DNA of 64,000 bases from an uncultured Corynebacterium sp. (GCF_946221155.1 NZ_CAMIAN010000002.1:20887-84886), one strand, 5' to 3'. Counted from the stretch's first letter, positions 1 through 64,000 are shown. Made by a program: numbers and translations. Notes: a model not told the origin generated them from the sequence alone.

Positions 1-410
1 TGCACGGACCGCACAAACGTTCCCGACGCTGCGTAATCGCCTTCCCCCGCCATGCGCTGGTACAGCGCGGCACGCACGGCCGTCGCCGCCTCCTTCGACG
101 GGGCGAAGAACATTATTTCGGACGCCGATCCCCCCTGCAGAAGAAAGTCCCGCGCCGCAGAGATCAACAGCGACGTCTTGCCCGTGCCCGGCCCACCGAG
201 AACCGCATAGGGCCGCGAATAATCTACCCTCGTCGAGCCTTCCGCCAAGGCTCCGGCAAGCCCATCGAAGCGCTCCGAAGTAAGTGCGGCATCCGTGGGC
301 TGACCCAGCCGTACCTTCGGTTTACCGCTGGCCCCGAGGCGTTTTTCAAGATCGTGGTTCGGGTTGACCGGTGGGTTGTTGTGAGAGTTTGTTGGGCTGT
401 CGTGGTCCAT
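1..410 (-). CDS. UvrD/PcrA-like ATP-dependent DNA helicase, N-terminal fragment (continues beyond the window start)
   Basis: Minus-strand frame is open from ATG at 408-410 to position 1. Translation is MDHDSPTNS...YAVLGGPGTGKTSLLISAARDFLLQGG...FFAPSKEAATAVRAAL: Walker A GxGxGKT plus a UvrD motif-Ia-like segment. Frame was verified by hand. The track ORF 224-451 is in a different frame. Confidence 0.6.
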   Translation of the reverse strand, partial: MDHDSPTNSHNNPPVNPNHDLEKRLGASGKPKVRLGQPTDAALTSERFDGLAGALAEGSTRVDYSRPYAVLGGPGTGKTSLLISAARDFLLQGGSASEIMFFAPSKEAATAVRAALYQRMAGEGDYAASGTFVRSV

Positions 411-484
411 GGCTCTAAGTCTGTCATGTGCCCAGGACAACCTCCCGCCAAACACCTTCTTCGTGTTCGATTAAGGGTCGGCGA

Positions 485-1384
485 CTAGCCTTCCTGCTTC
501 GCAACCCAGGCCGCCACAACGTCGGCTACGCGCGCCAGCCCCTCCCACGATTCCGGCTGAGAGTTCGGCAGCATGGCGTGCAGGAACAGCCGATACATCA
601 CAGCGCGCAACACCAACTGCGTAAAATCGGGCAGGTGCGCCCAGCGATCCAGCAGGGCATCCGGCGCGTTGCCCCAGGCCATCGTGTCCACGATCAGCAG
701 CGCTACGCTCCAGGCCGCCGGGTGCCACGCCGGGTAAAGATCTGTGACGATGGGGTCGGCGGTGCCGTCGAATATGGTGCAGCCGGCGATGTCCCCGTGC
801 ACCAACTGGTCGGCCTCCACGATCGGTTCGCGCAACTCGGCAAGGCTCGCGGCCTTCACCAAAGCGGCGGCCACGTCCTCCCGCGGCACGCTTTCGGGCG
901 CTAGCACAGGGGTGACCCATTCCGCCGGGTCCTCGGCGAATGCGGCCTGGTCCGCTGCGGCGAAGAGATCGTGTTCGTTCCACTTCTCGCCTGGCGTCGG
1001 CGGCGCCAGAAACGTCGGCTTCTTTTCGCCACGCAGAGCCTCGTTCAGACGCAAAGCTGCCGCCACCATCTCATCAAAGCGTGGCGACTGGTGACCAGAC
1101 ATGAAGGTCCGCGCCCGCCAGCCAGACACGCTGAAGCGTCCATCGGAGGAGAAAATAGGGCGGGACATGGAGACCCCTGCCGGACGAACCTTGGACATAA
1201 TCTTGGCGATCCACGCCGCCCGCGCCGGTTCGTCCGTCCGGGAGATCACCGCCCGGTCGCAGCGCCACCCCTGGCTCCACTCCTGTTCCAGCAGCACCGG
1301 GTGCGCCGAAGGCACTTGGAAGCTGGCCAGGATGTGTGCTGGCGGCGGGGAGTTGAAGTCGCTGTGAGAATCGTCGTTGATCAT
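485..1384 (-). CDS. phosphotransferase-family (aminoglycoside phosphotransferase/kinase-like fold) protein
   Basis: 314-aa track ORF. The LVHGDIAGCTI segment resembles the APH/kinase catalytic-loop HGDxxxxN. Start chosen at the internal ATG (MINDD...) to avoid a 37-nt overlap with the upstream gene; the GTG at 1429 is an alternative. Confidence 0.45.
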   Translation of the reverse strand: MINDDSHSDFNSPPPAHILASFQVPSAHPVLLEQEWSQGWRCDRAVISRTDEPARAAWIAKIMSKVRPAGVSMSRPIFSSDGRFSVSGWRARTFMSGHQSPRFDEMVAAALRLNEALRGEKKPTFLAPPTPGEKWNEHDLFAAADQAAFAEDPAEWVTPVLAPESVPREDVAAALVKAASLAELREPIVEADQLVHGDIAGCTIFDGTADPIVTDLYPAWHPAAWSVALLIVDTMAWGNAPDALLDRWAHLPDFTQLVLRAVMYRLFLHAMLPNSQPESWEGLARVADVVAAWVAKQEG

Positions 1385-1392
1385 GTGCTCGC

Positions 1393-2349
1393 TTATTTGC
1401 TGTTCTTGTAGCCGAAGGGGAACACCCACGGGTTGACCTTGCAGGTATTCGGGTTTTCCTTGAATGCCTTGTCTGGGTTGATCTTATAGATCTCGGAGTT
1501 GTTCAGGCTGATGGTCTGTTGCATCATGATCGGCGCCAGCGCGCCATCCTTGGCACACGGCACGTGAGCCTTATGCCCGATGCCGTGGCCGACCTCGTGA
1601 TTAATCATGTACTGCCGGTAGGCGCCCAGATCCCCCTCAAAGGGAATGGCGCCACGCACCCAGCGCGCCTCGTTGAGTACCACGCGGCGCTCGCCCGGGA
1701 AGTTGCAGCTGGTCTCGATGCCATAGCTATCCCCACAGGTCTCGGCGGTGGTCTCCGTCGAGGTCAACTGAATCCGCATATCCGGCTTCTTCCCCTCCGG
1801 TAGCTTCTTTTCGTCCACATGTTGGAAGGAGTACTGCGGATCGCCCACCCAGGACTTCGGGTTGGCCAGGGTGGCGTCCACCATCGCAGCAAAAGCGTCG
1901 TCACCACCGTAGGCCGAGGACTTCAGGGTCGACTCGACCTCCACCACATAGGTGAACTTCTTTTTCCCCTTGCCAAAGGTCTTGCCCGGCTCGCCGACGG
2001 TGCGGAATTTCCCACTCCCCTTCTTGGTGTACTTGCCACCCGGGGGCAAGGAACCGAACTTCAAATCCCCGTAGTCGCCGATCTCGCTACCACTGGCCGC
2101 ACCGCCGTCGTCGCTACTGGTCACCGCCACCTCACCGGTGGCCTGCGTGTCTTCCTCGTCGCCTAGGCCATGCAAAATACTGTACATAACCAACAGGGTG
2201 ACCAGCACAAAAGCGGCAGTAATCAGCACAACACTGCGGAAGCTAAACCGCCCATGCTGGGACTGCCGCACTCCTTCCTCCGGCGCGTCCGGCGCGGGCT
2301 TCCGCGCCGGCGGGATGGGGTGGCGCTCCACATTACTGCCGCTACTCAT
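1393..2349 (-). CDS. DUF3152-family membrane-anchored protein with HExxH motif (Rv3207c-like putative zinc metalloprotease)
   Basis: N-terminal TM helix (VVLITAAFVLVTLLVMYSIL), then a Gly/Lys-rich linker and a HEVGHGIGH zincin motif. Sits next to DUF3107 as in Mtb Rv3207c/Rv3208A. Confidence 0.7.
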   Translation of the reverse strand: MSSGSNVERHPIPPARKPAPDAPEEGVRQSQHGRFSFRSVVLITAAFVLVTLLVMYSILHGLGDEEDTQATGEVAVTSSDDGGAASGSEIGDYGDLKFGSLPPGGKYTKKGSGKFRTVGEPGKTFGKGKKKFTYVVEVESTLKSSAYGGDDAFAAMVDATLANPKSWVGDPQYSFQHVDEKKLPEGKKPDMRIQLTSTETTAETCGDSYGIETSCNFPGERRVVLNEARWVRGAIPFEGDLGAYRQYMINHEVGHGIGHKAHVPCAKDGALAPIMMQQTISLNNSEIYKINPDKAFKENPNTCKVNPWVFPFGYKNSK

Positions 2350-2369
2350 ACAGCTAACCGCTGCTCCGC

Positions 2370-2615
2370 TTAGCTGACGAAGCCGACGGAATTCTTGGCT
2401 TCTGCTCCGACCTCTACATAAGCGATCTGTCCACGCACCAGTACGTAGCGCGCACCCTTGGCACCTTCGATGGTGAGCGTCTCATTCTCGCCGGAACGCA
2501 GGAAGTTCTCGATCTCTACTACGTACTCGTCCTGGGATTTGGCCCGGTCGCTCGTGGTGTCGATGGTGATAGCCAGCTCGCGGGCGTTGTGTACGAATCC
2601 GACCTTGATCTGCAT
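2370..2615 (-). CDS. DUF3107 family protein (TB9.4/Rv3208A-like)
   Basis: MQIKVGFVHNARELAITIDTT...GQIAYVEVG resembles TB9.4 (MEVKIGI...). Start moved to the internal ATG, which is preceded by a GAAGGAAAGG Shine-Dalgarno. Confidence 0.7.
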   Translation of the reverse strand: MQIKVGFVHNARELAITIDTTSDRAKSQDEYVVEIENFLRSGENETLTIEGAKGARYVLVRGQIAYVEVGAEAKNSVGFVS

Positions 2616-2713
2616 GGAAAACCTTTCCTTCATGTTCGTTCTATACTCACGTGCAGTATTGTGACCATCATAGCTATCGGGTCGAGCAAGGAAGGCAGGT
2701 GCTGCAGGTGCAC

Positions 2714-4063
2714 ATGTCCTCTGGGGCTTCGGGGGCCTCTACCTCCCGCCCGTCCTTCGACTCACTCGGCGTGGCCGTGGAGATCACGGAAGCTCTAGCC
2801 ACGGCCAACATTACGCACGCCTTCGCCATCCAGGAATACACCCTTCCTATCGCATTGAAGGGCTCCGACGTTATTGGCCAGGCGCGCACGGGTATGGGCA
2901 AGACTTTGGGTTTCGGCATTCCTGTTCTCGATCGGGTTTTTGATGACGCCACCGTCACCGCCCCGGACGGCACCCCGCGCGCGTTGATCGTGGTGCCTAC
3001 CAGAGAGTTGTGCCTGCAAGTCACCGACGATCTGACTTTGGCCGCCCGCAACTTGCGTGTGCCGGTGGATGCCGAGGGGGCGTCCCTAAGAAAAAAGAGC
3101 AAGACCCGCGCCCTGCAGGTACAAGCGGTGTACGGCGGCGTGGGCTTCGACAAACAGACAACGGCCCTGGCGCGCGGCGTGGATGTTGTTGTCGGCACCC
3201 CGGGAAGGCTGCTGGACCTTGCACAACAGGGGTATTTGCAGCTGCAGACGGTGGAAATCGTCGTGTTGGACGAGGCCGACGAAATGCTCGATCAGGGGTT
3301 CCTGGACGATGTGCGTGACATCATCACACAGACCAGCCCGCAGCGACAGACGATGCTGTTTTCTGCCACCATGCCGGGGCCGATTGCGGCGCTGACCAGG
3401 ACGTTGATGCGCCACCCGGTGCTGATCCAAGCCGATAGCGCGGCGACGGAGGCCACACACGAGTCGACGAAGCAGGTGGTGTTCCAGTCACACAAACTCG
3501 ATAGGCTCTCCGCATTAGCCCGAATTCTGCAGTCCCCCGGGAGGGGGCGCAGCATCGTGTTTGCTCGCACGAAGCGACAGGCGGCGGGTGTAGCCGAAGA
3601 ACTAGCAAAGCTAGGATTTCGCGTAGGCGCGGTGCACGGCGACATGCGGCAAAAAGACCGCGAGGAATCCCTGGACGAATTCCGCCGCAACGAAGTGGAC
3701 GTAATGGTCGCTACCGACGTGGCTGCGCGCGGCATTGACATCGAGGACGTCACGCACGTGATCAACTACCAGGTGCCAGACGACGAGCGCACCTATGTTC
3801 ACCGAATCGGCCGCACGGGACGCGCAGGCAACACGGGCACGGCGGTGAGCCTCATCGGTTGGGACGAGGTCACGCGGTGGAACGCCATCAGCGACGCCCT
3901 GGCACTGGGCCTGCAGGATCCCCCGCAGTGGTTCTCCTCCAGCGCGGAGTTTCTGACTGAGTTCAACCTTCCCGACGACATTCGCGACCGAGTGGGAGCG
4001 CCGCGCGGAGTGAAAGGCACAGCTCTGAAGGTGAAAAAGTCCCGCAGAGGGCCGCGCTCATGA
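2714..4063 (+). CDS. rhlE: DEAD-box ATP-dependent RNA helicase
   Basis: Motifs AQARTGMGKT, PTRELC, VLDEADEMLD, SAT and HRIGRTGRAG. Start is uncertain: in-frame GTG 2699 or ATG 2714 after an AAGGAAGG SD; the track ORF begins at 2651. Confidence 0.85.
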   Translation: MSSGASGASTSRPSFDSLGVAVEITEALATANITHAFAIQEYTLPIALKGSDVIGQARTGMGKTLGFGIPVLDRVFDDATVTAPDGTPRALIVVPTRELCLQVTDDLTLAARNLRVPVDAEGASLRKKSKTRALQVQAVYGGVGFDKQTTALARGVDVVVGTPGRLLDLAQQGYLQLQTVEIVVLDEADEMLDQGFLDDVRDIITQTSPQRQTMLFSATMPGPIAALTRTLMRHPVLIQADSAATEATHESTKQVVFQSHKLDRLSALARILQSPGRGRSIVFARTKRQAAGVAEELAKLGFRVGAVHGDMRQKDREESLDEFRRNEVDVMVATDVAARGIDIEDVTHVINYQVPDDERTYVHRIGRTGRAGNTGTAVSLIGWDEVTRWNAISDALALGLQDPPQWFSSSAEFLTEFNLPDDIRDRVGAPRGVKGTALKVKKSRRGPRS

Positions 4064-5361
4064 GCCGTCGCTTCCCCTCCCCCGAGCGCGCCCGCCGCAG
4101 CGACCACATCGTCGCCGCAGCGTTGGCCTGCGGGCTGCTTGCCCTTGGCGGAATCACGTGGCTGGGTTCCGATGCCCGCGAGGTAGACCACCGAGTCGCT
4201 GAGAGTCCGATCCAGGCCGAGGACAAGACCCTCGCCTCTTCCGACTCCGCCAAAGGCGACCGGCAGATTCCGCAGCAGCTGCACGAGCTATGGAATGCAA
4301 AGACCGACTCCGCTGACCTAGTGGTGGACCAAGGCGGCGTAGTTTTGACCTCCGGCAACAAAGCCACCATGGTGCGGGGTGACAATGGTACCGAGGTCTG
4401 GCACTACAAGGCCCCGAACGACCTGTGCGCCGTAGCGACGAACTGGGGACAAACGAACCTCTTCCTGCAGGGACCCAAGGGGTGCGGACAGGTAGTGTCG
4501 CTGGATAGCGGTACTGGCGAATACCGCCACACGCGCGACATGCTGGCCGCCAACCACGTAGAGTTGTTCCAAAGCCGGGACAACATCGGGATGCTCTCCC
4601 CCACCCGCACGGAACTGCTGCGCTCGGACGCGGTGCGACGCGTGGAGGTCGGCGACAAGCTGACGGCAGTGAAGCCAAATAAGCAGGCATATACCAATTG
4701 CACCTTTACCTCCGCCCTAACGCGCAAGGACCTGCTGGCTACCGCGCAGACGTGCCCCGATAGCGAAAAGAAGCTGATCCGCCTGCTTAAGACCAACCCG
4801 GAGGACTCGGATGCCCCGGAGAAGTACCACGAGTACGAAGTCCCCGCGGACAGTGAGCTAGTGGGTGTGGGGCTAGACCGGGCGGTAATTTACGTTCCCG
4901 GAAACGGCACCCGCGCTAAGGACGAGAACGATAACAAGGGCTCGCGCTTCCAGGTGCTGAGTAAGGAGGGCGACTTCCAGCAATTCCCCGCCGATCCCGC
5001 CCCGCTGCTGGATCCGCAGCAGCGAAAGGGCACGCTGTTCCGCGCCCAGACGGCGGATTCGGCACATTTGATGAGCTGGTTTGATGGCACCCGGGTGGTG
5101 ACCTTTACCCCGTCAACCATGGAGCCTGCGTTCCAGGTCAATGGCGCAATCGGTCCTGCCACCCCCATGGATGGGCGGCTACTGGTTCCCACGGCTAAGG
5201 GGATCGCAGTAGTGGATTGGGATAACGGCAAGGTCCTGCGAACGATCCCGGTGGATCGCAAGGGCTACACCGGACAGGTGACGCTCAAGCTGGCGGGCGA
5301 GGTACTGGTGGAAAAGCGCGGCGATACCGTCGTGGCTCTGGGGATTGCTGACGCTGGGTAA
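4060..5361 (+). CDS. conserved membrane-anchored protein (Rv3212-like, Ala/Val-rich; function unknown)
   Basis: ATGA start/stop overlap with rhlE. N-terminal signal-anchor (IVAAALACGLLALGGITWLG) followed by a 400-aa domain. Same position as Rv3212 in Mtb. Confidence 0.65.
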   Translation: MSRRFPSPERARRSDHIVAAALACGLLALGGITWLGSDAREVDHRVAESPIQAEDKTLASSDSAKGDRQIPQQLHELWNAKTDSADLVVDQGGVVLTSGNKATMVRGDNGTEVWHYKAPNDLCAVATNWGQTNLFLQGPKGCGQVVSLDSGTGEYRHTRDMLAANHVELFQSRDNIGMLSPTRTELLRSDAVRRVEVGDKLTAVKPNKQAYTNCTFTSALTRKDLLATAQTCPDSEKKLIRLLKTNPEDSDAPEKYHEYEVPADSELVGVGLDRAVIYVPGNGTRAKDENDNKGSRFQVLSKEGDFQQFPADPAPLLDPQQRKGTLFRAQTADSAHLMSWFDGTRVVTFTPSTMEPAFQVNGAIGPATPMDGRLLVPTAKGIAVVDWDNGKVLRTIPVDRKGYTGQVTLKLAGEVLVEKRGDTVVALGIADAG

Positions 5362-5407
5362 GCGCTTGCCCTTATCCGCTTTCCCATGGCATACCAAATC
5401 ATTTTCT

Positions 5408-5423
5408 TGTGACGTTAGTCACA
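5408..5423 (+). promoter_or_regulatory. perfect CRP/GlxR-type binding site TGTGAcgttagTCACA in the whiB1 leader
   Basis: Read directly at 5408-5423, about 320 nt upstream of the whiB1 ATG. A weaker second half-site, TGTGAatagcaTGCGA, lies at 5449-5464. whiB1 is a known CRP/Cmr target in mycobacteria. Confidence 0.6.
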
Positions 5424-5606
5424 TTTTGAGGAAAACCTCTAGCCAAACTGTGAATAGCATGCGACAATCTTCCAAGTAACCGATAAGAGACCAAAAGGTT
5501 AACAACAAACCAACAAAGTCTTAATCGCAAGGCGAGAAGCCGCCGCGACCCCCTCTACACACAGGTCTGCACGCCACTTCGCCACCACCACTTTTGCCTG
5601 AATTTA

Positions 5607-5623
5607 CCTAGAGATTCTCTAGG
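5607..5623 (+). promoter_or_regulatory. 17-bp perfect palindrome CCTAGAGAtTCTCTAGG (candidate operator) upstream of whiB1
   Basis: Read directly; 8-bp arms with a 1-nt centre, about 117 nt upstream of the whiB1 ATG. Confidence 0.45.
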
Positions 5624-5739
5624 TCAATTCGTCGAGCCCAACTTCGATCACCGGCCAAAGTGCCCACACCGACTGCAAGCAACCAAGACGACGCACTTCG
5701 GACATTCTTTGTCTGAAAAAATAGAAGGGAAACACAATA

Positions 5740-6006
5740 ATGGATTGGCGCCACAAAGCCGTTTGCCGTGAAGAAGACCCCGAACTGTTCTTCCCCGTAG
5801 GAAACTCCGGCCCCGCCCTGGCCCAGATCGCCAAGGCCAAGCTGGTCTGCAACCGCTGCCCCGTCGCTTCCCAGTGCCTCAACTGGGCCATTGAGTCCGG
5901 CCAGGATGCCGGCGTGTGGGGCGGCATGGCCGAGGATGAGCGCCGCGCGCTGAAGCGCCGCACCAACCGCGGCCGCACCCGCACCCGCAAGCGCATCACC
6001 GTTTAA
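5740..6006 (+). CDS. whiB1: WhiB1-type [4Fe-4S] transcription factor (WhcE in Corynebacterium)
   Basis: MDWRHKAVCREEDPELFFPVGNSGPALAQIAKAKLVCNRCPV...GVWGG is near-identical to Mtb WhiB1 (4 Cys, GVWGG turn). SD AGAAGGGAAA precedes the ATG. Confidence 0.95.
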   Translation: MDWRHKAVCREEDPELFFPVGNSGPALAQIAKAKLVCNRCPVASQCLNWAIESGQDAGVWGGMAEDERRALKRRTNRGRTRTRKRITV

Positions 6007-6088
6007 ACCCCAACATTTTGTCCAGCTTCACGCCCCCGCTAAGCTGAACAGGTTGAAACTGTCCCCTTAAACACCAAGGAGCTGCACA

Positions 6089-6163
6089 ATGAGCAAGCGT
6101 GGCCGCAAGCGCAAGGATCGTCGCAAGAAGAACGCTAACCACGGCAAGCGCCCGAACAGCTAA
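6089..6163 (+). CDS. 24-aa highly basic peptide MSKRGRKRKDRRKKNANHGKRPNS, candidate ribosomal protein bL37
   Basis: Not in the ORF track. AAGGAG SD sits 7 nt upstream of the ATG and a strong terminator follows. The sequence pattern matches my recollection of the 24-aa bL37 found in mycobacterial ribosome structures. Confidence 0.5.
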   Translation: MSKRGRKRKDRRKKNANHGKRPNS

Positions 6164-6175
6164 GCCGTAACCAAA

Positions 6176-6220
6176 GGCCGGCAGGAGCACCGCAAAGAAC
6201 GGTGCCCGCCGGCCTTTTGC
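6176..6220 (+). terminator. rho-independent terminator after the bL37-like ORF
   Basis: GGCCGGCAGGAGCACCG ... CGGTGCCCGCCGGCC: 16-17 bp stem with one mismatch and a 7-nt loop, followed by TTTTGCTTTGC. Confidence 0.6.
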
Positions 6221-6266
6221 TTTGCTATGAGTTAGCAGAGCTACTGTGCAGGGCTATCGTGCGGGG

Positions 6267-6650
6267 CTATAGCGCTCCAAATACGCTATGCGCAATCAAG
6301 GAATCGATACGACGAACATCGAGACCACGTCCGATCTTTACTTTGATCTTTCCGGCCCGCGTCCAGAGCTCAATTTCAGCATTGAAATCGAGCGTTCCAG
6401 CGTTCTCTGTAGACCACATGTTGATCGACGAATACGGCAGAGAATAGACCTCCACCTTCTTGCCCCTCAGTCCTTGAGCGTCACGCATGATGAGGCGCTT
6501 CGTGGTGAAGATTGCACTATCCCTGAACGTCTTAAACGCTACAACCGCCTGCTCGCCGGGCACGAGCAGCGCCATGACATCCTCCGGAATCGGAACTTCT
6601 TCAATGAACATCCATTCCGCAATCTGAGCAGCTTCCATCGTTCTCTCCAA
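6267..6650 (-). CDS. bacterial PH-domain (bPH_1/YvbH-like) protein; low-GC islet
   Basis: 127 aa with a pattern typical of about 125-aa bacterial PH-domain proteins. Local GC is visibly lower (about 48%) than flanking DNA. Confidence 0.5.
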   Translation of the reverse strand: MERTMEAAQIAEWMFIEEVPIPEDVMALLVPGEQAVVAFKTFRDSAIFTTKRLIMRDAQGLRGKKVEVYSLPYSSINMWSTENAGTLDFNAEIELWTRAGKIKVKIGRGLDVRRIDSLIAHSVFGAL

Positions 6651-6727
6651 AGGTTAGGAAGGCTAGCGCCTCCGATTTTCTAACTAATGCTGTCTACTTA
6701 ATACCAAATGTAGATTGCATCAGGATG

Positions 6728-6991
6728 CTACTCCTCCACCCGGTAGCTAATCACCCGCAGCTGCGTGCAGATCCGCGCCCGCAGTTCCACTGGCGCAGGC
6801 TGGCTACAACAGCTCCGCAACAGGTCCCGCACCTGCTGCTCGATGCCTAACTGCCGCAGACACTCCGGGCAAGCGTCGGCGTGGGCGCGCAAACGTTCAC
6901 GGCTCTCCCAGTCGGCGTCACCATCGGCAACCTCGTACAGAACATCCAGCAGGTCGTCGCAGTCCGTCTTTCGCGAATTGTCTTTGCACAT
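6728..6991 (-). CDS. rshA: anti-sigma factor RshA (zinc-associated anti-sigma, HxxxCxxC)
   Basis: HADACPEC motif and similarity to Mtb RshA; sits 6 nt downstream of sigH. Confidence 0.85.
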   Translation of the reverse strand: MCKDNSRKTDCDDLLDVLYEVADGDADWESRERLRAHADACPECLRQLGIEQQVRDLLRSCCSQPAPVELRARICTQLRVISYRVEE

Positions 6992-6997
6992 GTGCTC

Positions 6998-7627
6998 TTA
7001 TCCCTTCGCTTCCGTCAGCTTTTTTCGGGCCGTCTTGCTTTGTGCCGTCGACGTCACGATCCCGTGCTCCGCAGCCACGTCCTTCAGCTTGCTGCGCAGC
7101 TGCTTGCGGCCACGGTGCAACCGCGACATAACGGTGCCGATGGGAGTGTCCATGATCTCGGCAATCTCCTTGTATGCCAGCCCCTCAACATCCGCGTAGT
7201 ACACGACCATGCGGTAGTCCTCACCCAGGCTCATCAGGGCATCCTGGATGCGCTTATCGGGAATATTCTTCAGCGCCTCCACCTCGGCGGACTCCAGACC
7301 CACGGAGTCATGCTTAGCAGTCTCGGCCAACTGCCAGTCGGTCATTTCCTCCGCGCTGGATTCCGTCGGGCGTCGCTGTGCCTTGCGGTAGCTGTTGATG
7401 TACGTGTTCGTCAGGATTCGGTACATCCACGCCTTCAGGTTCGTGCCTTCCTTGAAGGAACCGAACGCCTGGTAGGCCTTCATGTACGCATCCTGCACCA
7501 GATCCTGCGCGTCGGCCGGGTTGCGCGTCATTCGCAGCGCCGCACCGTAGAGCTGATCCAGCAGGGGCAGCGCGTCTGCCTCGAATCTTTGCAGCAGCTC
7601 GTCTGCAGTGTCATCGCTGCGTTTCAT
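6998..7627 (-). CDS. sigH: ECF-type sigma factor SigH
   Basis: Sigma-70 regions 2 and 4, with [25 protein letters not shown]...[14 protein letters not shown] almost identical to Mtb SigH. Start placed at ATG 7627 (MKRSDD), which has a GAGAGGTGAG SD; the track GTG at 7642 has an SD too close to it. Confidence 0.9.
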
Positions 7628-7660
7628 TCGCTCACCTCTCACCTTTCCTACAACACAATT

Positions 7661-8293
7661 CTATCGCCGGTTCATTCCCACCAGTTCTGGAAAGTTATTG
7701 GCCACGGAGCCGACCTTCCTGTCCGCCTTCCGGCTGCGTACTTCTGTTGCCTTGTTTGGTGACGCCACCAGCTCCGCCTCTGTGCCCTTCAGCCAAGTTT
7801 CTAGCTCGTTGCCCACCAGGATCCTGGGCATGCGGCTGTGCAACCATTCGAGTTCTGGCAGGGCCGCGACGGTAATGATGGTGCCGTAGAGCTTGCCTTC
7901 CACGGCCTTGCACAGCCCGGCGGCGTACAAGGGGTGGCCGTCGGTGGCGGTGGTGAACCAGGGTTGCTTCTTGCCATCCTCCCCAATGGTCCACTCGTAC
8001 CAGCCGTCCATCGGAAACGCACATGGCAGAGAGCCGGCGAACAGAGGCTTGGAGAATGCGGTCTCTCCCCGTGCGTTAAACACCGTCTTCGGCGGGTAGC
8101 CCCAGCGTGCGGGCCCGATCGCGGCCTCGTTTCGAAACTCCCGCACGATGGGCACCTCGGTGGTGGGTGCCACGTTGTAGTTAGCGGGCCACTCCCCGGC
8201 CCCGGCGCGAGGTATGCGCGGGGCTCCCAACCTTCGTCGCAGGTCACCCGAAAGCTCCTCTAAGGAGCTGAACAATACGTATCGGCCACACAT
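7661..8293 (-). CDS. SOS-response-associated peptidase (SRAP/YedK, DUF159), abasic-site processing
   Basis: N-terminal MCGRY (catalytic Cys2) and the SRAP fold pattern. Confidence 0.8.
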   Translation of the reverse strand: MCGRYVLFSSLEELSGDLRRRLGAPRIPRAGAGEWPANYNVAPTTEVPIVREFRNEAAIGPARWGYPPKTVFNARGETAFSKPLFAGSLPCAFPMDGWYEWTIGEDGKKQPWFTTATDGHPLYAAGLCKAVEGKLYGTIITVAALPELEWLHSRMPRILVGNELETWLKGTEAELVASPNKATEVRSRKADRKVGSVANNFPELVGMNRR

Positions 8294-8347
8294 ACTCGCC
8301 CATTATGCCCACCCCACACTTCTTTTCCAGGCAAAAAGTGAGACAAT

Positions 8348-9655
8348 GTGGGTATGTCTGCAGGTATGTCTGAACAACTCTGGCCGGCTCCGGTCGCCAC
8401 CGAGCCCGTACAGGCCACCGTGGCTATCCCCGGCTCGAAATCCATTACAAACCGTGCGTTGATCCTCGCCGCGCTGGCGGATGCGCCCTCCACCATCACC
8501 GGCGGTCTGGTGAGCCGCGACACGGAGCTGATGATGTCGGCTCTGCGTTCCATGGGAACCCAGATCCTGTTGAAGAACGACCAAATGTACGTCACCCCGG
8601 CGGAGAAGCTGCACGGCGGTCAGGTGGATTGCGGTCTGGCTGGCACCGTGATGCGCTTCGTGCCACCGATCGCCGCCCTGGCTACCGGCACGGTTGCCTT
8701 CGACGGCGACGTAGAGGCCCGCCGACGCCCGATGTCCACCACTTTGGATTCCCTGCGTGCCCTTGGCGCCACCGTGAAAACAAGCACCGAGTGCAACCCG
8801 GAGGGGCTGCCCTTTTTCGTGGAGGGTTCCGGGGAGGTCCAGGGCGGAGAGATTACCATCGATGCCTCCCAGTCCTCCCAGTTCGTCAGCGGCCTGCTCC
8901 TGGCCGGTGCGCGCTTCACCGAGGGAGTCACCGTTATCCATGAAGGCAACTCCCTGCCCAGTCAGCCCCACGTCGAGATGACGGTGCAGATGCTGCGCGA
9001 GGCCAGGGTGAACGTGGAGACCTCCTTCAACCGGTGGACCGTCCGCCCCGGCCCGATCAGCGGCCGTCAGTGGCACGTAGAACCGGACCTGTCGAACGCC
9101 ACGCCATTCATGGCGGCGGGTGTGCTCACTGGAGGCAGCGTGCGCATCCAGAACTGGCCCGCCATCACCAACCAGCCGGGCGACCAGTTCCGCCAGATCC
9201 TGCTGGACATGGGCGCGGAGGCGGAGCTGGACGTCCACCACGGCGACCTTGTCGTCTCCGGCACGGGCCGTGTCAACGGGATTACCTGGGACATGCACGA
9301 TATTGGTGAGCTCACCCCTACCGTCGCCACCCTGGCAGCCCTCGCAGACAGCCCCAGCCACCTCTACGGAATCGCGCACCTGCGCGGACACGAAACCGAC
9401 CGGCTCCAGGCCCTGGCGGATAACATCAACGCTCTCGGTGGCAACGTCGAGCAGACCGCCGACGGACTGATTATCCACCCGGCTGCCCTGGAAGGCGGCC
9501 GCTGGGAATCCTACGCAGATCACCGCATGGCCACCGCCGGAGCGATCCTGGGTCTGCGTGTCGAAGGCATCCACGTCTCCGACGTGGACACCACCGCCAA
9601 GACCCTTCCCGGCTTCCGCCGCCGCTGGGCGCAGCTGCTGGGCCAGGAACGTTAA
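8348..9655 (+). CDS. aroA: 3-phosphoshikimate 1-carboxyvinyltransferase (EPSP synthase)
   Basis: [17 protein letters not shown] and LRGHETDRL motifs; collinear with Mtb AroA. Start is ambiguous (GTG 8348, ATG 8354 or ATG 8366). Confidence 0.9.
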
Positions 9656-10663
9656 ATGGGGCGACGGCACAGCAACGCCCGGCACTGGGACGAATCTGAC
9701 GTCCGCGTCCGTCCAGGCAAGGGCTCTCGCCCGCGGACCAAGGATCGGCCGAGCCATAAAAATGCCAAGCGGGGCATGGTCGTCTCCAAAGACCGCGGCC
9801 GCTGGGGTGTGGTGCTGGACGAAGACGGCACTCTCGTCACCTGCATGCGCGCCCGCGAAATGGGGCGCACCAACGTGGTCGTCGGAGACCACGTCAGCGT
9901 GGTTGGCGACACCTCCGGAAAAAAGGACACCCTGGCACGCATCGTGCGGCTCGAGGACCGCACCTCCATTCTGCGACGCACGGCAGACGACACGGACGCT
10001 TTCGAAAGAATCGTCGTAGCCAACGCCGACTACCTGTTGATCGTCAGCGCCGTGGCCGATCCGCCGCCACGCACCGGCTTCGTAGAACGCGCTCTCATCG
10101 CCGCTTTCGTCGGTGGCCTCACTCCGCTGGTGTGCCTCACCAAGTCTGACCTTGCCGACCCCAGCGCTTTCGCTGCTGAGTTCCGCGATCTCGACGTAGA
10201 AGTCCTCACCACTGGGGTCAGCGACTCCCTGGACCAACTCACCGAGCGCATCACTGGCAAGGTCAGCGCCCTTATCGGCCACTCTGGGGTGGGCAAATCC
10301 ACCCTGTTTAACCGCCTTATCCCCGACGCAGAACGCGCCACCGGGGAGGTCAGCGGTGTGGGCAAAGGCCGGCATACTTCCACCCAGTCTGTCGCGCTCC
10401 AGCTGCCTGCGGGTGGCTGGATCATCGACACTCCTGGCATCCGCAGCTTGGGCCTCGCACACGTCGACCCGGATACCGTGGTGGACGTCTTCGAAGACCT
10501 CCGCGAGGTCACCGAAGACTGCCCCCGTGGCTGCACTCACATGGGGCCGCCCGCCGACCCGGAGTGTGCCCTGGATGCCCTTAACGGTGCTTCCGCTCGG
10601 CGCGTCACCGCGATCCGCCGCCTGCTGGAGGCTCTGCGCAGCAACAACGAGTGGGAGATGTAG
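9656..10663 (+). CDS. rsgA: ribosome small-subunit-dependent GTPase A
   Basis: GHSGVGKSTLFNRL P-loop and C-terminal zinc finger CPRGCTHMGPPADPEC. The ATG immediately follows the aroA TAA. Confidence 0.9.
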   Translation: MGRRHSNARHWDESDVRVRPGKGSRPRTKDRPSHKNAKRGMVVSKDRGRWGVVLDEDGTLVTCMRAREMGRTNVVVGDHVSVVGDTSGKKDTLARIVRLEDRTSILRRTADDTDAFERIVVANADYLLIVSAVADPPPRTGFVERALIAAFVGGLTPLVCLTKSDLADPSAFAAEFRDLDVEVLTTGVSDSLDQLTERITGKVSALIGHSGVGKSTLFNRLIPDAERATGEVSGVGKGRHTSTQSVALQLPAGGWIIDTPGIRSLGLAHVDPDTVVDVFEDLREVTEDCPRGCTHMGPPADPECALDALNGASARRVTAIRRLLEALRSNNEWEM

Positions 10664-10671
10664 CTAACCTG

Positions 10672-11178
10672 CTACATCAAATCCACCAGGAACGGCAGCT
10701 CCTTCGCGTCGTACCAGCTCATCAGGTTGTCCTCGCAGTCCCCCAGCGCGAACTCCGCGTCCTCATCCCCCAGGTCAGCCGCGTCGATGCAGTCGATCGC
10801 CTTGGCCGTGGCGGCCTCCGCGTCGGCGTCATCAACATGGATCGCCAACAATTGCTGCACCTTCACAGTTGCAGGGTCCAGCCGCACCACGGACTCACCG
10901 TCGGCAGGCGCCAAGGACACCGCAGAGTCGTCAATCTCCGCGCTAATCACCACACGCCGGTGTGGAAAACGTTCCTCCGCGCCCGCGCTGAGCAGACGCA
11001 GCGAGGCCCGCGCAGCGTCCAAGAAGGCCGTATACGCCAGCTCCTCCTCGTCGCCGCCGGTGTAAAACTCCCGCACCGCCGGGGTCAGAGCAAAGCCCAC
11101 CGCGGAGCGCACCGGGTGCTCCCCCTGCTCCGCGAGGGTGCCCAGCATGTCAAAGGTCGCAGGAATGTACACCAGCAT
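10672..11178 (-). CDS. conserved acidic hypothetical protein
   Basis: 168-aa ORF with clean gene-like codon usage and no recognisable motif. Confidence 0.55.
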   Translation of the reverse strand: MLVYIPATFDMLGTLAEQGEHPVRSAVGFALTPAVREFYTGGDEEELAYTAFLDAARASLRLLSAGAEERFPHRRVVISAEIDDSAVSLAPADGESVVRLDPATVKVQQLLAIHVDDADAEAATAKAIDCIDAADLGDEDAEFALGDCEDNLMSWYDAKELPFLVDLM

Positions 11179-11181
11179 GAT

Positions 11182-11592
11182 TTAAAACTCCCCCTCCAGC
11201 TCGAACACGCCGGTGATTTCCACCACCGCGCGGTCGAACTGCTGGTAGTAAATGCCGATCAGGCCCGCATCCACGGCGCCGCGAATGTTCAGAATGTTAT
11301 CGTCCACCAGCACCAGATCCTGTTGTGGCAGGTCCAGACGGTCGGCGGTGATACGGAAGATCTCCTCCGAGGGCTTCTCCGCGCCCACCTCACCGGACAG
11401 CACCACGGCATCCACGTAGCCGCCCTCCAGCCACGTGCGGATGGGAGCTGCGCCCGCCCCACCCGGATCGTTGGAAAGAATCGCCGTGGCAATGCCCTCC
11501 GCTCGCGCCGCCGACAGCAGCTTGCGCCACCGCCTGCGATCCTCCTCGGCGCCGTCCAACACTCCGCAATAATCAACTACTAGTCCACGCAT
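11182..11592 (-). CDS. small HAD-superfamily hydrolase-like protein (variant motif I: DYC instead of DxD)
   Basis: LVVDYCGVL (motif I), TAILSND (motif II), EKP (motif III Lys) and LVDDN (motif IV); 136 aa with a minimal cap. Confidence 0.6.
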   Translation of the reverse strand: MRGLVVDYCGVLDGAEEDRRRWRKLLSAARAEGIATAILSNDPGGAGAAPIRTWLEGGYVDAVVLSGEVGAEKPSEEIFRITADRLDLPQQDLVLVDDNILNIRGAVDAGLIGIYYQQFDRAVVEITGVFELEGEF

Positions 11593-11728
11593 GCCCTACA
11601 TTCTGCCATCTTTTTGCCCTCTGGCGCCCCGCGGGACGCGCACTTCGCTATAGTTATGCCCGTATGGCGCCTTCGGGGGAACGCACCGTACGGCATCACT
11701 GGCATGAACAACAGGGGGATTTTCATTC

Positions 11729-12229
11729 GTGACCACTTCAATTACTGCGCGCCCACTTCCGGACTTCGTATTCCTGCGCCCGCCCACCCCGGCCGTTGCT
11801 GTGCAGGCCACAGAGAGGGAGGTCACTGATTCTTTTCGGGACGCCAACACCCCACCGCCTCAGCGCATCGCGCAGATCGTAAAAATGTGGCTGGAGGCTT
11901 TAGAGGGGCGCCGTCCGATCGACCATTTGCGCCGGGCGCCCTTCGGGGAGCGGGTACTCGAGCAACTGCGCGTCCGCCGGCACGTGCGGCCGGAACCGAC
12001 GAGTGGGAGGGCGGAGAAGGGGGCGTCAATAATAAGCCTGCACATCCAGCCCAGCGCGGGCGATTGCGTTCGCTTTTGCGCATCGGTGCAGATGGGCGAG
12101 AGGGTGCGAGCCATTGCGGGCAGCATGCCGCAGCACACGCAAAAGCGCCATGCGGAGCTGCATCAACTGCACAGCTCCGCACGGCGCGGAGTCAAGATCT
12201 GGGCGATCGATAGCCTCAGCTTGATCTAG
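11729..12229 (+). CDS. conserved hypothetical protein (Rv3235-like position upstream of secA); start uncertain
   Basis: 166-aa ORF convergent with secA; an internal ATG at 11885 is an alternative start. Confidence 0.45.
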   Translation: MTTSITARPLPDFVFLRPPTPAVAVQATEREVTDSFRDANTPPPQRIAQIVKMWLEALEGRRPIDHLRRAPFGERVLEQLRVRRHVRPEPTSGRAEKGASIISLHIQPSAGDCVRFCASVQMGERVRAIAGSMPQHTQKRHAELHQLHSSARRGVKIWAIDSLSLI

Positions 12230-12232
12230 AGC

Positions 12233-14836
12233 TTAGCCACCCATGGTGGTCTGCGTAGCGCGGTCCACGGCCACGCCCTCGTTACCAGCCGCCGGGTCCT
12301 CGACATGCACCTGGCCGGCCTGCTTCAACTGGTTGCGCACCAGGAACAGCTGGCGGACGGTCTCTTCCTTGATGCCGTCCTTCATGCGGTTAAACATGTC
12401 GCCACCCTCGCGCTGGTACTCCACCAAAGGATCGCGCTGCGCCATCGCACGCAGGCCGATGCCCTCCTTCAGGTAGTCCATCTCGTAGAGGTGCTCGCGC
12501 CACTTCTGATCCACGACGTTCAGCAGAGCTGCTCGCTCCATGCCACGCATCTGCTCCTCGCCGGCAATCTCCGTGACCTTCTCCTCCAGCTCGTCGTACT
12601 CGCGGTTAGCATCCTCGAGCAGCGCATCCAGCAGCTGGGAAGAGCTCAGCTCGCCTGGGCGGCCGTACTCGTCGCCTTCCACCAGTTCTTCGTGGGTGAA
12701 AGTCGGGCCATAGAGGGAGTCCAGGGCGTTCCACAGGGTGTCCAGGTCCCAATCCTCGACATAGCCCTCGGCGGTCGCGCCATCGACGTATGCCTCGATC
12801 GTGTCCTTCAGCATGCTGCGGATCTGCTTTTCCACGTCCTCGCCTTCGAGGATCTGGCGGCGTTCGCCGTAGATCACCTTGCGCTGCTCGTTCATGACCT
12901 CGTCATACTTGAGCACGTTCTTGCGCATTTCGAAGTTGGCAGACTCCACCTGGGACTGTGCGCCCTTGATGGCGTTGGTGACCATCTTCGAGTCGATGGC
13001 CTCGTCATCAGGGATGTTCAGGCGAGTCATCATCGCCTCCATCGTCTGGCCAACGAAGCGCACCATCAGGTCATCACGCATGGACAGGTAGAAGCGGGTC
13101 TCGCCCGGGTCACCCTGACGGGCGGAACGACCACGCAGCTGGTTGTCGATGCGGCGGGATTCGTGACGCTCCGTGCCCAGCACGTACAGGCCACCGACCT
13201 CGCGAACCTTCTCTGCTTCTTCCTTGGACTCCTCGCGGACCTTCTCGATCTCGTCGTTCCAGGCCGCTTCGTATTCTTCCGGAGTCTCCACCGGATCCAG
13301 GCCGCGCTCGCGCAGGTTGATGTCGGCGATGATGTCCGGGTTACCGCCCAGCACGATGTCCGTACCACGGCCAGCCATATTGGTGGCCACGGTGACCGCA
13401 CCCAGACGGCCTGCCTGGGCGACGATCTCCGCTTCCTTCTCGTGGTACTTGGCGTTCAGCACATTGTGCTTGATGCCGCGGCGCTGCAGCAGCCTAGACA
13501 GGTACTCGGAGCGTTCCACGGAGGTCGTGCCCACCAGCACCGGCTGGCCGGTCTCCACACGCTCGGCAATGTCCTCGGCCACGGCCTCGAACTTCGCCTC
13601 CTGCGTCTTGTAGATCAGGTCGACGTGATCCTTTCGCTGGTTCTCCTTGTTCGTCGGGATCGCGGCGACATCCAGTTTGTAGGTGGACTTCAGCTCGGCG
13701 GCCTCAGTCTCCGCCGTACCGGTCATGCCGGCCAGTTTGTCATATAGGCGGAAGTAGTTCTGCAGGGTAACGGTAGCCAGCGTCTGGTTCTCGTTTTTGA
13801 TCTCGACGTGTTCCTTCGCCTCGATCGCCTGGTGGATGCCCTCGTTGTAGCGACGGCCGTCCAGGATGCGGCCGGTGAACTCGTCGACGATGACGACCTC
13901 GCCATTGCGGACGATGTAGTCCTTGTCGCGGGTGAACAGCTCCTTGGCCTTGATGGAGTTGTTCAGGTAGCTCACCAGCTGAGAGTGCTCCGGGGCGTAT
14001 AGGTTCTCGATGCCCAGCTGGTCCTCGACGAACTCCACGCCCTCTTCCTTGACGCCCACGGTCTTCTTCCGCTCGTCAATTTCATAGTGGATGTCGCGAG
14101 TCAGCTTCGGGGCGATAGCCGCGAAGGCAGTGAACCACTTGCTGGATCCCTCGACCGGACCAGAGATGATCAGCGGAGTACGGGCCTCGTCGATGAGGAT
14201 CGAGTCAACCTCATCCACGATGGCGTAGTTGTGGCCACGCTGCACCAGGTCGTTCAGAGAGTGCGCCATGTTGTCACGCAGGTAGTCGAAGCCGAACTCG
14301 TTGTTCGTGCCGTAAGTGATGTCGGCGTTGTAGGCCTCGCGGCGCTCGGCGGGGTTCTTGCCGCTCAGGATCACATCGGTGCTGAGCCCCAGGAAGCGGT
14401 GAACACGGCCCATCCACTCGGCGTCACGCTTAGCCAGGTAGTCATTGACGGTAACAACGTGCACGCCCTTGCCGGATAGCGCGTTGAGGTAGGCAGGCAG
14501 CACACAGGTCAGAGTCTTACCCTCACCGGTCTTCATCTCGGAAACGTAGCCGAAGTGGAGGCCAGCGCCACCCATGATCTGCACTTTGTAGTGCTTCTGG
14601 CCCAGCACGCGCCAGGAGGCCTCACGCGCGGTGGCAAAAGCCTCGAGCAGGATGTCGTCCAGGCTCTCGCCATCTTCCTGAACTCGCTTCTTCAGCTCAT
14701 CGGTCTTGGCCTGCAGTTCCTCGTCGGTGAGTTTGGTGTATTCCTCATCGAGGTCCATCACCTGGTCGGCGATTTTCGCAAGACGCTTAACCGCACGGCC
14801 TTCGCCCATACGGAGGATTTTCGAAAGTCCTAGCAC
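12233..14836 (-). CDS. secA: preprotein translocase ATPase SecA (SecA1)
   Basis: 867 aa, collinear with Mtb SecA1 from the N-terminus ([11 protein letters not shown]...KTGEGKTLT...). GTG start has an AAAGGA SD 6 nt upstream. Confidence 0.97.
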
Positions 14837-14962
14837 GCTGATGCTGTCCTTTGCTCGATTTCTACAACTGGTTAGCTAATTTGTTGGCTCCGGACAATCC
14901 TACCCCCACCCCCAAGGTCACGGGCAACTACACCCGGCAAGTCCGGGCATAATCCAGACATC

Positions 14963-15000
14963 AAAAAGCCGGCCCCCACGAGTTAGTCGTGGAGACCGGC
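14963..15000 (-). terminator. imperfect rho-independent terminator downstream of hpf
   Basis: GCCGG-CCC-CCACGA / TCGTGG-AGA-CCGGC hairpin with an A5 run on the plus strand (U-run on the transcript). Confidence 0.45.
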
Positions 15001-15043
15001 CTTCGAAATGAGAGGCGAAACAGAGAGGAAGCAGAGAAAGGTG

Positions 15044-15748
15044 TTACTTCTCTGCGTCCTTTTCCGCTGCCTTCTCCTCCAAGGTGATCAGACCGTAGTC
15101 GAAAGCGTGGCGGCGGTACACCACGGACGGCTGGCCGTTCTCCTCGTTGATGAACAGGAAGAAATCGTGACCCACTAGCTCCATCTCGCTCAGCGCCTGG
15201 TCAACGCTGATCGGAGCGGCCTTGTGCACCTTCTTGCGTACGATCTGGCCGGGCTTGAACTGATCCTCGTAGGGGTCGACGTCGTACTGGCCGACTTCCT
15301 CCGGCTTGGTCTCCGCCTTCGGCTGTGCCTCTTCCACCAGGCTGGCAGCTGCCTCACCCATGGACATCGGAGTGCGGTGGCCGGAACGGGCAATCTTACG
15401 ACGTGCCTTCACCTTGCGCAGGGAGCGCTCCATGCGGCCAACGGCGACCTCGAGGGCAGCGTAGAAGGAGTCTTCCTTAGCCTCTGCGCGAGCGATGTGG
15501 CCCTTACCGGTTGCGGTGATCTGCAGGCGATCCTGCTGGTCGCCACGGCGCGGGTTGGGCTCGTGCTGCAGCTCCACGTGGAAGAACGTGAGAGTCGGGT
15601 CCAGGCGCTCAATCTTCGCCAGCTTGCCCTTGACACGATCGGCGAAGTGCTCAGGCACCTCAACGTTGCGCCCAGTGATCTCTACGCCTGCCTCGGGTGC
15701 AGCAAGTTCCTCGTTGCCAAAGTCGGACGAGTTTTTGCCGGTCGACAT
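15044..15748 (-). CDS. hpf: ribosome hibernation-promoting factor (long HPF)
   Basis: N-terminal YfiA/HPF domain (VEITGRNVEVPEHF...) plus a C-terminal dimerisation domain; same position as Rv3241c. Confidence 0.9.
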   Translation of the reverse strand: MSTGKNSSDFGNEELAAPEAGVEITGRNVEVPEHFADRVKGKLAKIERLDPTLTFFHVELQHEPNPRRGDQQDRLQITATGKGHIARAEAKEDSFYAALEVAVGRMERSLRKVKARRKIARSGHRTPMSMGEAAASLVEEAQPKAETKPEEVGQYDVDPYEDQFKPGQIVRKKVHKAAPISVDQALSEMELVGHDFFLFINEENGQPSVVYRRHAFDYGLITLEEKAAEKDAEK

Positions 15749-15878
15749 TGCTCAACCTCCAAAGTCATTCACCGCCAGAATCGGGCCGGATTACCCACCT
15801 TCCAACGGCGATCGTTCCAACTCCCAGTCTACCTATTGCCGTGGCTTCACTCGTGCATATACCCCTTATTTGTGTGAC

Positions 15879-16562
15879 CTATGCGCCCGCCAATACCAGC
15901 GCCAATCGAGGATGCACGCCGCGCGCCGAAAGAGCCAGCGCAAACTGCGCTGTTGTAGCACCTGTGGTGCATACGTCATCCACGATCACCACCTCCCCCA
16001 CCCCACGCAATCGCCCGACCGCAGGCGGGTCAAACAGGATGCTGTTGGCCACATTTTCGCGCCGCTGGTGGCGGTCGAGTCCCACCGAATCCACGCTCGC
16101 CTCGCTGAGCCACGCCACCGGGTGAACCTCCACCCCGGGATACAGCGTCGCGGCCACGCTGCAGAAGCGGGTGACGATGTCCCCGCCGCGCTTCCGCGCC
16201 GCCGACCTGCGGGTGGGGGCGGGTACCAGCACCACCCTCCCCAAACGCGGATCCGGCACCAACCCCAGCCCGCTGACGTGCAATATCCCGGCAGCCAACA
16301 CTCGTCCGGCAACGTCGATGGCCGCCGGGCGCAACCGCTCCTTGGCACTGAGTATCAGCATCCGCCGGGCCCCGCCGTACACTCCGGCGGCAAACACCGG
16401 CACCACGGCCACCCGCGGCTGCCAACGCTGCCAGCTCTGCATCAGCTGCAGCCCACAAGCCTCGCACAGTTGCCCGCTGCTCACCGAGCCGCAGCACACA
16501 CAGTCGGCTCGCCATACCAACCCGGCAAGCGCCCCGAGATCCCCCTTAATCCCCATGGACAC
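15879..16562 (-). CDS. comF: ComF-like phosphoribosyltransferase-domain protein
   Basis: N-terminal Cys cluster (CVCCGS...CEACG) and the PRTase motif VIVDDVCTTGAT; same position as Rv3242c. Confidence 0.8.
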   Translation of the reverse strand: MSMGIKGDLGALAGLVWRADCVCCGSVSSGQLCEACGLQLMQSWQRWQPRVAVVPVFAAGVYGGARRMLILSAKERLRPAAIDVAGRVLAAGILHVSGLGLVPDPRLGRVVLVPAPTRRSAARKRGGDIVTRFCSVAATLYPGVEVHPVAWLSEASVDSVGLDRHQRRENVANSILFDPPAVGRLRGVGEVVIVDDVCTTGATTAQFALALSARGVHPRLALVLAGA

Positions 16563-16567
16563 TCAGC

Positions 16568-18313
16568 CTAGTCGGCCAGCACTGGGGTTGCCCGCTTTCC
16601 TTGCATGGTCGGCACTTCGCGCCAGAACCGCGACTCCTCGGATGTGACGTCGAACTGCATCAGCGCATTGGCGTCAGTGACGTAAATCTTGCTGCCGTCG
16701 GTGGCCACCGACACCACCGGGGCGGACAGGTTACGCCCTGTGATCTGCTGTGAATAGGATCCATCGACCTCGATGTCCCACACCGGAGCGTCGTTGGCGC
16801 GCGTGCCCACCAGCACGGATCCGTCATCGGACCAGTCGGCGCTGACCGCCGTGTCTCCTACTGCGTGGCCGATCTCCACCGGCGTTCCCAGCCGCTTCGT
16901 ACCATCGTCGGTTGTCTCCAACGTCACCACGTAGACCCGCCCGTTGACGATCATCACGGCGCGGGCGCCATCGTGCGATACGCGGAAGACGCTGATCCGC
17001 TTCTCGTCTCCGTCGACCATTCCCATCGTGGAGGTGTCCACCTTCCTCTCCCCCACGCTGCCGGTCTCCGGGTTGCGAACGATCTCTGTGATCCGCTCAC
17101 CGTCGGCCACCACGTAGGCAGAGGTGGCATCCAGCCCCCACGTCGGGCGAGTCAGGGAATCCGCCTGCACGGAGCTCACCGGCTGGTCGCCCTTCGCCCC
17201 GATCATCAGCTGGCGCTTGGCGTCGCCCCGCCCGGTCACGGCCGCGTAAACCTCGTCCCGTGAGCTAAGCGCCACGGATTCGACGTAGTTCTGCGCAAGC
17301 CATCCTTCCATCTTCTGCGCCCGGCTCCCGTCCTGCTGGTAGATGTCTCCGCCGGACACAGCCCGCAGCGGGGCCTGCACCTGCACGTTCGGGTCGTACT
17401 GCGAAAGATCCTGCACCAGCCACTTGCCATGCATGTCGTCGGTGATGGGCGTACCGTCCGCCATGAGCTCGTAGGGACCCCGGACCTCCGACCCCGCCAA
17501 GGTCCACACCACCTGTGCCGCCAGCAGCCGGCGCGCATCAGCAGACAGCTCTTGCAGTCCGGTGAAGTGCACTGCGGGGTCTCCCTCACCGTCGTTGGAA
17601 ACTTGGGCGGTGGCGTCCTCAGGAAGAAGGTTTCGCACCGCCTTCTTCAAACGGTCCTGCGGACCCGCAACCAGCAACGAGACCAAAGAGGCTGCGGTCG
17701 ACTGCTGGCCGGTGTAGATCCACCGGCGATCCGGAACTAGCGCCCGGCCGTTGAGATCCGGGAAATAGATGTTGCGCGCGCGATAGGTGCCCACGAAGTC
17801 CTGCCGGTCCAGTACCACGACGTTCGGCAAGTTGCTGATGCGCCACTGGCCGTCGACATTCTGCATCTCGTAGCTGGTTTCGAACGCGGTGTACTGCGGG
17901 TCAAACACACCTCCTACACCCAACGTGCCGACGATGTTTCCGCGCACACGGTAGGTGATCTTAGAATCGTCGCCCGGGCCTTCGGAGGCGATGTCGATCC
18001 GGTCCAGCACCATCGTCGGTGCATCGGACTGCCACCGCCCCTGCATGCCGCCGGTGAGGAACTTCTTCGCCGCCTGGTGATCGCGCAGCGGGTGGGCACT
18101 GGCGGTAAAGAAATCGCGCAGCAGCAGGTCGGAAGGCTGCCCGTCGGTTGGCGTCGGCGCTTCTTGGCCGCTGGGCGCTGGCGCATAGCTGGAGATCGCC
18201 TCGGGGTTCGTGTCATCCGGCAGGGTCGAGCAAGCCGCCAGCAGACCCAGCCCGGCCACCGCAGCCAGTATCTTCGTGACCTTTGTGGTCTTGTTACTCA
18301 TCATCGCCCCCAT
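16568..18313 (-). CDS. lpqB: lipoprotein LpqB (MtrAB-associated)
   Basis: Lipobox LLAAC after a signal peptide, 581 aa, immediately downstream of mtrB. Alternative starts lie 9-12 nt inside the ORF. Confidence 0.9.
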   Translation of the reverse strand: MGAMMSNKTTKVTKILAAVAGLGLLAACSTLPDDTNPEAISSYAPAPSGQEAPTPTDGQPSDLLLRDFFTASAHPLRDHQAAKKFLTGGMQGRWQSDAPTMVLDRIDIASEGPGDDSKITYRVRGNIVGTLGVGGVFDPQYTAFETSYEMQNVDGQWRISNLPNVVVLDRQDFVGTYRARNIYFPDLNGRALVPDRRWIYTGQQSTAASLVSLLVAGPQDRLKKAVRNLLPEDATAQVSNDGEGDPAVHFTGLQELSADARRLLAAQVVWTLAGSEVRGPYELMADGTPITDDMHGKWLVQDLSQYDPNVQVQAPLRAVSGGDIYQQDGSRAQKMEGWLAQNYVESVALSSRDEVYAAVTGRGDAKRQLMIGAKGDQPVSSVQADSLTRPTWGLDATSAYVVADGERITEIVRNPETGSVGERKVDTSTMGMVDGDEKRISVFRVSHDGARAVMIVNGRVYVVTLETTDDGTKRLGTPVEIGHAVGDTAVSADWSDDGSVLVGTRANDAPVWDIEVDGSYSQQITGRNLSAPVVSVATDGSKIYVTDANALMQFDVTSEESRFWREVPTMQGKRATPVLAD

Positions 18314-20051
18314 CTTGTTCTTGGGTAGTGACGCCCTCAGCCTCCACCGTCAAAGGCAGCGGCGAAGTCTTTACGATGTGTCCCTGTTCCAGGGGGAGGG
18401 TCAGCCGGAAGCACGCACCCACGCCGGGCGCGCCGATGGCCTCGAGACGGCCGCCGTGCAGGTTGGCATCCTCCTTGGCGATGGCCAGACCCAAGCCGGT
18501 GCCACCCGTGCGGCGCTCACGCGACGGGTCGGAGCGCCAGAAGCGATTGAAGACCATCTCTTCCTCGCCGGGCTTCAAGCCCACGCCGTGGTCGATCACG
18601 GCGACGGCCAGGGCATCCTCACCGACGGCCATCTTCACCTCAATTGGCTTACCTTCGGAGTGGTCGACAGCATTGGCCAAAAGGTTACGCAGAATGCGTT
18701 CCACGCGGCGCGAATCCACGGCGACAACCACTGGATCCGCCGGCAAATCCACGTTGAATTCGGTGCCGACTTCCTCGGCGATGGCACGCACCTGCTGGAG
18801 GGCGGAACGCACCACACCGCGCACGTCCACCTTCTCGGCGGACAGGTTCGCCACACCCGCGTCGTGCCGGGAGATTTCCAGCAGGTCGCCCAAGAGCGTC
18901 TCGAAGCGGTCGAGTTCCTTCGTCATCAGGTGGGCTGCGCGGGCGGTGAGGGGATCGAGTTCGTCGGCGTTGTCCTCGATCATGTCCGCTGCCATGCGCA
19001 CCGTCGTCAGCGGGGTGCGCAGCTCGTGGGAAACGTCCGATGTGAACTGGCGTTGCAGCGAGCCGAATTCTTCCAGGTTGCGGATTTGCGTGGAGAGTTT
19101 CTCCGCCATGTCGTTGAAGCTATAGGCGAGTCTTGCGACTTCGTCCTGGCCATCCACAACCATTCGCTCGTGCAGGTGGCCCGCCGCCAGTTTCTCGGCA
19201 ATCTTCGAAGCCGCCCGGACTGGGCCGATGAGCTGTTGGGAAAATACCCAGCCGATCACCAGAAGGAGGATGATCAGGACGATTCCGCCGGCCATCAGCA
19301 GGCCTCGCATGAGGTTGAGTGTGGCCTCTTCAGAGGTCAGCGGCACCAGTAGGTAGAGCTCGAGCCCCGGGATATCGGAGTACACGGGGCTGCCGATGAT
19401 GAGTGCCTTGTAGCTGCCGTTTTCCCCGTCTACCTGGGCATACTGATAGGCCACCTGACCCTGGTGCACGAACTCGCGCAGGTTTTCGGGAATGTCGATA
19501 TTGTCGGGGATCCGCGTTTCCGCGTCACTTGCGTTGGAGGCGATAAGCACCGAGTCATACACCGGGACGCTTGTTTGCTCCATCCCTGTCGAGCGGTTCG
19601 TCAGCACCGCCCTGGCGGAGGTCAACCGCACGGATACCGGATTGGAGGAGTCGGTGGCGCTGATCTGCTCCTCCACCGCCGTGCGCGCTCTATCCATGCT
19701 GTCAACGGCCTCGGAGAATTTGGTGGCCAGCAGCTGCTGGCTTAGGAAGCCGACCAGCAAGAAGCCAATCAGCAGGAACGCGAAGGTACTGGAAGCCAGC
19801 ACGCTGCCAATCACTCGCAGCTGGATGGACTGGTGCCAGCGCAGCCTTATCGAGTTGATCAGCCGTCGCCAGGTATCGCGCGGTCGGCGGAAGAAGTCGC
19901 GCAGGACGGACCAGAACGTCGCGCCCGCGGCGAGCGTTTTCCCCTGCATTTTCTGCGGAAAACTGGGAGTTTTTGGTTGCGCTTGGCGAGGCGACTTGCG
20001 TTTCCTGAGCCGGGTCTTCCGTGCTTGTTCCTTAGCTTGCTCCTGCTCCAC
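18294..20051 (-). CDS. mtrB: sensor histidine kinase MtrB
   Basis: Two TM helices, a HAMP domain, the H-box SHELRTPLTTV and HATPase_c motifs; paired with mtrA. Confidence 0.93.
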   Translation of the reverse strand: MEQEQAKEQARKTRLRKRKSPRQAQPKTPSFPQKMQGKTLAAGATFWSVLRDFFRRPRDTWRRLINSIRLRWHQSIQLRVIGSVLASSTFAFLLIGFLLVGFLSQQLLATKFSEAVDSMDRARTAVEEQISATDSSNPVSVRLTSARAVLTNRSTGMEQTSVPVYDSVLIASNASDAETRIPDNIDIPENLREFVHQGQVAYQYAQVDGENGSYKALIIGSPVYSDIPGLELYLLVPLTSEEATLNLMRGLLMAGGIVLIILLLVIGWVFSQQLIGPVRAASKIAEKLAAGHLHERMVVDGQDEVARLAYSFNDMAEKLSTQIRNLEEFGSLQRQFTSDVSHELRTPLTTVRMAADMIEDNADELDPLTARAAHLMTKELDRFETLLGDLLEISRHDAGVANLSAEKVDVRGVVRSALQQVRAIAEEVGTEFNVDLPADPVVVAVDSRRVERILRNLLANAVDHSEGKPIEVKMAVGEDALAVAVIDHGVGLKPGEEEMVFNRFWRSDPSRERRTGGTGLGLAIAKEDANLHGGRLEAIGAPGVGACFRLTLPLEQGHIVKTSPLPLTVEAEGVTTQEQDGGDDE

Positions 20052-20057
20052 GAGAAC

Positions 20058-20744
20058 CTATTCGCCGGTCTTGTAGCCGATCCCGCGGACGGTCTGGATG
20101 ATCTTCGGGTCGTCCGGGTCCTTCTCCACCTTCGAGCGCAGGCGCTGAATGTGGACGTTCACCAGACGGGTATCGCTCGACTTGCGGTAGCCCCACACCT
20201 GCTCCAGCAGCTCCTCGCGGGAGAACACCTGGCGCGGGCGGGAGGCCAGCGTAACCAGCAGGTCAAACTCGATAGGGGTCAGCGCGATCTCCTGGCCATC
20301 GCGGATCACCTGGTGGCCAGGCACGTCGATCTTCAGGTCCGCTACCTCGATCGACTCCGCGGGAGCTTCCTCCGGGGTGCGGCGCAGGCGGGCCCGCACA
20401 CGCGCCACCAGTTCCTTTGGCTTGAATGGCTTGTGCACGTAGTCGTCGGCGCCGGATTCCAGGCCCAGCACCACGTCCACGGTATCGGTGCGCGCGGTCA
20501 GCATGACGATCGGCACCGTGGAGGTTTCGCGAATCGCCTTGCACACATCAATGCCGTTCATGCCTGGCAGCATGACGTCCAGCAGGATGAGGTCCGGATT
20601 GTGCTCCTCCGCAGCCTTCACAGCCTCTACACCGTCGCCCACGACGACGGTACGGAAGCCCTCGCCCTGCAAAACGATGGTGAGCATTTCCGCGATGGCC
20701 GGGTCGTCGTCGACCACCAGAATCTTCGTTTCCACGGTTGTCAT
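20058..20744 (-). CDS. mtrA: OmpR-family response regulator MtrA
   Basis: Receiver domain (ILVVDDD...) plus a winged-helix domain; 4-nt overlap with tmk. Confidence 0.95.
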   Translation of the reverse strand: MTTVETKILVVDDDPAIAEMLTIVLQGEGFRTVVVGDGVEAVKAAEEHNPDLILLDVMLPGMNGIDVCKAIRETSTVPIVMLTARTDTVDVVLGLESGADDYVHKPFKPKELVARVRARLRRTPEEAPAESIEVADLKIDVPGHQVIRDGQEIALTPIEFDLLVTLASRPRQVFSREELLEQVWGYRKSSDTRLVNVHIQRLRSKVEKDPDDPKIIQTVRGIGYKTGE

Positions 20745-21391
20745 CCTCTCATTTCTTCCAGCAGGTCCGCGACCTTAGCCGCGCGGGCCTCGTAATCATC
20801 GCCGGTGCTGTCGACTGTCACCCACGGACTCAGCCACTGCTGCTGCGCCAGGGCTCGGTAGGCGCGGACGGTGCGCTCCTGCAGGCTACTATCCCGCTCG
20901 TATGCATCTCGCGCCCGCGTCTGGTCCTGGGCTTCGCGCGACTCGGCACGCTGCCCTGCCACCTCCGCCTCGACGTCTACCAAGATCTGCAGGTCGGGCG
21001 CTGGGATGCCGAGCTTTTCTTGCTCCAGCTGGGTGACCCACTCGCCGACCTCGGCCACGTCGCCGTCAACTCGCGCGGCGGAGTAGGCCACATTGGATGC
21101 CGTGTAGCGGTCAATCAGGATCACGTACCCGTCGGCGTCGAAGTCCGCAAGCTCCGCCCCGATCTCGGCGCGGTCGAGGGCGAACAGGGTGGCCATGCCG
21201 TGCACGGAATCGATCAGATCCCCCAGGTTTTCGTGCAGTGCCTCGCGGGCCAGCATCGCCGGGTGGGATTCCTCGTAGCGTGGAAACGCGATGCGCGCTA
21301 CCGGCACCTCGCGCTCCACCAACTCCTTTTCCACGGCTGTGACCAGGGTGTTCTTCCCCGCGCCGTCGACTCCTTCAAAGCTAACGATCAT
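20741..21391 (-). CDS. tmk: thymidylate kinase
   Basis: MIVSFEGVDGAGKNT P-loop; same position as Rv3247c. Confidence 0.85.
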   Translation of the reverse strand: MIVSFEGVDGAGKNTLVTAVEKELVEREVPVARIAFPRYEESHPAMLAREALHENLGDLIDSVHGMATLFALDRAEIGAELADFDADGYVILIDRYTASNVAYSAARVDGDVAEVGEWVTQLEQEKLGIPAPDLQILVDVEAEVAGQRAESREAQDQTRARDAYERDSSLQERTVRAYRALAQQQWLSPWVTVDSTGDDYEARAAKVADLLEEMRG

Positions 21392-21393
21392 TT

Positions 21394-22833
<1,440 letters not shown>

Positions 22834-22866
22834 GGGTGGGGTGACTCCTCAGTAAATTCACAGGGG

Positions 22867-22908
22867 TATAGCTGTATAGCTACAGGCTAATTTTCTTTAG
22901 ACAGTCTA
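22867..22908. promoter_or_regulatory. paired palindromic/direct-repeat elements in the ahcY upstream region (TATAGCTgTATAGCTA and TAGACAGTCTA)
   Basis: Read directly in the 75-bp gap upstream of ahcY. TAGAC...GTCTA half-sites resemble the McbR (TAGAC-N6-GTCTA) half-sites, but with 1-nt spacing. Confidence 0.35.
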
Positions 22909-23289
22909 CTAGCTCAAGGCTTCGACGAAGGTCTCCAGTCCCTCGGCCTCAAGGTCTTCTTCGTCCTCGCGCCGTTCCATTTCCCCGTCCAGCAGCTGCA
23001 GCGCAACTTCCTGCAGATTTGCGGGGCATTCGCCGATGTGCGCGCGAATGAAGGGGTGGTCGTCGGCCACGGTCGCCGTACTAAAGGGTGCCCCGCCCCA
23101 AATTGCCGCCACCGTGGCGGCACACAAGCCAACGAAGTAGTCCACCGAACCGGATTGTTCTTCGCGCAGTGCCAAGTTCACAGCGTCCACAAGCGCACCA
23201 ACTACATCGGGTCCGTCCAGATCCGCCAGTTCGTCCAGGAAGTCCACGTTGTCTTCCTGCGAGAAGATGAATTCGTCCCAGTTGCTCAT
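22909..23289 (-). CDS. hypothetical acidic cytoplasmic protein
   Basis: Start placed at MSNWDEF, which has a GAAAGGG SD; no motif recognised. Confidence 0.5.
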   Translation of the reverse strand: MSNWDEFIFSQEDNVDFLDELADLDGPDVVGALVDAVNLALREEQSGSVDYFVGLCAATVAAIWGGAPFSTATVADDHPFIRAHIGECPANLQEVALQLLDGEMERREDEEDLEAEGLETFVEALS

Positions 23290-23429
23290 GGTTCTGCCCT
23301 TTCTTTCGTTCAATTACCGACTGTAGCGCGTTTACACGCCCAATAACTGTGGTCAAAGCCGCGTATCCCTGCTAGGCTCTGTTGTGCCTTAACCAAATTG
23401 TGACCTTTGCCGAAGAGGAGGTGAGCCAG

Positions 23430-24251
23430 ATGGCTGAAGAAGAAGACAAGGGCACCGCAGAAAAGGACACTGCCGCTGTTTACGAGGCGGACCAGCGACA
23501 CTCCCCGGTTCCCCGTGCCATCAGTGGCATCGCCATCGTCGGCTTAGCCCTGGCCGGAGTTATCGGCGTCTGGACCTGGCAGTCGGGTTCAGAAGCCACC
23601 TCCCCTAAGCGAAGCACGGCAGAGGAGTCGACCGTCGCCATTAGCACGGGTGCGGCGTCACAGGATCACGATGTGGTCTCCGATGAACCGTCCCCGCAGC
23701 CGGCCCCTCCGGCCTACTCCACTCGCGCCCCGCAGTCCGGGGACGGGTCGAACTTCAGCAATGTCGCCCCGTTGGGCCAGGATCCTTACCTGCCGCCCAA
23801 CGCCTGGAACGGCCAGCAGAACGACGGCTTGCAGCCATCCCAAACCATCATCGCGGAAGGTTTGGGATCCCGCGGCCAGACGCAGCAGCAAGTCCCAACT
23901 CAGTCCCAGTCGCCCCAGCCGATTCCGCAGGGCTCGTCGGCTCTGCCGGGCGCAACCCAGGCACAACAACCTGGTACGTCTCAGCCGGGATCGACCCCGG
24001 GATCTACTCAGCCCGGCACCACTCAGCCTGGCCCCACTACCGAAACGGATAAGGCCACGGACGGCAGCGCTGCGATCCCGTTCCCGACGGATGGCTTCCC
24101 TCTGGAGCCTTCCGACTCAACTAAGACCGCTGAACCGCAGCGCGAGACTGACGGCACCAAGGATCCAAAGGATTCGAACAAGAGCGAGGCTTCTGACGGC
24201 CCCACCGATACCACGGCTGGGCCGAAGCCTAAGCCCCGGGACGGGCGATAA
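23430..24251 (+). CDS. single-pass membrane protein with long Pro/Gln/Ser/Thr-rich low-complexity domain
   Basis: GAGGAGGTG SD precedes the ATG. One TM helix (ISGIAIVGLALAGVIGVWTW), then about 230 aa of PQ/ST-rich repeats (QPGTSQPGSTPGSTQPGTTQPGPT). Confidence 0.6.
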   Translation: MAEEEDKGTAEKDTAAVYEADQRHSPVPRAISGIAIVGLALAGVIGVWTWQSGSEATSPKRSTAEESTVAISTGAASQDHDVVSDEPSPQPAPPAYSTRAPQSGDGSNFSNVAPLGQDPYLPPNAWNGQQNDGLQPSQTIIAEGLGSRGQTQQQVPTQSQSPQPIPQGSSALPGATQAQQPGTSQPGSTPGSTQPGTTQPGPTTETDKATDGSAAIPFPTDGFPLEPSDSTKTAEPQRETDGTKDPKDSNKSEASDGPTDTTAGPKPKPRDGR

Positions 24252-25311
24252 AGGCCTTCCCGTTCACACGTGCCTGCTCGCCAGCGGGCACCCACGCGGC
24301 GGAGCCGCTGTCCAGGTGCACCTCCCCGCACTCCGTGGCTCCCCCGACGGCGAGCACAATTGCCGGCCCGGCGACCTCGGACTCTCCGTCTACTCTGCGT
24401 AGGCTGAATTCCTCCGCTGGGGTGTGGTACACCCCTTCCGCATCGGCCTGCAGCCGGGGATCTGCGAGCTCTTCCCAGCGCACCACGCTGAGCAACTCTT
24501 CGACGTCGATGTGCTTCGGAGTCAACCCACAGCGCAGCACGTTGTCCGAGTTAGCCATGATTTCCACGCCGGTGCCACGCACATAGGCGTGCAACTGCCC
24601 TGCATCTAGGTACAGCGCTTCCCCTTCCTGCAGGACCACACGGTTGAGCAGCAGTGCGAACAGCACGCCCCGATCCTTCGGGTACTGCTGTTCGAGGCGC
24701 ACCACCAGGTCCGCCACCTCGCCCATCCAATCGTTTGCGTTGGCCGCGAGCTCCCGGCAGCGCCGCGTGAGGGCGTCAATAATCTTCGAAAGTTCTTCCG
24801 CCGGCATGTGCAGCGCGCGCTCGACCGCACCGCGCAGTTCGCCGCGCAGAAAATCGAGCTCGGGCAGGGCGAGCTTATCCAACAGCTCAGCCGTACGGGC
24901 GACCGGTCGGAAGCCGGCCATCGCCTCGAACTCACCCAGAGCAACCAGCAGTTCGGGCTTGTGGTTGTCGTCCTTGTAGTTGCGCTCAAAGGCGTCGCGG
25001 GCGATCCCGGCTGCCTCATCGGCTGCGAATCCAGCCTCGGCCTGCGCCTTTGTCGGGTGCACCTGGATGCTTAGCGCGCGTTCGGCGGCCAGCAGCTTGA
25101 GCAGGAACGGCAGGCGCGTGCGCCCTTGTCCTAGCTGGCCTTCGGGGTCAGCCTCGATCAGATCCAGCAGCACTCCGGGGGCTCCTGGGTGCGCGCCGAA
25201 CCACAGCTCGGCCTCGGGCTGATCGGTCGGCGTGGGGCGCCCTTGCAGCTTCGCCAGCGATTCGTGCGATCCCCAAGCGTAGTTCTGGACAGCACCTTCA
25301 ATGCGGCGCAT
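24229..25311 (-). CDS. manA: mannose-6-phosphate isomerase, class I
   Basis: MRRIEGAVQNYAWGS N-terminus and the PMI-I fold pattern; same position as Rv3255c. Confidence 0.88.
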   Translation of the reverse strand: MRRIEGAVQNYAWGSHESLAKLQGRPTPTDQPEAELWFGAHPGAPGVLLDLIEADPEGQLGQGRTRLPFLLKLLAAERALSIQVHPTKAQAEAGFAADEAAGIARDAFERNYKDDNHKPELLVALGEFEAMAGFRPVARTAELLDKLALPELDFLRGELRGAVERALHMPAEELSKIIDALTRRCRELAANANDWMGEVADLVVRLEQQYPKDRGVLFALLLNRVVLQEGEALYLDAGQLHAYVRGTGVEIMANSDNVLRCGLTPKHIDVEELLSVVRWEELADPRLQADAEGVYHTPAEEFSLRRVDGESEVAGPAIVLAVGGATECGEVHLDSGSAAWVPAGEQARVNGKAFIARPGA

Positions 25312-25320
25312 ATGTGCCTC

Positions 25321-26697
25321 CTAAGCTCGGATTACAGCGAGAGCTTCGTCGACGATGGCCTTTACTCCCTCGTCGTCGCGCGCCTCGACGTTGAGGCGCA
25401 GCAGCGGTTCGGTGTTTGACGCCCTCACGTTCAGCCACGAGCCGTCCTGCAGCTCGATTGTCACGCCGTCCAGCCGGTCGACAGATGCGGTGCGGTCGGC
25501 GAAGGCCTCCACCACAGCTTCGGTGCGTCCTGCCTGGTCAGCCACCTCGGAGTTGATCTCCCCGGAAGCACGGTAGGTTTCGTAGGCGCGCTTCAGTTCG
25601 GAGAGCGGCTTGTCCTGCCCGCCGAGAGTGGCCAGAACGTGCAGGGCGGCCAGCATGCCGGAGTCCGCGTTGAAGAAGTCGCTGAAGTAGTAGTGCGCGG
25701 AGTGCTCGCCGCCAAATACGGCGCCTTCCTTGGCCATCTGGGCCTTGATGAAGGAGTGGCCCACGCGGGTGCGTACCGGCTTGCCGCCCTTCGCCTCCAC
25801 CAGTTCGCGTACGGACTTGGAGGTGATCAGGTTGTGAATGATGGTCGCGCCCGGCTGCTCGTCGAGGTATCGCTCGGCGATCATGGCACAGATCGTGGAG
25901 GGGCTAACGGCCTCGCCCTGCTCGTCCACGATGAAGCAGCGATCCGCGTCGCCATCGAAGGCGATGCCGAGGTCCGCACCCTTTTCTACGGTGAATTTCT
26001 GCAGGTCAACCAGGTTCTTCGGGTCCAACGGGTTAGCCTCGTGGTTCGGGAAGTTGCCATCGAGCTCGAAATAGAGGTCGAAGATCTCCAGGGCTTCCTG
26101 CTTCAGCACGGCTGGGACGGTCAGCCCGCCCATGCCGTTGCCGGCGTCCACCGCGACCTTCAGGGGGCGAACATTCAAAGGCACCAGGTTGTTCAGGTAC
26201 TCTGCATAGCCCTCCAGTACATCCTCAGTGGTGTTGGTGCCGGGCTCGCCGTCGTAGGCAGGGATGCCTTCAACCAGTTCGGAGGAAATGCGGTCCAGGC
26301 CGGAATCCTGCCCCACCGGGCGGGCACCGGCGCGGCAGAGCTTGATGCCGTTGTACTTCGCCGGGTTGTGCGAGGCGGTGAACATCGCGCCCGGGCATCC
26401 CTTTACACCGCTGGCGTAGTACAGCTCATCGGTGCTAGTGAGGCCCAGGGTGATGGTGTTCAGGCCCTGCGCATTCACACCCTCGGCGAATGCGGCGGCC
26501 AGGCTCGGAGAACTGTCGCGCATGTCGTGGCCGATGACGATCGCCTCCGCACCCTCTTCGCGCATCAGGCGGGCGAAGGAGGCCGCTACGTCGCGGACGA
26601 ACTCCTCGTTGAGAAATCCGGCGCCCTCGCCGACAACTCCACGGACGTCATAGGCCTTGATGGCCGCTGCTACGTCTTTGGGGGAATGGGTAGCCAT
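25321..26697 (-). CDS. manB: phosphomannomutase/phosphoglucomutase
   Basis: Active-site TASHNPAKYNGIK and the Mg loop DGDADR; same position as Rv3257c. Confidence 0.92.
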   Translation of the reverse strand: MATHSPKDVAAAIKAYDVRGVVGEGAGFLNEEFVRDVAASFARLMREEGAEAIVIGHDMRDSSPSLAAAFAEGVNAQGLNTITLGLTSTDELYYASGVKGCPGAMFTASHNPAKYNGIKLCRAGARPVGQDSGLDRISSELVEGIPAYDGEPGTNTTEDVLEGYAEYLNNLVPLNVRPLKVAVDAGNGMGGLTVPAVLKQEALEIFDLYFELDGNFPNHEANPLDPKNLVDLQKFTVEKGADLGIAFDGDADRCFIVDEQGEAVSPSTICAMIAERYLDEQPGATIIHNLITSKSVRELVEAKGGKPVRTRVGHSFIKAQMAKEGAVFGGEHSAHYYFSDFFNADSGMLAALHVLATLGGQDKPLSELKRAYETYRASGEINSEVADQAGRTEAVVEAFADRTASVDRLDGVTIELQDGSWLNVRASNTEPLLRLNVEARDDEGVKAIVDEALAVIRA

Positions 26698-26712
26698 GGG
26701 GTTTTCCTTTCG

Positions 26713-27153
26713 CTAGTGCTGGTCGCGAACCGCGCGCAGGTGGCGGCGCGGCGTGGACCGGGGCAGGTTCTTCATGGAGGGATGGTGCGGCGTGGACTCG
26801 GGGATCTCCGAGCGCCGGTAGAGCCGGGGGGCGGGCTGCGCTTTCGCCTGATGCTCGTGTTCGGCTGCCTGTTGCACGGCCTCGGCCAGCGCCATCAGGT
26901 CCTCTTCATCGGCTTCGGAGGATGCGCCCTCGCCTTGGCTTGCCGCGGGCTCGTCGGTGAATTCCAGTGTCCAGCCCTGCGGGACGGTGGTGCGGCGGGC
27001 ATGGCTTTCGCACAGGTCCCACCGGTGAGGGTTTCCGCTAACGCTCAGCGGCCCCACAATGGCCAGCTGCTCTGCATAGTTGAACTCCAGCGTGGCAACG
27101 GCGGGTTTGCCGCAGCCGGGGCGAGAGCATTGTCGGATAAAAGTCACGCGCAT
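26713..27153 (-). CDS. DUF3499 family protein (Rv3258c-like)
   Basis: MRVTFIRQCSRPGCGKPAVATLEF... Cys-containing N-terminus typical of DUF3499; start moved to the internal ATG. Confidence 0.65.
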   Translation of the reverse strand: MRVTFIRQCSRPGCGKPAVATLEFNYAEQLAIVGPLSVSGNPHRWDLCESHARRTTVPQGWTLEFTDEPAASQGEGASSEADEEDLMALAEAVQQAAEHEHQAKAQPAPRLYRRSEIPESTPHHPSMKNLPRSTPRRHLRAVRDQH

Positions 27154-27229
27154 TAGTGTAGCCCTTTTGCTCCGGCTTTCGAGCGTGCCCTCGTGGCATG
27201 TCGCCAGTGCACGGTTAAGATGTGTTGCT

Positions 27230-27682
27230 ATGAAGCAGGACACGCGCATGAGGCAGGATCCCCGCGGCAGGGGCATCCGGGGCATCTTGCTGCCGGAGGT
27301 GCCGCGGAATAAGTCACGCTCGGAGCGTTTCGACGATGCGGTCCTGGATGCGTTCGAGCCAATTTTGGAACGTTTTGACGCCGAATTGTCCGGCCTCGAT
27401 GTCGCCGTCGACGTCGTGCCACGTATGCGGCTGAGTGCGGGATACCGGCAGTGGCCGGAGGATGTGGTCGCCGACGGTCAGGTTCCCCTGGGTCGACTGG
27501 TGACCGCTGGCGTGGATAACACTGGAGCCCCCACCCGCCCGCGCATCATTATTTTCCGTCGCCCGGTGGAGTCTCGCGCTGCTTCCGCGCAGGAACTGCA
27601 GGACATCCTGCGGATGATTATCGTGCGCCTGGTGGCCTGCTACCTGAACGTCTCCCCCGATCAGATCGACCCTCGACTTTAG
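27230..27682 (+). CDS. Rv3259-like zincin-like putative metallopeptidase family protein
   Basis: 150 aa from the internal ATG; position between DUF3499 and whiB2 is conserved in Mtb. Confidence 0.5.
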   Translation: MKQDTRMRQDPRGRGIRGILLPEVPRNKSRSERFDDAVLDAFEPILERFDAELSGLDVAVDVVPRMRLSAGYRQWPEDVVADGQVPLGRLVTAGVDNTGAPTRPRIIIFRRPVESRAASAQELQDILRMIIVRLVACYLNVSPDQIDPRL

Positions 27683-28048
27683 CTAGCCAATACGCTTCTT
27701 CAGACGGCGACGTTCACGCTCGGAGAGCCCACCCCAGATACCGAAACGCTCGTCGTGCTCCAGTGCGTACTCCAGGCATTCATCACGCACACCGCAGGCC
27801 TGGCAAATGCGCTTGGCCTCGCGGGTGGAGCCACCCTTCTCCGGGAAGAACGCCTCCGGGTCAGTTTGGGCACACAGTGCCTGCTCCTGCCAGTCCTGCT
27901 CCACTGCATCGAAGAGCAGATCGAAGTCCTGCGTCAGATCGAAGAGGTTCTTCTGGCGAGCTTCATTGTCCACGTTCGCCTCCTGCTCTACCGCCGAGGA
28001 ACCGTCAGCAAAGTGGCCACGAAGGGCGGTGTCTACTGACTTGTCCAC
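27683..28048 (-). CDS. whiB2: WhiB2/WhmD-type [4Fe-4S] transcription factor
   Basis: Long N-terminal extension, then C...C..C....C and GIWGG, with a C-terminal basic tail. Confidence 0.9.
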   Translation of the reverse strand: MDKSVDTALRGHFADGSSAVEQEANVDNEARQKNLFDLTQDFDLLFDAVEQDWQEQALCAQTDPEAFFPEKGGSTREAKRICQACGVRDECLEYALEHDERFGIWGGLSERERRRLKKRIG

Positions 28049-28137
28049 GGAGGTCTCCTCATCTGATGCCTGTCTTTGTCGGTCTACTGAAGATTACACA
28101 CTGGTAATTACACCGCGTCAAGCTTTAGGGAATTCCC

Positions 28138-28182
28138 TCAAGTCACTTCAGTCACATCAGTCACTAGAACCTCAGCAGTCAC
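28138..28182 (-). repeat. tandem 9-bp direct repeats (t/a)TCAGTCAC x3 plus a fourth AGTCAC copy in the whiB2 promoter region
   Basis: Read directly: tcaAGTCACttcAGTCACatcAGTCACtag...agcAGTCACgcg, 90-135 nt upstream of the whiB2 start, inside an AT-rich 290-bp intergenic region. Confidence 0.5.
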
Positions 28183-28336
28183 GCGCTCCTGAGAAAATAG
28201 CCTCGCGCACAACCACAACGTATGCACGGCACGCTATCTAAAACCACAATATATAGGCATTTTCCTGAACCTTTAGTTCAGGACACACTAGATGTAGTGA
28301 AATTTATCTAAATTTTTTCTCGGACAGCGAAAACCG

Positions 28337-29419
28337 CTAGATATCGGAGGAGAAACGCACGCCACCGTCCGGCAGGCTAACCCCCGGCCACACGCGCAGA
28401 CCGTCACGCAGCTCGCAGCGAGCACCGATGACAGCCCCTTCACCGATCACGCAATCCACCAGGTGTGCTCGCGCGCCGATACGCACACCCGCCGCGATCA
28501 CGCAGCGCTCCACCGTCGCGCCTGCCTCGATCTGCACGCCGTCGAAGACCACGGACTCCTCCACTCGCGCGCCGCCGCCGATCTCCACGCCGCGGCCGAT
28601 CACGGTTCCACCCAGCAGCAAGGCACCACCGGCGATAGCGCTGGATTCGTCGACCAGGCTCTCACCGTGGCGTCCATCGAGCAGCGGCGAAGGAGCGATG
28701 CCGCGCACCAGGTCCGAGGACCCGCGCACAAAGTCCGCCGGCGTACCCATATCACGCCAATAAGACTGATCCACGTGGCCGAACACACGGGCACCGGACT
28801 CCAGCAGGCCCGGGAAGATCTCGCGCTCCACGCTGACCGGACGGCCGGCGGGGATCTTCTCGATCACGGAACGGTTGAAAACGTAGCTACCGGCGTTAAT
28901 TTGATCCGTCGGCGGATCCTCCGTCTTCTCCAAGAACGCGCTCACGCGGCCGTCGGCGTCCGTCGGTACGCAGCCAAAGGCCCGGGGGTCGGAGACGCGC
29001 AGCAGGTGCAGCGTTACATCCGCCTCCTGCTCCACGTGGGTCTCCAGCACAGCATTCAGGTCAGTCCCGCCCAGCACGTCACCGTTGAAAACCATGGCGC
29101 GGTCGTAACGCAGGTGGTCCAGCACGTTGCGGATGCCGCCGCCGGTACCCAGCGGCTCGTCCTCTACCACGTACTCGATCTCCAGACCCAGGTGGCTGCC
29201 GTCGCCGAAGTGCTCCTCAAAGACCTCGGCTTTAAACGAGGTGCCGAGCACCACGTGCGTCATTCCGGCAGCCTTGATGCGAGCCAGCAGGTGCTCCAGG
29301 AATGGCGCGCCCGCCACCGGCAGCATCGGCTTTGGGATGGAGTTAGTCAGGGGGCGCAGTCGGGTGCCCTTGCCTCCGACCAGGATCACTGCGTCGGTCG
29401 TGGCTGCGAGATCTACCAC
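28337..29419 (-). CDS. manC: mannose-1-phosphate guanylyltransferase (GDP-mannose pyrophosphorylase) with C-terminal left-handed beta-helix
   Basis: ILVGGKGTRLRPLT nucleotidyltransferase motif and a C-terminal hexapeptide-repeat region; same position as Rv3264c. Confidence 0.88.
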   Translation of the reverse strand: MVDLAATTDAVILVGGKGTRLRPLTNSIPKPMLPVAGAPFLEHLLARIKAAGMTHVVLGTSFKAEVFEEHFGDGSHLGLEIEYVVEDEPLGTGGGIRNVLDHLRYDRAMVFNGDVLGGTDLNAVLETHVEQEADVTLHLLRVSDPRAFGCVPTDADGRVSAFLEKTEDPPTDQINAGSYVFNRSVIEKIPAGRPVSVEREIFPGLLESGARVFGHVDQSYWRDMGTPADFVRGSSDLVRGIAPSPLLDGRHGESLVDESSAIAGGALLLGGTVIGRGVEIGGGARVEESVVFDGVQIEAGATVERCVIAAGVRIGARAHLVDCVIGEGAVIGARCELRDGLRVWPGVSLPDGGVRFSSDI

Positions 29420-29494
29420 TTCTTTGGCCTTTCTGTTCCTTACTGCTTCTTGCTATTGGTTTTCACACACTAGTCACTGTTTGCGCCGCGGCGT

Positions 29495-30364
29495 TCAACC
29501 CACGCCGTGCGCTGCCGCAATTGCAATCTTCTCACGGACCTTCAGACCAGCCTTCAGCATCATGCGCACCGGGAGGTAGCGCCATCCCGGTAGACGATCC
29601 GCCTGGAAGCGGTAGGCGCTGTCGTGGTGAGCCTTCAACACCACGTCCGGATGCTTGCCCGCTACGTGTCCCTTGGCGTGCCGGATCTCCGCGCTCGGGA
29701 CGAAGACATTTAGCCATCCTGCGCGCCCCAGCCGGTCGCCCAGGTCTACGTCTTCCATGTACATGAAGTACCGCTCGTCGAACCCTCCCAGGGCTTCAAA
29801 GGCGTCCCAGCGCAGCAGCAGGCAGGAGCCGCTGAGCCAGCCGGCGGTTCGCTCTCTGTCCATGTCTTCGTCGTCCAGGTAGCGCTTCGTCCAGGGGTTT
29901 GCCGGCCAGATCTTGCCCAGTAGCGCATGCCCAATGCCGGAACCGAGCTGTGGCACTGCGCGGGCGGATGGGTAGGCACTGCCGTCTGCTTCTACGATGC
30001 GGGGGCCCAGCGCTCCTGCTCGAGGATGACGCCGCGCCGCTTCCAATAGTTCATCGATCGCGCCGTCGCTAAACACGACATCGGGGTTGGAGATCACCAG
30101 GTAGTCCGGGTTGATCTCTCCGGCTTCGCGGGCCGCGCGCAGATGGCGGGCGCCGAGGTTCATCCCGGCCCCGTAGCCAACGTTGCCCCCGCTGTAGAGC
30201 AGCTCCGCACGTCCGGCCTCCGCGGCGGCCTCGGGAGTGCCATCAGTGGAGCCGTTGTCCACCATGACGACTCGCGCGTTGGTTGGCACCGAGTCCAGGA
30301 ACTTGTTTAGGTACTCCCCCGGTGAATAGGTCACGGTGATAATCGCGATGGGTGCCTCTGTCAT
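29495..30364 (-). CDS. wbbL: GT2 rhamnosyltransferase WbbL (cell-wall linker unit synthesis)
   Basis: GT-A fold with DxD and N-terminus IAIITVTYSP; same position as Rv3265c. Confidence 0.85.
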   Translation of the reverse strand: MTEAPIAIITVTYSPGEYLNKFLDSVPTNARVVMVDNGSTDGTPEAAAEAGRAELLYSGGNVGYGAGMNLGARHLRAAREAGEINPDYLVISNPDVVFSDGAIDELLEAARRHPRAGALGPRIVEADGSAYPSARAVPQLGSGIGHALLGKIWPANPWTKRYLDDEDMDRERTAGWLSGSCLLLRWDAFEALGGFDERYFMYMEDVDLGDRLGRAGWLNVFVPSAEIRHAKGHVAGKHPDVVLKAHHDSAYRFQADRLPGWRYLPVRMMLKAGLKVREKIAIAAAHGVG

Positions 30365-30375
30365 GGCCGTTGAGG

Positions 30376-31200
30376 TTACCCCAGGGCAGCCCGCAAACTA
30401 TCCCGCCACGCGGGCAGTCCGGTCGCTGGAATCTGCAGGGCACTGTTGTGGGGCCTGCGGGCGGGAGTGGGATATTCGCTGCTCGGTATGGCCTTCACTC
30501 GCGCTGGATCGTGGCCAAGTGTGGCGAAGATCTCGCGGGCGAAGCCACACCACGTGGTCAGTGGCCCGGAGCCGGTCACATGGCTGATCGCCGGTGTCTG
30601 CCGCCCGTCCACCATCGCCGCCAGCTCCGCTGCGAGCACGTCAGCGTGGGTGGGCCGACCGTATTGGTCGTCCACTACAGCGGGGTTCACGCCCGCCCGC
30701 GCGAGGCGCGCCATGGTGGTGGCGAAGTTGCGCCCCGCTGCGTCGTAAACCCAGCCTGTGCGGACCACATGGCCGCCGAGGTTCAACACCCGCCGCTCTC
30801 CCTCCAGCTTGCTGCGCCCGTAGGCGTTCAGCGGGCCGGGCTGACCATCGACCGGGTTTTCGCAGCCCACAGGTCGGTTGCCCGAGAACACGTAGTCAGT
30901 GGAGACGTGCCACATCGGCACTCCGTGCACCTGGGCCCAGGAGGCCATCCTCCCCGGGGCTACCGCGTTGACTTGGTACACGGTGTTCGCATTTTCAGAC
31001 TTCTCGGCGTCGTCAACGGCTGTGAATGCGGCGAGATTGACGATGGCTTCCACGTCAGATGGCGGCGTCAATAAGAAAGAATCCACAGACCCTGCAACGG
31101 CGAGGTCCGCGTGCGTACGCCCTACCGGCACAAAGTCGGGGCGGAGGCGCAGCAGGGCCCGGCCGACCTGACCAGAGGCACCGAAAACCAAAACACTCAT
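30376..31200 (-). CDS. rmlD: dTDP-4-dehydrorhamnose reductase
   Basis: MSVLVFGASGQVG Rossmann start and the RmlD pattern; same position as Rv3266c. Confidence 0.88.
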   Translation of the reverse strand: MSVLVFGASGQVGRALLRLRPDFVPVGRTHADLAVAGSVDSFLLTPPSDVEAIVNLAAFTAVDDAEKSENANTVYQVNAVAPGRMASWAQVHGVPMWHVSTDYVFSGNRPVGCENPVDGQPGPLNAYGRSKLEGERRVLNLGGHVVRTGWVYDAAGRNFATTMARLARAGVNPAVVDDQYGRPTHADVLAAELAAMVDGRQTPAISHVTGSGPLTTWCGFAREIFATLGHDPARVKAIPSSEYPTPARRPHNSALQIPATGLPAWRDSLRAALG

Positions 31201-31247
31201 AAAATCAGTACTACACCAGCGCCATCTTTGCCGCTAAAGTATGAACA

Positions 31248-32936
31248 ATGACAGAGCAGACAGGGCATGAGAGAAGCCGCCACTCACGGCGCATCCAGGC
31301 AGCTCCTGGTGGCGTAGAAGCCAAGCAGATCGGCCCCGGCTGGTCGCGCGGGGTGTTGGCTGCGGTCTCGGCGCTCGCGCTAGTGGTGATGGGCATCGGC
31401 TACATGACAGTCGGCAACCTCAACGACGGACTAGCCCAGGCAAACAACCTGAACCTCGGCAACCAGCCGGACGGGGCGACCGACATTCTGCTCGTCGGCG
31501 TGGATTCCCGTACGGACGCAAAGGGCAACCGGCTGTCCCAGAAGGAAATCGACATGCTCCGGGCTGGCGAGGAAGAAGCCACGAACACGGACACGATGAT
31601 CCTCATCCGCATCCCGAACGACGGTTCCTCAGCGACCGCGGTTTCACTGCCCCGCGACACTTATGTCAGCACCCCTGATAACGGCAACATGAAACTCAAC
31701 GGCGTCTATGGCACCGCCAAGTTCGACAAGTCGCAGGAGCTGGAGAAGGACAGCGACAACAGCGAGTCCGACATCGAGCAGAAGTCCACCGAGGCGGGTC
31801 GCCAGGCGCTGATCAGCTCTGTGGCGGACCTCACCGGCATCACCGTGGACCACTACGCCGAGGTCGGCCTGCTGGGCTTCGTGCTGCTCACCGATGCCGT
31901 CGGCGGCGTGGATGTGTGCCTTAAGGACAAGGTCGACGAGCCACTATCCGGCGCGAAGTTCAAGAAGGGCCGCCAGACGCTCGACGGACAGGACGCTCTG
32001 AGCTTCGTCCGCCAGCGCCATGAGTTGCCGCGCGGCGACCTGGACCGCATCACCCGCCAGCAGGCCTACATGGCCAGCCTGGCCAACAAGGTGCTGTCCT
32101 CCAAGACGCTGACCGACCCGGGCAGCATGTCTAAGCTCAACGACGCGGTGCAGCGCTCCGTGGTGCTGGATAGCGGATGGGACGTCATGGGCTTGGCCAC
32201 GCAGATGCAGAACATGGCCGGCGGCGACGTCAGCTTCCAAACCATCCCCGTCACCAGCATCGACGGCACGGGCGACTACGGCGAGTCCGTCGTGACGGTG
32301 GATAGCGACCAGGTCCACAAGTTCTTTGAGGATATGTTGGGCGACAAGCCGGGCGAGGAGAGCACTTCCTCCGATAAGCCCGCCGACATCACCGACTACA
32401 AGGCCAAGGACTACAAGGTCAACGTGTTCAACGCCTCCGAACAGGCTGGACTGGCCGCGCGCGTGTCGGACTTGGCTAAGGACTACGGCTACAAGTCGGG
32501 CAAGGTCGGCAACTACGCAGAGACGGGCATCTCGGAGTCTCAGGTGAACGCCAAGGACGCCGACGATCCGGCGGCCCGCGCCCTGGCAAAGCAGCTGGGT
32601 GGGCTGAACGTGGTGGAGGATTCCTCCCTGGACGAGCACGAGCTCTCCGTCACTCTGTCCGGCACCTACACCGGGCCGGGCATCCTGGAGCAATCCGCCC
32701 CACTGACCAAGCCGGACGACCCGAACGTCGGCACGCTCACCGAGGGCATCAAGGATCTCGACGGCGACGGCATCCCGGACGAGGACTCCTCCGCATCCCA
32801 GACCGGCACTGACACCACTGGCTCTGGCTCTAGCGCTAGCAAGCCCACCACCGTCGGCACCCCGGGTACCGGCCAGGGCACCGACCAAAAGGATCCGATC
32901 GACGCCGGCGGCGACGGTCCGATGTGTGTGAATTAA
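31248..32936 (+). CDS. LytR-CpsA-Psr (LCP) family cell-wall glycopolymer ligase
   Basis: N-terminal TM helix, the LCP domain (DILLVGVDSRTD...) and a LytR_C domain, with a C-terminal Asp/Thr/Gly-rich tail. Confidence 0.9.
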   Translation: MTEQTGHERSRHSRRIQAAPGGVEAKQIGPGWSRGVLAAVSALALVVMGIGYMTVGNLNDGLAQANNLNLGNQPDGATDILLVGVDSRTDAKGNRLSQKEIDMLRAGEEEATNTDTMILIRIPNDGSSATAVSLPRDTYVSTPDNGNMKLNGVYGTAKFDKSQELEKDSDNSESDIEQKSTEAGRQALISSVADLTGITVDHYAEVGLLGFVLLTDAVGGVDVCLKDKVDEPLSGAKFKKGRQTLDGQDALSFVRQRHELPRGDLDRITRQQAYMASLANKVLSSKTLTDPGSMSKLNDAVQRSVVLDSGWDVMGLATQMQNMAGGDVSFQTIPVTSIDGTGDYGESVVTVDSDQVHKFFEDMLGDKPGEESTSSDKPADITDYKAKDYKVNVFNASEQAGLAARVSDLAKDYGYKSGKVGNYAETGISESQVNAKDADDPAARALAKQLGGLNVVEDSSLDEHELSVTLSGTYTGPGILEQSAPLTKPDDPNVGTLTEGIKDLDGDGIPDEDSSASQTGTDTTGSGSSASKPTTVGTPGTGQGTDQKDPIDAGGDGPMCVN

Positions 32937-33517
32937 TGGATATTATCGCCCCACTTGTTGCCCAGGATCCGGCCAGCCCGCGCCTGACCACCTACACCCC
33001 GGCCGGCCGCATGGAGCTGTCCGCCCAGACCCTGCATAACTGGCAGTCGAAGGCCGCCCACCTGCTGGATTCGCTTGCCCCAGCCTCGGTAGGGATCGCC
33101 TGCGCCCCGGGTTGGCAGCCGCTCATGATTGTTCTGGGTTGCTGGCGGACTGGTGTTTCTATTGTGGACGCCGACTCTTGCGACGTGCTTTTTACCGACG
33201 ATTTAAACCTGGCGGCGGCCCACTCGGGTGAGGTTTTCGTACTCTCCGACGATCCTTTTGGCCGCGGCGTGGAGGAGTCCGGCGGTGAGTTGCCCTTCGG
33301 AGTGAACGACTTCTCCCCCGAGCTGCGCGTGCAGCCGGATGCTTATCCCGGCCCGGCGGCCGCCCCCGCCCCAGAAGGTCCGCGGGTGTTGGTTCCCGCG
33401 TGGACCGATACCCAGTCGATGCTGGATACGCTAAAGCCGCTGCGCGACGGCGGGTCGGTGGTGATGGCCACCGAGCCCACTGCCGAGATCGCAGCGGCGG
33501 AGAACGCGACTATTTAA
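32936..33517 (+). CDS. TIGR03089-like conserved protein (Rv3268 position)
   Basis: ATG overlaps the LCP TAA by 1 nt (taATGg). The 193-aa ORF is conserved downstream of the LCP gene in Mtb. Confidence 0.5.
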   Translation: MDIIAPLVAQDPASPRLTTYTPAGRMELSAQTLHNWQSKAAHLLDSLAPASVGIACAPGWQPLMIVLGCWRTGVSIVDADSCDVLFTDDLNLAAAHSGEVFVLSDDPFGRGVEESGGELPFGVNDFSPELRVQPDAYPGPAAAPAPEGPRVLVPAWTDTQSMLDTLKPLRDGGSVVMATEPTAEIAAAENATI

Positions 33518-34244
33518 CGTCCTTGCGTTGGTGGACGAGGAAGGCCCAGACCACAAGCACCAGAGTCCAAGCGCAGACAATTGCCACGCTGACCGGGGTG
33601 TCGTGCCCGCCGACGGAGACGTTGCCGCCCAGGATCATCCAAATGTTGTTGAACGGCAGGTAGGGCGCGATGTTGTCGGCAATCCATTGGCTGAGCTGTT
33701 GAGAGATCAGCTCCACCGCAGTCGCCCACACCAGCGGCAGCGCTACGGCGCCGGCCGGGGAGGGAATCAACACGCCGATCGCCGAGGCCATCAGGCTGAC
33801 CAGCCCGGCAAATAGGATCGTATAGCCCAGCAGCGGCAGCTGGTCTGTGTTCAGCTCCTGCGGCAAGGTCGCCACCATCGCCAGCGATACTCCTACCGCA
33901 ACAGCCATGGTCACCATCGCCAGGGCTGCGTTGACAAACATCTGCGCGAACAGCTGCTGCCAGCGGGCGGGGATCACCAAGAAGGACTGCGCATGCAGGT
34001 TGTGCCCGCGCGTACCGCTGACTCGCACGGCCGATAGCGACAGGATCAGCAAGTAAGCCGGCATAAGCCCCACGCCCAGCTCTGTCAGGCCGATCTCGGG
34101 CTCGTTCGCTCCGTATTCCGACTTGTAGTAGCTCAGAGTCAGTGCATTAGCACCGATGTAGAACAGCAGGACGAAACCCAGCATAATCCAGGTTCCCCAC
34201 ATGACGCGCGAGCGCGTCCATTCGCTGCGGATGATTCCTAGCAT
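33510..34244 (-). CDS. ABC-2 type transporter permease (copy 1)
   Basis: 244 aa with six predicted TM helices; coupled by a 1-nt overlap to the upstream ATPase. Confidence 0.8.
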   Translation of the reverse strand: MLGIIRSEWTRSRVMWGTWIMLGFVLLFYIGANALTLSYYKSEYGANEPEIGLTELGVGLMPAYLLILSLSAVRVSGTRGHNLHAQSFLVIPARWQQLFAQMFVNAALAMVTMAVAVGVSLAMVATLPQELNTDQLPLLGYTILFAGLVSLMASAIGVLIPSPAGAVALPLVWATAVELISQQLSQWIADNIAPYLPFNNIWMILGGNVSVGGHDTPVSVAIVCAWTLVLVVWAFLVHQRKDVK

Positions 34245-35176
34245 TACTGGCCCCTCCTGTCCTGAGTCTTGTACTCCACTGCCTGCCCGGTCGCGTCCAG
34301 GAACTTCTGTTCCAGGCCCGCGCGCTGCGGGGTCATCTCTAGCACCACAGCTCCGGTGTCGCGCGCCAGTTCGCCGAGGCGCTTGTCCAGGTCGGGGGCT
34401 TCGGAGGCGAACTCCAGGGAGCCGTCGGTTTGCCGTGTGAGGTTGACGCCATCCAAGCGTGAGGTGGCGTCCACAAAAGAATCGGGATCGGCCACGCGCA
34501 TCCGGATGGTGGGCTGGGCGCCCGTGCGCAGGAACTCATCCATGGTGTATTCGCCGATGAGGGAGCCCTTGCCAATGACGACAAGGCGGTCGGCGGTGAG
34601 TTCCATCTCGTGCAGCAGGTGGGAGCTGACCAGCACGGCGCGACCCTCGGCGGCACTGCGGCGGATCAGTCCGCGCATCCAGTGCACGCCTTCGGGGTCG
34701 AGGCCATTGACGGGCTCATCGAGGATGAGGTGCTGCGGGTCGCCCAGCAGAGCCACGGCCAGGCCCAGGCGCTGCTTCATGCCGAGGGAGAACTTCTTGA
34801 TCTTGCGCTTCTGCACCCCGGCTAGGCCCACCAGTTCCAGGCACTCGTCGGCGCGGGACTGCGAGATCCCGGCCGCCTGCGCGATGGAGCGAATGTGCGC
34901 CCGGGCGGAGTGACCGGGCATGTACCAGGTCGGTTCCAGCAGCGCGCCGGCGATGTGAGGACGCTGCGCGCGGTAGGAACTCAAAGGCTTGCCATTAAAG
35001 GTGACTTCGCCTTTACCTATCGTGTCGAGCCCCAGGATGCAGCGCATCGTGGAGGACTTACCGGAACCGTTCGGCCCCAGAAAGCCAGTGACCTGGCCAT
35101 CTGGAACCGAAAAAGTGAGCCCATGGAGAACCTCCGTGGACCCATACTTTTTCGTTAATTCTTTGACTGCGATCAT
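34244..35176 (-). CDS. ABC transporter ATP-binding protein (copy 1)
   Basis: Walker A GPNGSGKSST, signature LSLGMKQRL and Walker B LILDEP. Confidence 0.9.
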   Translation of the reverse strand: MIAVKELTKKYGSTEVLHGLTFSVPDGQVTGFLGPNGSGKSSTMRCILGLDTIGKGEVTFNGKPLSSYRAQRPHIAGALLEPTWYMPGHSARAHIRSIAQAAGISQSRADECLELVGLAGVQKRKIKKFSLGMKQRLGLAVALLGDPQHLILDEPVNGLDPEGVHWMRGLIRRSAAEGRAVLVSSHLLHEMELTADRLVVIGKGSLIGEYTMDEFLRTGAQPTIRMRVADPDSFVDATSRLDGVNLTRQTDGSLEFASEAPDLDKRLGELARDTGAVVLEMTPQRAGLEQKFLDATGQAVEYKTQDRRGQ

Positions 35177-35195
35177 GTCGTCAGGCTATCAAAAT

Positions 35196-35936
35196 CTATT
35201 TCACGTCTCTGGTCTTGTTGCTGTACAGCCCCAGGGCCAGCAGGACGACCATCCAGGCGATCATCACCGCGAAGCCGAAGCCGGGGCTGACCATGTCGGT
35301 GTGGTCCTGGGCGTAGATCCAGGTTTGCATGTCCTGCACGCGGCTGCCCGGGGACAGGTGATACAGCGTCTTCAGGAAGGAGATCTTGTCGCCCGCGGCG
35401 TACAGCAGCCCCTCGACCACCAGCATCCACACCAGGGGCAGCGCGATGGCACCCACTCGATTGCGCAGCAGCGCGGCGATGCCGACGGCCATCACGGCGA
35501 AAGCCGGGGCGCCCACCGCGTATCCCCACACGAGCAGCTGATCTTCGCCGGTGAAGTGCCCGGCCGGGAATACATTGAACACCGCCCAGCTGAGCGCCAG
35601 GCCGAGGATGTAGTTCAGCTCCACAAACACCGCCGCCACCAGCGCGCGGGCCAGCAGCCAGGAACTCCGGTGATTCTGAGTGAGGAACGCGTGGGCCGTC
35701 ATGCGGTTACTGATATCGCCGCCGGTCGTCGAGGCACCGAAGATAATGGCGATCATCAGGAAGATCATCCCGCCGAAAAGCAGGTCGGGCCAGCCGCCGT
35801 CCAATCGCGGGGAGTCATTGAAAAGCATGTACAGCGTCGTCGGGCCGTAGAGCGAGCCCGTGAACAGGATCAGGTATACCCAGGTGCTTCGAAGGCTGAG
35901 TAGCTTCGTAACTTCGGAGGAAATTGCTTTGAGCAT
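35196..35936 (-). CDS. ABC-2 type transporter permease (copy 2)
   Basis: 246 aa with six TM helices; paralogous to copy 1. Confidence 0.8.
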   Translation of the reverse strand: MLKAISSEVTKLLSLRSTWVYLILFTGSLYGPTTLYMLFNDSPRLDGGWPDLLFGGMIFLMIAIIFGASTTGGDISNRMTAHAFLTQNHRSSWLLARALVAAVFVELNYILGLALSWAVFNVFPAGHFTGEDQLLVWGYAVGAPAFAVMAVGIAALLRNRVGAIALPLVWMLVVEGLLYAAGDKISFLKTLYHLSPGSRVQDMQTWIYAQDHTDMVSPGFGFAVMIAWMVVLLALGLYSNKTRDVK

Positions 35937-35972
35937 GGTTTGTCTCTTTTCTATGCGGAGTCGGTGGCGGGG

Positions 35973-36908
35973 CTAGTTGCTGCGGTATTCCTGCTGGCCT
36001 GCGGTCGCGGCGAGGAAGCGCTGCTCCAGGTTGTCTGCGGTGGTTGCGAGCTTGGTCACCGCGAACTTCTCCTCCAGCGCCGTTGCCGCGATCACCGCGC
36101 GTACTTCGTGTTCTGGAACGTTGTTGACGCCCACACGCAGCGTCCGCTCCCGGTCCAGATCAACCTGGAAGCCGCGACTGCGAAGGCTGTCTGCCAACAG
36201 GACCGCTTCCTTGCACTCGACCTCCACGTGGGCGCCGCCAGCGAGGAACTCCTCCAGGGTTTGCTCACCGATGAGCTTGCCCTGGCCGATTAGCACCAGG
36301 CGGTCCGCGGTTTGCTGCATCTCGCTGAGCAAGTGGGAGCTAACCAGCAGGCCACGGCCGTCGTCGGCGAGTTGGCGGATGATGCGGCGCATCCAGGACA
36401 CGCCCTCGGGGTCGAGGCCGTTGACCGGCTCGTCGAGAATCAGGTGCTGAGGGTTGCCAAGGAGTGCAGCGGCCAGGCCGAGGCGTTGCTTCATACCCAG
36501 GGAGTAGCCACCGACCTTCTTCTTTCCCGCGCTCGTGAGGCCCACCATGTCGAGGCATTCGTCGACGCGCTTGTCGGAAATCCCGGCGCCCTTTGCGATG
36601 ACGCGCAGGTGGTTGCGGCCGCTGCGGGCAGGGGTGAACCAGGTGGCGTCCAGGACCGCGCCGGCGATGCTGGACTTGTTATCCAGACCTGCGAAAGCCC
36701 CGGCGTACCCCTTGCCGCTGAAGGTCACCTTGCCGGCGCTCGGCTTGTCGAGGCCGAGCATGCAACGCATGGTGGTGGACTTGCCCGCACCGTTGGGCCC
36801 GAGGAAGCCAGTCACCTGCCCGTCCGGGACGGTGAATGAAAGGTCGTTGACTACAGTTTTCTTGCCGTACCTCTTGGTGAGGTTTTCCACGATGATCATG
36901 GTTCCCAT
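35973..36908 (-). CDS. ABC transporter ATP-binding protein (copy 2)
   Basis: Walker A GPNGAGKSTT, signature YSLGMKQRL and Walker B LILDEP; about 60% identical in pattern to copy 1. Confidence 0.9.
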   Translation of the reverse strand: MGTMIIVENLTKRYGKKTVVNDLSFTVPDGQVTGFLGPNGAGKSTTMRCMLGLDKPSAGKVTFSGKGYAGAFAGLDNKSSIAGAVLDATWFTPARSGRNHLRVIAKGAGISDKRVDECLDMVGLTSAGKKKVGGYSLGMKQRLGLAAALLGNPQHLILDEPVNGLDPEGVSWMRRIIRQLADDGRGLLVSSHLLSEMQQTADRLVLIGQGKLIGEQTLEEFLAGGAHVEVECKEAVLLADSLRSRGFQVDLDRERTLRVGVNNVPEHEVRAVIAATALEEKFAVTKLATTADNLEQRFLAATAGQQEYRSN

Positions 36909-36967
36909 GCTGCCGCCCGGGGTGGTGCTCCCACATCGGACGAGGGGTTGATCTTGCGTGTCCTACC

Positions 36968-38128
36968 TCAGTATGAGGGCCCGCCCTCCCGCTCTTCAAT
37001 CGCCTGGTGATACTCGGCCAGCGCCTTAGTCTTTCGGACGTTGCGCTGGGCAAAGGTCTCACGCCCCAGCGGCCCCTCGGCCTCGGTGATCACGCTATGC
37101 CCGTCACCGTGGGAGGTCCACACCTCGTGCCCGTCGGGGTGCAGGGCAACGTCCCAGCTGCCGGCGGTCTTGAGGTTGTGATGCTTCGAGCAAAGCAAGT
37201 GTAAGTTTGCCGTGGACGTCGGTCCGCTGCCGTATCTCCGCACGTGGTCGTATTGGCACTTGTAGGCGGGAACCTCGCAGCCTGGGAAGCGACAGTGCAG
37301 GTCGCGCCCTGCTACGGCTGCCTTGATGCTCTCCGTCGGCGTGTACCCCTTGCACTCCGCGTAGCCCGGCGCGGACAGGTGCGTCACCCGCTGCAGCCAG
37401 GTCTTGGAGGCGGAGCGGTTCAGCCAGTGGTCCTCCCCCAGCACCGCACCGTCGTTTGCCGGGTCGTGGTACAGGTTCAGCGTCACCGAGACCTCGGCCT
37501 TGTCGGTAATTAACCGCAGCATTGCCTCCGGCTGCGAGCACTCGTACTTCTTGGCGGTAGCACGCACGATCTTGTCGATCTCAATGCCTTCCATCCGCGG
37601 AACCCGCAGCGTGAAAGTGGTGTACTCCGGGTCGCGGAAATCCACGTTAAAGCTCGGCTCAGTCGCGGTGGCCTCATCCTTAGGTATGACGTTCCGGTCG
37701 ACCTCCCGCAGAATCTGCGAAATGCGATTGTGGATAGTCCTCGGTGAAAACACGTGCTGGTCGGCACGTGAGGGCGTCAATACATCAAGAACCTTGCCCT
37801 CAACCCTCTCCCGATCGTCTGGCGATACAGGCAGCAAGTCCTGCGCCACCCGTAGCACGTGGCGGGCAGTGTAACACCCCTGATTGAACAGCTCGACGAG
37901 GCGCGGAAAGTCGCGTAATACGAAAGCGGCCTCGGCCCAGGCCTCCGCAACCCCGGCAGAAACCCCCAGGCGCACGGCGAGACGGGTACAAAAATCAGGC
38001 ACCAGGTCCTCCCCGTCCGGAGCACATGCCATTATCAGTTGAAATTGTTGTTGATTGAGCTGCCGTGCCGCGACGGTCAGCGGATCCTGCGAACTGGCTA
38101 TTCGAAACGATGGTGGTGAGGCGGTCAT
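36968..38128 (-). mobile_element. DUF222 + HNH endonuclease domain protein (REP13E12-like selfish element family)
   Basis: C-terminal HNH motif (CRFPGCEVPAYKCQYDHVRRYGSGPTSTANLHLLCSKHHNLK) and an N-terminal DUF222-like region. Start at the internal ATG, which has an AGGGGA SD. Confidence 0.75.
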
Positions 38129-38148
38129 GGAATTTCCCCTAATCCAGC

Positions 38149-38171
38149 GGCGAGGTTGTGGTGACCTCGCC
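38149..38171 (-). promoter_or_regulatory. perfect 8-bp inverted repeat GGCGAGGT-N7-ACCTCGCC immediately upstream of the HNH gene SD
   Basis: Read directly. A TTGACT...TATTCT promoter-like pair lies just upstream on the coding strand. Confidence 0.4.
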
Positions 38172-38298
38172 AAACTTCCTAACCAAAGAATAGAACACAC
38201 CATCAAACTAAGTCAATACACCCACCAAAACTTTTTTCTTTTTTATTGACTCCACCAGCTCCAACAGGGAAAACCTCCGTAAAGCTAAGGTAGAGATT

Positions 38299-38982
38299 TT
38301 AGATATTCTGTTCGAGTAAATCCTCAGAATTCACAAGGTGATGCTTGAACGCAAAAAGCACCGCGTGCACCCGATCGCGAGACTGGGTTTTAGTGAGCAC
38401 CCGGCCAACGTGCGTCTTCACGGTGGGCAGCGAAATGTAGAGCTTGTCGGCGATCTCCTGATTGCTAAGGCCCAGCGCGATGAGCTGCAGAATCTCCAGC
38501 TCGCGCGGGGTCAGCGGGTCGGGAAGATTCAGCTCCACGGGCTCGCGACGCTGTGGAGTCTGCTCCATGCGGATGCTACGCAGCAGGCGCGCGGTGGCCT
38601 TCGGACTGATCACGGCCGCAGAATCGCCGACGGTGCGGACGGCGGAGATGAGATCCTCGGGGTCGGTGTCCTTGAGCAGAAAGCCACTGGCCCCCGCCTC
38701 CACCGCGCCGAGGACGTAGTTGTCATTATCGAAGGTGGTCAACACGATCACGCGCGCGCCGGAATCACCGGAAACCACCTGGCGGGTCGCCTCGATGCCA
38801 TCCATGCGGGGCATCTGCACATCCATAAGGATGATGTCCACGGGCTGCGACTCTGCCAGCTCGCAAGCCTCCTGCCCGTCGGCGGCTTGCCACCGGACAG
38901 TAATGTCATCCTGCGAATCCAACACCAGGCCAAACCCTGCCCGTACCAGCTGCTGATCGTCGGCCAAACCTACGCTAATCAC
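38299..38982 (-). CDS. NarL/LuxR-family response regulator
   Basis: Receiver domain (ILMDVQMPRMDG) and a C-terminal LuxR HTH (LTPRELEILQLIALGLSNQEIADKLYIS). Confidence 0.9.
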   Translation of the reverse strand: MISVGLADDQQLVRAGFGLVLDSQDDITVRWQAADGQEACELAESQPVDIILMDVQMPRMDGIEATRQVVSGDSGARVIVLTTFDNDNYVLGAVEAGASGFLLKDTDPEDLISAVRTVGDSAAVISPKATARLLRSIRMEQTPQRREPVELNLPDPLTPRELEILQLIALGLSNQEIADKLYISLPTVKTHVGRVLTKTQSRDRVHAVLFAFKHHLVNSEDLLEQNI

Positions 38983-40200
38983 CTAATCCTCCTTCGCATA
39001 AGGCACCGTCGCGGTCACGTTCCACCCACCGGGGTACAACGCCGAGGCTCCCCACTTGGCCTCGCCGCCGTGGATCGCCACGCGCTGGCGGATGCCAGTC
39101 AAACCGCGGCCGGACCCCTCGATCTGCTCTTCACCCGGCGCGTTATCTACGCTAATGGTCACCTGGGCGGGCTCCCACTCCAGCCGCACCTGGGCAGACA
39201 CAGAGCCCGCGTGCTTCAGCACGTTGGTCAGGGATTCCTGCACGATACGGTACACACTTAAGTCGCGGACCTCGTCCAGCTGGTGCGGTTCGCCGGTAAC
39301 GTGCAGCTTCACCTGCACCCCGTTGCGCTTGGCATCTGCCACAAGCTCGGGAACGCCAGCCACCCCAGGGGTGACGGTGGTGGATCGCGGCGAGGGGGCG
39401 TCATCGTGAAGAACAGAGAGCAGCTCCCGCATCTGGGTCAGAGCCGAGCGACCGCGCGCGGCGATCGTGTCGAGGGCCTCGATGGCCTTGTCCGGATCCT
39501 TGCGCCCCGCGTAGCGACCGCCATCCGCCTGCGCGATGACGACGGTGAGGGAATGCGCAACGATGTCGTGCAGCTCCCGGGCGATGCGGTTGCGCTCGCT
39601 GACGGTGGCGAGCTCGGCGCGGGCGGCCAGCGCCTCCACTGCCTGGTCGCGGCGCAGCGAATAGCGACCTGTCAGCCACATCAGGGCGATGGTCACGGCG
39701 GTGAGCAGGGCGATTACTCCCCAGAACGCCCAGAACTCAGCGGTCCGAAAATCCTCACCGCCCCATGCAAAATCACCGTCTCTTCCCTTGCGCGCGTTGT
39801 AAATGGTCCCCCACGCCATCGCGTAGAAAGAGCCAAGCAACAGTAAAGTCAGCCACAGCTTGCGGCGCAGCATCAGCTTCGCGGAGATGAAATAAGCCTC
39901 ATAGGCCACCACCAAGTAGCCAAGTGGCCACACTAGCAGCGCAGACGTCGCATAGGCATACATGCCAACTGCAGTGACTGCCACACCCCATTCAGGGCGA
40001 AAGCGTTGGAGGAGCAAGCCGATGAACCCCAAAACTAGACCTGTGCTGGCAACAACAACCTGCCAGGGGGCGATGTTCATGCCGGTGCCAAATGTGCTTC
40101 CGACACCGAGAAAGAAGAACACCATGACCACAACAGCTACAAGCACCCACCAGGAGGCATCCCGCCACCACACCGGGCGAGGAACTGCTTCATAAGACAT
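38983..40200 (-). CDS. sensor histidine kinase (HisKA_3 family, multi-TM sensor domain)
   Basis: Six or more N-terminal TM helices, the HisKA_3 H-box (RELHDIVAHSLTV) and HATPase_c. Its stop abuts the regulator's start. Confidence 0.88.
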   Translation of the reverse strand: MSYEAVPRPVWWRDASWWVLVAVVVMVFFFLGVGSTFGTGMNIAPWQVVVASTGLVLGFIGLLLQRFRPEWGVAVTAVGMYAYATSALLVWPLGYLVVAYEAYFISAKLMLRRKLWLTLLLLGSFYAMAWGTIYNARKGRDGDFAWGGEDFRTAEFWAFWGVIALLTAVTIALMWLTGRYSLRRDQAVEALAARAELATVSERNRIARELHDIVAHSLTVVIAQADGGRYAGRKDPDKAIEALDTIAARGRSALTQMRELLSVLHDDAPSPRSTTVTPGVAGVPELVADAKRNGVQVKLHVTGEPHQLDEVRDLSVYRIVQESLTNVLKHAGSVSAQVRLEWEPAQVTISVDNAPGEEQIEGSGRGLTGIRQRVAIHGGEAKWGASALYPGGWNVTATVPYAKED

Positions 40201-40215
40201 GTATGAAGAGTCTAG

Positions 40216-40998
40216 TTACAGACGCACCCTATCGCCGTAAACAAGCAGGCCATTAACGAAGCGCGTAAGGAACGGCGGCGAGAAGTGGCTGGTGGCCTCC
40301 AGCAGCTTCGTCTTCCAACCGACCGGGAAATGCACCTTCGTGGGGCTGCGGCGCGGCGCGGTCACGGCCCTTACTACCTCTGCGGCCACATCTTGTGGGG
40401 TTGTGGACGCCCCCAGCCGCCGCATTCCCGCCGTTTCCACATTGGCGATGAGCGCCGTCCGCGAGTACAGGGGCAAGACGGTGCGAACGCGAATGTTGTG
40501 CTTATCCCACTCGAAATCCAGCGCCTCGGAGATGCCGCGGACGGCGAACTTGGTGGCGGAGTAGGTGGCCATATCCGGCGTACCGTAGATGGAGGAAGCA
40601 CTGCAGACGTTGACGACCACGCCGTCGCCGGCCGCCTTGAGATGCTCGAAGGCCGCGCGGCAGCCGTAGATCACGCCCTTGACGTTGACGTCAACGAGGG
40701 CGGAATCCTGCTGGAAGCTCCCGCGGTCGATAAAGTCGCCGCCGTAGAGAACGCCCGCGTTGTTGATGAGTGCATTGATTCCCCCGGCGCGGGCCGCGAA
40801 GTCGGTAACGGTGGCGGACCACTGGTCGGGGTCGGTGACGTCGAGTGTGCCGGGGATAATGTTCGGATGTTTAGCCCAGCCGCGGACCTTGTCTCCGTCG
40901 AGGTCGTAGGCGCCGACGGTCCAGTCGGCCTCGGCGAAGGACTCAGCGATTGCGCGGCCGAAGCCTTGGGCTGCGCCGGTAACGAGTATTGATTTCAT
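40216..40998 (-). CDS. short-chain dehydrogenase/reductase (SDR) family oxidoreductase
   Basis: TGAAQGFGRAIA Rossmann motif, NNAG and the YxxxK pattern. Confidence 0.85.
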   Translation of the reverse strand: MKSILVTGAAQGFGRAIAESFAEADWTVGAYDLDGDKVRGWAKHPNIIPGTLDVTDPDQWSATVTDFAARAGGINALINNAGVLYGGDFIDRGSFQQDSALVDVNVKGVIYGCRAAFEHLKAAGDGVVVNVCSASSIYGTPDMATYSATKFAVRGISEALDFEWDKHNIRVRTVLPLYSRTALIANVETAGMRRLGASTTPQDVAAEVVRAVTAPRRSPTKVHFPVGWKTKLLEATSHFSPPFLTRFVNGLLVYGDRVRL

Positions 40999-41039
40999 AC
41001 TCCTAACTATTACAGTAGCCAGAGTACAGGAGGTAAATT

Positions 41040-41492
41040 ATGGCCTATTTAATCATCGACCAATCCGGGAACCCATTAAGTCGCCCGAATGATGGAGATG
41101 TTGTATCCAATCCAGACACAGGGCAGGTCCTTACCATCAGCTTCCTGAGGATAACCACGCCCGACGGGGACTATGAAGTTGATTTTCTTCCCGGAATTGT
41201 CGACCTCTACCAAGGAAGCAAGGATAGATCATCCTATTCCACAAATATTCAAGAGATAAGCGTCGAGAAAGGAACTCGACTTCACAAAATTGGCAGTATT
41301 GACCATATAGATGATGTAACCCTGACGCATTTAGGGGATAAATACCGAGTTCAGGCCGCGAAACTAGACGACACGAAACCAGATAGTTTAATCCTCTGCG
41401 AAGATGGTTTTATAAGAACTTTGCAAGATAGTTTTTCTGCTACCGACAGGCCTCAAGGAGTTTTCCCCGTTCTCCACAAAGTCGATGAGTAG
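41040..41492 (+). CDS. orphan hypothetical protein in a low-GC islet
   Basis: Perfect AGGAGG SD, 150 aa, no recognisable motif. GC is markedly lower (about 45%) than the neighbouring purE and SDR genes, and it is the only plus-strand gene among minus-strand neighbours. Confidence 0.6.
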   Translation: MAYLIIDQSGNPLSRPNDGDVVSNPDTGQVLTISFLRITTPDGDYEVDFLPGIVDLYQGSKDRSSYSTNIQEISVEKGTRLHKIGSIDHIDDVTLTHLGDKYRVQAAKLDDTKPDSLILCEDGFIRTLQDSFSATDRPQGVFPVLHKVDE

Positions 41493-41526
41493 GCAGCCCC
41501 GCCGAGCACTACCCAGTTAGAACGCT

Positions 41527-42039
41527 TCACCCCATCAACTTCTGCTGCAGGGCGCGATCCTTTTCCAGCACTGCGTCGCGCATGTTCTCTTGGTATTCCA
41601 CCATCTTGTCCATCAGAACCTCGTCAGCCACCGCGAGGGTGCGCACGGCCAACAGGCCCGCGTTCTTCGCACCGTCGATGGAGACGGTGGCAGTCGGCAC
41701 GCCGCCCGGCATCTGCACGATGGAGAGCAGGGAATCCAAGCCATCCAGGTTTCCCAAGGCACGCGGAATGCCGATCACCGGCAGCGGAGTGGCCGCGGCA
41801 ACCATGCCGGGCAGGTGGGCCGCACCGCCGGCGCAGGCGATGATCACCTTCACGCCGCGGGTGTGGGCGGTGCGGGCGTAGTCGAGCATGCGCTCCGGGG
41901 TGCGGTGCGCGGAGACCACTCCGACCTCGAAGGGGATGCCGAACTCGGCCAGCACCTCGGCGGCCGGCTCGACGGTGGGCCAGTCGGAGTCGGACCCCAT
42001 CACCAGGCCGACCAGCGGGGTGCGTGCGTTCTCAGTCAT
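41527..42039 (-). CDS. purE: N5-carboxyaminoimidazole ribonucleotide mutase
   Basis: [13 protein letters not shown]...AGGAAHLPG signature. Confidence 0.95.
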
Positions 42040-42042
42040 CGG

Positions 42043-43278
42043 TTAGTCCTCCCATTCGGCGGTTTCCAGGAACTTCGCGGCCAGGCGCGCCTGCTCGCGC
42101 GTGCGCGCCGGATCCTCCCCCAGCATATTGACGTGGCCGATCTTGCGGCGCGGGCGCCAATCCTTGCCGTACATGTGAATCTTTGCGTTCGGGAAGCGAC
42201 GCCACACCGCATCCATGCGCTCGTGCATCGGCATCGCCGGATCCTCGGCCGCACCCAGCACGTTTGCCATCACTACCACCGGCGCGGTGGGCTCGGTGGA
42301 GCCTAGCGGGCGGTCTAATACCGCGCGGACGTGCTGCTCGAACTGGCTGGTGATGCAACCATCTTGAGTCCAGTGACCGGTGTTGTGCGGACGCATCGCC
42401 AGCTCGTTGACGATGATCTCCGGCTGGCCGTTCTCGTCGGTGGTCTCGAACAGCTCCACCGCCAGCACACCCGTGACCCCCAGCTCGGTGGCGACGTCAC
42501 GGGACAGCTGCTCGGCGGCAGCCAGGATCTCCGGCGTGGAGTTCGGGGCAGGCGCCACGGCCTCCACGCAGATTCCGTCCTCCTGCAGGGATTCCACTGC
42601 CGGCCACGCCTGCACCTCGCCGGACGGGGTGCGGGCCACCATGGCGGAAAGCTCGCGCACCAGCGCGACCTTCTTCTCCGCCATCAGGGGGATCTCCTTG
42701 TCCAGCAGCTTCTCTACCAGCTCGCGGGCCTCGTCCACCGTGGCGGGGAACCACACGCCCTTGCCGTCATAGCCGCCGCGGCGGGCCTTCAGGCACACCT
42801 GGCCGCCCACGGCCTCGAAGAACCCGGCAATATCATCGGCGGACTCGATGGCGGCAAACGCCGGCACCGGGGCGCCCAGCTCGCGCAGCTTCTTGCGCAT
42901 CACCAGCTTGTCCTGCGCGTGGATCAGCGCCGACGGCTGCGGCTGCACGTTCACGCCCTCTTCGATAAGGGCATCCAGGAAGCGATTGGGCACGTGCTCG
43001 TGGTCGAAGGTCACCGCGTCGGAGTCGCGAGAGACCTCGCGGACGTGCTCCTCCAGCGCGTAGTCCCCCAGCACCACGTCAGCGGTCACCTGCGCGGCCG
43101 AGGAATCCGGCGCCCCGGCCAGCACGCGGCAGCTAAGCCCCAGCTCGATCGCCGCCTGTTGTGTCATCCGCGCCAGCTGCCCGTCACCGATGATCGTCAC
43201 CAGCGGCGCGCCCGGCGCGTGCGCGGTCTCGCGGGCTAGTGACCAGTCGGCTGTGTTTTTCCCGTTGTTCTCACTCAC
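42043..43278 (-). CDS. purK: N5-carboxyaminoimidazole ribonucleotide synthase
   Basis: ATP-grasp PurK pattern, 3 nt downstream of the purE start side. Confidence 0.9.
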   Translation of the reverse strand: MSENNGKNTADWSLARETAHAPGAPLVTIIGDGQLARMTQQAAIELGLSCRVLAGAPDSSAAQVTADVVLGDYALEEHVREVSRDSDAVTFDHEHVPNRFLDALIEEGVNVQPQPSALIHAQDKLVMRKKLRELGAPVPAFAAIESADDIAGFFEAVGGQVCLKARRGGYDGKGVWFPATVDEARELVEKLLDKEIPLMAEKKVALVRELSAMVARTPSGEVQAWPAVESLQEDGICVEAVAPAPNSTPEILAAAEQLSRDVATELGVTGVLAVELFETTDENGQPEIIVNELAMRPHNTGHWTQDGCITSQFEQHVRAVLDRPLGSTEPTAPVVVMANVLGAAEDPAMPMHERMDAVWRRFPNAKIHMYGKDWRPRRKIGHVNMLGEDPARTREQARLAAKFLETAEWED

Positions 43279-43283
43279 GCCTT

Positions 43284-43787
43284 CTAACTATAGTTCCCCG
43301 GCCCGACACGCCTAAGCTGGCTCTTCAGCAGCCTCTCGAACTTGCGGGTATAGGGAACCGAATGCAGCACCAGCGGCACCCGGGCGCCCGCCACATATAC
43401 CGCTACGTCTCCCCGATGGGAGCGGCAATCCACCACGTTGGCCAGCGGGATCTGCCCGATCCGGCTGCGCAGGTGGCCGGTCGCGGTGATCAGCCGCCTG
43501 TCGGTCAGCAGCATGCGGGAGCGCGCGCGGAAGATCAGGTGGCGCACGCAGCGCCTCCAGCAGACCCACAGCCACGCAACCAGCAGCCCCCGGCGGAGCC
43601 AGAGGAAGGCTTCCACGGTGGGGGCGTCCAAAGCAGTGTTGGCCAAGTACTGGTCCAGAGCGCCGATGCCCATCCAGAACAGTCCCGTCCACAGCATCAG
43701 GCGCAACACGGGGAAGAACATGGAGCGGCGCGCGGGACTCAGCTCCGCTAAGACCTGCTCGCCGGGATCGAAAGTGATCTTGCTCAT
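43284..43787 (-). CDS. membrane protein with bacterial PH (YdbS-like) domain (Rv3278c-like)
   Basis: MSKITFDPGEQVLAELSPARRSMFFPVLRLMLWTGLFWMGI... with two TM helices. Start at the internal ATG, which overlaps the birA stop (ATGA); the long track ORF 43284-44276 is rejected. Confidence 0.65.
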   Translation of the reverse strand: MSKITFDPGEQVLAELSPARRSMFFPVLRLMLWTGLFWMGIGALDQYLANTALDAPTVEAFLWLRRGLLVAWLWVCWRRCVRHLIFRARSRMLLTDRRLITATGHLRSRIGQIPLANVVDCRSHRGDVAVYVAGARVPLVLHSVPYTRKFERLLKSQLRRVGPGNYS

Positions 43788-44626
43788 GCGTAGCGCCCTC
43801 CGTAGTCGCCCGTGCCGTCGGCGCGCAGGTGCACAATCTCCCCGGCGCGGATCACGCGCGTGCCCTCGCTGGTGCGGACCAGCAGCTCGCCATCGTCGTC
43901 GATGTCGGTTGCCGTGCCCTCCACGACCTCGTCGCCGGGCAGGAAAGCGCGCACGGAGGTGCCGATGGTCGCAGAAGCCTGGCGGTAGCGCGGTAGCACG
44001 GTCTGGGCCGCCCCTCCTAGTCGACGCCACCTCTCCAGATTCGCCGCGAGCTCCGCGAACACGGCCACCGCAACATCCTCGCGACTCGGGCAGGGCAAGT
44101 CCAGGCGGGCGCACTCCAGGTCGATGGAGCTGGCGTGGGCGACGGGCAGCTCGTCGGCCTGCAGGTCGTAGTTGATGCCGAAGCCCAGGATGATCGCCGG
44201 GTGCGGGTCCAGGTGCACAGCCTCCACCAAGATGCCCACCAGCTTGCGGCCGTCCAGCACGCAGTCGTTGGGCCACTTCAGCTGGATGGGAATGTCCGCG
44301 GAAGCGCGGATGCCCTCCACGATCGACAGGCCGGTGAGCAGCGGCAGCAGGCTAATGCGGTCCACCGGCACGTCCGGCAGGCGCAGCAGCACGGAACAGA
44401 TCAGCTGGCTGCGGCCCGGGGCCTCGAAGGAGCGCCCCTTGCGGCCGCGCCCGGCGGTCTGTTCCTCAGCCATGAGTATGGACATGTCAGGCAGGTCCTC
44501 CCCGCAGCGCACGCGGTCGGCCAAATCGGTGCTGGTGGAGCCGGTGGTTTCCAGCACTTCGACGTGACGGTAGCCCAATGGAGCCAGGCGCTCGGCCAGG
44601 CGGCGGGGGTCTAGCGGCGTGCGCAT
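43784..44626 (-). CDS. birA: biotin--[acetyl-CoA-carboxylase] ligase
   Basis: GRGRKGRSFEAPG (GRGRxGR) biotin-binding loop and the BPL_LplA_LipB fold pattern. Start at the internal ATG (MRTPLD). Confidence 0.85.
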   Translation of the reverse strand: MRTPLDPRRLAERLAPLGYRHVEVLETTGSTSTDLADRVRCGEDLPDMSILMAEEQTAGRGRKGRSFEAPGRSQLICSVLLRLPDVPVDRISLLPLLTGLSIVEGIRASADIPIQLKWPNDCVLDGRKLVGILVEAVHLDPHPAIILGFGINYDLQADELPVAHASSIDLECARLDLPCPSREDVAVAVFAELAANLERWRRLGGAAQTVLPRYRQASATIGTSVRAFLPGDEVVEGTATDIDDDGELLVRTSEGTRVIRAGEIVHLRADGTGDYGGRYA

Positions 44627-44711
44627 GGGAGTACTGTCCTTTCTTTTCACATGCCTTCCCTCAGACACTTTAGCCCCACCAATCACGGCGCTGAAGTTTT
44701 TACACCGTATT

Positions 44712-46076
44712 ATGGCGACCATGAGCTCTACCACCGACACATCTACAACCGCTGGGAAGATCGCCGACCTCCGCGATCGCCTGGCGGAGACCCACAAGCC
44801 GCAGGGGGACGAAATCCCGCGCGCCCGTCGCCGCGTGGACGCACTGCTGGATGCCGGTAGCTTCGTGGAGACCGACGCGCTAGCCCGCCACCGCTCGACC
44901 GCCTTCAAGGCCGACAAGTTCCGCCCAGTCACCGACGGCATTGTCGCCGGCTACGGCACCATCGACGACCGCCCAGTGTGCGTGTTCTCGCAGGATGCCA
45001 CCCTGTTCGACGGCCAGATCGGCGAGACCGCGGGCGAGAAGATCCTGAAGGTCATGGAACTGGCCGTGAAGTCCGGAACCCCGCTGATCGGTATCTACGA
45101 GGGCGCCGGCGCTCGCCCGAACGAGGGCATCGCGGCCCTGGAGTTCTTCTCCCGCATCCAGAGCCTGCAGACGAAACTCTCCGGCGTAGTTCCGCAGATC
45201 GCCCTGGTGGCCGGCCCTTCCAGTGGCGCGCTTGTTCACTCCGTGGTTCTGTCCGACGTTGTCGTTGCGGTCAAAGGTGCCGGCGAACTGGTAGATGACG
45301 CCACAGACGGCACCGCCCACATCGTCGCCGAGGACGACGCTTCCGCGCTGGGACTCGTCGCAGACGTCCTGGGCTACCTGCCCAGCAACAACCGGGCGCT
45401 CCCCCTGCGCGGAGATGAGGCAGCCGCAGAGGCGGAGACCGACGAGCTGGACGGCCTAATCCCCGACCCGGACGCGCAGGCCTACGACATGCACGAGGTG
45501 CTGCATCGCGTGCTGGACGCCGACACTGTGCTGGAACTCCAGAAGCTCCACGCGCCGAACCTGATCACGGCACTGGCGCGCGTGGGCGGCCGGAGTGTGG
45601 GCGTCATCGCGAACCAGCCCGAACAACAAGCAGGAATGATCGACGACGCAGCGGCCGAGAAGGCAGCGCGCTTCATCCGCTTCTGTGACGCGTTCAACGT
45701 GCCACTGGTAACCTTCGTGGACTCGGCCGGCTACGCACCGGACGTGCTGTTCCGCCGCACCGCAAAGCTGATCGGCGTGACGGCCGCAGCGAGTGTCGGC
45801 AAGATCGCCGTGGTCACCCGCAAGGCCTTCGGCGACGCCTACCTTTCCCTGGGCGCAAAGCGCCTGGGCACCGACCTGGTGTATGCATGGCCGACCGCGC
45901 AGATCGCGCAGGATGACAGCTACCAGGCGGAGCCGTACTCCGCCGCGGAGCGAGGCCTGGTGGACGCGGTGATCCCGCCGCGCGAGACCCGCTCCCGCAT
46001 CGTCGACGGCCTGCGCCTGGTGGAGCGCAAGGCCGAGGACGGCTACCCGCGCAAGCACGACAACCTGCCGTTCTAG
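44712..46076 (+). CDS. accD: acyl-CoA carboxylase carboxyltransferase beta subunit (AccD family), unusually short (about 455 aa)
   Basis: Crotonase-fold N-domain with YEGAGAR and a C-domain ending VDAVIPPRETR; divergent from birA and followed by accE. Start ATG 44712 or 44721. Confidence 0.8.
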   Translation: MATMSSTTDTSTTAGKIADLRDRLAETHKPQGDEIPRARRRVDALLDAGSFVETDALARHRSTAFKADKFRPVTDGIVAGYGTIDDRPVCVFSQDATLFDGQIGETAGEKILKVMELAVKSGTPLIGIYEGAGARPNEGIAALEFFSRIQSLQTKLSGVVPQIALVAGPSSGALVHSVVLSDVVVAVKGAGELVDDATDGTAHIVAEDDASALGLVADVLGYLPSNNRALPLRGDEAAAEAETDELDGLIPDPDAQAYDMHEVLHRVLDADTVLELQKLHAPNLITALARVGGRSVGVIANQPEQQAGMIDDAAAEKAARFIRFCDAFNVPLVTFVDSAGYAPDVLFRRTAKLIGVTAAASVGKIAVVTRKAFGDAYLSLGAKRLGTDLVYAWPTAQIAQDDSYQAEPYSAAERGLVDAVIPPRETRSRIVDGLRLVERKAEDGYPRKHDNLPF

Positions 46077-46086
46077 GAGGAAGCGC

Positions 46087-46281
46087 GTGACTGACTTTCA
46101 GGTGATCAAAGGCAACCCGGACGAGGTAGAGACCCGGGCGCTGCAGCTCATCGTCGATGACCTGGCCAAGGAGGCCGAGGCGCTGCGCAACGCCAAGCCC
46201 GATACGCGCGGGCACTACGGCCGCGAACTGCGCCACAGCAGCCCGGGTGCGTTCCGCAATCCGCGAATGCCGCGGGGCTAG
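46087..46281 (+). CDS. accE: acyl-CoA carboxylase epsilon subunit
   Basis: AGGAGGA SD, 64 aa, IKGNPDEVETRALQLIV matches the ACC-epsilon family pattern; immediately downstream of accD. Confidence 0.7.
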   Translation: MTDFQVIKGNPDEVETRALQLIVDDLAKEAEALRNAKPDTRGHYGRELRHSSPGAFRNPRMPRG

Positions 46282-46284
46282 GAC

Positions 46285-46869
46285 ATGCAGCTGACATTGG
46301 CCAGCACCTCGCCGGCGCGGGAGAAGGTGCTGAACGCTGCCGGGGTATTCCCCCGCAAGGTCTCCCCCGGCGTGGACGAGGAAGCCGCCGTCGCGGAGCT
46401 GGTGAGCCCCACTCCGGCGCAGTACGTACAGCACCTGGCCACCGCGAAAGCGCGGGCGGTTGACGGCGAGCTGGTGCTGGGCGGCGACAGCATGCTGCTA
46501 ATCGACGGCGAGCTGCAGGGCAAGCCGCACACGCGCGAGGAGACGGTGCGACGATGGCGCCAGCAGCGCGGGAAGCGCGCGGAGCTCGTCACCGGGCATG
46601 CGCTTATTGACGCCGCCACGGGCCAGATCTACGAGGAAGCCGTGGCCACTCAGATCCAGTTCGCCGATGTCTCCGACCGGGCAATCGAGGCGTACGCCGC
46701 CACCGGCGAGCCGCTGAAATGTGCCGGCGCCTTCACCCTGGAGGCGCTCGGCGGGTGGTTCATCGAAAGCATCGACGGGCACCCGTCGGCCGTCATCGGC
46801 CTGTCGCTCCCCGCCCTGCGGCGGGGGCTGGCCCATTTCGGCTATGACTTCTGCGATCTCTGGGGCTAA
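46285..46869 (+). CDS. maf: Maf-like nucleoside triphosphate pyrophosphatase
   Basis: Maf pattern (LASTSPAR...GKP...TGH); same position as Rv3282. Confidence 0.85.
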   Translation: MQLTLASTSPAREKVLNAAGVFPRKVSPGVDEEAAVAELVSPTPAQYVQHLATAKARAVDGELVLGGDSMLLIDGELQGKPHTREETVRRWRQQRGKRAELVTGHALIDAATGQIYEEAVATQIQFADVSDRAIEAYAATGEPLKCAGAFTLEALGGWFIESIDGHPSAVIGLSLPALRRGLAHFGYDFCDLWG

Positions 46870-48098
46870 TCAGCCTTAACGGAGCGCTGTTCCGGGCCGA
46901 CGTAACTGGATAGCGGGCGGATCAGGGCATTGTCCTCGTTTTGCTCCACAATGTGCGCGGTCCAGCCGACAACACGGGCCATGACGAAGATCGGGGTGAA
47001 GAACGGGATGTCGATGCCCAGCATGTAGTAGGTCGGGCCCGCCGGGAAATCCAGGTTCGGCTGGATTCCGGTGCGCTGGTCCATGGCCTTCTGCATGTTG
47101 TCGTACATCTCCACCCACCGCTGGCCGTCATGGTTGGCGGCGGTGCGGCGCATGGCGGCTTCCATGGTGGGCACGCGCGAGTCGCCCTTCTTGTACACAC
47201 GGTGGCCGAAGCCCATGATCTTGTTCTTAGCGTCGCACTGGTCCAGCACCCACTGCTCGGCGGCTGCCGGGTCCTCGACGGCCAGGAAGTTGTGCATTAC
47301 AGCCTCGTTCGCGCCGCCGTGCAGCGGGCCCTTGAGGGCACCGATGGCTCCGGTGACGGCGGAGTACACGTCACTCATAGTGGAGCTGATCACACGGCCG
47401 GTGAAGGTGGAGGCGTTGAAGCCGTGCTCAGCGTACAGGGTAAGAGATTGGTCAAAGGCCTCGACGTCGTCACGGCTGTTGGCGGGGCTGCCCTCCTCGT
47501 CGCCGAAGCACATGTACAGGAAGTTCTCGGCGATGTCGCGGTCGCGGGACGGCGGGATGTACTCCAGATTCTTGCGGCGGCGCAGGTCATAAGCGATGAT
47601 CGTCGGCAGCTTCGCCAGCAGTGTCAAACCGGTGCGGCGTACCGCGTCGGGGTTGCGGTCGTCCGCGTTGAGGTCCTCCGTGCCGAACACACTGACCGCC
47701 GTACGCAGCACGTCCATGGGGTGGGCGGTCGTCGGCAGAGAGTTGATGAGGTCCAGCATGCTGCGGTCGATGGGGCGCAGGGCGCGCTCGCGCTGGCGGA
47801 ACTGCTCCAGCTCGCGGAAGTCGGGCAGTTCTCCGTTCCACAGCAGGTAGGCCACGTCCTCGAAGGTGCAATGCTCGGCCAGCTCCTCGACGGGGTAGCC
47901 CCGGTAGGTCAGGGAGTTGGTCTCCGGGTTCACCTTCGAGACGCCGGAGGTGTCCACCACCACGCCGTTGAGGCCCTTGTTGATGTTCTTGTCGGTGCCG
48001 GTGACGTTGGAGGATTTGGTGGACTGGGCGCGGGGCGTGGTGAAGTTGGTTCGTCCGCGGTCGAAGGGTGCGTTGGAAACCTTGATCGGCTTAGTCAT
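46866..48098 (-). CDS. prpC: 2-methylcitrate synthase
   Basis: Collinear with Mtb PrpC/GltA1 (KGLNGVVVDTSGVSKV...GFGHRVYKKGDSRVP...). Start at the internal ATG, which has an AAAGGACGA SD. Confidence 0.88.
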   Translation of the reverse strand: MTKPIKVSNAPFDRGRTNFTTPRAQSTKSSNVTGTDKNINKGLNGVVVDTSGVSKVNPETNSLTYRGYPVEELAEHCTFEDVAYLLWNGELPDFRELEQFRQRERALRPIDRSMLDLINSLPTTAHPMDVLRTAVSVFGTEDLNADDRNPDAVRRTGLTLLAKLPTIIAYDLRRRKNLEYIPPSRDRDIAENFLYMCFGDEEGSPANSRDDVEAFDQSLTLYAEHGFNASTFTGRVISSTMSDVYSAVTGAIGALKGPLHGGANEAVMHNFLAVEDPAAAEQWVLDQCDAKNKIMGFGHRVYKKGDSRVPTMEAAMRRTAANHDGQRWVEMYDNMQKAMDQRTGIQPNLDFPAGPTYYMLGIDIPFFTPIFVMARVVGWTAHIVEQNEDNALIRPLSSYVGPEQRSVKAD

Positions 48099-48117
48099 GG
48101 TGAGTCGTCCTTTCGGG

Positions 48118-49614
48118 TTAGAAGATGCCGCCGGGGATCTGTGGTGCGCGCGCCAGCACGTCGTCACTGACCACGAGGTTCAGCTGGCCGAGTTCGCCGG
48201 GGGCCAGGTCCGCGGTGGCCTCGGCGACGTTGAGGAATCGATCCTGTTCCGCCTCGTCCACCACGCCCTCGGCCAGCGTGCGGAACTTGTTGATGTAGTC
48301 GGCGCGGCCGAAGGGGCGAGCGCCCAGCGGGTGGGCGTCGGCCACAGCCAGCTCGTCGACGATCTCTGTGCCATCGCGCAGGGTGACCACTGCCTTGCAG
48401 CCAAAAGCCTTTTCGGCCGGGTCGGTGGAGTGGTAGCGGCGGGTCCACTCCGGATCCTCCACGGTGGAGATCTTGTGCCACAGTTCCACGGTCTCCGGGC
48501 GCTGGGCGCGCTCGGGGGCGTAGGAGCGTTCGTGGTGCCACTCGCCATCTTCGAGAGCGACGGCGAAGATGTACATCACGGAGTGGTCCAGCGTCTCGCG
48601 CGAGGCCTTGGGGTCGAACTTCTGCGGGTCGTTCGAGCCGGTGCCGATCACGTAGTGGGTGTGGTGACTGGTGTGCAGCACGATGCTTTCCACCTGGCTA
48701 AGATCCCCGATCTTGTCCCGCATGCGGCGCGCCAGGTCGATCGGTGCCTGGGACTGGTACTCCGCGGAGTGCTCCTTGGTGTAGGTATCCAGGATCGCCC
48801 GCTTAGGCTCCCCCGCCTCCGGCAGGGGAACAACGTAGTGAGCGTCCGGGCCATCCAGCAGCCAGGCGATCACGCCATCCTCGCCCTCCCAGATCGGGGC
48901 CGGGGCGCCTTCACCGCGCATGGCGCGGTCCACGGCCTCCACCGCCATCTTCCCGGCGAATGCGGGCGCATGGGCCTTCCACGAGCTGATGAGCCCCTTG
49001 CGGGACTGGCGCGTGGCCGTGGTGGTGTGCAGTGCCTGGCCGACGGCCTGGTAGATCACCTGTGGATCCAGGCGCAGCAGCGTGCCGATGCCCGCAGCCG
49101 CGGAGGGACCCAGGTGCGCAACGTGGTCGATCTTGTGTTTATGCAGCGAGATGCCCTTGACCAGGTCCACCTGGATCTCATAGCCGGTGGCGATGCCGCG
49201 GATCAGGTCGCGCCCGCCCAGCCCGCGCGCCTGCGCTACGGCCAGGATCGGCGGGATGTTGTCACCTGGGTGGGAGTACTCGGCGGCCAGGAAAGTATCG
49301 TGAAAATCCAGCTCGCGCACCGCGACGCCGTTGGCCCAGGCGGCCCATTCGGGGGAGACGGTGGCGTCAGCACCAAAAACGGCGCTGGGCCCGGTGTGGC
49401 ACAGCGCCTGGGTGCGCGCCGAGGTGACTGGGCGGCGCAGGATGGAAGCGGCAGCGACGGCCGCGTTATCGATAATGCGGTTGACCACCATGTCCGCGGT
49501 GTCTTGCGGCACCTCGACCGGGTCGGTGGCAACCTGTGCGACCTTCCATGCGAGGTGATCTTCCTGCGGAAAATCGTCGGCCGAGGGGTGGACGCGAACG
49601 TCGTGGTTAATCAT
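48118..49614 (-). CDS. prpD: 2-methylcitrate dehydratase (MmgE/PrpD family)
   Basis: 498 aa with the PrpD pattern, 19 nt upstream of prpC. Confidence 0.88.
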
Positions 49615-49725
49615 CGCGGGAGTTAGATCCTTTCGGAGATTGAGGCTGTGATGCGCCTCACTCTAACGCCCCGCGACGGATTATGTAGTTAAACAAATAT
49701 TTTTTGACGCCAAAACGTCAGCACG

Positions 49726-50790
49726 CTAGGCGTGCTTTGCCTCCACACGCTTGATTGCCTCTTCGGCAACCAGCTGCTGGATACCCATGTCCAGCTCAGA
49801 GGTGAAGCCTACGCAGGAGCAGTTAATTTCACCCAAGACGTAGGTATCTTCGCCGGTCTCGTCGTCATCGGCCAGCATGAAGTCGGCGGTCCAGATCAGC
49901 GGAATGTTGTCGCCACCCAGCTTCTCGGCAATGACCGGACGGGCGGCGGCGAACATGTCCACCAGCTCCTGCCACTCCTCCGGCTTCTGGTAGGTGTACT
50001 TCGCGCCAGAGAACAGAGTTGCGGAGAATGCATCGCCGCCTTCGGCAGGCTTCTTGTGAACCACGAACACCGGGTGCGGGCCGACCAGCAAAATGCGGAT
50101 CTCGCCCTCGACAATGCGCGGCATGAAGCGCATGTCCACCAGCATGCCGTTATCGCCGACGATGTACTGGTCGCAGAAGTCCATGAACTCGCCCAGCTCG
50201 CGAACCTCAGTATGGTTGTCGACTGCCTCGGTGCACTTCAGCTTCGTATCCAGGGGCAGAGCCGCGCCCGGCTCGATGGACTCGGCCAGCTGCTTGTCTT
50301 CCAGCTGCACGCGCCAGATGCCGGAACCGGTGGAGCCGCGGTTCTGCTTCAGCACGCGCTCGCCGTAGGACAGGGAGGTGGGGAAGGTCTTGTGGAACGA
50401 GTCGACGTCGTAGTAGGCGGCGGTATCGTCCGGCACCAGGTCGGTATCGTTCAGCTTCACCAGCGCATCCTTTGCGCCGTAGGCCATCATCTCGGCCGGG
50501 GTGGACATGCCCACCAGGCCAGCCTCCTCGGTCAGCTTGGTCAGCATATCGAAGTAACCCTTTTCGCCGCCAGGGATGTGACCCGGGTTGACGCGGGAGA
50601 TGTATGCGTCGTACTTAGCGGCAACCTCTTCGTAAATTTCGTCGGCCTTCTCCGGGTCGAAGTAGACAACCTCGGCGCCCCAGCCCTTCTCACGGATGGC
50701 CTCGACGATGGGCATAGTGTCGCGGCGGTGGCCGTCCTCACCCTTGTCGTTTCCGCCCTGAACCTCAAAGACAACAATGTTCTTGTGCAC
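49726..50790 (-). CDS. uncharacterised ATP-grasp-fold protein (highly expressed-type codon usage)
   Basis: C-terminal LGEINCSCVGF resembles the ATP-grasp E-x-N metal-binding motif. GTG start follows an AGGGGA SD (MHKNIVVFEV...). Codon choice is typical of abundant Corynebacterium proteins. Confidence 0.55.
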   Translation of the reverse strand: MHKNIVVFEVQGGNDKGEDGHRRDTMPIVEAIREKGWGAEVVYFDPEKADEIYEEVAAKYDAYISRVNPGHIPGGEKGYFDMLTKLTEEAGLVGMSTPAEMMAYGAKDALVKLNDTDLVPDDTAAYYDVDSFHKTFPTSLSYGERVLKQNRGSTGSGIWRVQLEDKQLAESIEPGAALPLDTKLKCTEAVDNHTEVRELGEFMDFCDQYIVGDNGMLVDMRFMPRIVEGEIRILLVGPHPVFVVHKKPAEGGDAFSATLFSGAKYTYQKPEEWQELVDMFAAARPVIAEKLGGDNIPLIWTADFMLADDDETGEDTYVLGEINCSCVGFTSELDMGIQQLVAEEAIKRVEAKHA

Positions 50791-50941
50791 GGTTTCCCCT
50801 AGCTCTGAAAGTAAAAATGCAGTGCATGTGGCCACGTTTAGCCAACACCTTTAATTCTATGACCAGCCAGCCCGGGCGGCAGTGTGAGAAAGGCTGGCAA
50901 GAAGGCGCTAGACTCTCAATCGATCGAAAGGCAGGTGTTTC

Positions 50942-51808
50942 ATGGGAATCGAATTCGACCCCAGCCCACAGCTCAAACAGTACGCGCACCCAAACAAGCT
51001 GGTCACGAATGCTTGGCTAGGTGCAAAGCTGGGAACTCCCGGCCTCAAGGTCGTCGAAGTGGATGCGGATTCGCTTTTATACGATATTGGTCACATCCCT
51101 ACGGCCGTGCGCCTGAAATGGTACGAAGACTTATCGGACCCCGTATGGCGCGACCTTATCGGCCCAAAGGAGTTCGAGGAACTCATGGGGCGCCTAGGCA
51201 TCTCCCGGGACGACACTGTGGTGTTCTACGGCGACCACGCCAACCTGTGGGCTGTGTACGCACTGTGGGTATTCGAGCTTTTCGGCCATCCGGATGTACG
51301 CATCCTGGACGGCGGGCGAGACGCCTGGATGCAAGAGGAGCGGGAAATCTCCTACGCTGTCGACGAGGCGCCGTTCAAGCCCGACTACCGGGCGCCTTCG
51401 CTCCGAAATGACCACACTCACCGCATCTTCGTCGACGAATTGCGCACAAAATACGAGGGCACCCAAGTGATCGACCTACGCAACGCCGAGGAATTCACCG
51501 GCGAGGTAACACTGCCCGGCTACCCTATCCGTCGCAACGGACACGTACCAGGGGCCAAGAACCTGCGCGCCGACTCCTCCCTGCTGGCCAACTCGCGCTT
51601 CTACCCCGCCGAGGCCATCGAGGCCATCCATACCGAACTGGAGCTGGACCCCCACCGCGAGACCGTAGTGTATTGCAACAATGGTGCCCGCGCCGCACTC
51701 GAGTGGTTCGTTTTGCGCTTCCTCTTGGGGTGGGAAAATGTGCGCGTCTACGACGGCTCGTGGATCGAATGGGGAAACATGATGCGCGTGCCCATCGAGC
51801 GTGGCTAA
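50942..51808 (+). CDS. sseA: thiosulfate sulfurtransferase (tandem rhodanese)
   Basis: Two rhodanese domains with active-site CNNGARAA in the second; same position as Rv3283. Confidence 0.85.
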   Translation: MGIEFDPSPQLKQYAHPNKLVTNAWLGAKLGTPGLKVVEVDADSLLYDIGHIPTAVRLKWYEDLSDPVWRDLIGPKEFEELMGRLGISRDDTVVFYGDHANLWAVYALWVFELFGHPDVRILDGGRDAWMQEEREISYAVDEAPFKPDYRAPSLRNDHTHRIFVDELRTKYEGTQVIDLRNAEEFTGEVTLPGYPIRRNGHVPGAKNLRADSSLLANSRFYPAEAIEAIHTELELDPHRETVVYCNNGARAALEWFVLRFLLGWENVRVYDGSWIEWGNMMRVPIERG

Positions 51809-51864
51809 CCGGGGCGTGTAGCCTCATTAACTAACCCCTAACTAATAACCCGAAAGGATTGCCC

Positions 51865-53658
51865 GTGACTTCCAGCACCGCTGCTCCCCTGACGAAGGTA
51901 CTGATCGCCAATCGTGGCGAGATCGCAGTGCGCGTCATCCGGGCTGCGCGTGACGAGGGCATCGCTACCGTTGCCGTGTACGCGGACCCGGATGCCGAGG
52001 CACCCTTCGTACGCATGGCGGACGAGGCACTGGCGCTCGGCGGACAGACTTCCGCGGAGACTTACCTGGATTTCGACAAGATCATTGGTGCTGCGCGCAA
52101 GTCTGGCGCCGACGCGATCCACCCTGGCTACGGCTTCCTGTCGGAGAACGCGGACTTCGCCCAGGCCGTCGTCGATGCGGGGCTGAACTGGATCGGCCCA
52201 CCGCCGGAGGCCATTCGTAAGCTCGGCGATAAGGTCACCGCGCGAAACATCGCTCTTAGTGTTGACGCCCCTATGACTCCGGGCACTAAGGAGCCCGTCG
52301 CGGATGCCGCAGAGGTCACCGCCTTTGCGGAGCGCCACGGACTTCCGATCGCCATTAAGGCCGCCTTCGGCGGTGGTGGGCGCGGAATGAAGGTCGCCTA
52401 CACGATGGATGAGATTCCGGAACTCTTTGAATCCGCAACCCGCGAGGCCATCACCGCCTTCGGCCGCGGTGAGTGCTTCGTGGAGCGCTACCTGGACCGC
52501 GCCCGCCACGTCGAGGCGCAGGTCGTGGCCGATAAGCACGGCAACGTTGTGGTCGCTTCCACCCGCGACTGCTCCGCCCAGCGGCGTTTCCAGAAGCTCA
52601 TCGAGGAGGCCCCCGCGCCTTTCCTGAGCGACGAGCAGAATGAGCGCATCTATTCCTCCGCCAAGGCCATCTGCCGCGAAGCCGGCTACTACGGCGCAGG
52701 CACGGTGGAGTACCTAGTGGGCTCCGACGGGCTGATCAGCTTCCTGGAGGTCAACACCCGCCTGCAGGTGGAGCACCCCGTCACCGAACAGGTCACTGGC
52801 TGGGATCTGGTGCGCGAGCAGTTCCGCATCACCCGCGGTGAGGAACTCTCCCGCACCGAAGATCCAGAGATTGTCGGCCACTCCATCGAGTTCCGCATCA
52901 ACGGAGAGGATCCGACGAACAACTTCATGCCTGCCCCCGGCCGCATCCAGACTTACCGCGAGCCCACCGGCCCCGGCGTACGCATGGACTCCGGCATCGA
53001 AACCGGCGCGGTGGTCGGCGGTCAGTTCGACTCCATGCTGGCCAAGCTCATCGTCACCGGCGCCGACCGCACCGAGGCGATCCAGCGTTCCCTGCGAGCA
53101 TTGGGAGAATACGAGGTCGAAGGAATCCCGACGGTTATCCCCTTCCACCAGGCTGCGCTGACCGACCCGGCTTTCGTTGCCGAGGACGGCAACTACCGCG
53201 TGTACACGCGGTGGATCGAGGAAGAATGGGACAACCAGCTGCCTGCCTACGAGGAACCACTCGCGGCCGCCGCCGAGGGCGAACTGCCTAAGGAGAAGCT
53301 GGTCGTGGAGGTCGACGGCCGCCGCGTGGAAGTTTTGGTTCCGGGAGAGATCCTGGCGGGCCGGGGCTCGGTGAGCCGGGCGAAGAAGCGCCGTGCAAAT
53401 GCCGCGGACATCGCCATCACCGGCGACACGGTGGCCGCCCCAATGCAGGGCACCGTGATCAAGGTGGAAGTCGCGGAAGGCGACGAAGTATCCGAAGGCG
53501 ACGTTCTGCTGGTGCTCGAGGCGATGAAGATGGAAAACGCCGTCAAGGCGCACAAGTCCGGTGTGGTGCAGTCCTTAAACGTCGGAGGCGGCGATGGCGT
53601 CACAAAGAATCAAGCACTTATGGAGCTCAAGGACGAAAGCTCCGCTGAGAACGAATAG
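51865..53658 (+). CDS. accBC: acyl-CoA carboxylase alpha subunit (biotin carboxylase + BCCP)
   Basis: Biotin carboxylase ATP-grasp domain plus the C-terminal biotinyl motif EAMKMEN. GTG 51865 sits 6 nt after an AAAGGA SD. Confidence 0.95.
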
Positions 53659-53680
53659 ACGAGGCAGGAAACACACCCCC

Positions 53681-54328
53681 ATGACTGAAACTACCCCTGA
53701 GCAGGCAACCACGGTTGAGAAGAAGACGCCGAAGGGCATGATCTTCCTCGGCCTTGGGCTACTGATCGTCGCCCTGATTACCGCCATCGTTTCGCTGGTG
53801 GGTGTGAAGGACTTCGGCAAGAGCTACGACGTAAAGGCTGGCAAGGAGTACTACTTGCTAGCCGATGAAGACGCACTGAATGCGAAGGAGTGCACCCTGG
53901 TCGATAAGGAGGACAAGAATCTTGTCGACCGCATCGAGGCCGCGGACCTAAAGTTCAGCCAGGAAGACCTGGAGATCTCCGACGTGTCCCTGCCCCTGAC
54001 GAAGAACAAGGGTGTGTACACCTCGATTAAGTTCACCGAGGACATCGAGGGCGCCAAGTACACCTGCGACCAGGGCAACATCTACATCTCCAAGTACTCC
54101 TCCGGCACTCTGCAGGCCCTGCGGTGGGTAACGATGCTGTGCGGCGCTGCGGGTGTGGCGATCCTGATTCTGGCAGCGTTTGCGAACCAGCGTAAGAAGG
54201 GTGCAGATGCTGGGGACGCTGAGGACGTTAAGGTCACTGAGGACAAAGCGGACACAGAGGACACAGCGGACACAGCGGACGCTAAGGACGCAGTAGACAG
54301 CAAAGACAGCGAAGACAGCGGAAACTGA
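53681..54328 (+). CDS. two-TM membrane protein with acidic repeat tail (DTEDTADTADAKDAVDSKDSEDSGN)
   Basis: Start at the internal ATG, which has a GAGGCAGGAA SD. TM helices near residue 20 and near the C-terminus, followed by a low-complexity acidic tail. Confidence 0.55.
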   Translation: MTETTPEQATTVEKKTPKGMIFLGLGLLIVALITAIVSLVGVKDFGKSYDVKAGKEYYLLADEDALNAKECTLVDKEDKNLVDRIEAADLKFSQEDLEISDVSLPLTKNKGVYTSIKFTEDIEGAKYTCDQGNIYISKYSSGTLQALRWVTMLCGAAGVAILILAAFANQRKKGADAGDAEDVKVTEDKADTEDTADTADAKDAVDSKDSEDSGN

Positions 54329-55915
54329 GTGGCAGAAAACTTTACGAACCAACTGACCGGAACCTTGGCTAAGTGGAAGAGCTCCAAGCGGGGCTACGTT
54401 TTGGCACTCGATCAGGGGACCACGTCTACCCGCTGCATCATTTTTGACGCGCATGGCAAGATCATCAGCTCCAGCCACATGGAGCACCGACAGATCTTCC
54501 CACACCCCGGCTGGGTGGAACACGACCCGGAAGAGATCCGGCGCAACACCCGTCGCGTGATGGCGGACGCTGCGGCCTCCCGCGACATTCCAGTCGAGGA
54601 GTTCGCAGCGGTGGGCATCACCAACCAGCGCGAAACCACCGTCGTGTGGGACCGCGCCACCGGCAAGCCCATCTACAACGCCATCGTGTGGCAGGACACG
54701 CGCACCGATAAGATCGTGAGCTCTCTGAGCGAAGAACAGAAGACCATGATCTTCGAGCGCACCGGGCTGAACGCCTCCACCTACTTCGCCGGGCCGAAGA
54801 TCCAGTGGATCCTGGATAACGTCGACGGTGCCCGCGAGAAGGCGGAGCGTGGGGAGCTGGCCTTCGGCACCATTGATACGTGGCTGATCTGGGAACTCAC
54901 GCGCCGCTCACGCAAGAAGTCGAAGGCGAGCCGCAGCGATCACGTCCGGCACGTCACGGACGTCACCAATGCCTCACGCACCATGCTGATGGATCTGCGG
55001 ACGCAAACGTGGGATCCGGAGCTGTGCGAGCTGTTCGGTGTGCCGGAATCCATGCTGCCGGAGATCGTCAGTTCTTCCGAGGTCGTCGGGAAGGTCCGCC
55101 GCAGTGGGCCGGTGCAGGGTGTGCCGATCGCGGGCATCCTAGGCGATCAGCAGGCCGCCGCTTTCGGCCAGGTGTGTTTCAACCAGGGCGAGGCGAAGAA
55201 CACCTACGGCACTGGCAACTTCCTTTTGATGAACACCGGCACCGAGCCGCAGTGGTCCGAGCACGGACTGATCACCACCGTCGCCTACCGGCTGGGCAAT
55301 CAGCCGGCCGTGTACGCCCTTGAGGGATCCATCGCTGTCACCGGCTCCCTGGTGCAGTGGCTGCGCGACAACCTGGGGTTCTTCGACACCGCCGACGACA
55401 TCGAGCCGCTGGCCCGCAGCGTCGACGACAACGGTGGCTGCTACATCGTGCCGGCATTCAGCGGGTTGCTGGCGCCGCACTGGCGCCCCGAGGCTCGCGG
55501 CATCATCGCGGGCCTGACCCGCTACGTGACGAAGGCCCACATCGCCAGGGCCGCGCTGGAGGCTACGGCCTTCCAAACCCGCGAGGTCGTCGAGGCCATG
55601 AACGCCGACTCGCAAGTGGATCTGAAAAACCTGCGCGTCGACGGTGGCATGGTGGTTAACTCGCTGCTGATGCAGTTCCAAGCCGACCAGCTGGAAGTGC
55701 CGGTAACGGTGCCGGAGGTTTCGGAGACCACCGCCCTCGGCGCAGCATACGCCGCCGGGCTGGCCGTGGGCTTCTACCGGGACCTCGACGAGTTGGTTTC
55801 CCTCTGGCAGGAGGAAAAGACCTACTTCCCGAAGGGCGACCCGGAGGAGCGCAAGATCGCTTACGACAAGTGGAAGCGTGCCGTGGAACGGACGTTTGGC
55901 TGGACCGAGGATTAG
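54329..55915 (+). CDS. glpK: glycerol kinase
   Basis: FGGY N- and C-domains ([17 protein letters not shown]...). Confidence 0.93.
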
Positions 55916-55939
55916 GCGTCCAGTGCTACCTTTATAGGT

Positions 55940-56521
55940 ATGAACGAACCGTCCCGCCGTGAAATCCGCATCTCCGATGTCGACCGTAGCGACGCTATCA
56001 GCGTTCTCGGTGAGCACTTCGCCGACGGCCGGCTCACCATGATCGAGTACGAGGAGCGCGTGCAGCAAGCCACCGCCGCAGTTTCCGAAGGTGAACTGGA
56101 ACAGATCTTTTCCGACCTTCCCAAGCTAGAGGCCTCCCGCGAGCTGGTCCCCTACTACTCCGCCCGCGAAATCGACCGCCAGTACCGCAGTGGCCGGAAC
56201 ATCCGCCTGGGCCTGCTGCTCAGCACTGTGATCGGCAGCAGCGCCCTGGCTATGCTCGTCAATAGCGTGTGGGCGAACTCCGCCATCCTTTTGCTATTGA
56301 TCCCGCTGGTCTTCGTGCTGCTCTACGTCATGAAGGTCGGCCCGCAGAGCTGGTACGATCCCAGCCCGAAGCAACTGGAGCGCCAGCGCCTCCGGGAGCT
56401 GAAATTGCAGCAGCGCGCCCAGCAGGCACAGTGGAAGTTCGAGCGCAAGCAGCGCACCCACCAGCTGACGAGCAGCGCAATGAAGTTCGCGCAGAAGCGC
56501 CTTAACGGAACTGGTCAATAA
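55940..56521 (+). CDS. DUF1707 (SHOCT-like) domain membrane protein
   Basis: N-terminal ISDVDRSDAISVLGEHFADGRLTMIEYEERV, then two TM helices and a basic coiled C-terminus. Confidence 0.7.
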   Translation: MNEPSRREIRISDVDRSDAISVLGEHFADGRLTMIEYEERVQQATAAVSEGELEQIFSDLPKLEASRELVPYYSAREIDRQYRSGRNIRLGLLLSTVIGSSALAMLVNSVWANSAILLLLIPLVFVLLYVMKVGPQSWYDPSPKQLERQRLRELKLQQRAQQAQWKFERKQRTHQLTSSAMKFAQKRLNGTGQ

Positions 56522-57734
56522 CTCCGGCGAATAGGCGGATGCCGATGCCCAGGGCGCGTTCGTCGAAGATGATGTCCGGCTGGTGCAGGTCGGGCCGCTC
56601 CCCCTTGCCAGTCCATGCACCCAGGCGCGCCATGGAGCCCGGTACGTGCTCCAGGTACCAGCTGAAGTCCTCACCGCCGGTGGATTGCGGGGCCTCCTTC
56701 AACGCGTTCGGATCTACGTCGTTGACGGCCTGCGCCAGCGCGGCGGTGGAGACGTCGTCGTTCATCACCGGTGGCACACCCTTGGTGTAGCGCAGCTCGA
56801 GCTCGGCCCCGGTAGGTGCCACCAGGTGCTCTAGGAGTTCTCGCAGGGTTTCTTCGCCACGACGCCACACTCCAACCTCCGCGGTTCGGAACGTACCGAG
56901 CAGGCGAACTTCCTGGGGAATTGCGTTGAACGTGGAACCACCGTTGATCGCGCCGAAAGTCAATACGGTGCCAGTGCGCGGGTCCACGGTGCGGGACAGC
57001 AAGCCAGGCAGCTGCGAGGCAATGATGCCTGCGGTGTACACCAAGTCCGCCGCCAGGTGTGGACGGGAAGTGTGACCGCCGTGTCCGCGCAGGATGATCT
57101 CCACCACGTCGCTGGCGGAGGTGATTGCCCCGGTGCGCACGCCGATCTCCCCGGTGCGCAGCTTCGGCTCGCAGTGGACAGCGAAGATGCGAGATACGCC
57201 ATTGAGTGCACCGGCCTCGATGACGTCCACCGCGCCGCCGTCCATGACCTCCTCAGCGGGCTGGAAGATAAAGCGAACCTGAATTCCCAGGGCATCCTCC
57301 CCGTGGGCGTCCACAAATTCGGCAAGGGCGACGGCCAGCCCCAGCACGACTGTGGTGTGGATGTCGTGACCGCAGGCGTGCATGACCCCCGGCACCTCGG
57401 AGGCGTAGTCGAGCCCCGTGACCTCCTGTAATGGCAGCGCGTCGATGTCGCCGCGGAAGGCGATGCGGGGCGCCCCAACGGGACCGATGTCGGCAATCAA
57501 GCCGGTGGAGGGAAGCGCCACGGGCTGCAGCCCGGCGCGCTCGAGCTCGGCGAAGAGGAAGCGGGTGGTCTCCGTCTCCATGTGCGACAGCTCGGGGTTG
57601 CGGTGCAGGTGACGGCGCCAGTCGATGACCCGCTGTGCGTTGTCCCGCGTCCAGTTCTGCACAAACTGGGCGACGGAATGAGTGCTGCTTTCCTGCGCGC
57701 GTTCCTGTGTGCCGTCTTGCACTTGAATACTCAC
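56502..57734 (-). CDS. M20D-family amidohydrolase (N-acyl-L-amino-acid amidohydrolase/hippuricase-like)
   Basis: MHACGHDIHT metal-binding motif and the M20 dimerisation-domain pattern. Confidence 0.85.
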   Translation of the reverse strand: MSIQVQDGTQERAQESSTHSVAQFVQNWTRDNAQRVIDWRRHLHRNPELSHMETETTRFLFAELERAGLQPVALPSTGLIADIGPVGAPRIAFRGDIDALPLQEVTGLDYASEVPGVMHACGHDIHTTVVLGLAVALAEFVDAHGEDALGIQVRFIFQPAEEVMDGGAVDVIEAGALNGVSRIFAVHCEPKLRTGEIGVRTGAITSASDVVEIILRGHGGHTSRPHLAADLVYTAGIIASQLPGLLSRTVDPRTGTVLTFGAINGGSTFNAIPQEVRLLGTFRTAEVGVWRRGEETLRELLEHLVAPTGAELELRYTKGVPPVMNDDVSTAALAQAVNDVDPNALKEAPQSTGGEDFSWYLEHVPGSMARLGAWTGKGERPDLHQPDIIFDERALGIGIRLFAGVIDQFR

Positions 57735-57791
57735 GTCCCTCTCACTTTTACTGACCTGTCCAGTCTAGCGCCTACGGTATTCTTGGTTGGC

Positions 57792-58604
57792 ATGACTGCT
57801 TCCCCAAATCCTTATGAATTGGCCGCAGAGGCTGCGGCGGCGCTGAAGGAGCGCACGGGCCTCGATTCCTACGACTGTGCCGTAGTACTCGGCTCGGGGT
57901 GGCGCCCCGCCGCTGACGTGCTGTGCGAAGGCGCGGAAGACCTGCAGGAGTTCCCGATGTCGGAGCTGCCGGGCTTCCTGGCGCCGACAGCGCAGGGGCA
58001 CGGCGGCACGGTCCGCAGCGCCCGTATCGGCGACCGAAAAGTGCTAGTGCTACTGGGTCGCACACACGCCTACGAGGGCCACGAGCTATGGCGCACTGCC
58101 CATGCAGTCCGCACCGCCGCGGCTGCGGGTGTGCAGACTCTCGTGCTGACCAACGCCGCTGGTGGCCTGACCGAGGGCATGACCGTAGGCGAGCCAGTGC
58201 TGATCGCCGACCACATCAACTTCACCGCCAAGACGCCCCTGACAGGCGCGAACTTCGTGAACCTAGTGGATGCCTACAGCCCCGAGCTGCGCGCCAAGGT
58301 ACAGAAGCTGCGCCCCGGTATGCGCGAGGCCGTGTATGCAATGATGCCCGGACCGCAGTACGAAACTCCGGCGGAGATCCACATGCTGCGTACCCTGGGC
58401 GCGGGCCTGGTGGGCATGTCCACGGTCTACGAGACGATCGCCGCGCGCGAGGCGAACGTGGACGTGCTGGGAATTTCGCTGGTCACAAACCTGGCGGCGG
58501 GAGTTACCGGCGAGGCCCTGAACCACGAGGAAGTCTTGCAGGCGGGCAAGGAAGCCGCCAACGGCATGGGCAAGTTGCTCGGCGAGCTGGTGAACAACCT
58601 ATGA
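57792..58604 (+). CDS. punA: purine nucleoside phosphorylase
   Basis: PNP-I pattern (GMSTVYETIAAREANVDVLGISLVTNLAAG). Start at the internal ATG (MTASPNPYE). Confidence 0.88.
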   Translation: MTASPNPYELAAEAAAALKERTGLDSYDCAVVLGSGWRPAADVLCEGAEDLQEFPMSELPGFLAPTAQGHGGTVRSARIGDRKVLVLLGRTHAYEGHELWRTAHAVRTAAAAGVQTLVLTNAAGGLTEGMTVGEPVLIADHINFTAKTPLTGANFVNLVDAYSPELRAKVQKLRPGMREAVYAMMPGPQYETPAEIHMLRTLGAGLVGMSTVYETIAAREANVDVLGISLVTNLAAGVTGEALNHEEVLQAGKEAANGMGKLLGELVNNL

Positions 58605-60136
58605 GCCAGTTGAAGTTCGGCACCGCTGGTCTGCGCGCCAAGATCGGCCCCGGACCAGACGAGATGAACGTCGGCACCGCCACCCGCGCCACGGCCGGTG
58701 TGGCCGCATGGCTCAAGGAGCGGAAACGCCCCCTACGCGCCGACGGGGTTTTTCGTGCTGCTGTGGGGTATGACGCCCGCTATGCCTCCCACGCCCTAGC
58801 CCGCGCCACGGCGGAAACCTTCGCCGGTGCAGGCTTCGATGTGACCCTCATCGCGGAGCCCTCCCCCACCCCGGTGTTGGCGTGGCTGGTGCGCTCCCGG
58901 CGAATGGACGTGGGCGTGCAAATCACCGCCTCGCACAACCCGGCACAGGACAACGGCTACAAGCTGTACCTGGACGGCGGCTCTCAGCTGGTCTCCCCCG
59001 CCGACCGGCAGATCGAGGAGCACATTGCCGCACAGCCGTCCGACGCGGCGAAGATTTCGCGCTCAGAGGCGAAGTCGGTAGACCTATCCGTAGTCTCCGG
59101 ATACGTGACCGAACTGAGCACCCTGGTGGCCACCGGCCGCCAATCCGAGCTGGCGCCACGGCGAAAGCTGAAGATCCTCTACACCCCCATGCACGGCGTG
59201 GGCGGCAACGCACTGGAGTGGGCACTTCGTGAGAACGGCTTCGGCAACGTGCACGCGGTGGCCTCACAGCGCTGGCCGGACCCGACCTTCCCGACTGTGG
59301 ACTTCCCCAACCCGGAGGAGCCCGGCGCCACCGACGCGCTATTGGAAGAAGCCCGCGCCATCGACGCAGACCTGCTGATCGCCTTGGACCCGGATGCGGA
59401 CCGCTGCATGCTGGGGCTGAAGCGCGCGGATGGCGAATACCAGATGCTGCGCGGGGACGAGGCTGGCCCCTTGCTGGCGCGCCGGGTACTGGCGGGCGTG
59501 GGGGCGTCCACAAAGAAAAGGCCTGTAGTGGCGACAACCGTGGTTAGTTCGCAGCTACTGAGGCGCATGGCGCGCGCCGAGGGCTGGGATTACGTGGAGA
59601 CGCTGACGGGCTTTAAAAACCTGGCGCGCGCTGCCGACAACCGGCCGGGCGAGCTGGCATTTGCCTACGAGGAGGCGATCGGCACCGCTCCCGCGCCGCA
59701 CATTGTGGCGGATAAGGACGGCATTGCGACGGCGCTGATCGCAGCGGCGTGGGCGGCCGAAACGGACCTAGCCGCCGAGCTTGACGACATCGAAGCCAGC
59801 TATGGAGTCTTCCGAACTGCGCAGGTCAGTACCCGCTTCGACAGCGCGGAGCAAGCACACGAGCTGATCACGCGCTGGGCAGACAACCCACCGGCCGAGC
59901 TCGCGGGTGCGGCCATGCAAGCCGGACCTATTGAGGATTCCGCAGGCAACCGCACCGACGGCGTGCGACTGGTGGGCACTGCCGGGGATATGGGACTGCG
60001 CGTGGTCGCCCGTCCTTCCGGCACTGAGCCGAAGGCTAAGTTCTACCTGGAGGTCAGCGCAGAGCCAGGGGCGGATGCGCAGGCCGTGGAGGCGCTGCTG
60101 GAGCGCCTAAAGGTCGATGTTTCGGGGGCCGTATAG
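58601..60136 (+). CDS. phosphoglucomutase/phosphomannomutase family protein (PmmB-like)
   Basis: ATGA overlap with punA. Active site [14 protein letters not shown]; same position as Rv3308. The long track ORF from 57923 is a spurious 5' extension. Confidence 0.88.
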
Positions 60137-60745
60137 GCGGTCGCCTGCATCGCCCAGGCCGGGGACGATGTACGCCTCCTTGTTCAGGCTGGGATCGATG
60201 GTGGCGGTGAACAGCCTGCGCACGCCCACGTTGGCCTCCACCAGCGCATCCACGCCCGGCTGGGCGGAGACCATGCATACGCAAGTGATGTCATTGGCGC
60301 CGCGATCCTCCAGAAGGCGGATGGCGTGTAGCAGCGAGCCGCCGGTTGCAAGCATCGGATCGACCAGGAACACCGGCTGGTCGCTGAGGTCGTCCGGCAG
60401 CGCTTCCAAGTAGGGCACGGGCTCGTGGGTGGTTTCGTCGCGGGCCATGCCGATGAATCCCACCTGCGCGTCGGGGATCATGGACAGCGCTGGGTCGATC
60501 ATGCCCAAGCCCGCGCGGATGACGGGCACGATAATCGGGGGCTTTTCCAGCCGCGTTCCCGTGGCGGTAGCGACGGGGGTTTCCAGCTCAAAGTGTTCCA
60601 CCACGAGATCCGCCGAAGCCTCGTAGATCAGCATGGCTCCCAGGTCGGACAAAGCGGCGCGGAACTGTGCGTTGTCGCTGTTCTTGTCGCGCATGATGCT
60701 GAGCCGGGAAGCGACGAGCGGATGATTAACCACCTGAATTTCCAT
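60107..60745 (-). CDS. upp: uracil phosphoribosyltransferase
   Basis: PRTase motif [13 protein letters not shown] and the Upp pattern. Confidence 0.93.
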
Positions 60746-60833
60746 GGTTCCCTACTCTAGTTGATCCGCAATTGAACCTTTTGGGTTGCGGCGGAGTCTA
60801 AAGATACCGAGAGTGTATTCGGGGAGGGTTTTC

Positions 60834-61145
60834 ATGCTTTTTGGGGATACGTTAGCGGCCAATTCGGAACTGGTGGGGCGGCTGCGGGGGCGCGCGCAGG
60901 GTGTGAGTACTGCGTTGCAGGGACAAGTCGCGCCGCTACACGGCGCCGTGGGTATGGTGGCGCCGCCTGCGCTCAAGGACTTCCTGCGGGCGCTGTCTAC
61001 AGCGCGGGACGCCCACGATGGGTTATTGCGAGATGCGGAAAGCTACTTTAATGACGCCACGATTGCCCTGGAGAGCGTCCAGCGAGGACTAGACGGGCAC
61101 GAGGGCGAATACTCCCATGTCTTCAGCAAGTTGAGGGAGGCCTAA
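60834..61145 (+). CDS. small (103 aa) predicted all-helical protein of unknown function, first gene of a cassette with the NlpC/P60 gene
   Basis: GGGGAGGG SD 5 nt before the ATG; its stop TAA is 1 nt before the GTG of the next gene. No signal peptide and no known motif. Confidence 0.55.
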   Translation: MLFGDTLAANSELVGRLRGRAQGVSTALQGQVAPLHGAVGMVAPPALKDFLRALSTARDAHDGLLRDAESYFNDATIALESVQRGLDGHEGEYSHVFSKLREA

Positions 61146-61146
61146 G

Positions 61147-62067
61147 GTGCTGGACATAGCGAGTCTCGTGGCCCCACTGGCCGCAGCGATTCCCTCGCCT
61201 TTCAGCCCGGGCCTCAGTGCCAGTGTCTCCGGTGTGCAAGGTCTGGAGGATCTTGGGAACCTGGCGGCCTCCGCCCTGCAGGGGCGGGCGGGTGATAACG
61301 TCCACGGTTCTCTGGACTCGGTGGCTAAGGCAGTCTCCCAGGCCTTGGGCGCAGGCGGAGCACTGGACAAGCTGGCGGGGCAGGCAGCCCACGCAGTGGA
61401 ACGGGCTATCGGAGATGTGGGCGACATCTTTGATGACTGTGTGCGGGAAGTCGGCCAGGCGGTGGCCACCAGCGGCATGGCAGGCCCGCTGGGCTGGGCC
61501 AATGGCCTCGGTGCGGCCATGCCGGTGGTGCTTCGCCACATCGGGCGGGCGGAAGATCGCATACACACCCTTGAGGAGGAGCTGCGCGGGCTGACTCTGG
61601 ATGTGCACCAGGTGAAGAAGGAGCAGATCCCCGAGCGGCTGCCCGCCAGGAATCCGGATACGGCAGAGGTCGCGGCGCCGGCGTCACAAGATAGCCACAG
61701 CACGCCGGGCGCACCGACAGACAAGGCGCACAAGGCTGTAGCCGCGGCGAAGACGGCTCTGGGCACCCCGTATCAGTGGGGCGGGACGGTGCCGGGCAAG
61801 GGGCTGGACTGCAGTGGTCTGGTGCAGTGGGCGTACCAGCAGGCTGGGGTGGATCTGCCGCGGACGGCGAGCGCACAGGCGGTGGGACCACAGATTTCCC
61901 GCGCGGAGGTACAGGCAGGTGACCTGGCGGTGTGGGATGGGCACGTGGCGATGATCGTCGACGGCGGAAACATGATCGAGGCTGGCGATCCGGTGCAAAT
62001 CAGCCCGATCCGACAAGATAATATCGGAATGCCGTTCAAGGGCTTCTACCGGCCGACGGCGGCCTAG
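61147..62067 (+). CDS. NlpC/P60-family peptidoglycan hydrolase with atypical N-terminal helical domain
   Basis: C-terminal GLDCSGLVQWAYQQAG...H papain-like triad region. The 190-aa N-terminal domain is Ala/Gly-rich and helical, without a classical Sec signal peptide. Confidence 0.8.
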   Translation: MLDIASLVAPLAAAIPSPFSPGLSASVSGVQGLEDLGNLAASALQGRAGDNVHGSLDSVAKAVSQALGAGGALDKLAGQAAHAVERAIGDVGDIFDDCVREVGQAVATSGMAGPLGWANGLGAAMPVVLRHIGRAEDRIHTLEEELRGLTLDVHQVKKEQIPERLPARNPDTAEVAAPASQDSHSTPGAPTDKAHKAVAAAKTALGTPYQWGGTVPGKGLDCSGLVQWAYQQAGVDLPRTASAQAVGPQISRAEVQAGDLAVWDGHVAMIVDGGNMIEAGDPVQISPIRQDNIGMPFKGFYRPTAA

Positions 62068-62097
62068 ATAATCACTAGATAATTAGAGGAGAACAAC

Positions 62098-62268
62098 ATG
62101 CCACTCATCAACGGACGATCCCACGGCAGCGGGTTGGCACGCATCGTGAGCACTCCCCCGCCACGCGAGTATCTTGCCGCGCAGTTCCTGGGCGAAATGC
62201 CGGAAACCGTGCCCGCAGTGCTGACGGCGGAACTGCGCAACCGGCGAGCCGACCAGACGCAGGACTAA
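62098..62268 (+). CDS. unannotated small ORF (56 aa, MPLINGRSHGSGLARIVSTPPPREYLAAQFLGEMPETVPAVLTAELRNRRADQTQD)
   Basis: Strong AGAGGAG SD 6 nt upstream of the ATG, genome-typical codon usage, and it fills an otherwise empty 240-bp gap. Absent from the ORF track because of its length. Confidence 0.4.
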   Translation: MPLINGRSHGSGLARIVSTPPPREYLAAQFLGEMPETVPAVLTAELRNRRADQTQD

Positions 62269-62308
62269 ACACCGACGTAAGCAAACCGACCTAGTAGAAT
62301 GCCTAGCC

Positions 62309-63571
62309 ATGGCAGCAGATAATGGCTTGAGGACATTCGGCAACGGCATCGTCGCCGTAGAGTTAGAGATCACCAGCGGCACCTGGTACACCCTGTGGGC
62401 CCCGAACTGGCTGGTCAACGGCGAGCGCTGGCAGGGCTTCCTGGGCGATGACGACGATCTTTTCGTCTTCGACTCCCCTGCCAAGCTCCTGGCTTTCCTC
62501 GAGGACGGCGGTCGCAACGAGCTCGCCGAGCACCCCAAGTGGGCACGGTTCAAGTCCGATTTGGTGACGAATGTGATGCCCACCCGCACCGGAAAAATCA
62601 ACCTGATTGAGGTACCCCGCAAGCTGGCTCAGCGCCCGGGCTACGAATCCACCTCCGCGGTCTCCCGCGGTTTCGACTTGCTGCGCTCCATGGGCAACGT
62701 GCTGGGGCTAAAGGGCGTGAACAACTGGTTCCACTCCTACTCCATCCTGGATAACGTGCGTCGCGGGCCGGACCACTACCAGTCTCAGAACGGCATGGAA
62801 GAATGGTCGGGCGTTGGCCGCACGGTGCTGGATCGCTGGAAGGGCATGCTCGATGACGTCGAGGCACATCTGACCGAGCCGGAGGTCGACGAGGCGAAGG
62901 TGAAGGACGCACAGAAGCGCCTTGACGAGGCCCAGGAGGCCCGCGAAAAGCGCCTGAAGGAAAAGGAGGCCGAGGCGGCGGCTGCGGCCAAGACCACCGA
63001 AGGCGAGGACGTCGATCCCTACGACAAGACCATCTGGGCCGACGCCGGCATCGATCCGATCCGCATCAGCCTGAACGGCCAGTACGTCTACACGCTTCGT
63101 TGCTACGTCGGCGACAAGCCGCGCTTCCTCGGCCGCCACGGGGAGATCAACACCTTCCCGAACTCTCGTGCCCTCGTGCGCTGGATTATTGACGCCCACG
63201 ATCACGACCTCGAAGAGCTGGATACTTGGGGCGACCTAGTCAGCGCCGCCAACGCCGGCGAGCTGGAGGTCACGGTGCACGACTCGAACCAGTACTCCTT
63301 CGCTGGCCTGCACGACGACATTTCGGAATCCCTCGATGCCGTGGATGCCGATCAGCTGGGTCGCGCCTACGAGCTGCTAGCGGATGCCGCGGACTGGGCG
63401 GGCGACGACGGCGTGAATAAGATTCTGCTGAGCTACCCGAAGCTGCAGAACTACCTGGCTTACATGCTGGGTTCCCCGTCGGACGCACAGCCGTCTGCCC
63501 CCTTCGACGAGGAGGCAAAGGGCTGGAAGGCCCTGGAGGATGGCCTGATTAAGCGCTTCACACGCTTCTAG
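62309..63571 (+). CDS. conserved hypothetical protein (Rv3311-like, about 420 aa)
   Basis: 420 aa with gene-like codon usage and a central acidic coiled segment; same position as Rv3311 after upp. Confidence 0.7.
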   Translation: MAADNGLRTFGNGIVAVELEITSGTWYTLWAPNWLVNGERWQGFLGDDDDLFVFDSPAKLLAFLEDGGRNELAEHPKWARFKSDLVTNVMPTRTGKINLIEVPRKLAQRPGYESTSAVSRGFDLLRSMGNVLGLKGVNNWFHSYSILDNVRRGPDHYQSQNGMEEWSGVGRTVLDRWKGMLDDVEAHLTEPEVDEAKVKDAQKRLDEAQEAREKRLKEKEAEAAAAAKTTEGEDVDPYDKTIWADAGIDPIRISLNGQYVYTLRCYVGDKPRFLGRHGEINTFPNSRALVRWIIDAHDHDLEELDTWGDLVSAANAGELEVTVHDSNQYSFAGLHDDISESLDAVDADQLGRAYELLADAADWAGDDGVNKILLSYPKLQNYLAYMLGSPSDAQPSAPFDEEAKGWKALEDGLIKRFTRF

Positions 63572-63945
63572 AAAATGGATGGCTGGCCAGGCTGGCCCCA
63601 CTGCCCATGCTGGCTGGGCTGGCCCCAGGTCACTTTCGCCTGGTGGTTGCTTTTGATCAGCGCAAATAGTCCCAGAGCGACGATCGCCAGCGAAATGGCA
63701 ATTGCAAAATAAACGCCTATTTCTATATTCCCTTGGAAGACCTTCTCGAAGTCTAGGCCTTCTTCCCGCAACCGGGGGCCTTCTTCCTTCTCCATGGTCC
63801 TCAACGTTCGCTGGATCTTCATTATCGACCAGACCGCCCAACCTAGATACACAAGACCCGCGGCCGCGAACATAGATGAGGCCACACGTGGCTTCACCCT
63901 CTGCCAGATCATGACGGCCCCCACAACCAGAAGTGCCAAGGCCAC
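63568..63945 (-). CDS. small membrane protein with C-terminal GQ(W/P) repeats (may start further upstream, beyond the GTG at 63945)
   Basis: Two TM helices and a QWGQPGQP tail. The frame stays open upstream to the window end. Confidence 0.45.
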   Translation of the reverse strand: MALALLVVGAVMIWQRVKPRVASSMFAAAGLVYLGWAVWSIMKIQRTLRTMEKEEGPRLREEGLDFEKVFQGNIEIGVYFAIAISLAIVALGLFALIKSNHQAKVTWGQPSQHGQWGQPGQPSIF

Positions 63946-64000
63946 GACATTGGCCGGTACACCTACTCCGGCACTGCTGAACTTCGAATCGACGACGTCT

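Follow-up and report, generated by a model that had tools for sequence, protein, structure and literature searches.

Between an Rv3268-like gene and purE, the genome of an uncultured Corynebacterium sp. carries a two-component system (TCS) and two ABC ATPase/permease pairs, with an HNH nuclease gene lying between the regulator gene and the transporter genes. This arrangement raises two questions: whether the block was acquired or inherited, and whether the TCS still controls the transporters across the nuclease gene. We analyzed the locus in a 64,000-nucleotide stretch (the window; Table 1) together with the corresponding loci of relatives. Our reading, to which we assign a probability of about 0.75, is that the block is an ancestral, vertically inherited module of a TCS and an ABC-2-type exporter, with the regulation and the history of nuclease insertion proposed below.

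Table 1. Features of the locus, with positions counted from the first letter of the window
Feature	Position	Strand	Basis or remark
Predicted ABC-2-type permease 2, 244 aa	33510..34244	-	weak Pfam ABC2_membrane_2; hydropathy, ~5-6 TM segments
ABC ATPase 2, 310 aa	34244..35176	-	Pfam ABC_tran, 1.5e-26
Predicted ABC-2-type permease 1, 246 aa	35196..35936	-	Pfam ABC2_membrane_2, family-level
ABC ATPase 1 (atp1), 308 aa from conserved ATGATCA start	35973..36899	-	Pfam ABC_tran
Predicted -10 hexamer CAGCAT	36907..36912	-	7 nt upstream of atp1 ATG
O2, weak operator-like site (TCAACCCCTCGTCCGA)	36936..36951	-	exactly 23 nt upstream of -10
O1, strong operator-like palindrome (TCATACTGAGGTAGGA)	36961..36976	-	centred at -69.5
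Stand-alone DUF222-HNH endonuclease gene, 386 aa	36968..38128	-	Pfam DUF222, PHROG HNH
Internal operator-like palindrome (TCATACCTAAGGATGA) inside HNH ORF	37674..37689	-	0 mismatches to TCATMC-N4-GKATGA
Promoter-like TTGACT-N18-TATTCT	38187..38216	-	upstream of HNH, part of HNH cassette
NarL/LuxR-family response regulator, 227 aa	38299..38982	-	Pfam Response_reg and GerE
HisKA_3/HATPase_c histidine kinase, 405 aa	38983..40200	-	Pfam
SDR oxidoreductase	40216..40998	-	NCBIfam PRK08267, 276 bits vs 261 cut-off
Low-GC orphan, 150 aa, predicted all-beta	41040..41492	+	GC 0.453

Inheritance of the block

The gene set and gene order described in the first-pass annotation held up in our ORF and domain calls, as did the flanking genes, TIGR03089/Rv3268-like on one side and purE on the other. 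The immediate flanks are wbbL, rmlD, LCP, TIGR03089, purE, purK, birA, and a carboxyltransferase gene. The block is not wholly on the minus strand, as had been claimed, because the orphan gene sits on the plus strand, divergent from the SDR gene. The same annotation had called the block accessory, inserted into conserved synteny, and had named identical content and order in relatives as the finding that would count against this. That is what we observed: the order kinase, regulator, HNH, ATPase, permease, ATPase, permease is identical in all nine species-level C. jeikeium-clade relatives found. Therefore, the accessory reading fails for the part comprising the TCS, the HNH gene, and the two transporter pairs.

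We consider it highly improbable that all 8 kb arrived by horizontal transfer as an accessory detoxification island placed between the Rv3268-like gene and purE, even though the slot holds different genes in M. tuberculosis (Rv3269-Rv3274c), the purE-proximal edge varies among close relatives, and the orphan is compositionally foreign. Besides the common order in the nine clade species, a kinase-regulator-ATPase-permease module without the HNH gene occupies the same slot, beside TIGR03089/LCP/rmlD genes, in five more distant corynebacteria (C. urealyticum, C. heidelbergense, C. glyciniphilum, and two metagenome corynebacteria), and in C. heidelbergense both ATPase/permease pairs are already present. 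GC and GC3 are native for all block genes except the orphan, the dS of the HNH and transporter genes equals that of the flanks, and no tRNA, integrase, or bounding repeat was found at the block. Native GC3 outside the orphan, the lack of a tRNA and bounding repeats, and conservation across species are not the features of a genomic island. The ancestral module can be followed further: C. bovis has an importer-kinase-regulator-atp1-permease unit on a contig that ends before the flank, and in C. ulcerans and Dietzia the TCS remains near the transporter pair despite relocation. Set against its congeners, the jeikeium clade has not gained the block but lost a four-gene sugar ABC importer from the slot.

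The variable part of the region is the SDR/orphan edge only. The orphan is low in GC, as first described (GC 0.453 and GC3 0.45, versus 0.61-0.68 for all of its neighbors), and is the sole compositionally foreign gene of the block. Its dS is 0.074 versus 0.26-0.6 for the neighbors, and only 7 relatives were found among 1.84 billion representatives; at locus L004 its place is taken by a 268-aa ORF read as DUF218-like. Between the SDR gene and the kinase gene downstream there are 15 nt, and the two are probably cotranscribed. An SDR orthologue (57%) is present in the same slot of locus L013, and in loci L007-L009 the gene is mostly deleted, with a 3' remnant kept.

The sensor and the exporter

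Both partners of the TCS are well defined by their domains. The regulator matches PF00072 (1.2e-26) and PF00196 (4.4e-17), carries the acceptor-Asp motif LMDVQMP, and has orthologues of 63-65% in other corynebacteria. The kinase matches PF07730 (8.4e-20) and PF02518 (7.1e-6), and the H-box ELHDIVAH is seen in the translation. Its N-terminal sensor is predicted to have about six transmembrane segments, with five clear hydropathy peaks in residues 1-180 and loops of at most 22 residues; the sixth segment (approximately residues 92-108) was assigned by reading the sequence. This predicted topology, multipass with short loops and without an extracytoplasmic sensor domain, is that of an intramembrane-sensing kinase. 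Variation among kinases clusters in the predicted outer loops, and the cytoplasmic half is near-invariant.

The two ATPases match PF00005 at 1.5e-25 and 1.5e-26 and both keep the motifs GPNG(A/S)GKS, SLGMKQR, and LILDEP; in ATPase 2 the Walker A, signature, and Walker B motifs are all intact. The ATPase 1 ORF spans 35973-36908, and its true start is most likely the conserved ATGATCA at 36899. The permeases score 19.6 and 20.6 bits against PF12679 (ABC2_membrane_2), below the GA of 27.2, and 8 of 12 permease orthologues match this family (best E=1e-8). Precomputed Pfam DUF2705 matches on permease 1 relatives are faint or weak, and a sequence search of solved (PDB) chains with the permeases found no detectable similarity. 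The final 8 nt of the permease 2 gene overlap the end of the convergent TIGR03089 gene. The nearest solved nucleotide-binding domains (NBDs) to the ATPases are those of ABCA1, NosF, PmtC, and Rv1218c, and by sequence both ATPases resemble ABCA/ABC-2-like exporter-class NBDs.

That the two pairs are paralogues, as previously noted, is confirmed by identities of 52% between the ATPases and 27% between the permeases. The duplication is old rather than recent, as C. heidelbergense has one-to-one orthologues of both pairs (62% for ATPase 2 and 39% for permease 2). Orthologues of permease 1 are found at 37-44% in C. urealyticum, C. ulcerans, C. amycolatum, and C. heidelbergense, and those of ATPase 1 at 60-71% in Corynebacterium and in Dietzia. 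Within the genus, pair 1 occurs widely, including without a TCS (C. amycolatum). In NCBIfam, the permeases match no model, and the top matches of the ATPases (LanF-like, DrrA, and PmtC) are every one far under cut-off: 190.5 and 175.9 bits versus 309.75 for TIGR03740 of LanFEG, and 116.8 and 94.5 bits versus 375 and 350 for NF047565 and NF047568 of PmtABCD. Any substrate class for the exporter would thus be an analogy, the substrate not being deducible from sequence.

The phenol-soluble modulin exporter PmtABCD has the same ATPase-permease-ATPase-permease order and is of the ABC-2 class, as is predicted for the exporter of the window; PmtC (6xjh) is among the nearest solved NBDs, and the NCBIfam matches include PmtA and PmtC. 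However, only gene order is common to the two systems, the ATPase scores being far under the family cut-offs. A GntR-type repressor controls Pmt, unlike the exporter of the window, which adjoins a TCS. A single hetero-oligomeric transporter made from both pairs would fit their tight linkage (19-nt and 1-nt junctions) and the conservation of the unit in two lineages. We think such an assembly unlikely, as pair 1 stands alone in most relatives and the Staphylococcus pairs PmtAB and PmtCD are described as two cooperating transporters (PMC9974410). Two transporters are the arrangement that we prefer for the window.

Several known types of system invite comparison with the module. LnrJK-LnrLMN and YvfTU-YvfRS have a HisKA_3 kinase with a multipass sensor and no extracellular domain and a NarL-type regulator. 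As in these systems, a HisKA_3/NarL TCS adjoins a probable ABC-2 exporter in the window, a likeness of layout. Unlike LnrLMN, with its one ATPase and two permeases, the window has two ATPase-permease pairs, and unlike B. subtilis the cell that carries it is an actinobacterium, bounded by an outer mycomembrane. In ChrSA-HrtBA, the kinase ChrS belongs to the HisKA_3 type and has a membrane sensor of six helices, the regulator ChrA is NarL-type, and the permease HrtB is of the FtsX/MacB type. The window resembles ChrSA-HrtBA in genus and in combining a HisKA_3/NarL TCS with an ABC exporter, but its permeases are predicted to be ABC-2-type. A TCS beside an FtsX-family gene on a related Corynebacterium contig, which we assume to be ChrSA-like, is 28-30% identical to the TCS of the window. 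BceAB-type peptide-sensing modules have a ten-helix FtsX-type permease with a large extracellular domain and an OmpR-type regulator. The permeases of the window have 244-246 residues and an ABC-2 signal and its regulator is NarL-type, so the module is not of the BceAB type.

In B. subtilis, the LnrJK TCS induces the adjacent ABC-2 exporter LnrLMN, which removes membrane-active compounds (PMC7472640). ChrSA of Corynebacterium diphtheriae/glutamicum activates the ABC detoxification exporter HrtBA (PMC3353115). Goldbeck et al. (2021) described corynebacterial lantibiotic-resistance operons, conserved in the genus, that consist of a TCS and an ABC transporter with permeases of ten predicted helices, compared with the BceB type, and kinases without transmembrane helices; NisE/NisG homologues were not found in the genus (PMC8003753). 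Unlike these operons, the window has predicted ABC-2-type permeases of about 245 residues and a kinase with about six helices.

The nuclease gene and a predicted promoter

The HNH product matches PF02720 (26.8 bits vs a GA of 24.4) and PHROG HNH (E=1.5e-6), and its HNH/zinc residues C279, C284, C291, D294, H295, N308, H310, C313, H316, and H317 are invariant. The ORF spans 36968-38206; the gene starts at the ATG at 38128, and several relatives do not keep the 26 codons upstream of it in frame. With a dN/dS of 0.084 at a dS of 0.51, the gene is under purifying selection. The first-pass annotation had seen in it a secondary insertion into a preexisting TCS-transporter module, and this is borne out; the insertion is specific to the jeikeium clade. 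In six other Corynebacterium species the regulator gene is followed directly by the ATPase gene, with no HNH gene anywhere in the fetched stretches.

This is a small subfamily: 39 relatives are detectable, nearly all in Corynebacterium. Elsewhere, homologues with 40-47% identity stand alone in unrelated housekeeping/core contexts, and TTGACT...TGTTCTATTCTTT also precedes the C. resistens homologue, whose genomic context is different. The N-terminal DUF222, the C-terminal HNH domain, and the scattered sites of lone genes are like those of the REP13E12/DUF222-HNH family of Mycobacteriales. Unlike in that family, the HNH gene of the window is single and is fixed at one site clade-wide under purifying selection. 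No second copy was found in the window or in the relatives' loci, and a single copy fixed at one site in all nine clade species is not a currently mobile, selfish element. Because the gene is fixed in the clade, yet its homologues elsewhere lie at different sites, its mobility is ancient, not current.

A functional link between the TCS and the exporter is supported by an operator-like palindrome common to both promoters. In other corynebacteria, two genes are preceded by the conserved palindrome TCATAC-N4-G(T/G)ATGA, whose right half-site is degenerate: the kinase gene and the first ATPase gene. At two or fewer mismatches it occurs 2 times in the 64-kb window versus 0.02 expected. All nine clade loci carry O1, which in the window overlaps the HNH stop codon and the two codons before it, and 7 other loci with a linked TCS have the site ahead of atp1. 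Some of the sites used for testing (L010 and L013) had also gone into the consensus. When 100-nt windows are ranked within each of 7 TCS-linked loci, the atp1-upstream site falls in the top 0.4-0.8%. The C. bovis site is weaker (3 mismatches; top 10.5% of 100-nt windows). C. glyciniphilum, whose sequence was fetched after the motif had been defined, matches the motif perfectly at the expected place. The palindrome is absent from C. amycolatum, where the transporter pair is present with no TCS nearby, and Dietzia has no recognizable O1.

The predicted promoter architecture is conserved along with the operator-like site. O1 is centered at -69.5, approximately -80, or -90.5 depending on the locus, in steps of one helical turn. 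O2 is a conserved RATCA-N11-GATGT box at a fixed position, with 3 mismatches to the palindrome in the window. In 11 of 12 loci, positions -13..-8 relative to the conserved atp1 ATG hold an nAnnnT hexamer, and because the -10 is only 7 nt from the ATG, the atp1 transcript is predicted to be leaderless. The kinase-gene copy in 7 species reads operator, 23 nt (22 in one), TAnnnT, 8-11 nt, start codon; the 23-nt spacing is thus common to the O2/atp1 promoter and the kinase promoters. In the jeikeium clade the kinase-proximal operator is absent, so its circuit would differ from that of the relatives. Because the palindrome tracks the TCS and in the window sits upstream of the conserved, predicted atp1 promoter, the TCS most likely still activates the exporters in this lineage.

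The internal palindrome of the HNH gene raises another possibility, namely, that the gene was co-opted and that the regulator binds both this site and O1, controlling either expression of HNH or transcriptional read-through to the exporter genes. The internal site is perfect to the relaxed motif and is the sole six-codon run in the gene with all third positions invariant (10 genomes), and it is absent from the HNH homologues elsewhere. Strong purifying selection and intact catalytic residues also fit a co-opted gene. Because no terminator-like site was found between HNH and atp1, read-through from the HNH promoter into atp1 may occur. However, the sequence downstream of the internal site shows nothing promoter-like at the expected spacing, and half-site position 3 varies (A/G) within the clade. 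One motif occurrence and one conservation peak are at issue, and nuclease selection alone can keep a lone selfish gene; we therefore regard co-option as quite improbable.

It is also conceivable, if doubtful, that the exporter handles an endogenous envelope component and the TCS monitors the state of the envelope, as part of a housekeeping cell-wall neighborhood. The conserved position beside the LCP ligase, rmlD, and wbbL is in keeping with such a role, as are the wide occurrence of pair 1 in the genus even without a TCS, the kinase's lack of an extracellular domain, and the adjoining sugar ABC importer of the relatives, which is divergent from the kinase promoter and has the operator region in common with it. 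An inducible, activator-dependent promoter and a TCS-ABC-2 layout are, however, typical of detoxification, for example, in LnrJK-LnrLMN (PMC7472640). The kinase's outer loops, hypervariable between close species, are a better fit to an external or variable signal.

Proposed regulation and history

In the ancestral-module reading, the phosphorylated NarL-type regulator would bind the 6-4-6 palindrome TCATAC-N4-G(T/G)ATGA and activate, rather than repress, a probably leaderless promoter without a -35 element immediately ahead of the first ATPase gene. In most species the regulator would also activate the operon that encodes it, through an operator likewise placed 23 nt from the -10. ATPase 1, permease 1, ATPase 2, and permease 2 would form a single transcription unit, and the products would most likely assemble into two complexes, each a homodimer of half-transporters, that clear the envelope of a membrane-active compound.

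In the jeikeium clade, a DUF222-HNH gene with its own promoter would have entered the very short stretch that separates the regulator stop codon from O1, leaving the atp1 promoter intact and O1 overlapping the HNH stop. The HNH gene would thereafter have been inherited vertically under purifying selection, and the clade's loss of the sugar importer would also have removed the kinase-proximal operator. The locus is probably a sensor-controlled exporter set with a nuclease gene between the regulator and exporter genes, and it is a mostly ordinary finding, because the insertion of the nuclease gene spared the exporter's predicted control site.

Content and age of the locus

The block between the TIGR03089 (Rv3268-like) gene and purE had been described as an accessory island inserted into conserved synteny. 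We checked its gene list by ORF listing and profile searches, and both the genes and their order were confirmed (see table). However, the block is not all on the minus strand, as had been stated, because the low-GC orphan at the purE-proximal edge is on the plus strand. The outer neighbours are LCP, rmlD, and wbbL on one side and purK, birA, and a carboxyltransferase gene on the other. We placed the start of the DUF222-HNH gene (HNH) at an internal ATG because the 26 upstream codons are out of frame in relatives; the start of ATPase 1 (atp1) is most likely a conserved ATGATCA. Between pair 1 (ATPase 1 and permease 1) and pair 2 (ATPase 2 and permease 2), identity is 52% for the ATPases and 27% for the permeases. 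The window permeases score below threshold against the Pfam model ABC2_membrane_2, which is matched by 8 of 12 orthologues. Permease 2 and the convergent TIGR03089 gene overlap at their 3′ ends by 8 nt (33510-33517), so there is no room for a terminator between them.

Genes of the block, and insertions at the regulator/ATPase 1 junction of other loci
Feature	Position	Strand	Start
Permease 2	33510-34244	minus	
ABC ATPase 2	34244-35176	minus	
Permease 1	35196-35936	minus	
ABC ATPase 1	ORF 35973-36908	minus	36899 (probable)
DUF222-HNH	ORF 36968-38206	minus	ATG 38128
NarL/LuxR regulator	38299-38982	minus	
HisKA_3 kinase	38983-40200	minus	
SDR	40216-40998	minus	
Low-GC orphan	41040-41492	plus	
Regulator/ATPase 1 junction insertions	L011 5974-9726; L015 (C. 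heidelbergense) 9387-9893; L025 (Dietzia) 2515-5375		

A genome scan anchored on the TIGR03089 protein placed the block among relatives; it found nine genomes at species level, every one of them of the C. jeikeium clade. The run from kinase and regulator through HNH to pair 1 and pair 2 has the same order and place in all nine. Apart from the orphan, the block genes have native composition (GC 0.61-0.64, GC3 0.75-0.86), and their mean pairwise dS of 0.33-0.61 resembles that of the flanks. For more distant relatives, a homologue search with the kinase gave clade members only (at least 83% identity), and the better-conserved ATPase 1 was used as the query. Its orthologues are present across the genus, and we fetched and compared their genomic contexts. 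In C. urealyticum, two metagenome corynebacteria, and C. glyciniphilum, the order from the purE side is a sugar ABC importer on the opposite strand, kinase, regulator, ATPase, and permease, with TIGR03089/LCP/rmlD coming next, directly or a few genes later; these four have a single pair and no HNH. C. bovis likewise carries the importer-kinase-regulator-ATPase-permease unit, on a contig that stops short of the TIGR03089/LCP flank. C. heidelbergense has both pairs in the same slot, orthologous one to one to those of the window (ATPase 2, 62%; permease 2, 39%), and an unrelated 168-aa ORF occupies the position of the window HNH. In C. ulcerans the TCS (kinase and regulator) and pair 1 have relocated together to another locus, 4 kb apart; in Dietzia they are separated by a three-gene importer; and in C. 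amycolatum pair 1 has no TCS within 10 kb. Searches of 32-43 kb found no Rfam family or tRNA, and defence-system searches gave no signal except generic ATPase matches.

Since the module is shared across these contexts in the genus, the TCS-exporter module is old. The duplication of the pair is older than the jeikeium clade, and the sugar importer was lost in that clade relative to its congeners. Thus, the reading as an inserted accessory island fails on gene order, composition, dS, and the shared slot in distant corynebacteria. The locus proves to be an ancestral ABC-2 exporter module of an ordinary kind, regulated by a TCS, into which a lone gene inserted in one lineage. That the TCS and the exporters belong together, as the first-pass annotation proposed, is supported by this shared synteny and by a predicted operator at the exporter promoter. 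What looked like an island breaks down into a dated sequence of unremarkable events: a module and a duplication that are both old, the insertion of one lone gene, a single deletion, and a small hot spot.

The part of the locus that does vary is the purE-proximal edge. The SDR gene is replaced in three clade loci (L007-L009), where about 65 nt of its 3′ end remain upstream of the kinase start; thus, it was deleted or replaced there rather than ancestrally absent. A high-GC ORF of 268 aa stands in place of the orphan in L004 (18072-18878); our DUF218-like reading of it is an analogy to the DUF218 genes that occupy this position in the two metagenome loci L013 and L014. L006 has two extra ORFs with signal-peptide-like N termini (18572-19713), and L007 has a 158-aa membrane ORF at this junction (17396-17872). 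The purE-proximal junction is a hot spot for small-gene replacement whose content differs by species. The orphan is, as first noted, of low GC: its GC and GC3 are both 0.45, and it is the sole block gene with non-native composition. Its dS, 0.074, is several-fold below the values of the neighbouring genes, which would be expected if it had spread recently. It had no match in Pfam, NCBIfam, PHROG, or PADLOC, and its AlphaFold model (pLDDT 62.7) was too poor for a fold search.

Predicted operators and promoters

Phylogenetic footprinting revealed a palindrome, TCATAC(C/T)NN(G/A)G(T/G)ATGA, that precedes ATPase 1 in seven species from outside the clade whose loci are TCS-linked. With the strict consensus and at most two mismatches, there are two occurrences in the window against 0.02 expected. 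One of them, O1 (36961-36976), immediately precedes ATPase 1, and its conservation extends to each of the nine clade loci. The ATPase 1 site scores best or nearly best over about 20 kb in the window, C. urealyticum, C. ulcerans, L013, L014, C. heidelbergense, and C. glyciniphilum, seven loci in which it falls among the top 0.4-0.8% of 100-nt windows; the consensus derives partly from L010 and L013, on which it was also scored. C. glyciniphilum, fetched after the motif had been defined, carries a perfect GTCATACTGCGGTATGAC at the predicted place. The site in C. bovis is weaker (three mismatches, top 10.5%), and in C. amycolatum, where the pair has no TCS, we found no operator-like site, the best match having six mismatches. 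The relaxed pattern also matches the regulator coding sequence (38819-38834, and its equivalents in relatives), where it encodes the receiver motif IILMDV. This match is a false positive from a conserved protein motif and calls for caution in regulon scans with the relaxed pattern.

We then compared the atp1 promoters, aligned on the conserved ATGATCA start. In 11 of 12 loci an nAnnnT hexamer occupies -13 to -8, so the atp1 mRNA would be leaderless. A weaker palindrome-like box, O2 (36936-36951), lies exactly 23 nt upstream of this hexamer, and the centre of O1 falls at -69.5, about -80, or -90.5, each position one helical turn from the next. This layout suggests an activator-dependent promoter without a -35 element; a sigma-70 -35/-10 assignment around the RATCA box, tried by eye, was dropped for the start-codon-anchored model. 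The regulator would bind O1 and O2 and activate the atp1 promoter. Here and below, binding and transcription at these sites are predictions from sequence.

A second operator-like copy is found upstream of the kinase gene in seven species, in a strict layout: operator, 23 nt (22 in one), TAnnnT, 8-11 nt, and start codon. In six loci (L010, L013, L014, L015, L023, and L024), it lies within the divergent importer-ATPase/kinase intergenic region of about 50-65 bp, and the TCS may also influence the four-gene sugar ABC importer sharing that region. In the jeikeium clade the kinase-proximal operator is missing. Because 15 nt there separate the kinase ATG from the end of SDR, the TCS is probably transcribed with SDR and would no longer be autoregulated.

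The HNH gene

The HNH gene had been taken for a secondary insertion, and this view stands, since it is absent from the slot in other species and its homologues are lone genes elsewhere. The family is small, with 39 detectable proteins, nearly all from Corynebacterium. Lone homologues with 40-47% identity stand among unrelated housekeeping genes in C. heidelbergense, C. resistens, and an uncultured Corynebacterium; the fetched stretches of other species contained no HNH-related sequence. A promoter-like TTGACT-N18-TATTCT upstream of the window gene recurs upstream of the C. resistens copy, so the cassette consists of promoter plus ORF. We found no direct or inverted repeats bounding the gene and no second copy, and phage and plasmid collections gave HNH-domain matches but no full-length relatives. 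Catalytic and zinc-binding residues are invariant, and within the clade dS is 0.51 and dN/dS is 0.084. From these comparisons, HNH is an anciently mobile lone gene that inserted once in the jeikeium-clade ancestor and was then kept by purifying selection.

The point of insertion could be placed precisely. In most family members the C terminus consists of acidic residues and then PPF or PPY; that of the window copy is GGPSY and overlaps O1 (alignment A1). O1 in the window reads TCA TAC TGA GGTAGGA, its left half encoding the last two HNH codons and the stop. In other species, 5-25 nt separate the regulator stop codon from O1. With the left half of O1 forming the end of HNH and the PPF tail replaced by PSY, the gene landed in this gap. 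The whole atp1 promoter (36976-36900) is intact in the window, and the TCS-exporter circuit would have survived the insertion.

The same regulator/ATPase 1 junction has taken different insertions by lineage: DUF5692 genes, a 168-aa membrane ORF, a three-gene importer, and HNH. In Corynebacterium these leave the operator beside the ATPase gene, whereas Dietzia has no recognisable O1.

The other window match to the palindrome (37674-37689), a perfect match to the relaxed motif, lies within HNH. Every clade copy has it, and the homologues elsewhere do not. Across ten genomes, it is the sole run of six codons with all third positions invariant (1 of 381 windows), when 32% of third positions in the gene are invariant overall. 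No internal promoter or leaderless start was found 3′ of it. The palindrome may be a regulator site for roadblock, looping, or HNH silencing. We consider it unlikely that HNH is wired into the TCS regulon, such that the regulator would bind both O1 and an internal palindrome maintained through selection at synonymous positions, and envelope-stress signalling would gate nuclease expression or exporter read-through. If so, HNH would be a domesticated selfish gene serving as a regulatory spacer or partner.

The acidic ending with PPF or PPY also recalls an SSB-like C-terminal tip. Upstream of the C. heidelbergense homologue (L017, about 5840-5860), TCGAACAGGTGTTCGG resembles the corynebacterial LexA SOS box (consensus TcGAAmAnnTGTtCGA); the window HNH promoter matches the box only partially. 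The resemblance hints that the family may be DNA-damage inducible.

Possible roles of the exporter and its regulon

The nearest solved nucleotide-binding domains (NBDs) are those of ABCA1, NosF, PmtC, and Rv1218c, of the ABCA/ABC-2-like exporter class. The best NCBIfam matches (LanF-like, GldA, DrrA, and PmtC/A) are all far below cut-offs, and the permeases have no PDB relative by sequence or profile. About six membrane helices are predicted for the kinase, which has no extracellular domain. There is almost no variation in its cytoplasmic half, whereas its two predicted outer loops are hypervariable and differ by indels between close species. Over residues 20-60 and 121-160 (outer loops and adjacent helices), allelic types cross species, with the window and L006 set against L001-L004.

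By analogy with LnrJK-LnrLMN (PMC7472640) and PmtAB/PmtCD (PMC9974410), the exporter most likely acts as two half-transporter complexes that remove a membrane-active compound when induced. A serious rival is that the substrate is an endogenous envelope component, a reading that draws on the cell-wall genes surrounding the module. Inducible removal of a membrane-active compound is the reading we favour. We rejected close kinship with ChrSA, since identity to a TCS beside an FtsX-family gene, assumed to be ChrSA-like, is 28-30% and indicates a distant relation only. Nor do we equate the module with the TCS/ABC operons of Goldbeck 2021 (PMC8003753), whose permeases and kinases have a different architecture; it thus differs from the corynebacterial lantibiotic operons described there.

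Protein P0122, encoded on a Logan contig of 1487 bp, is an ATPase whose N-terminal half is nearly identical to ATPase 2 and whose C-terminal half is nearly identical to ATPase 1. The crossover falls in the Walker B/D-loop region, where the window paralogues are just 77% identical over 261 nt. It is either a natural recombinant of the tandem paralogues or an assembly chimera.

The new elements are the predicted operators and promoters and the exact site of the HNH insertion, which came to lie just a few bases from an operator and would have left the circuit working. Operator, fixed -10 spacing, and leaderless starts give a testable regulon prediction for an uncharacterised TCS conserved in many corynebacteria, with C. 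jeikeium and C. urealyticum, both multiresistant pathogens of the skin, among them. Should the exporter turn out to defend the cell against skin antimicrobial peptides, lantibiotics, or lipids, it would bear on colonisation and intrinsic resistance.
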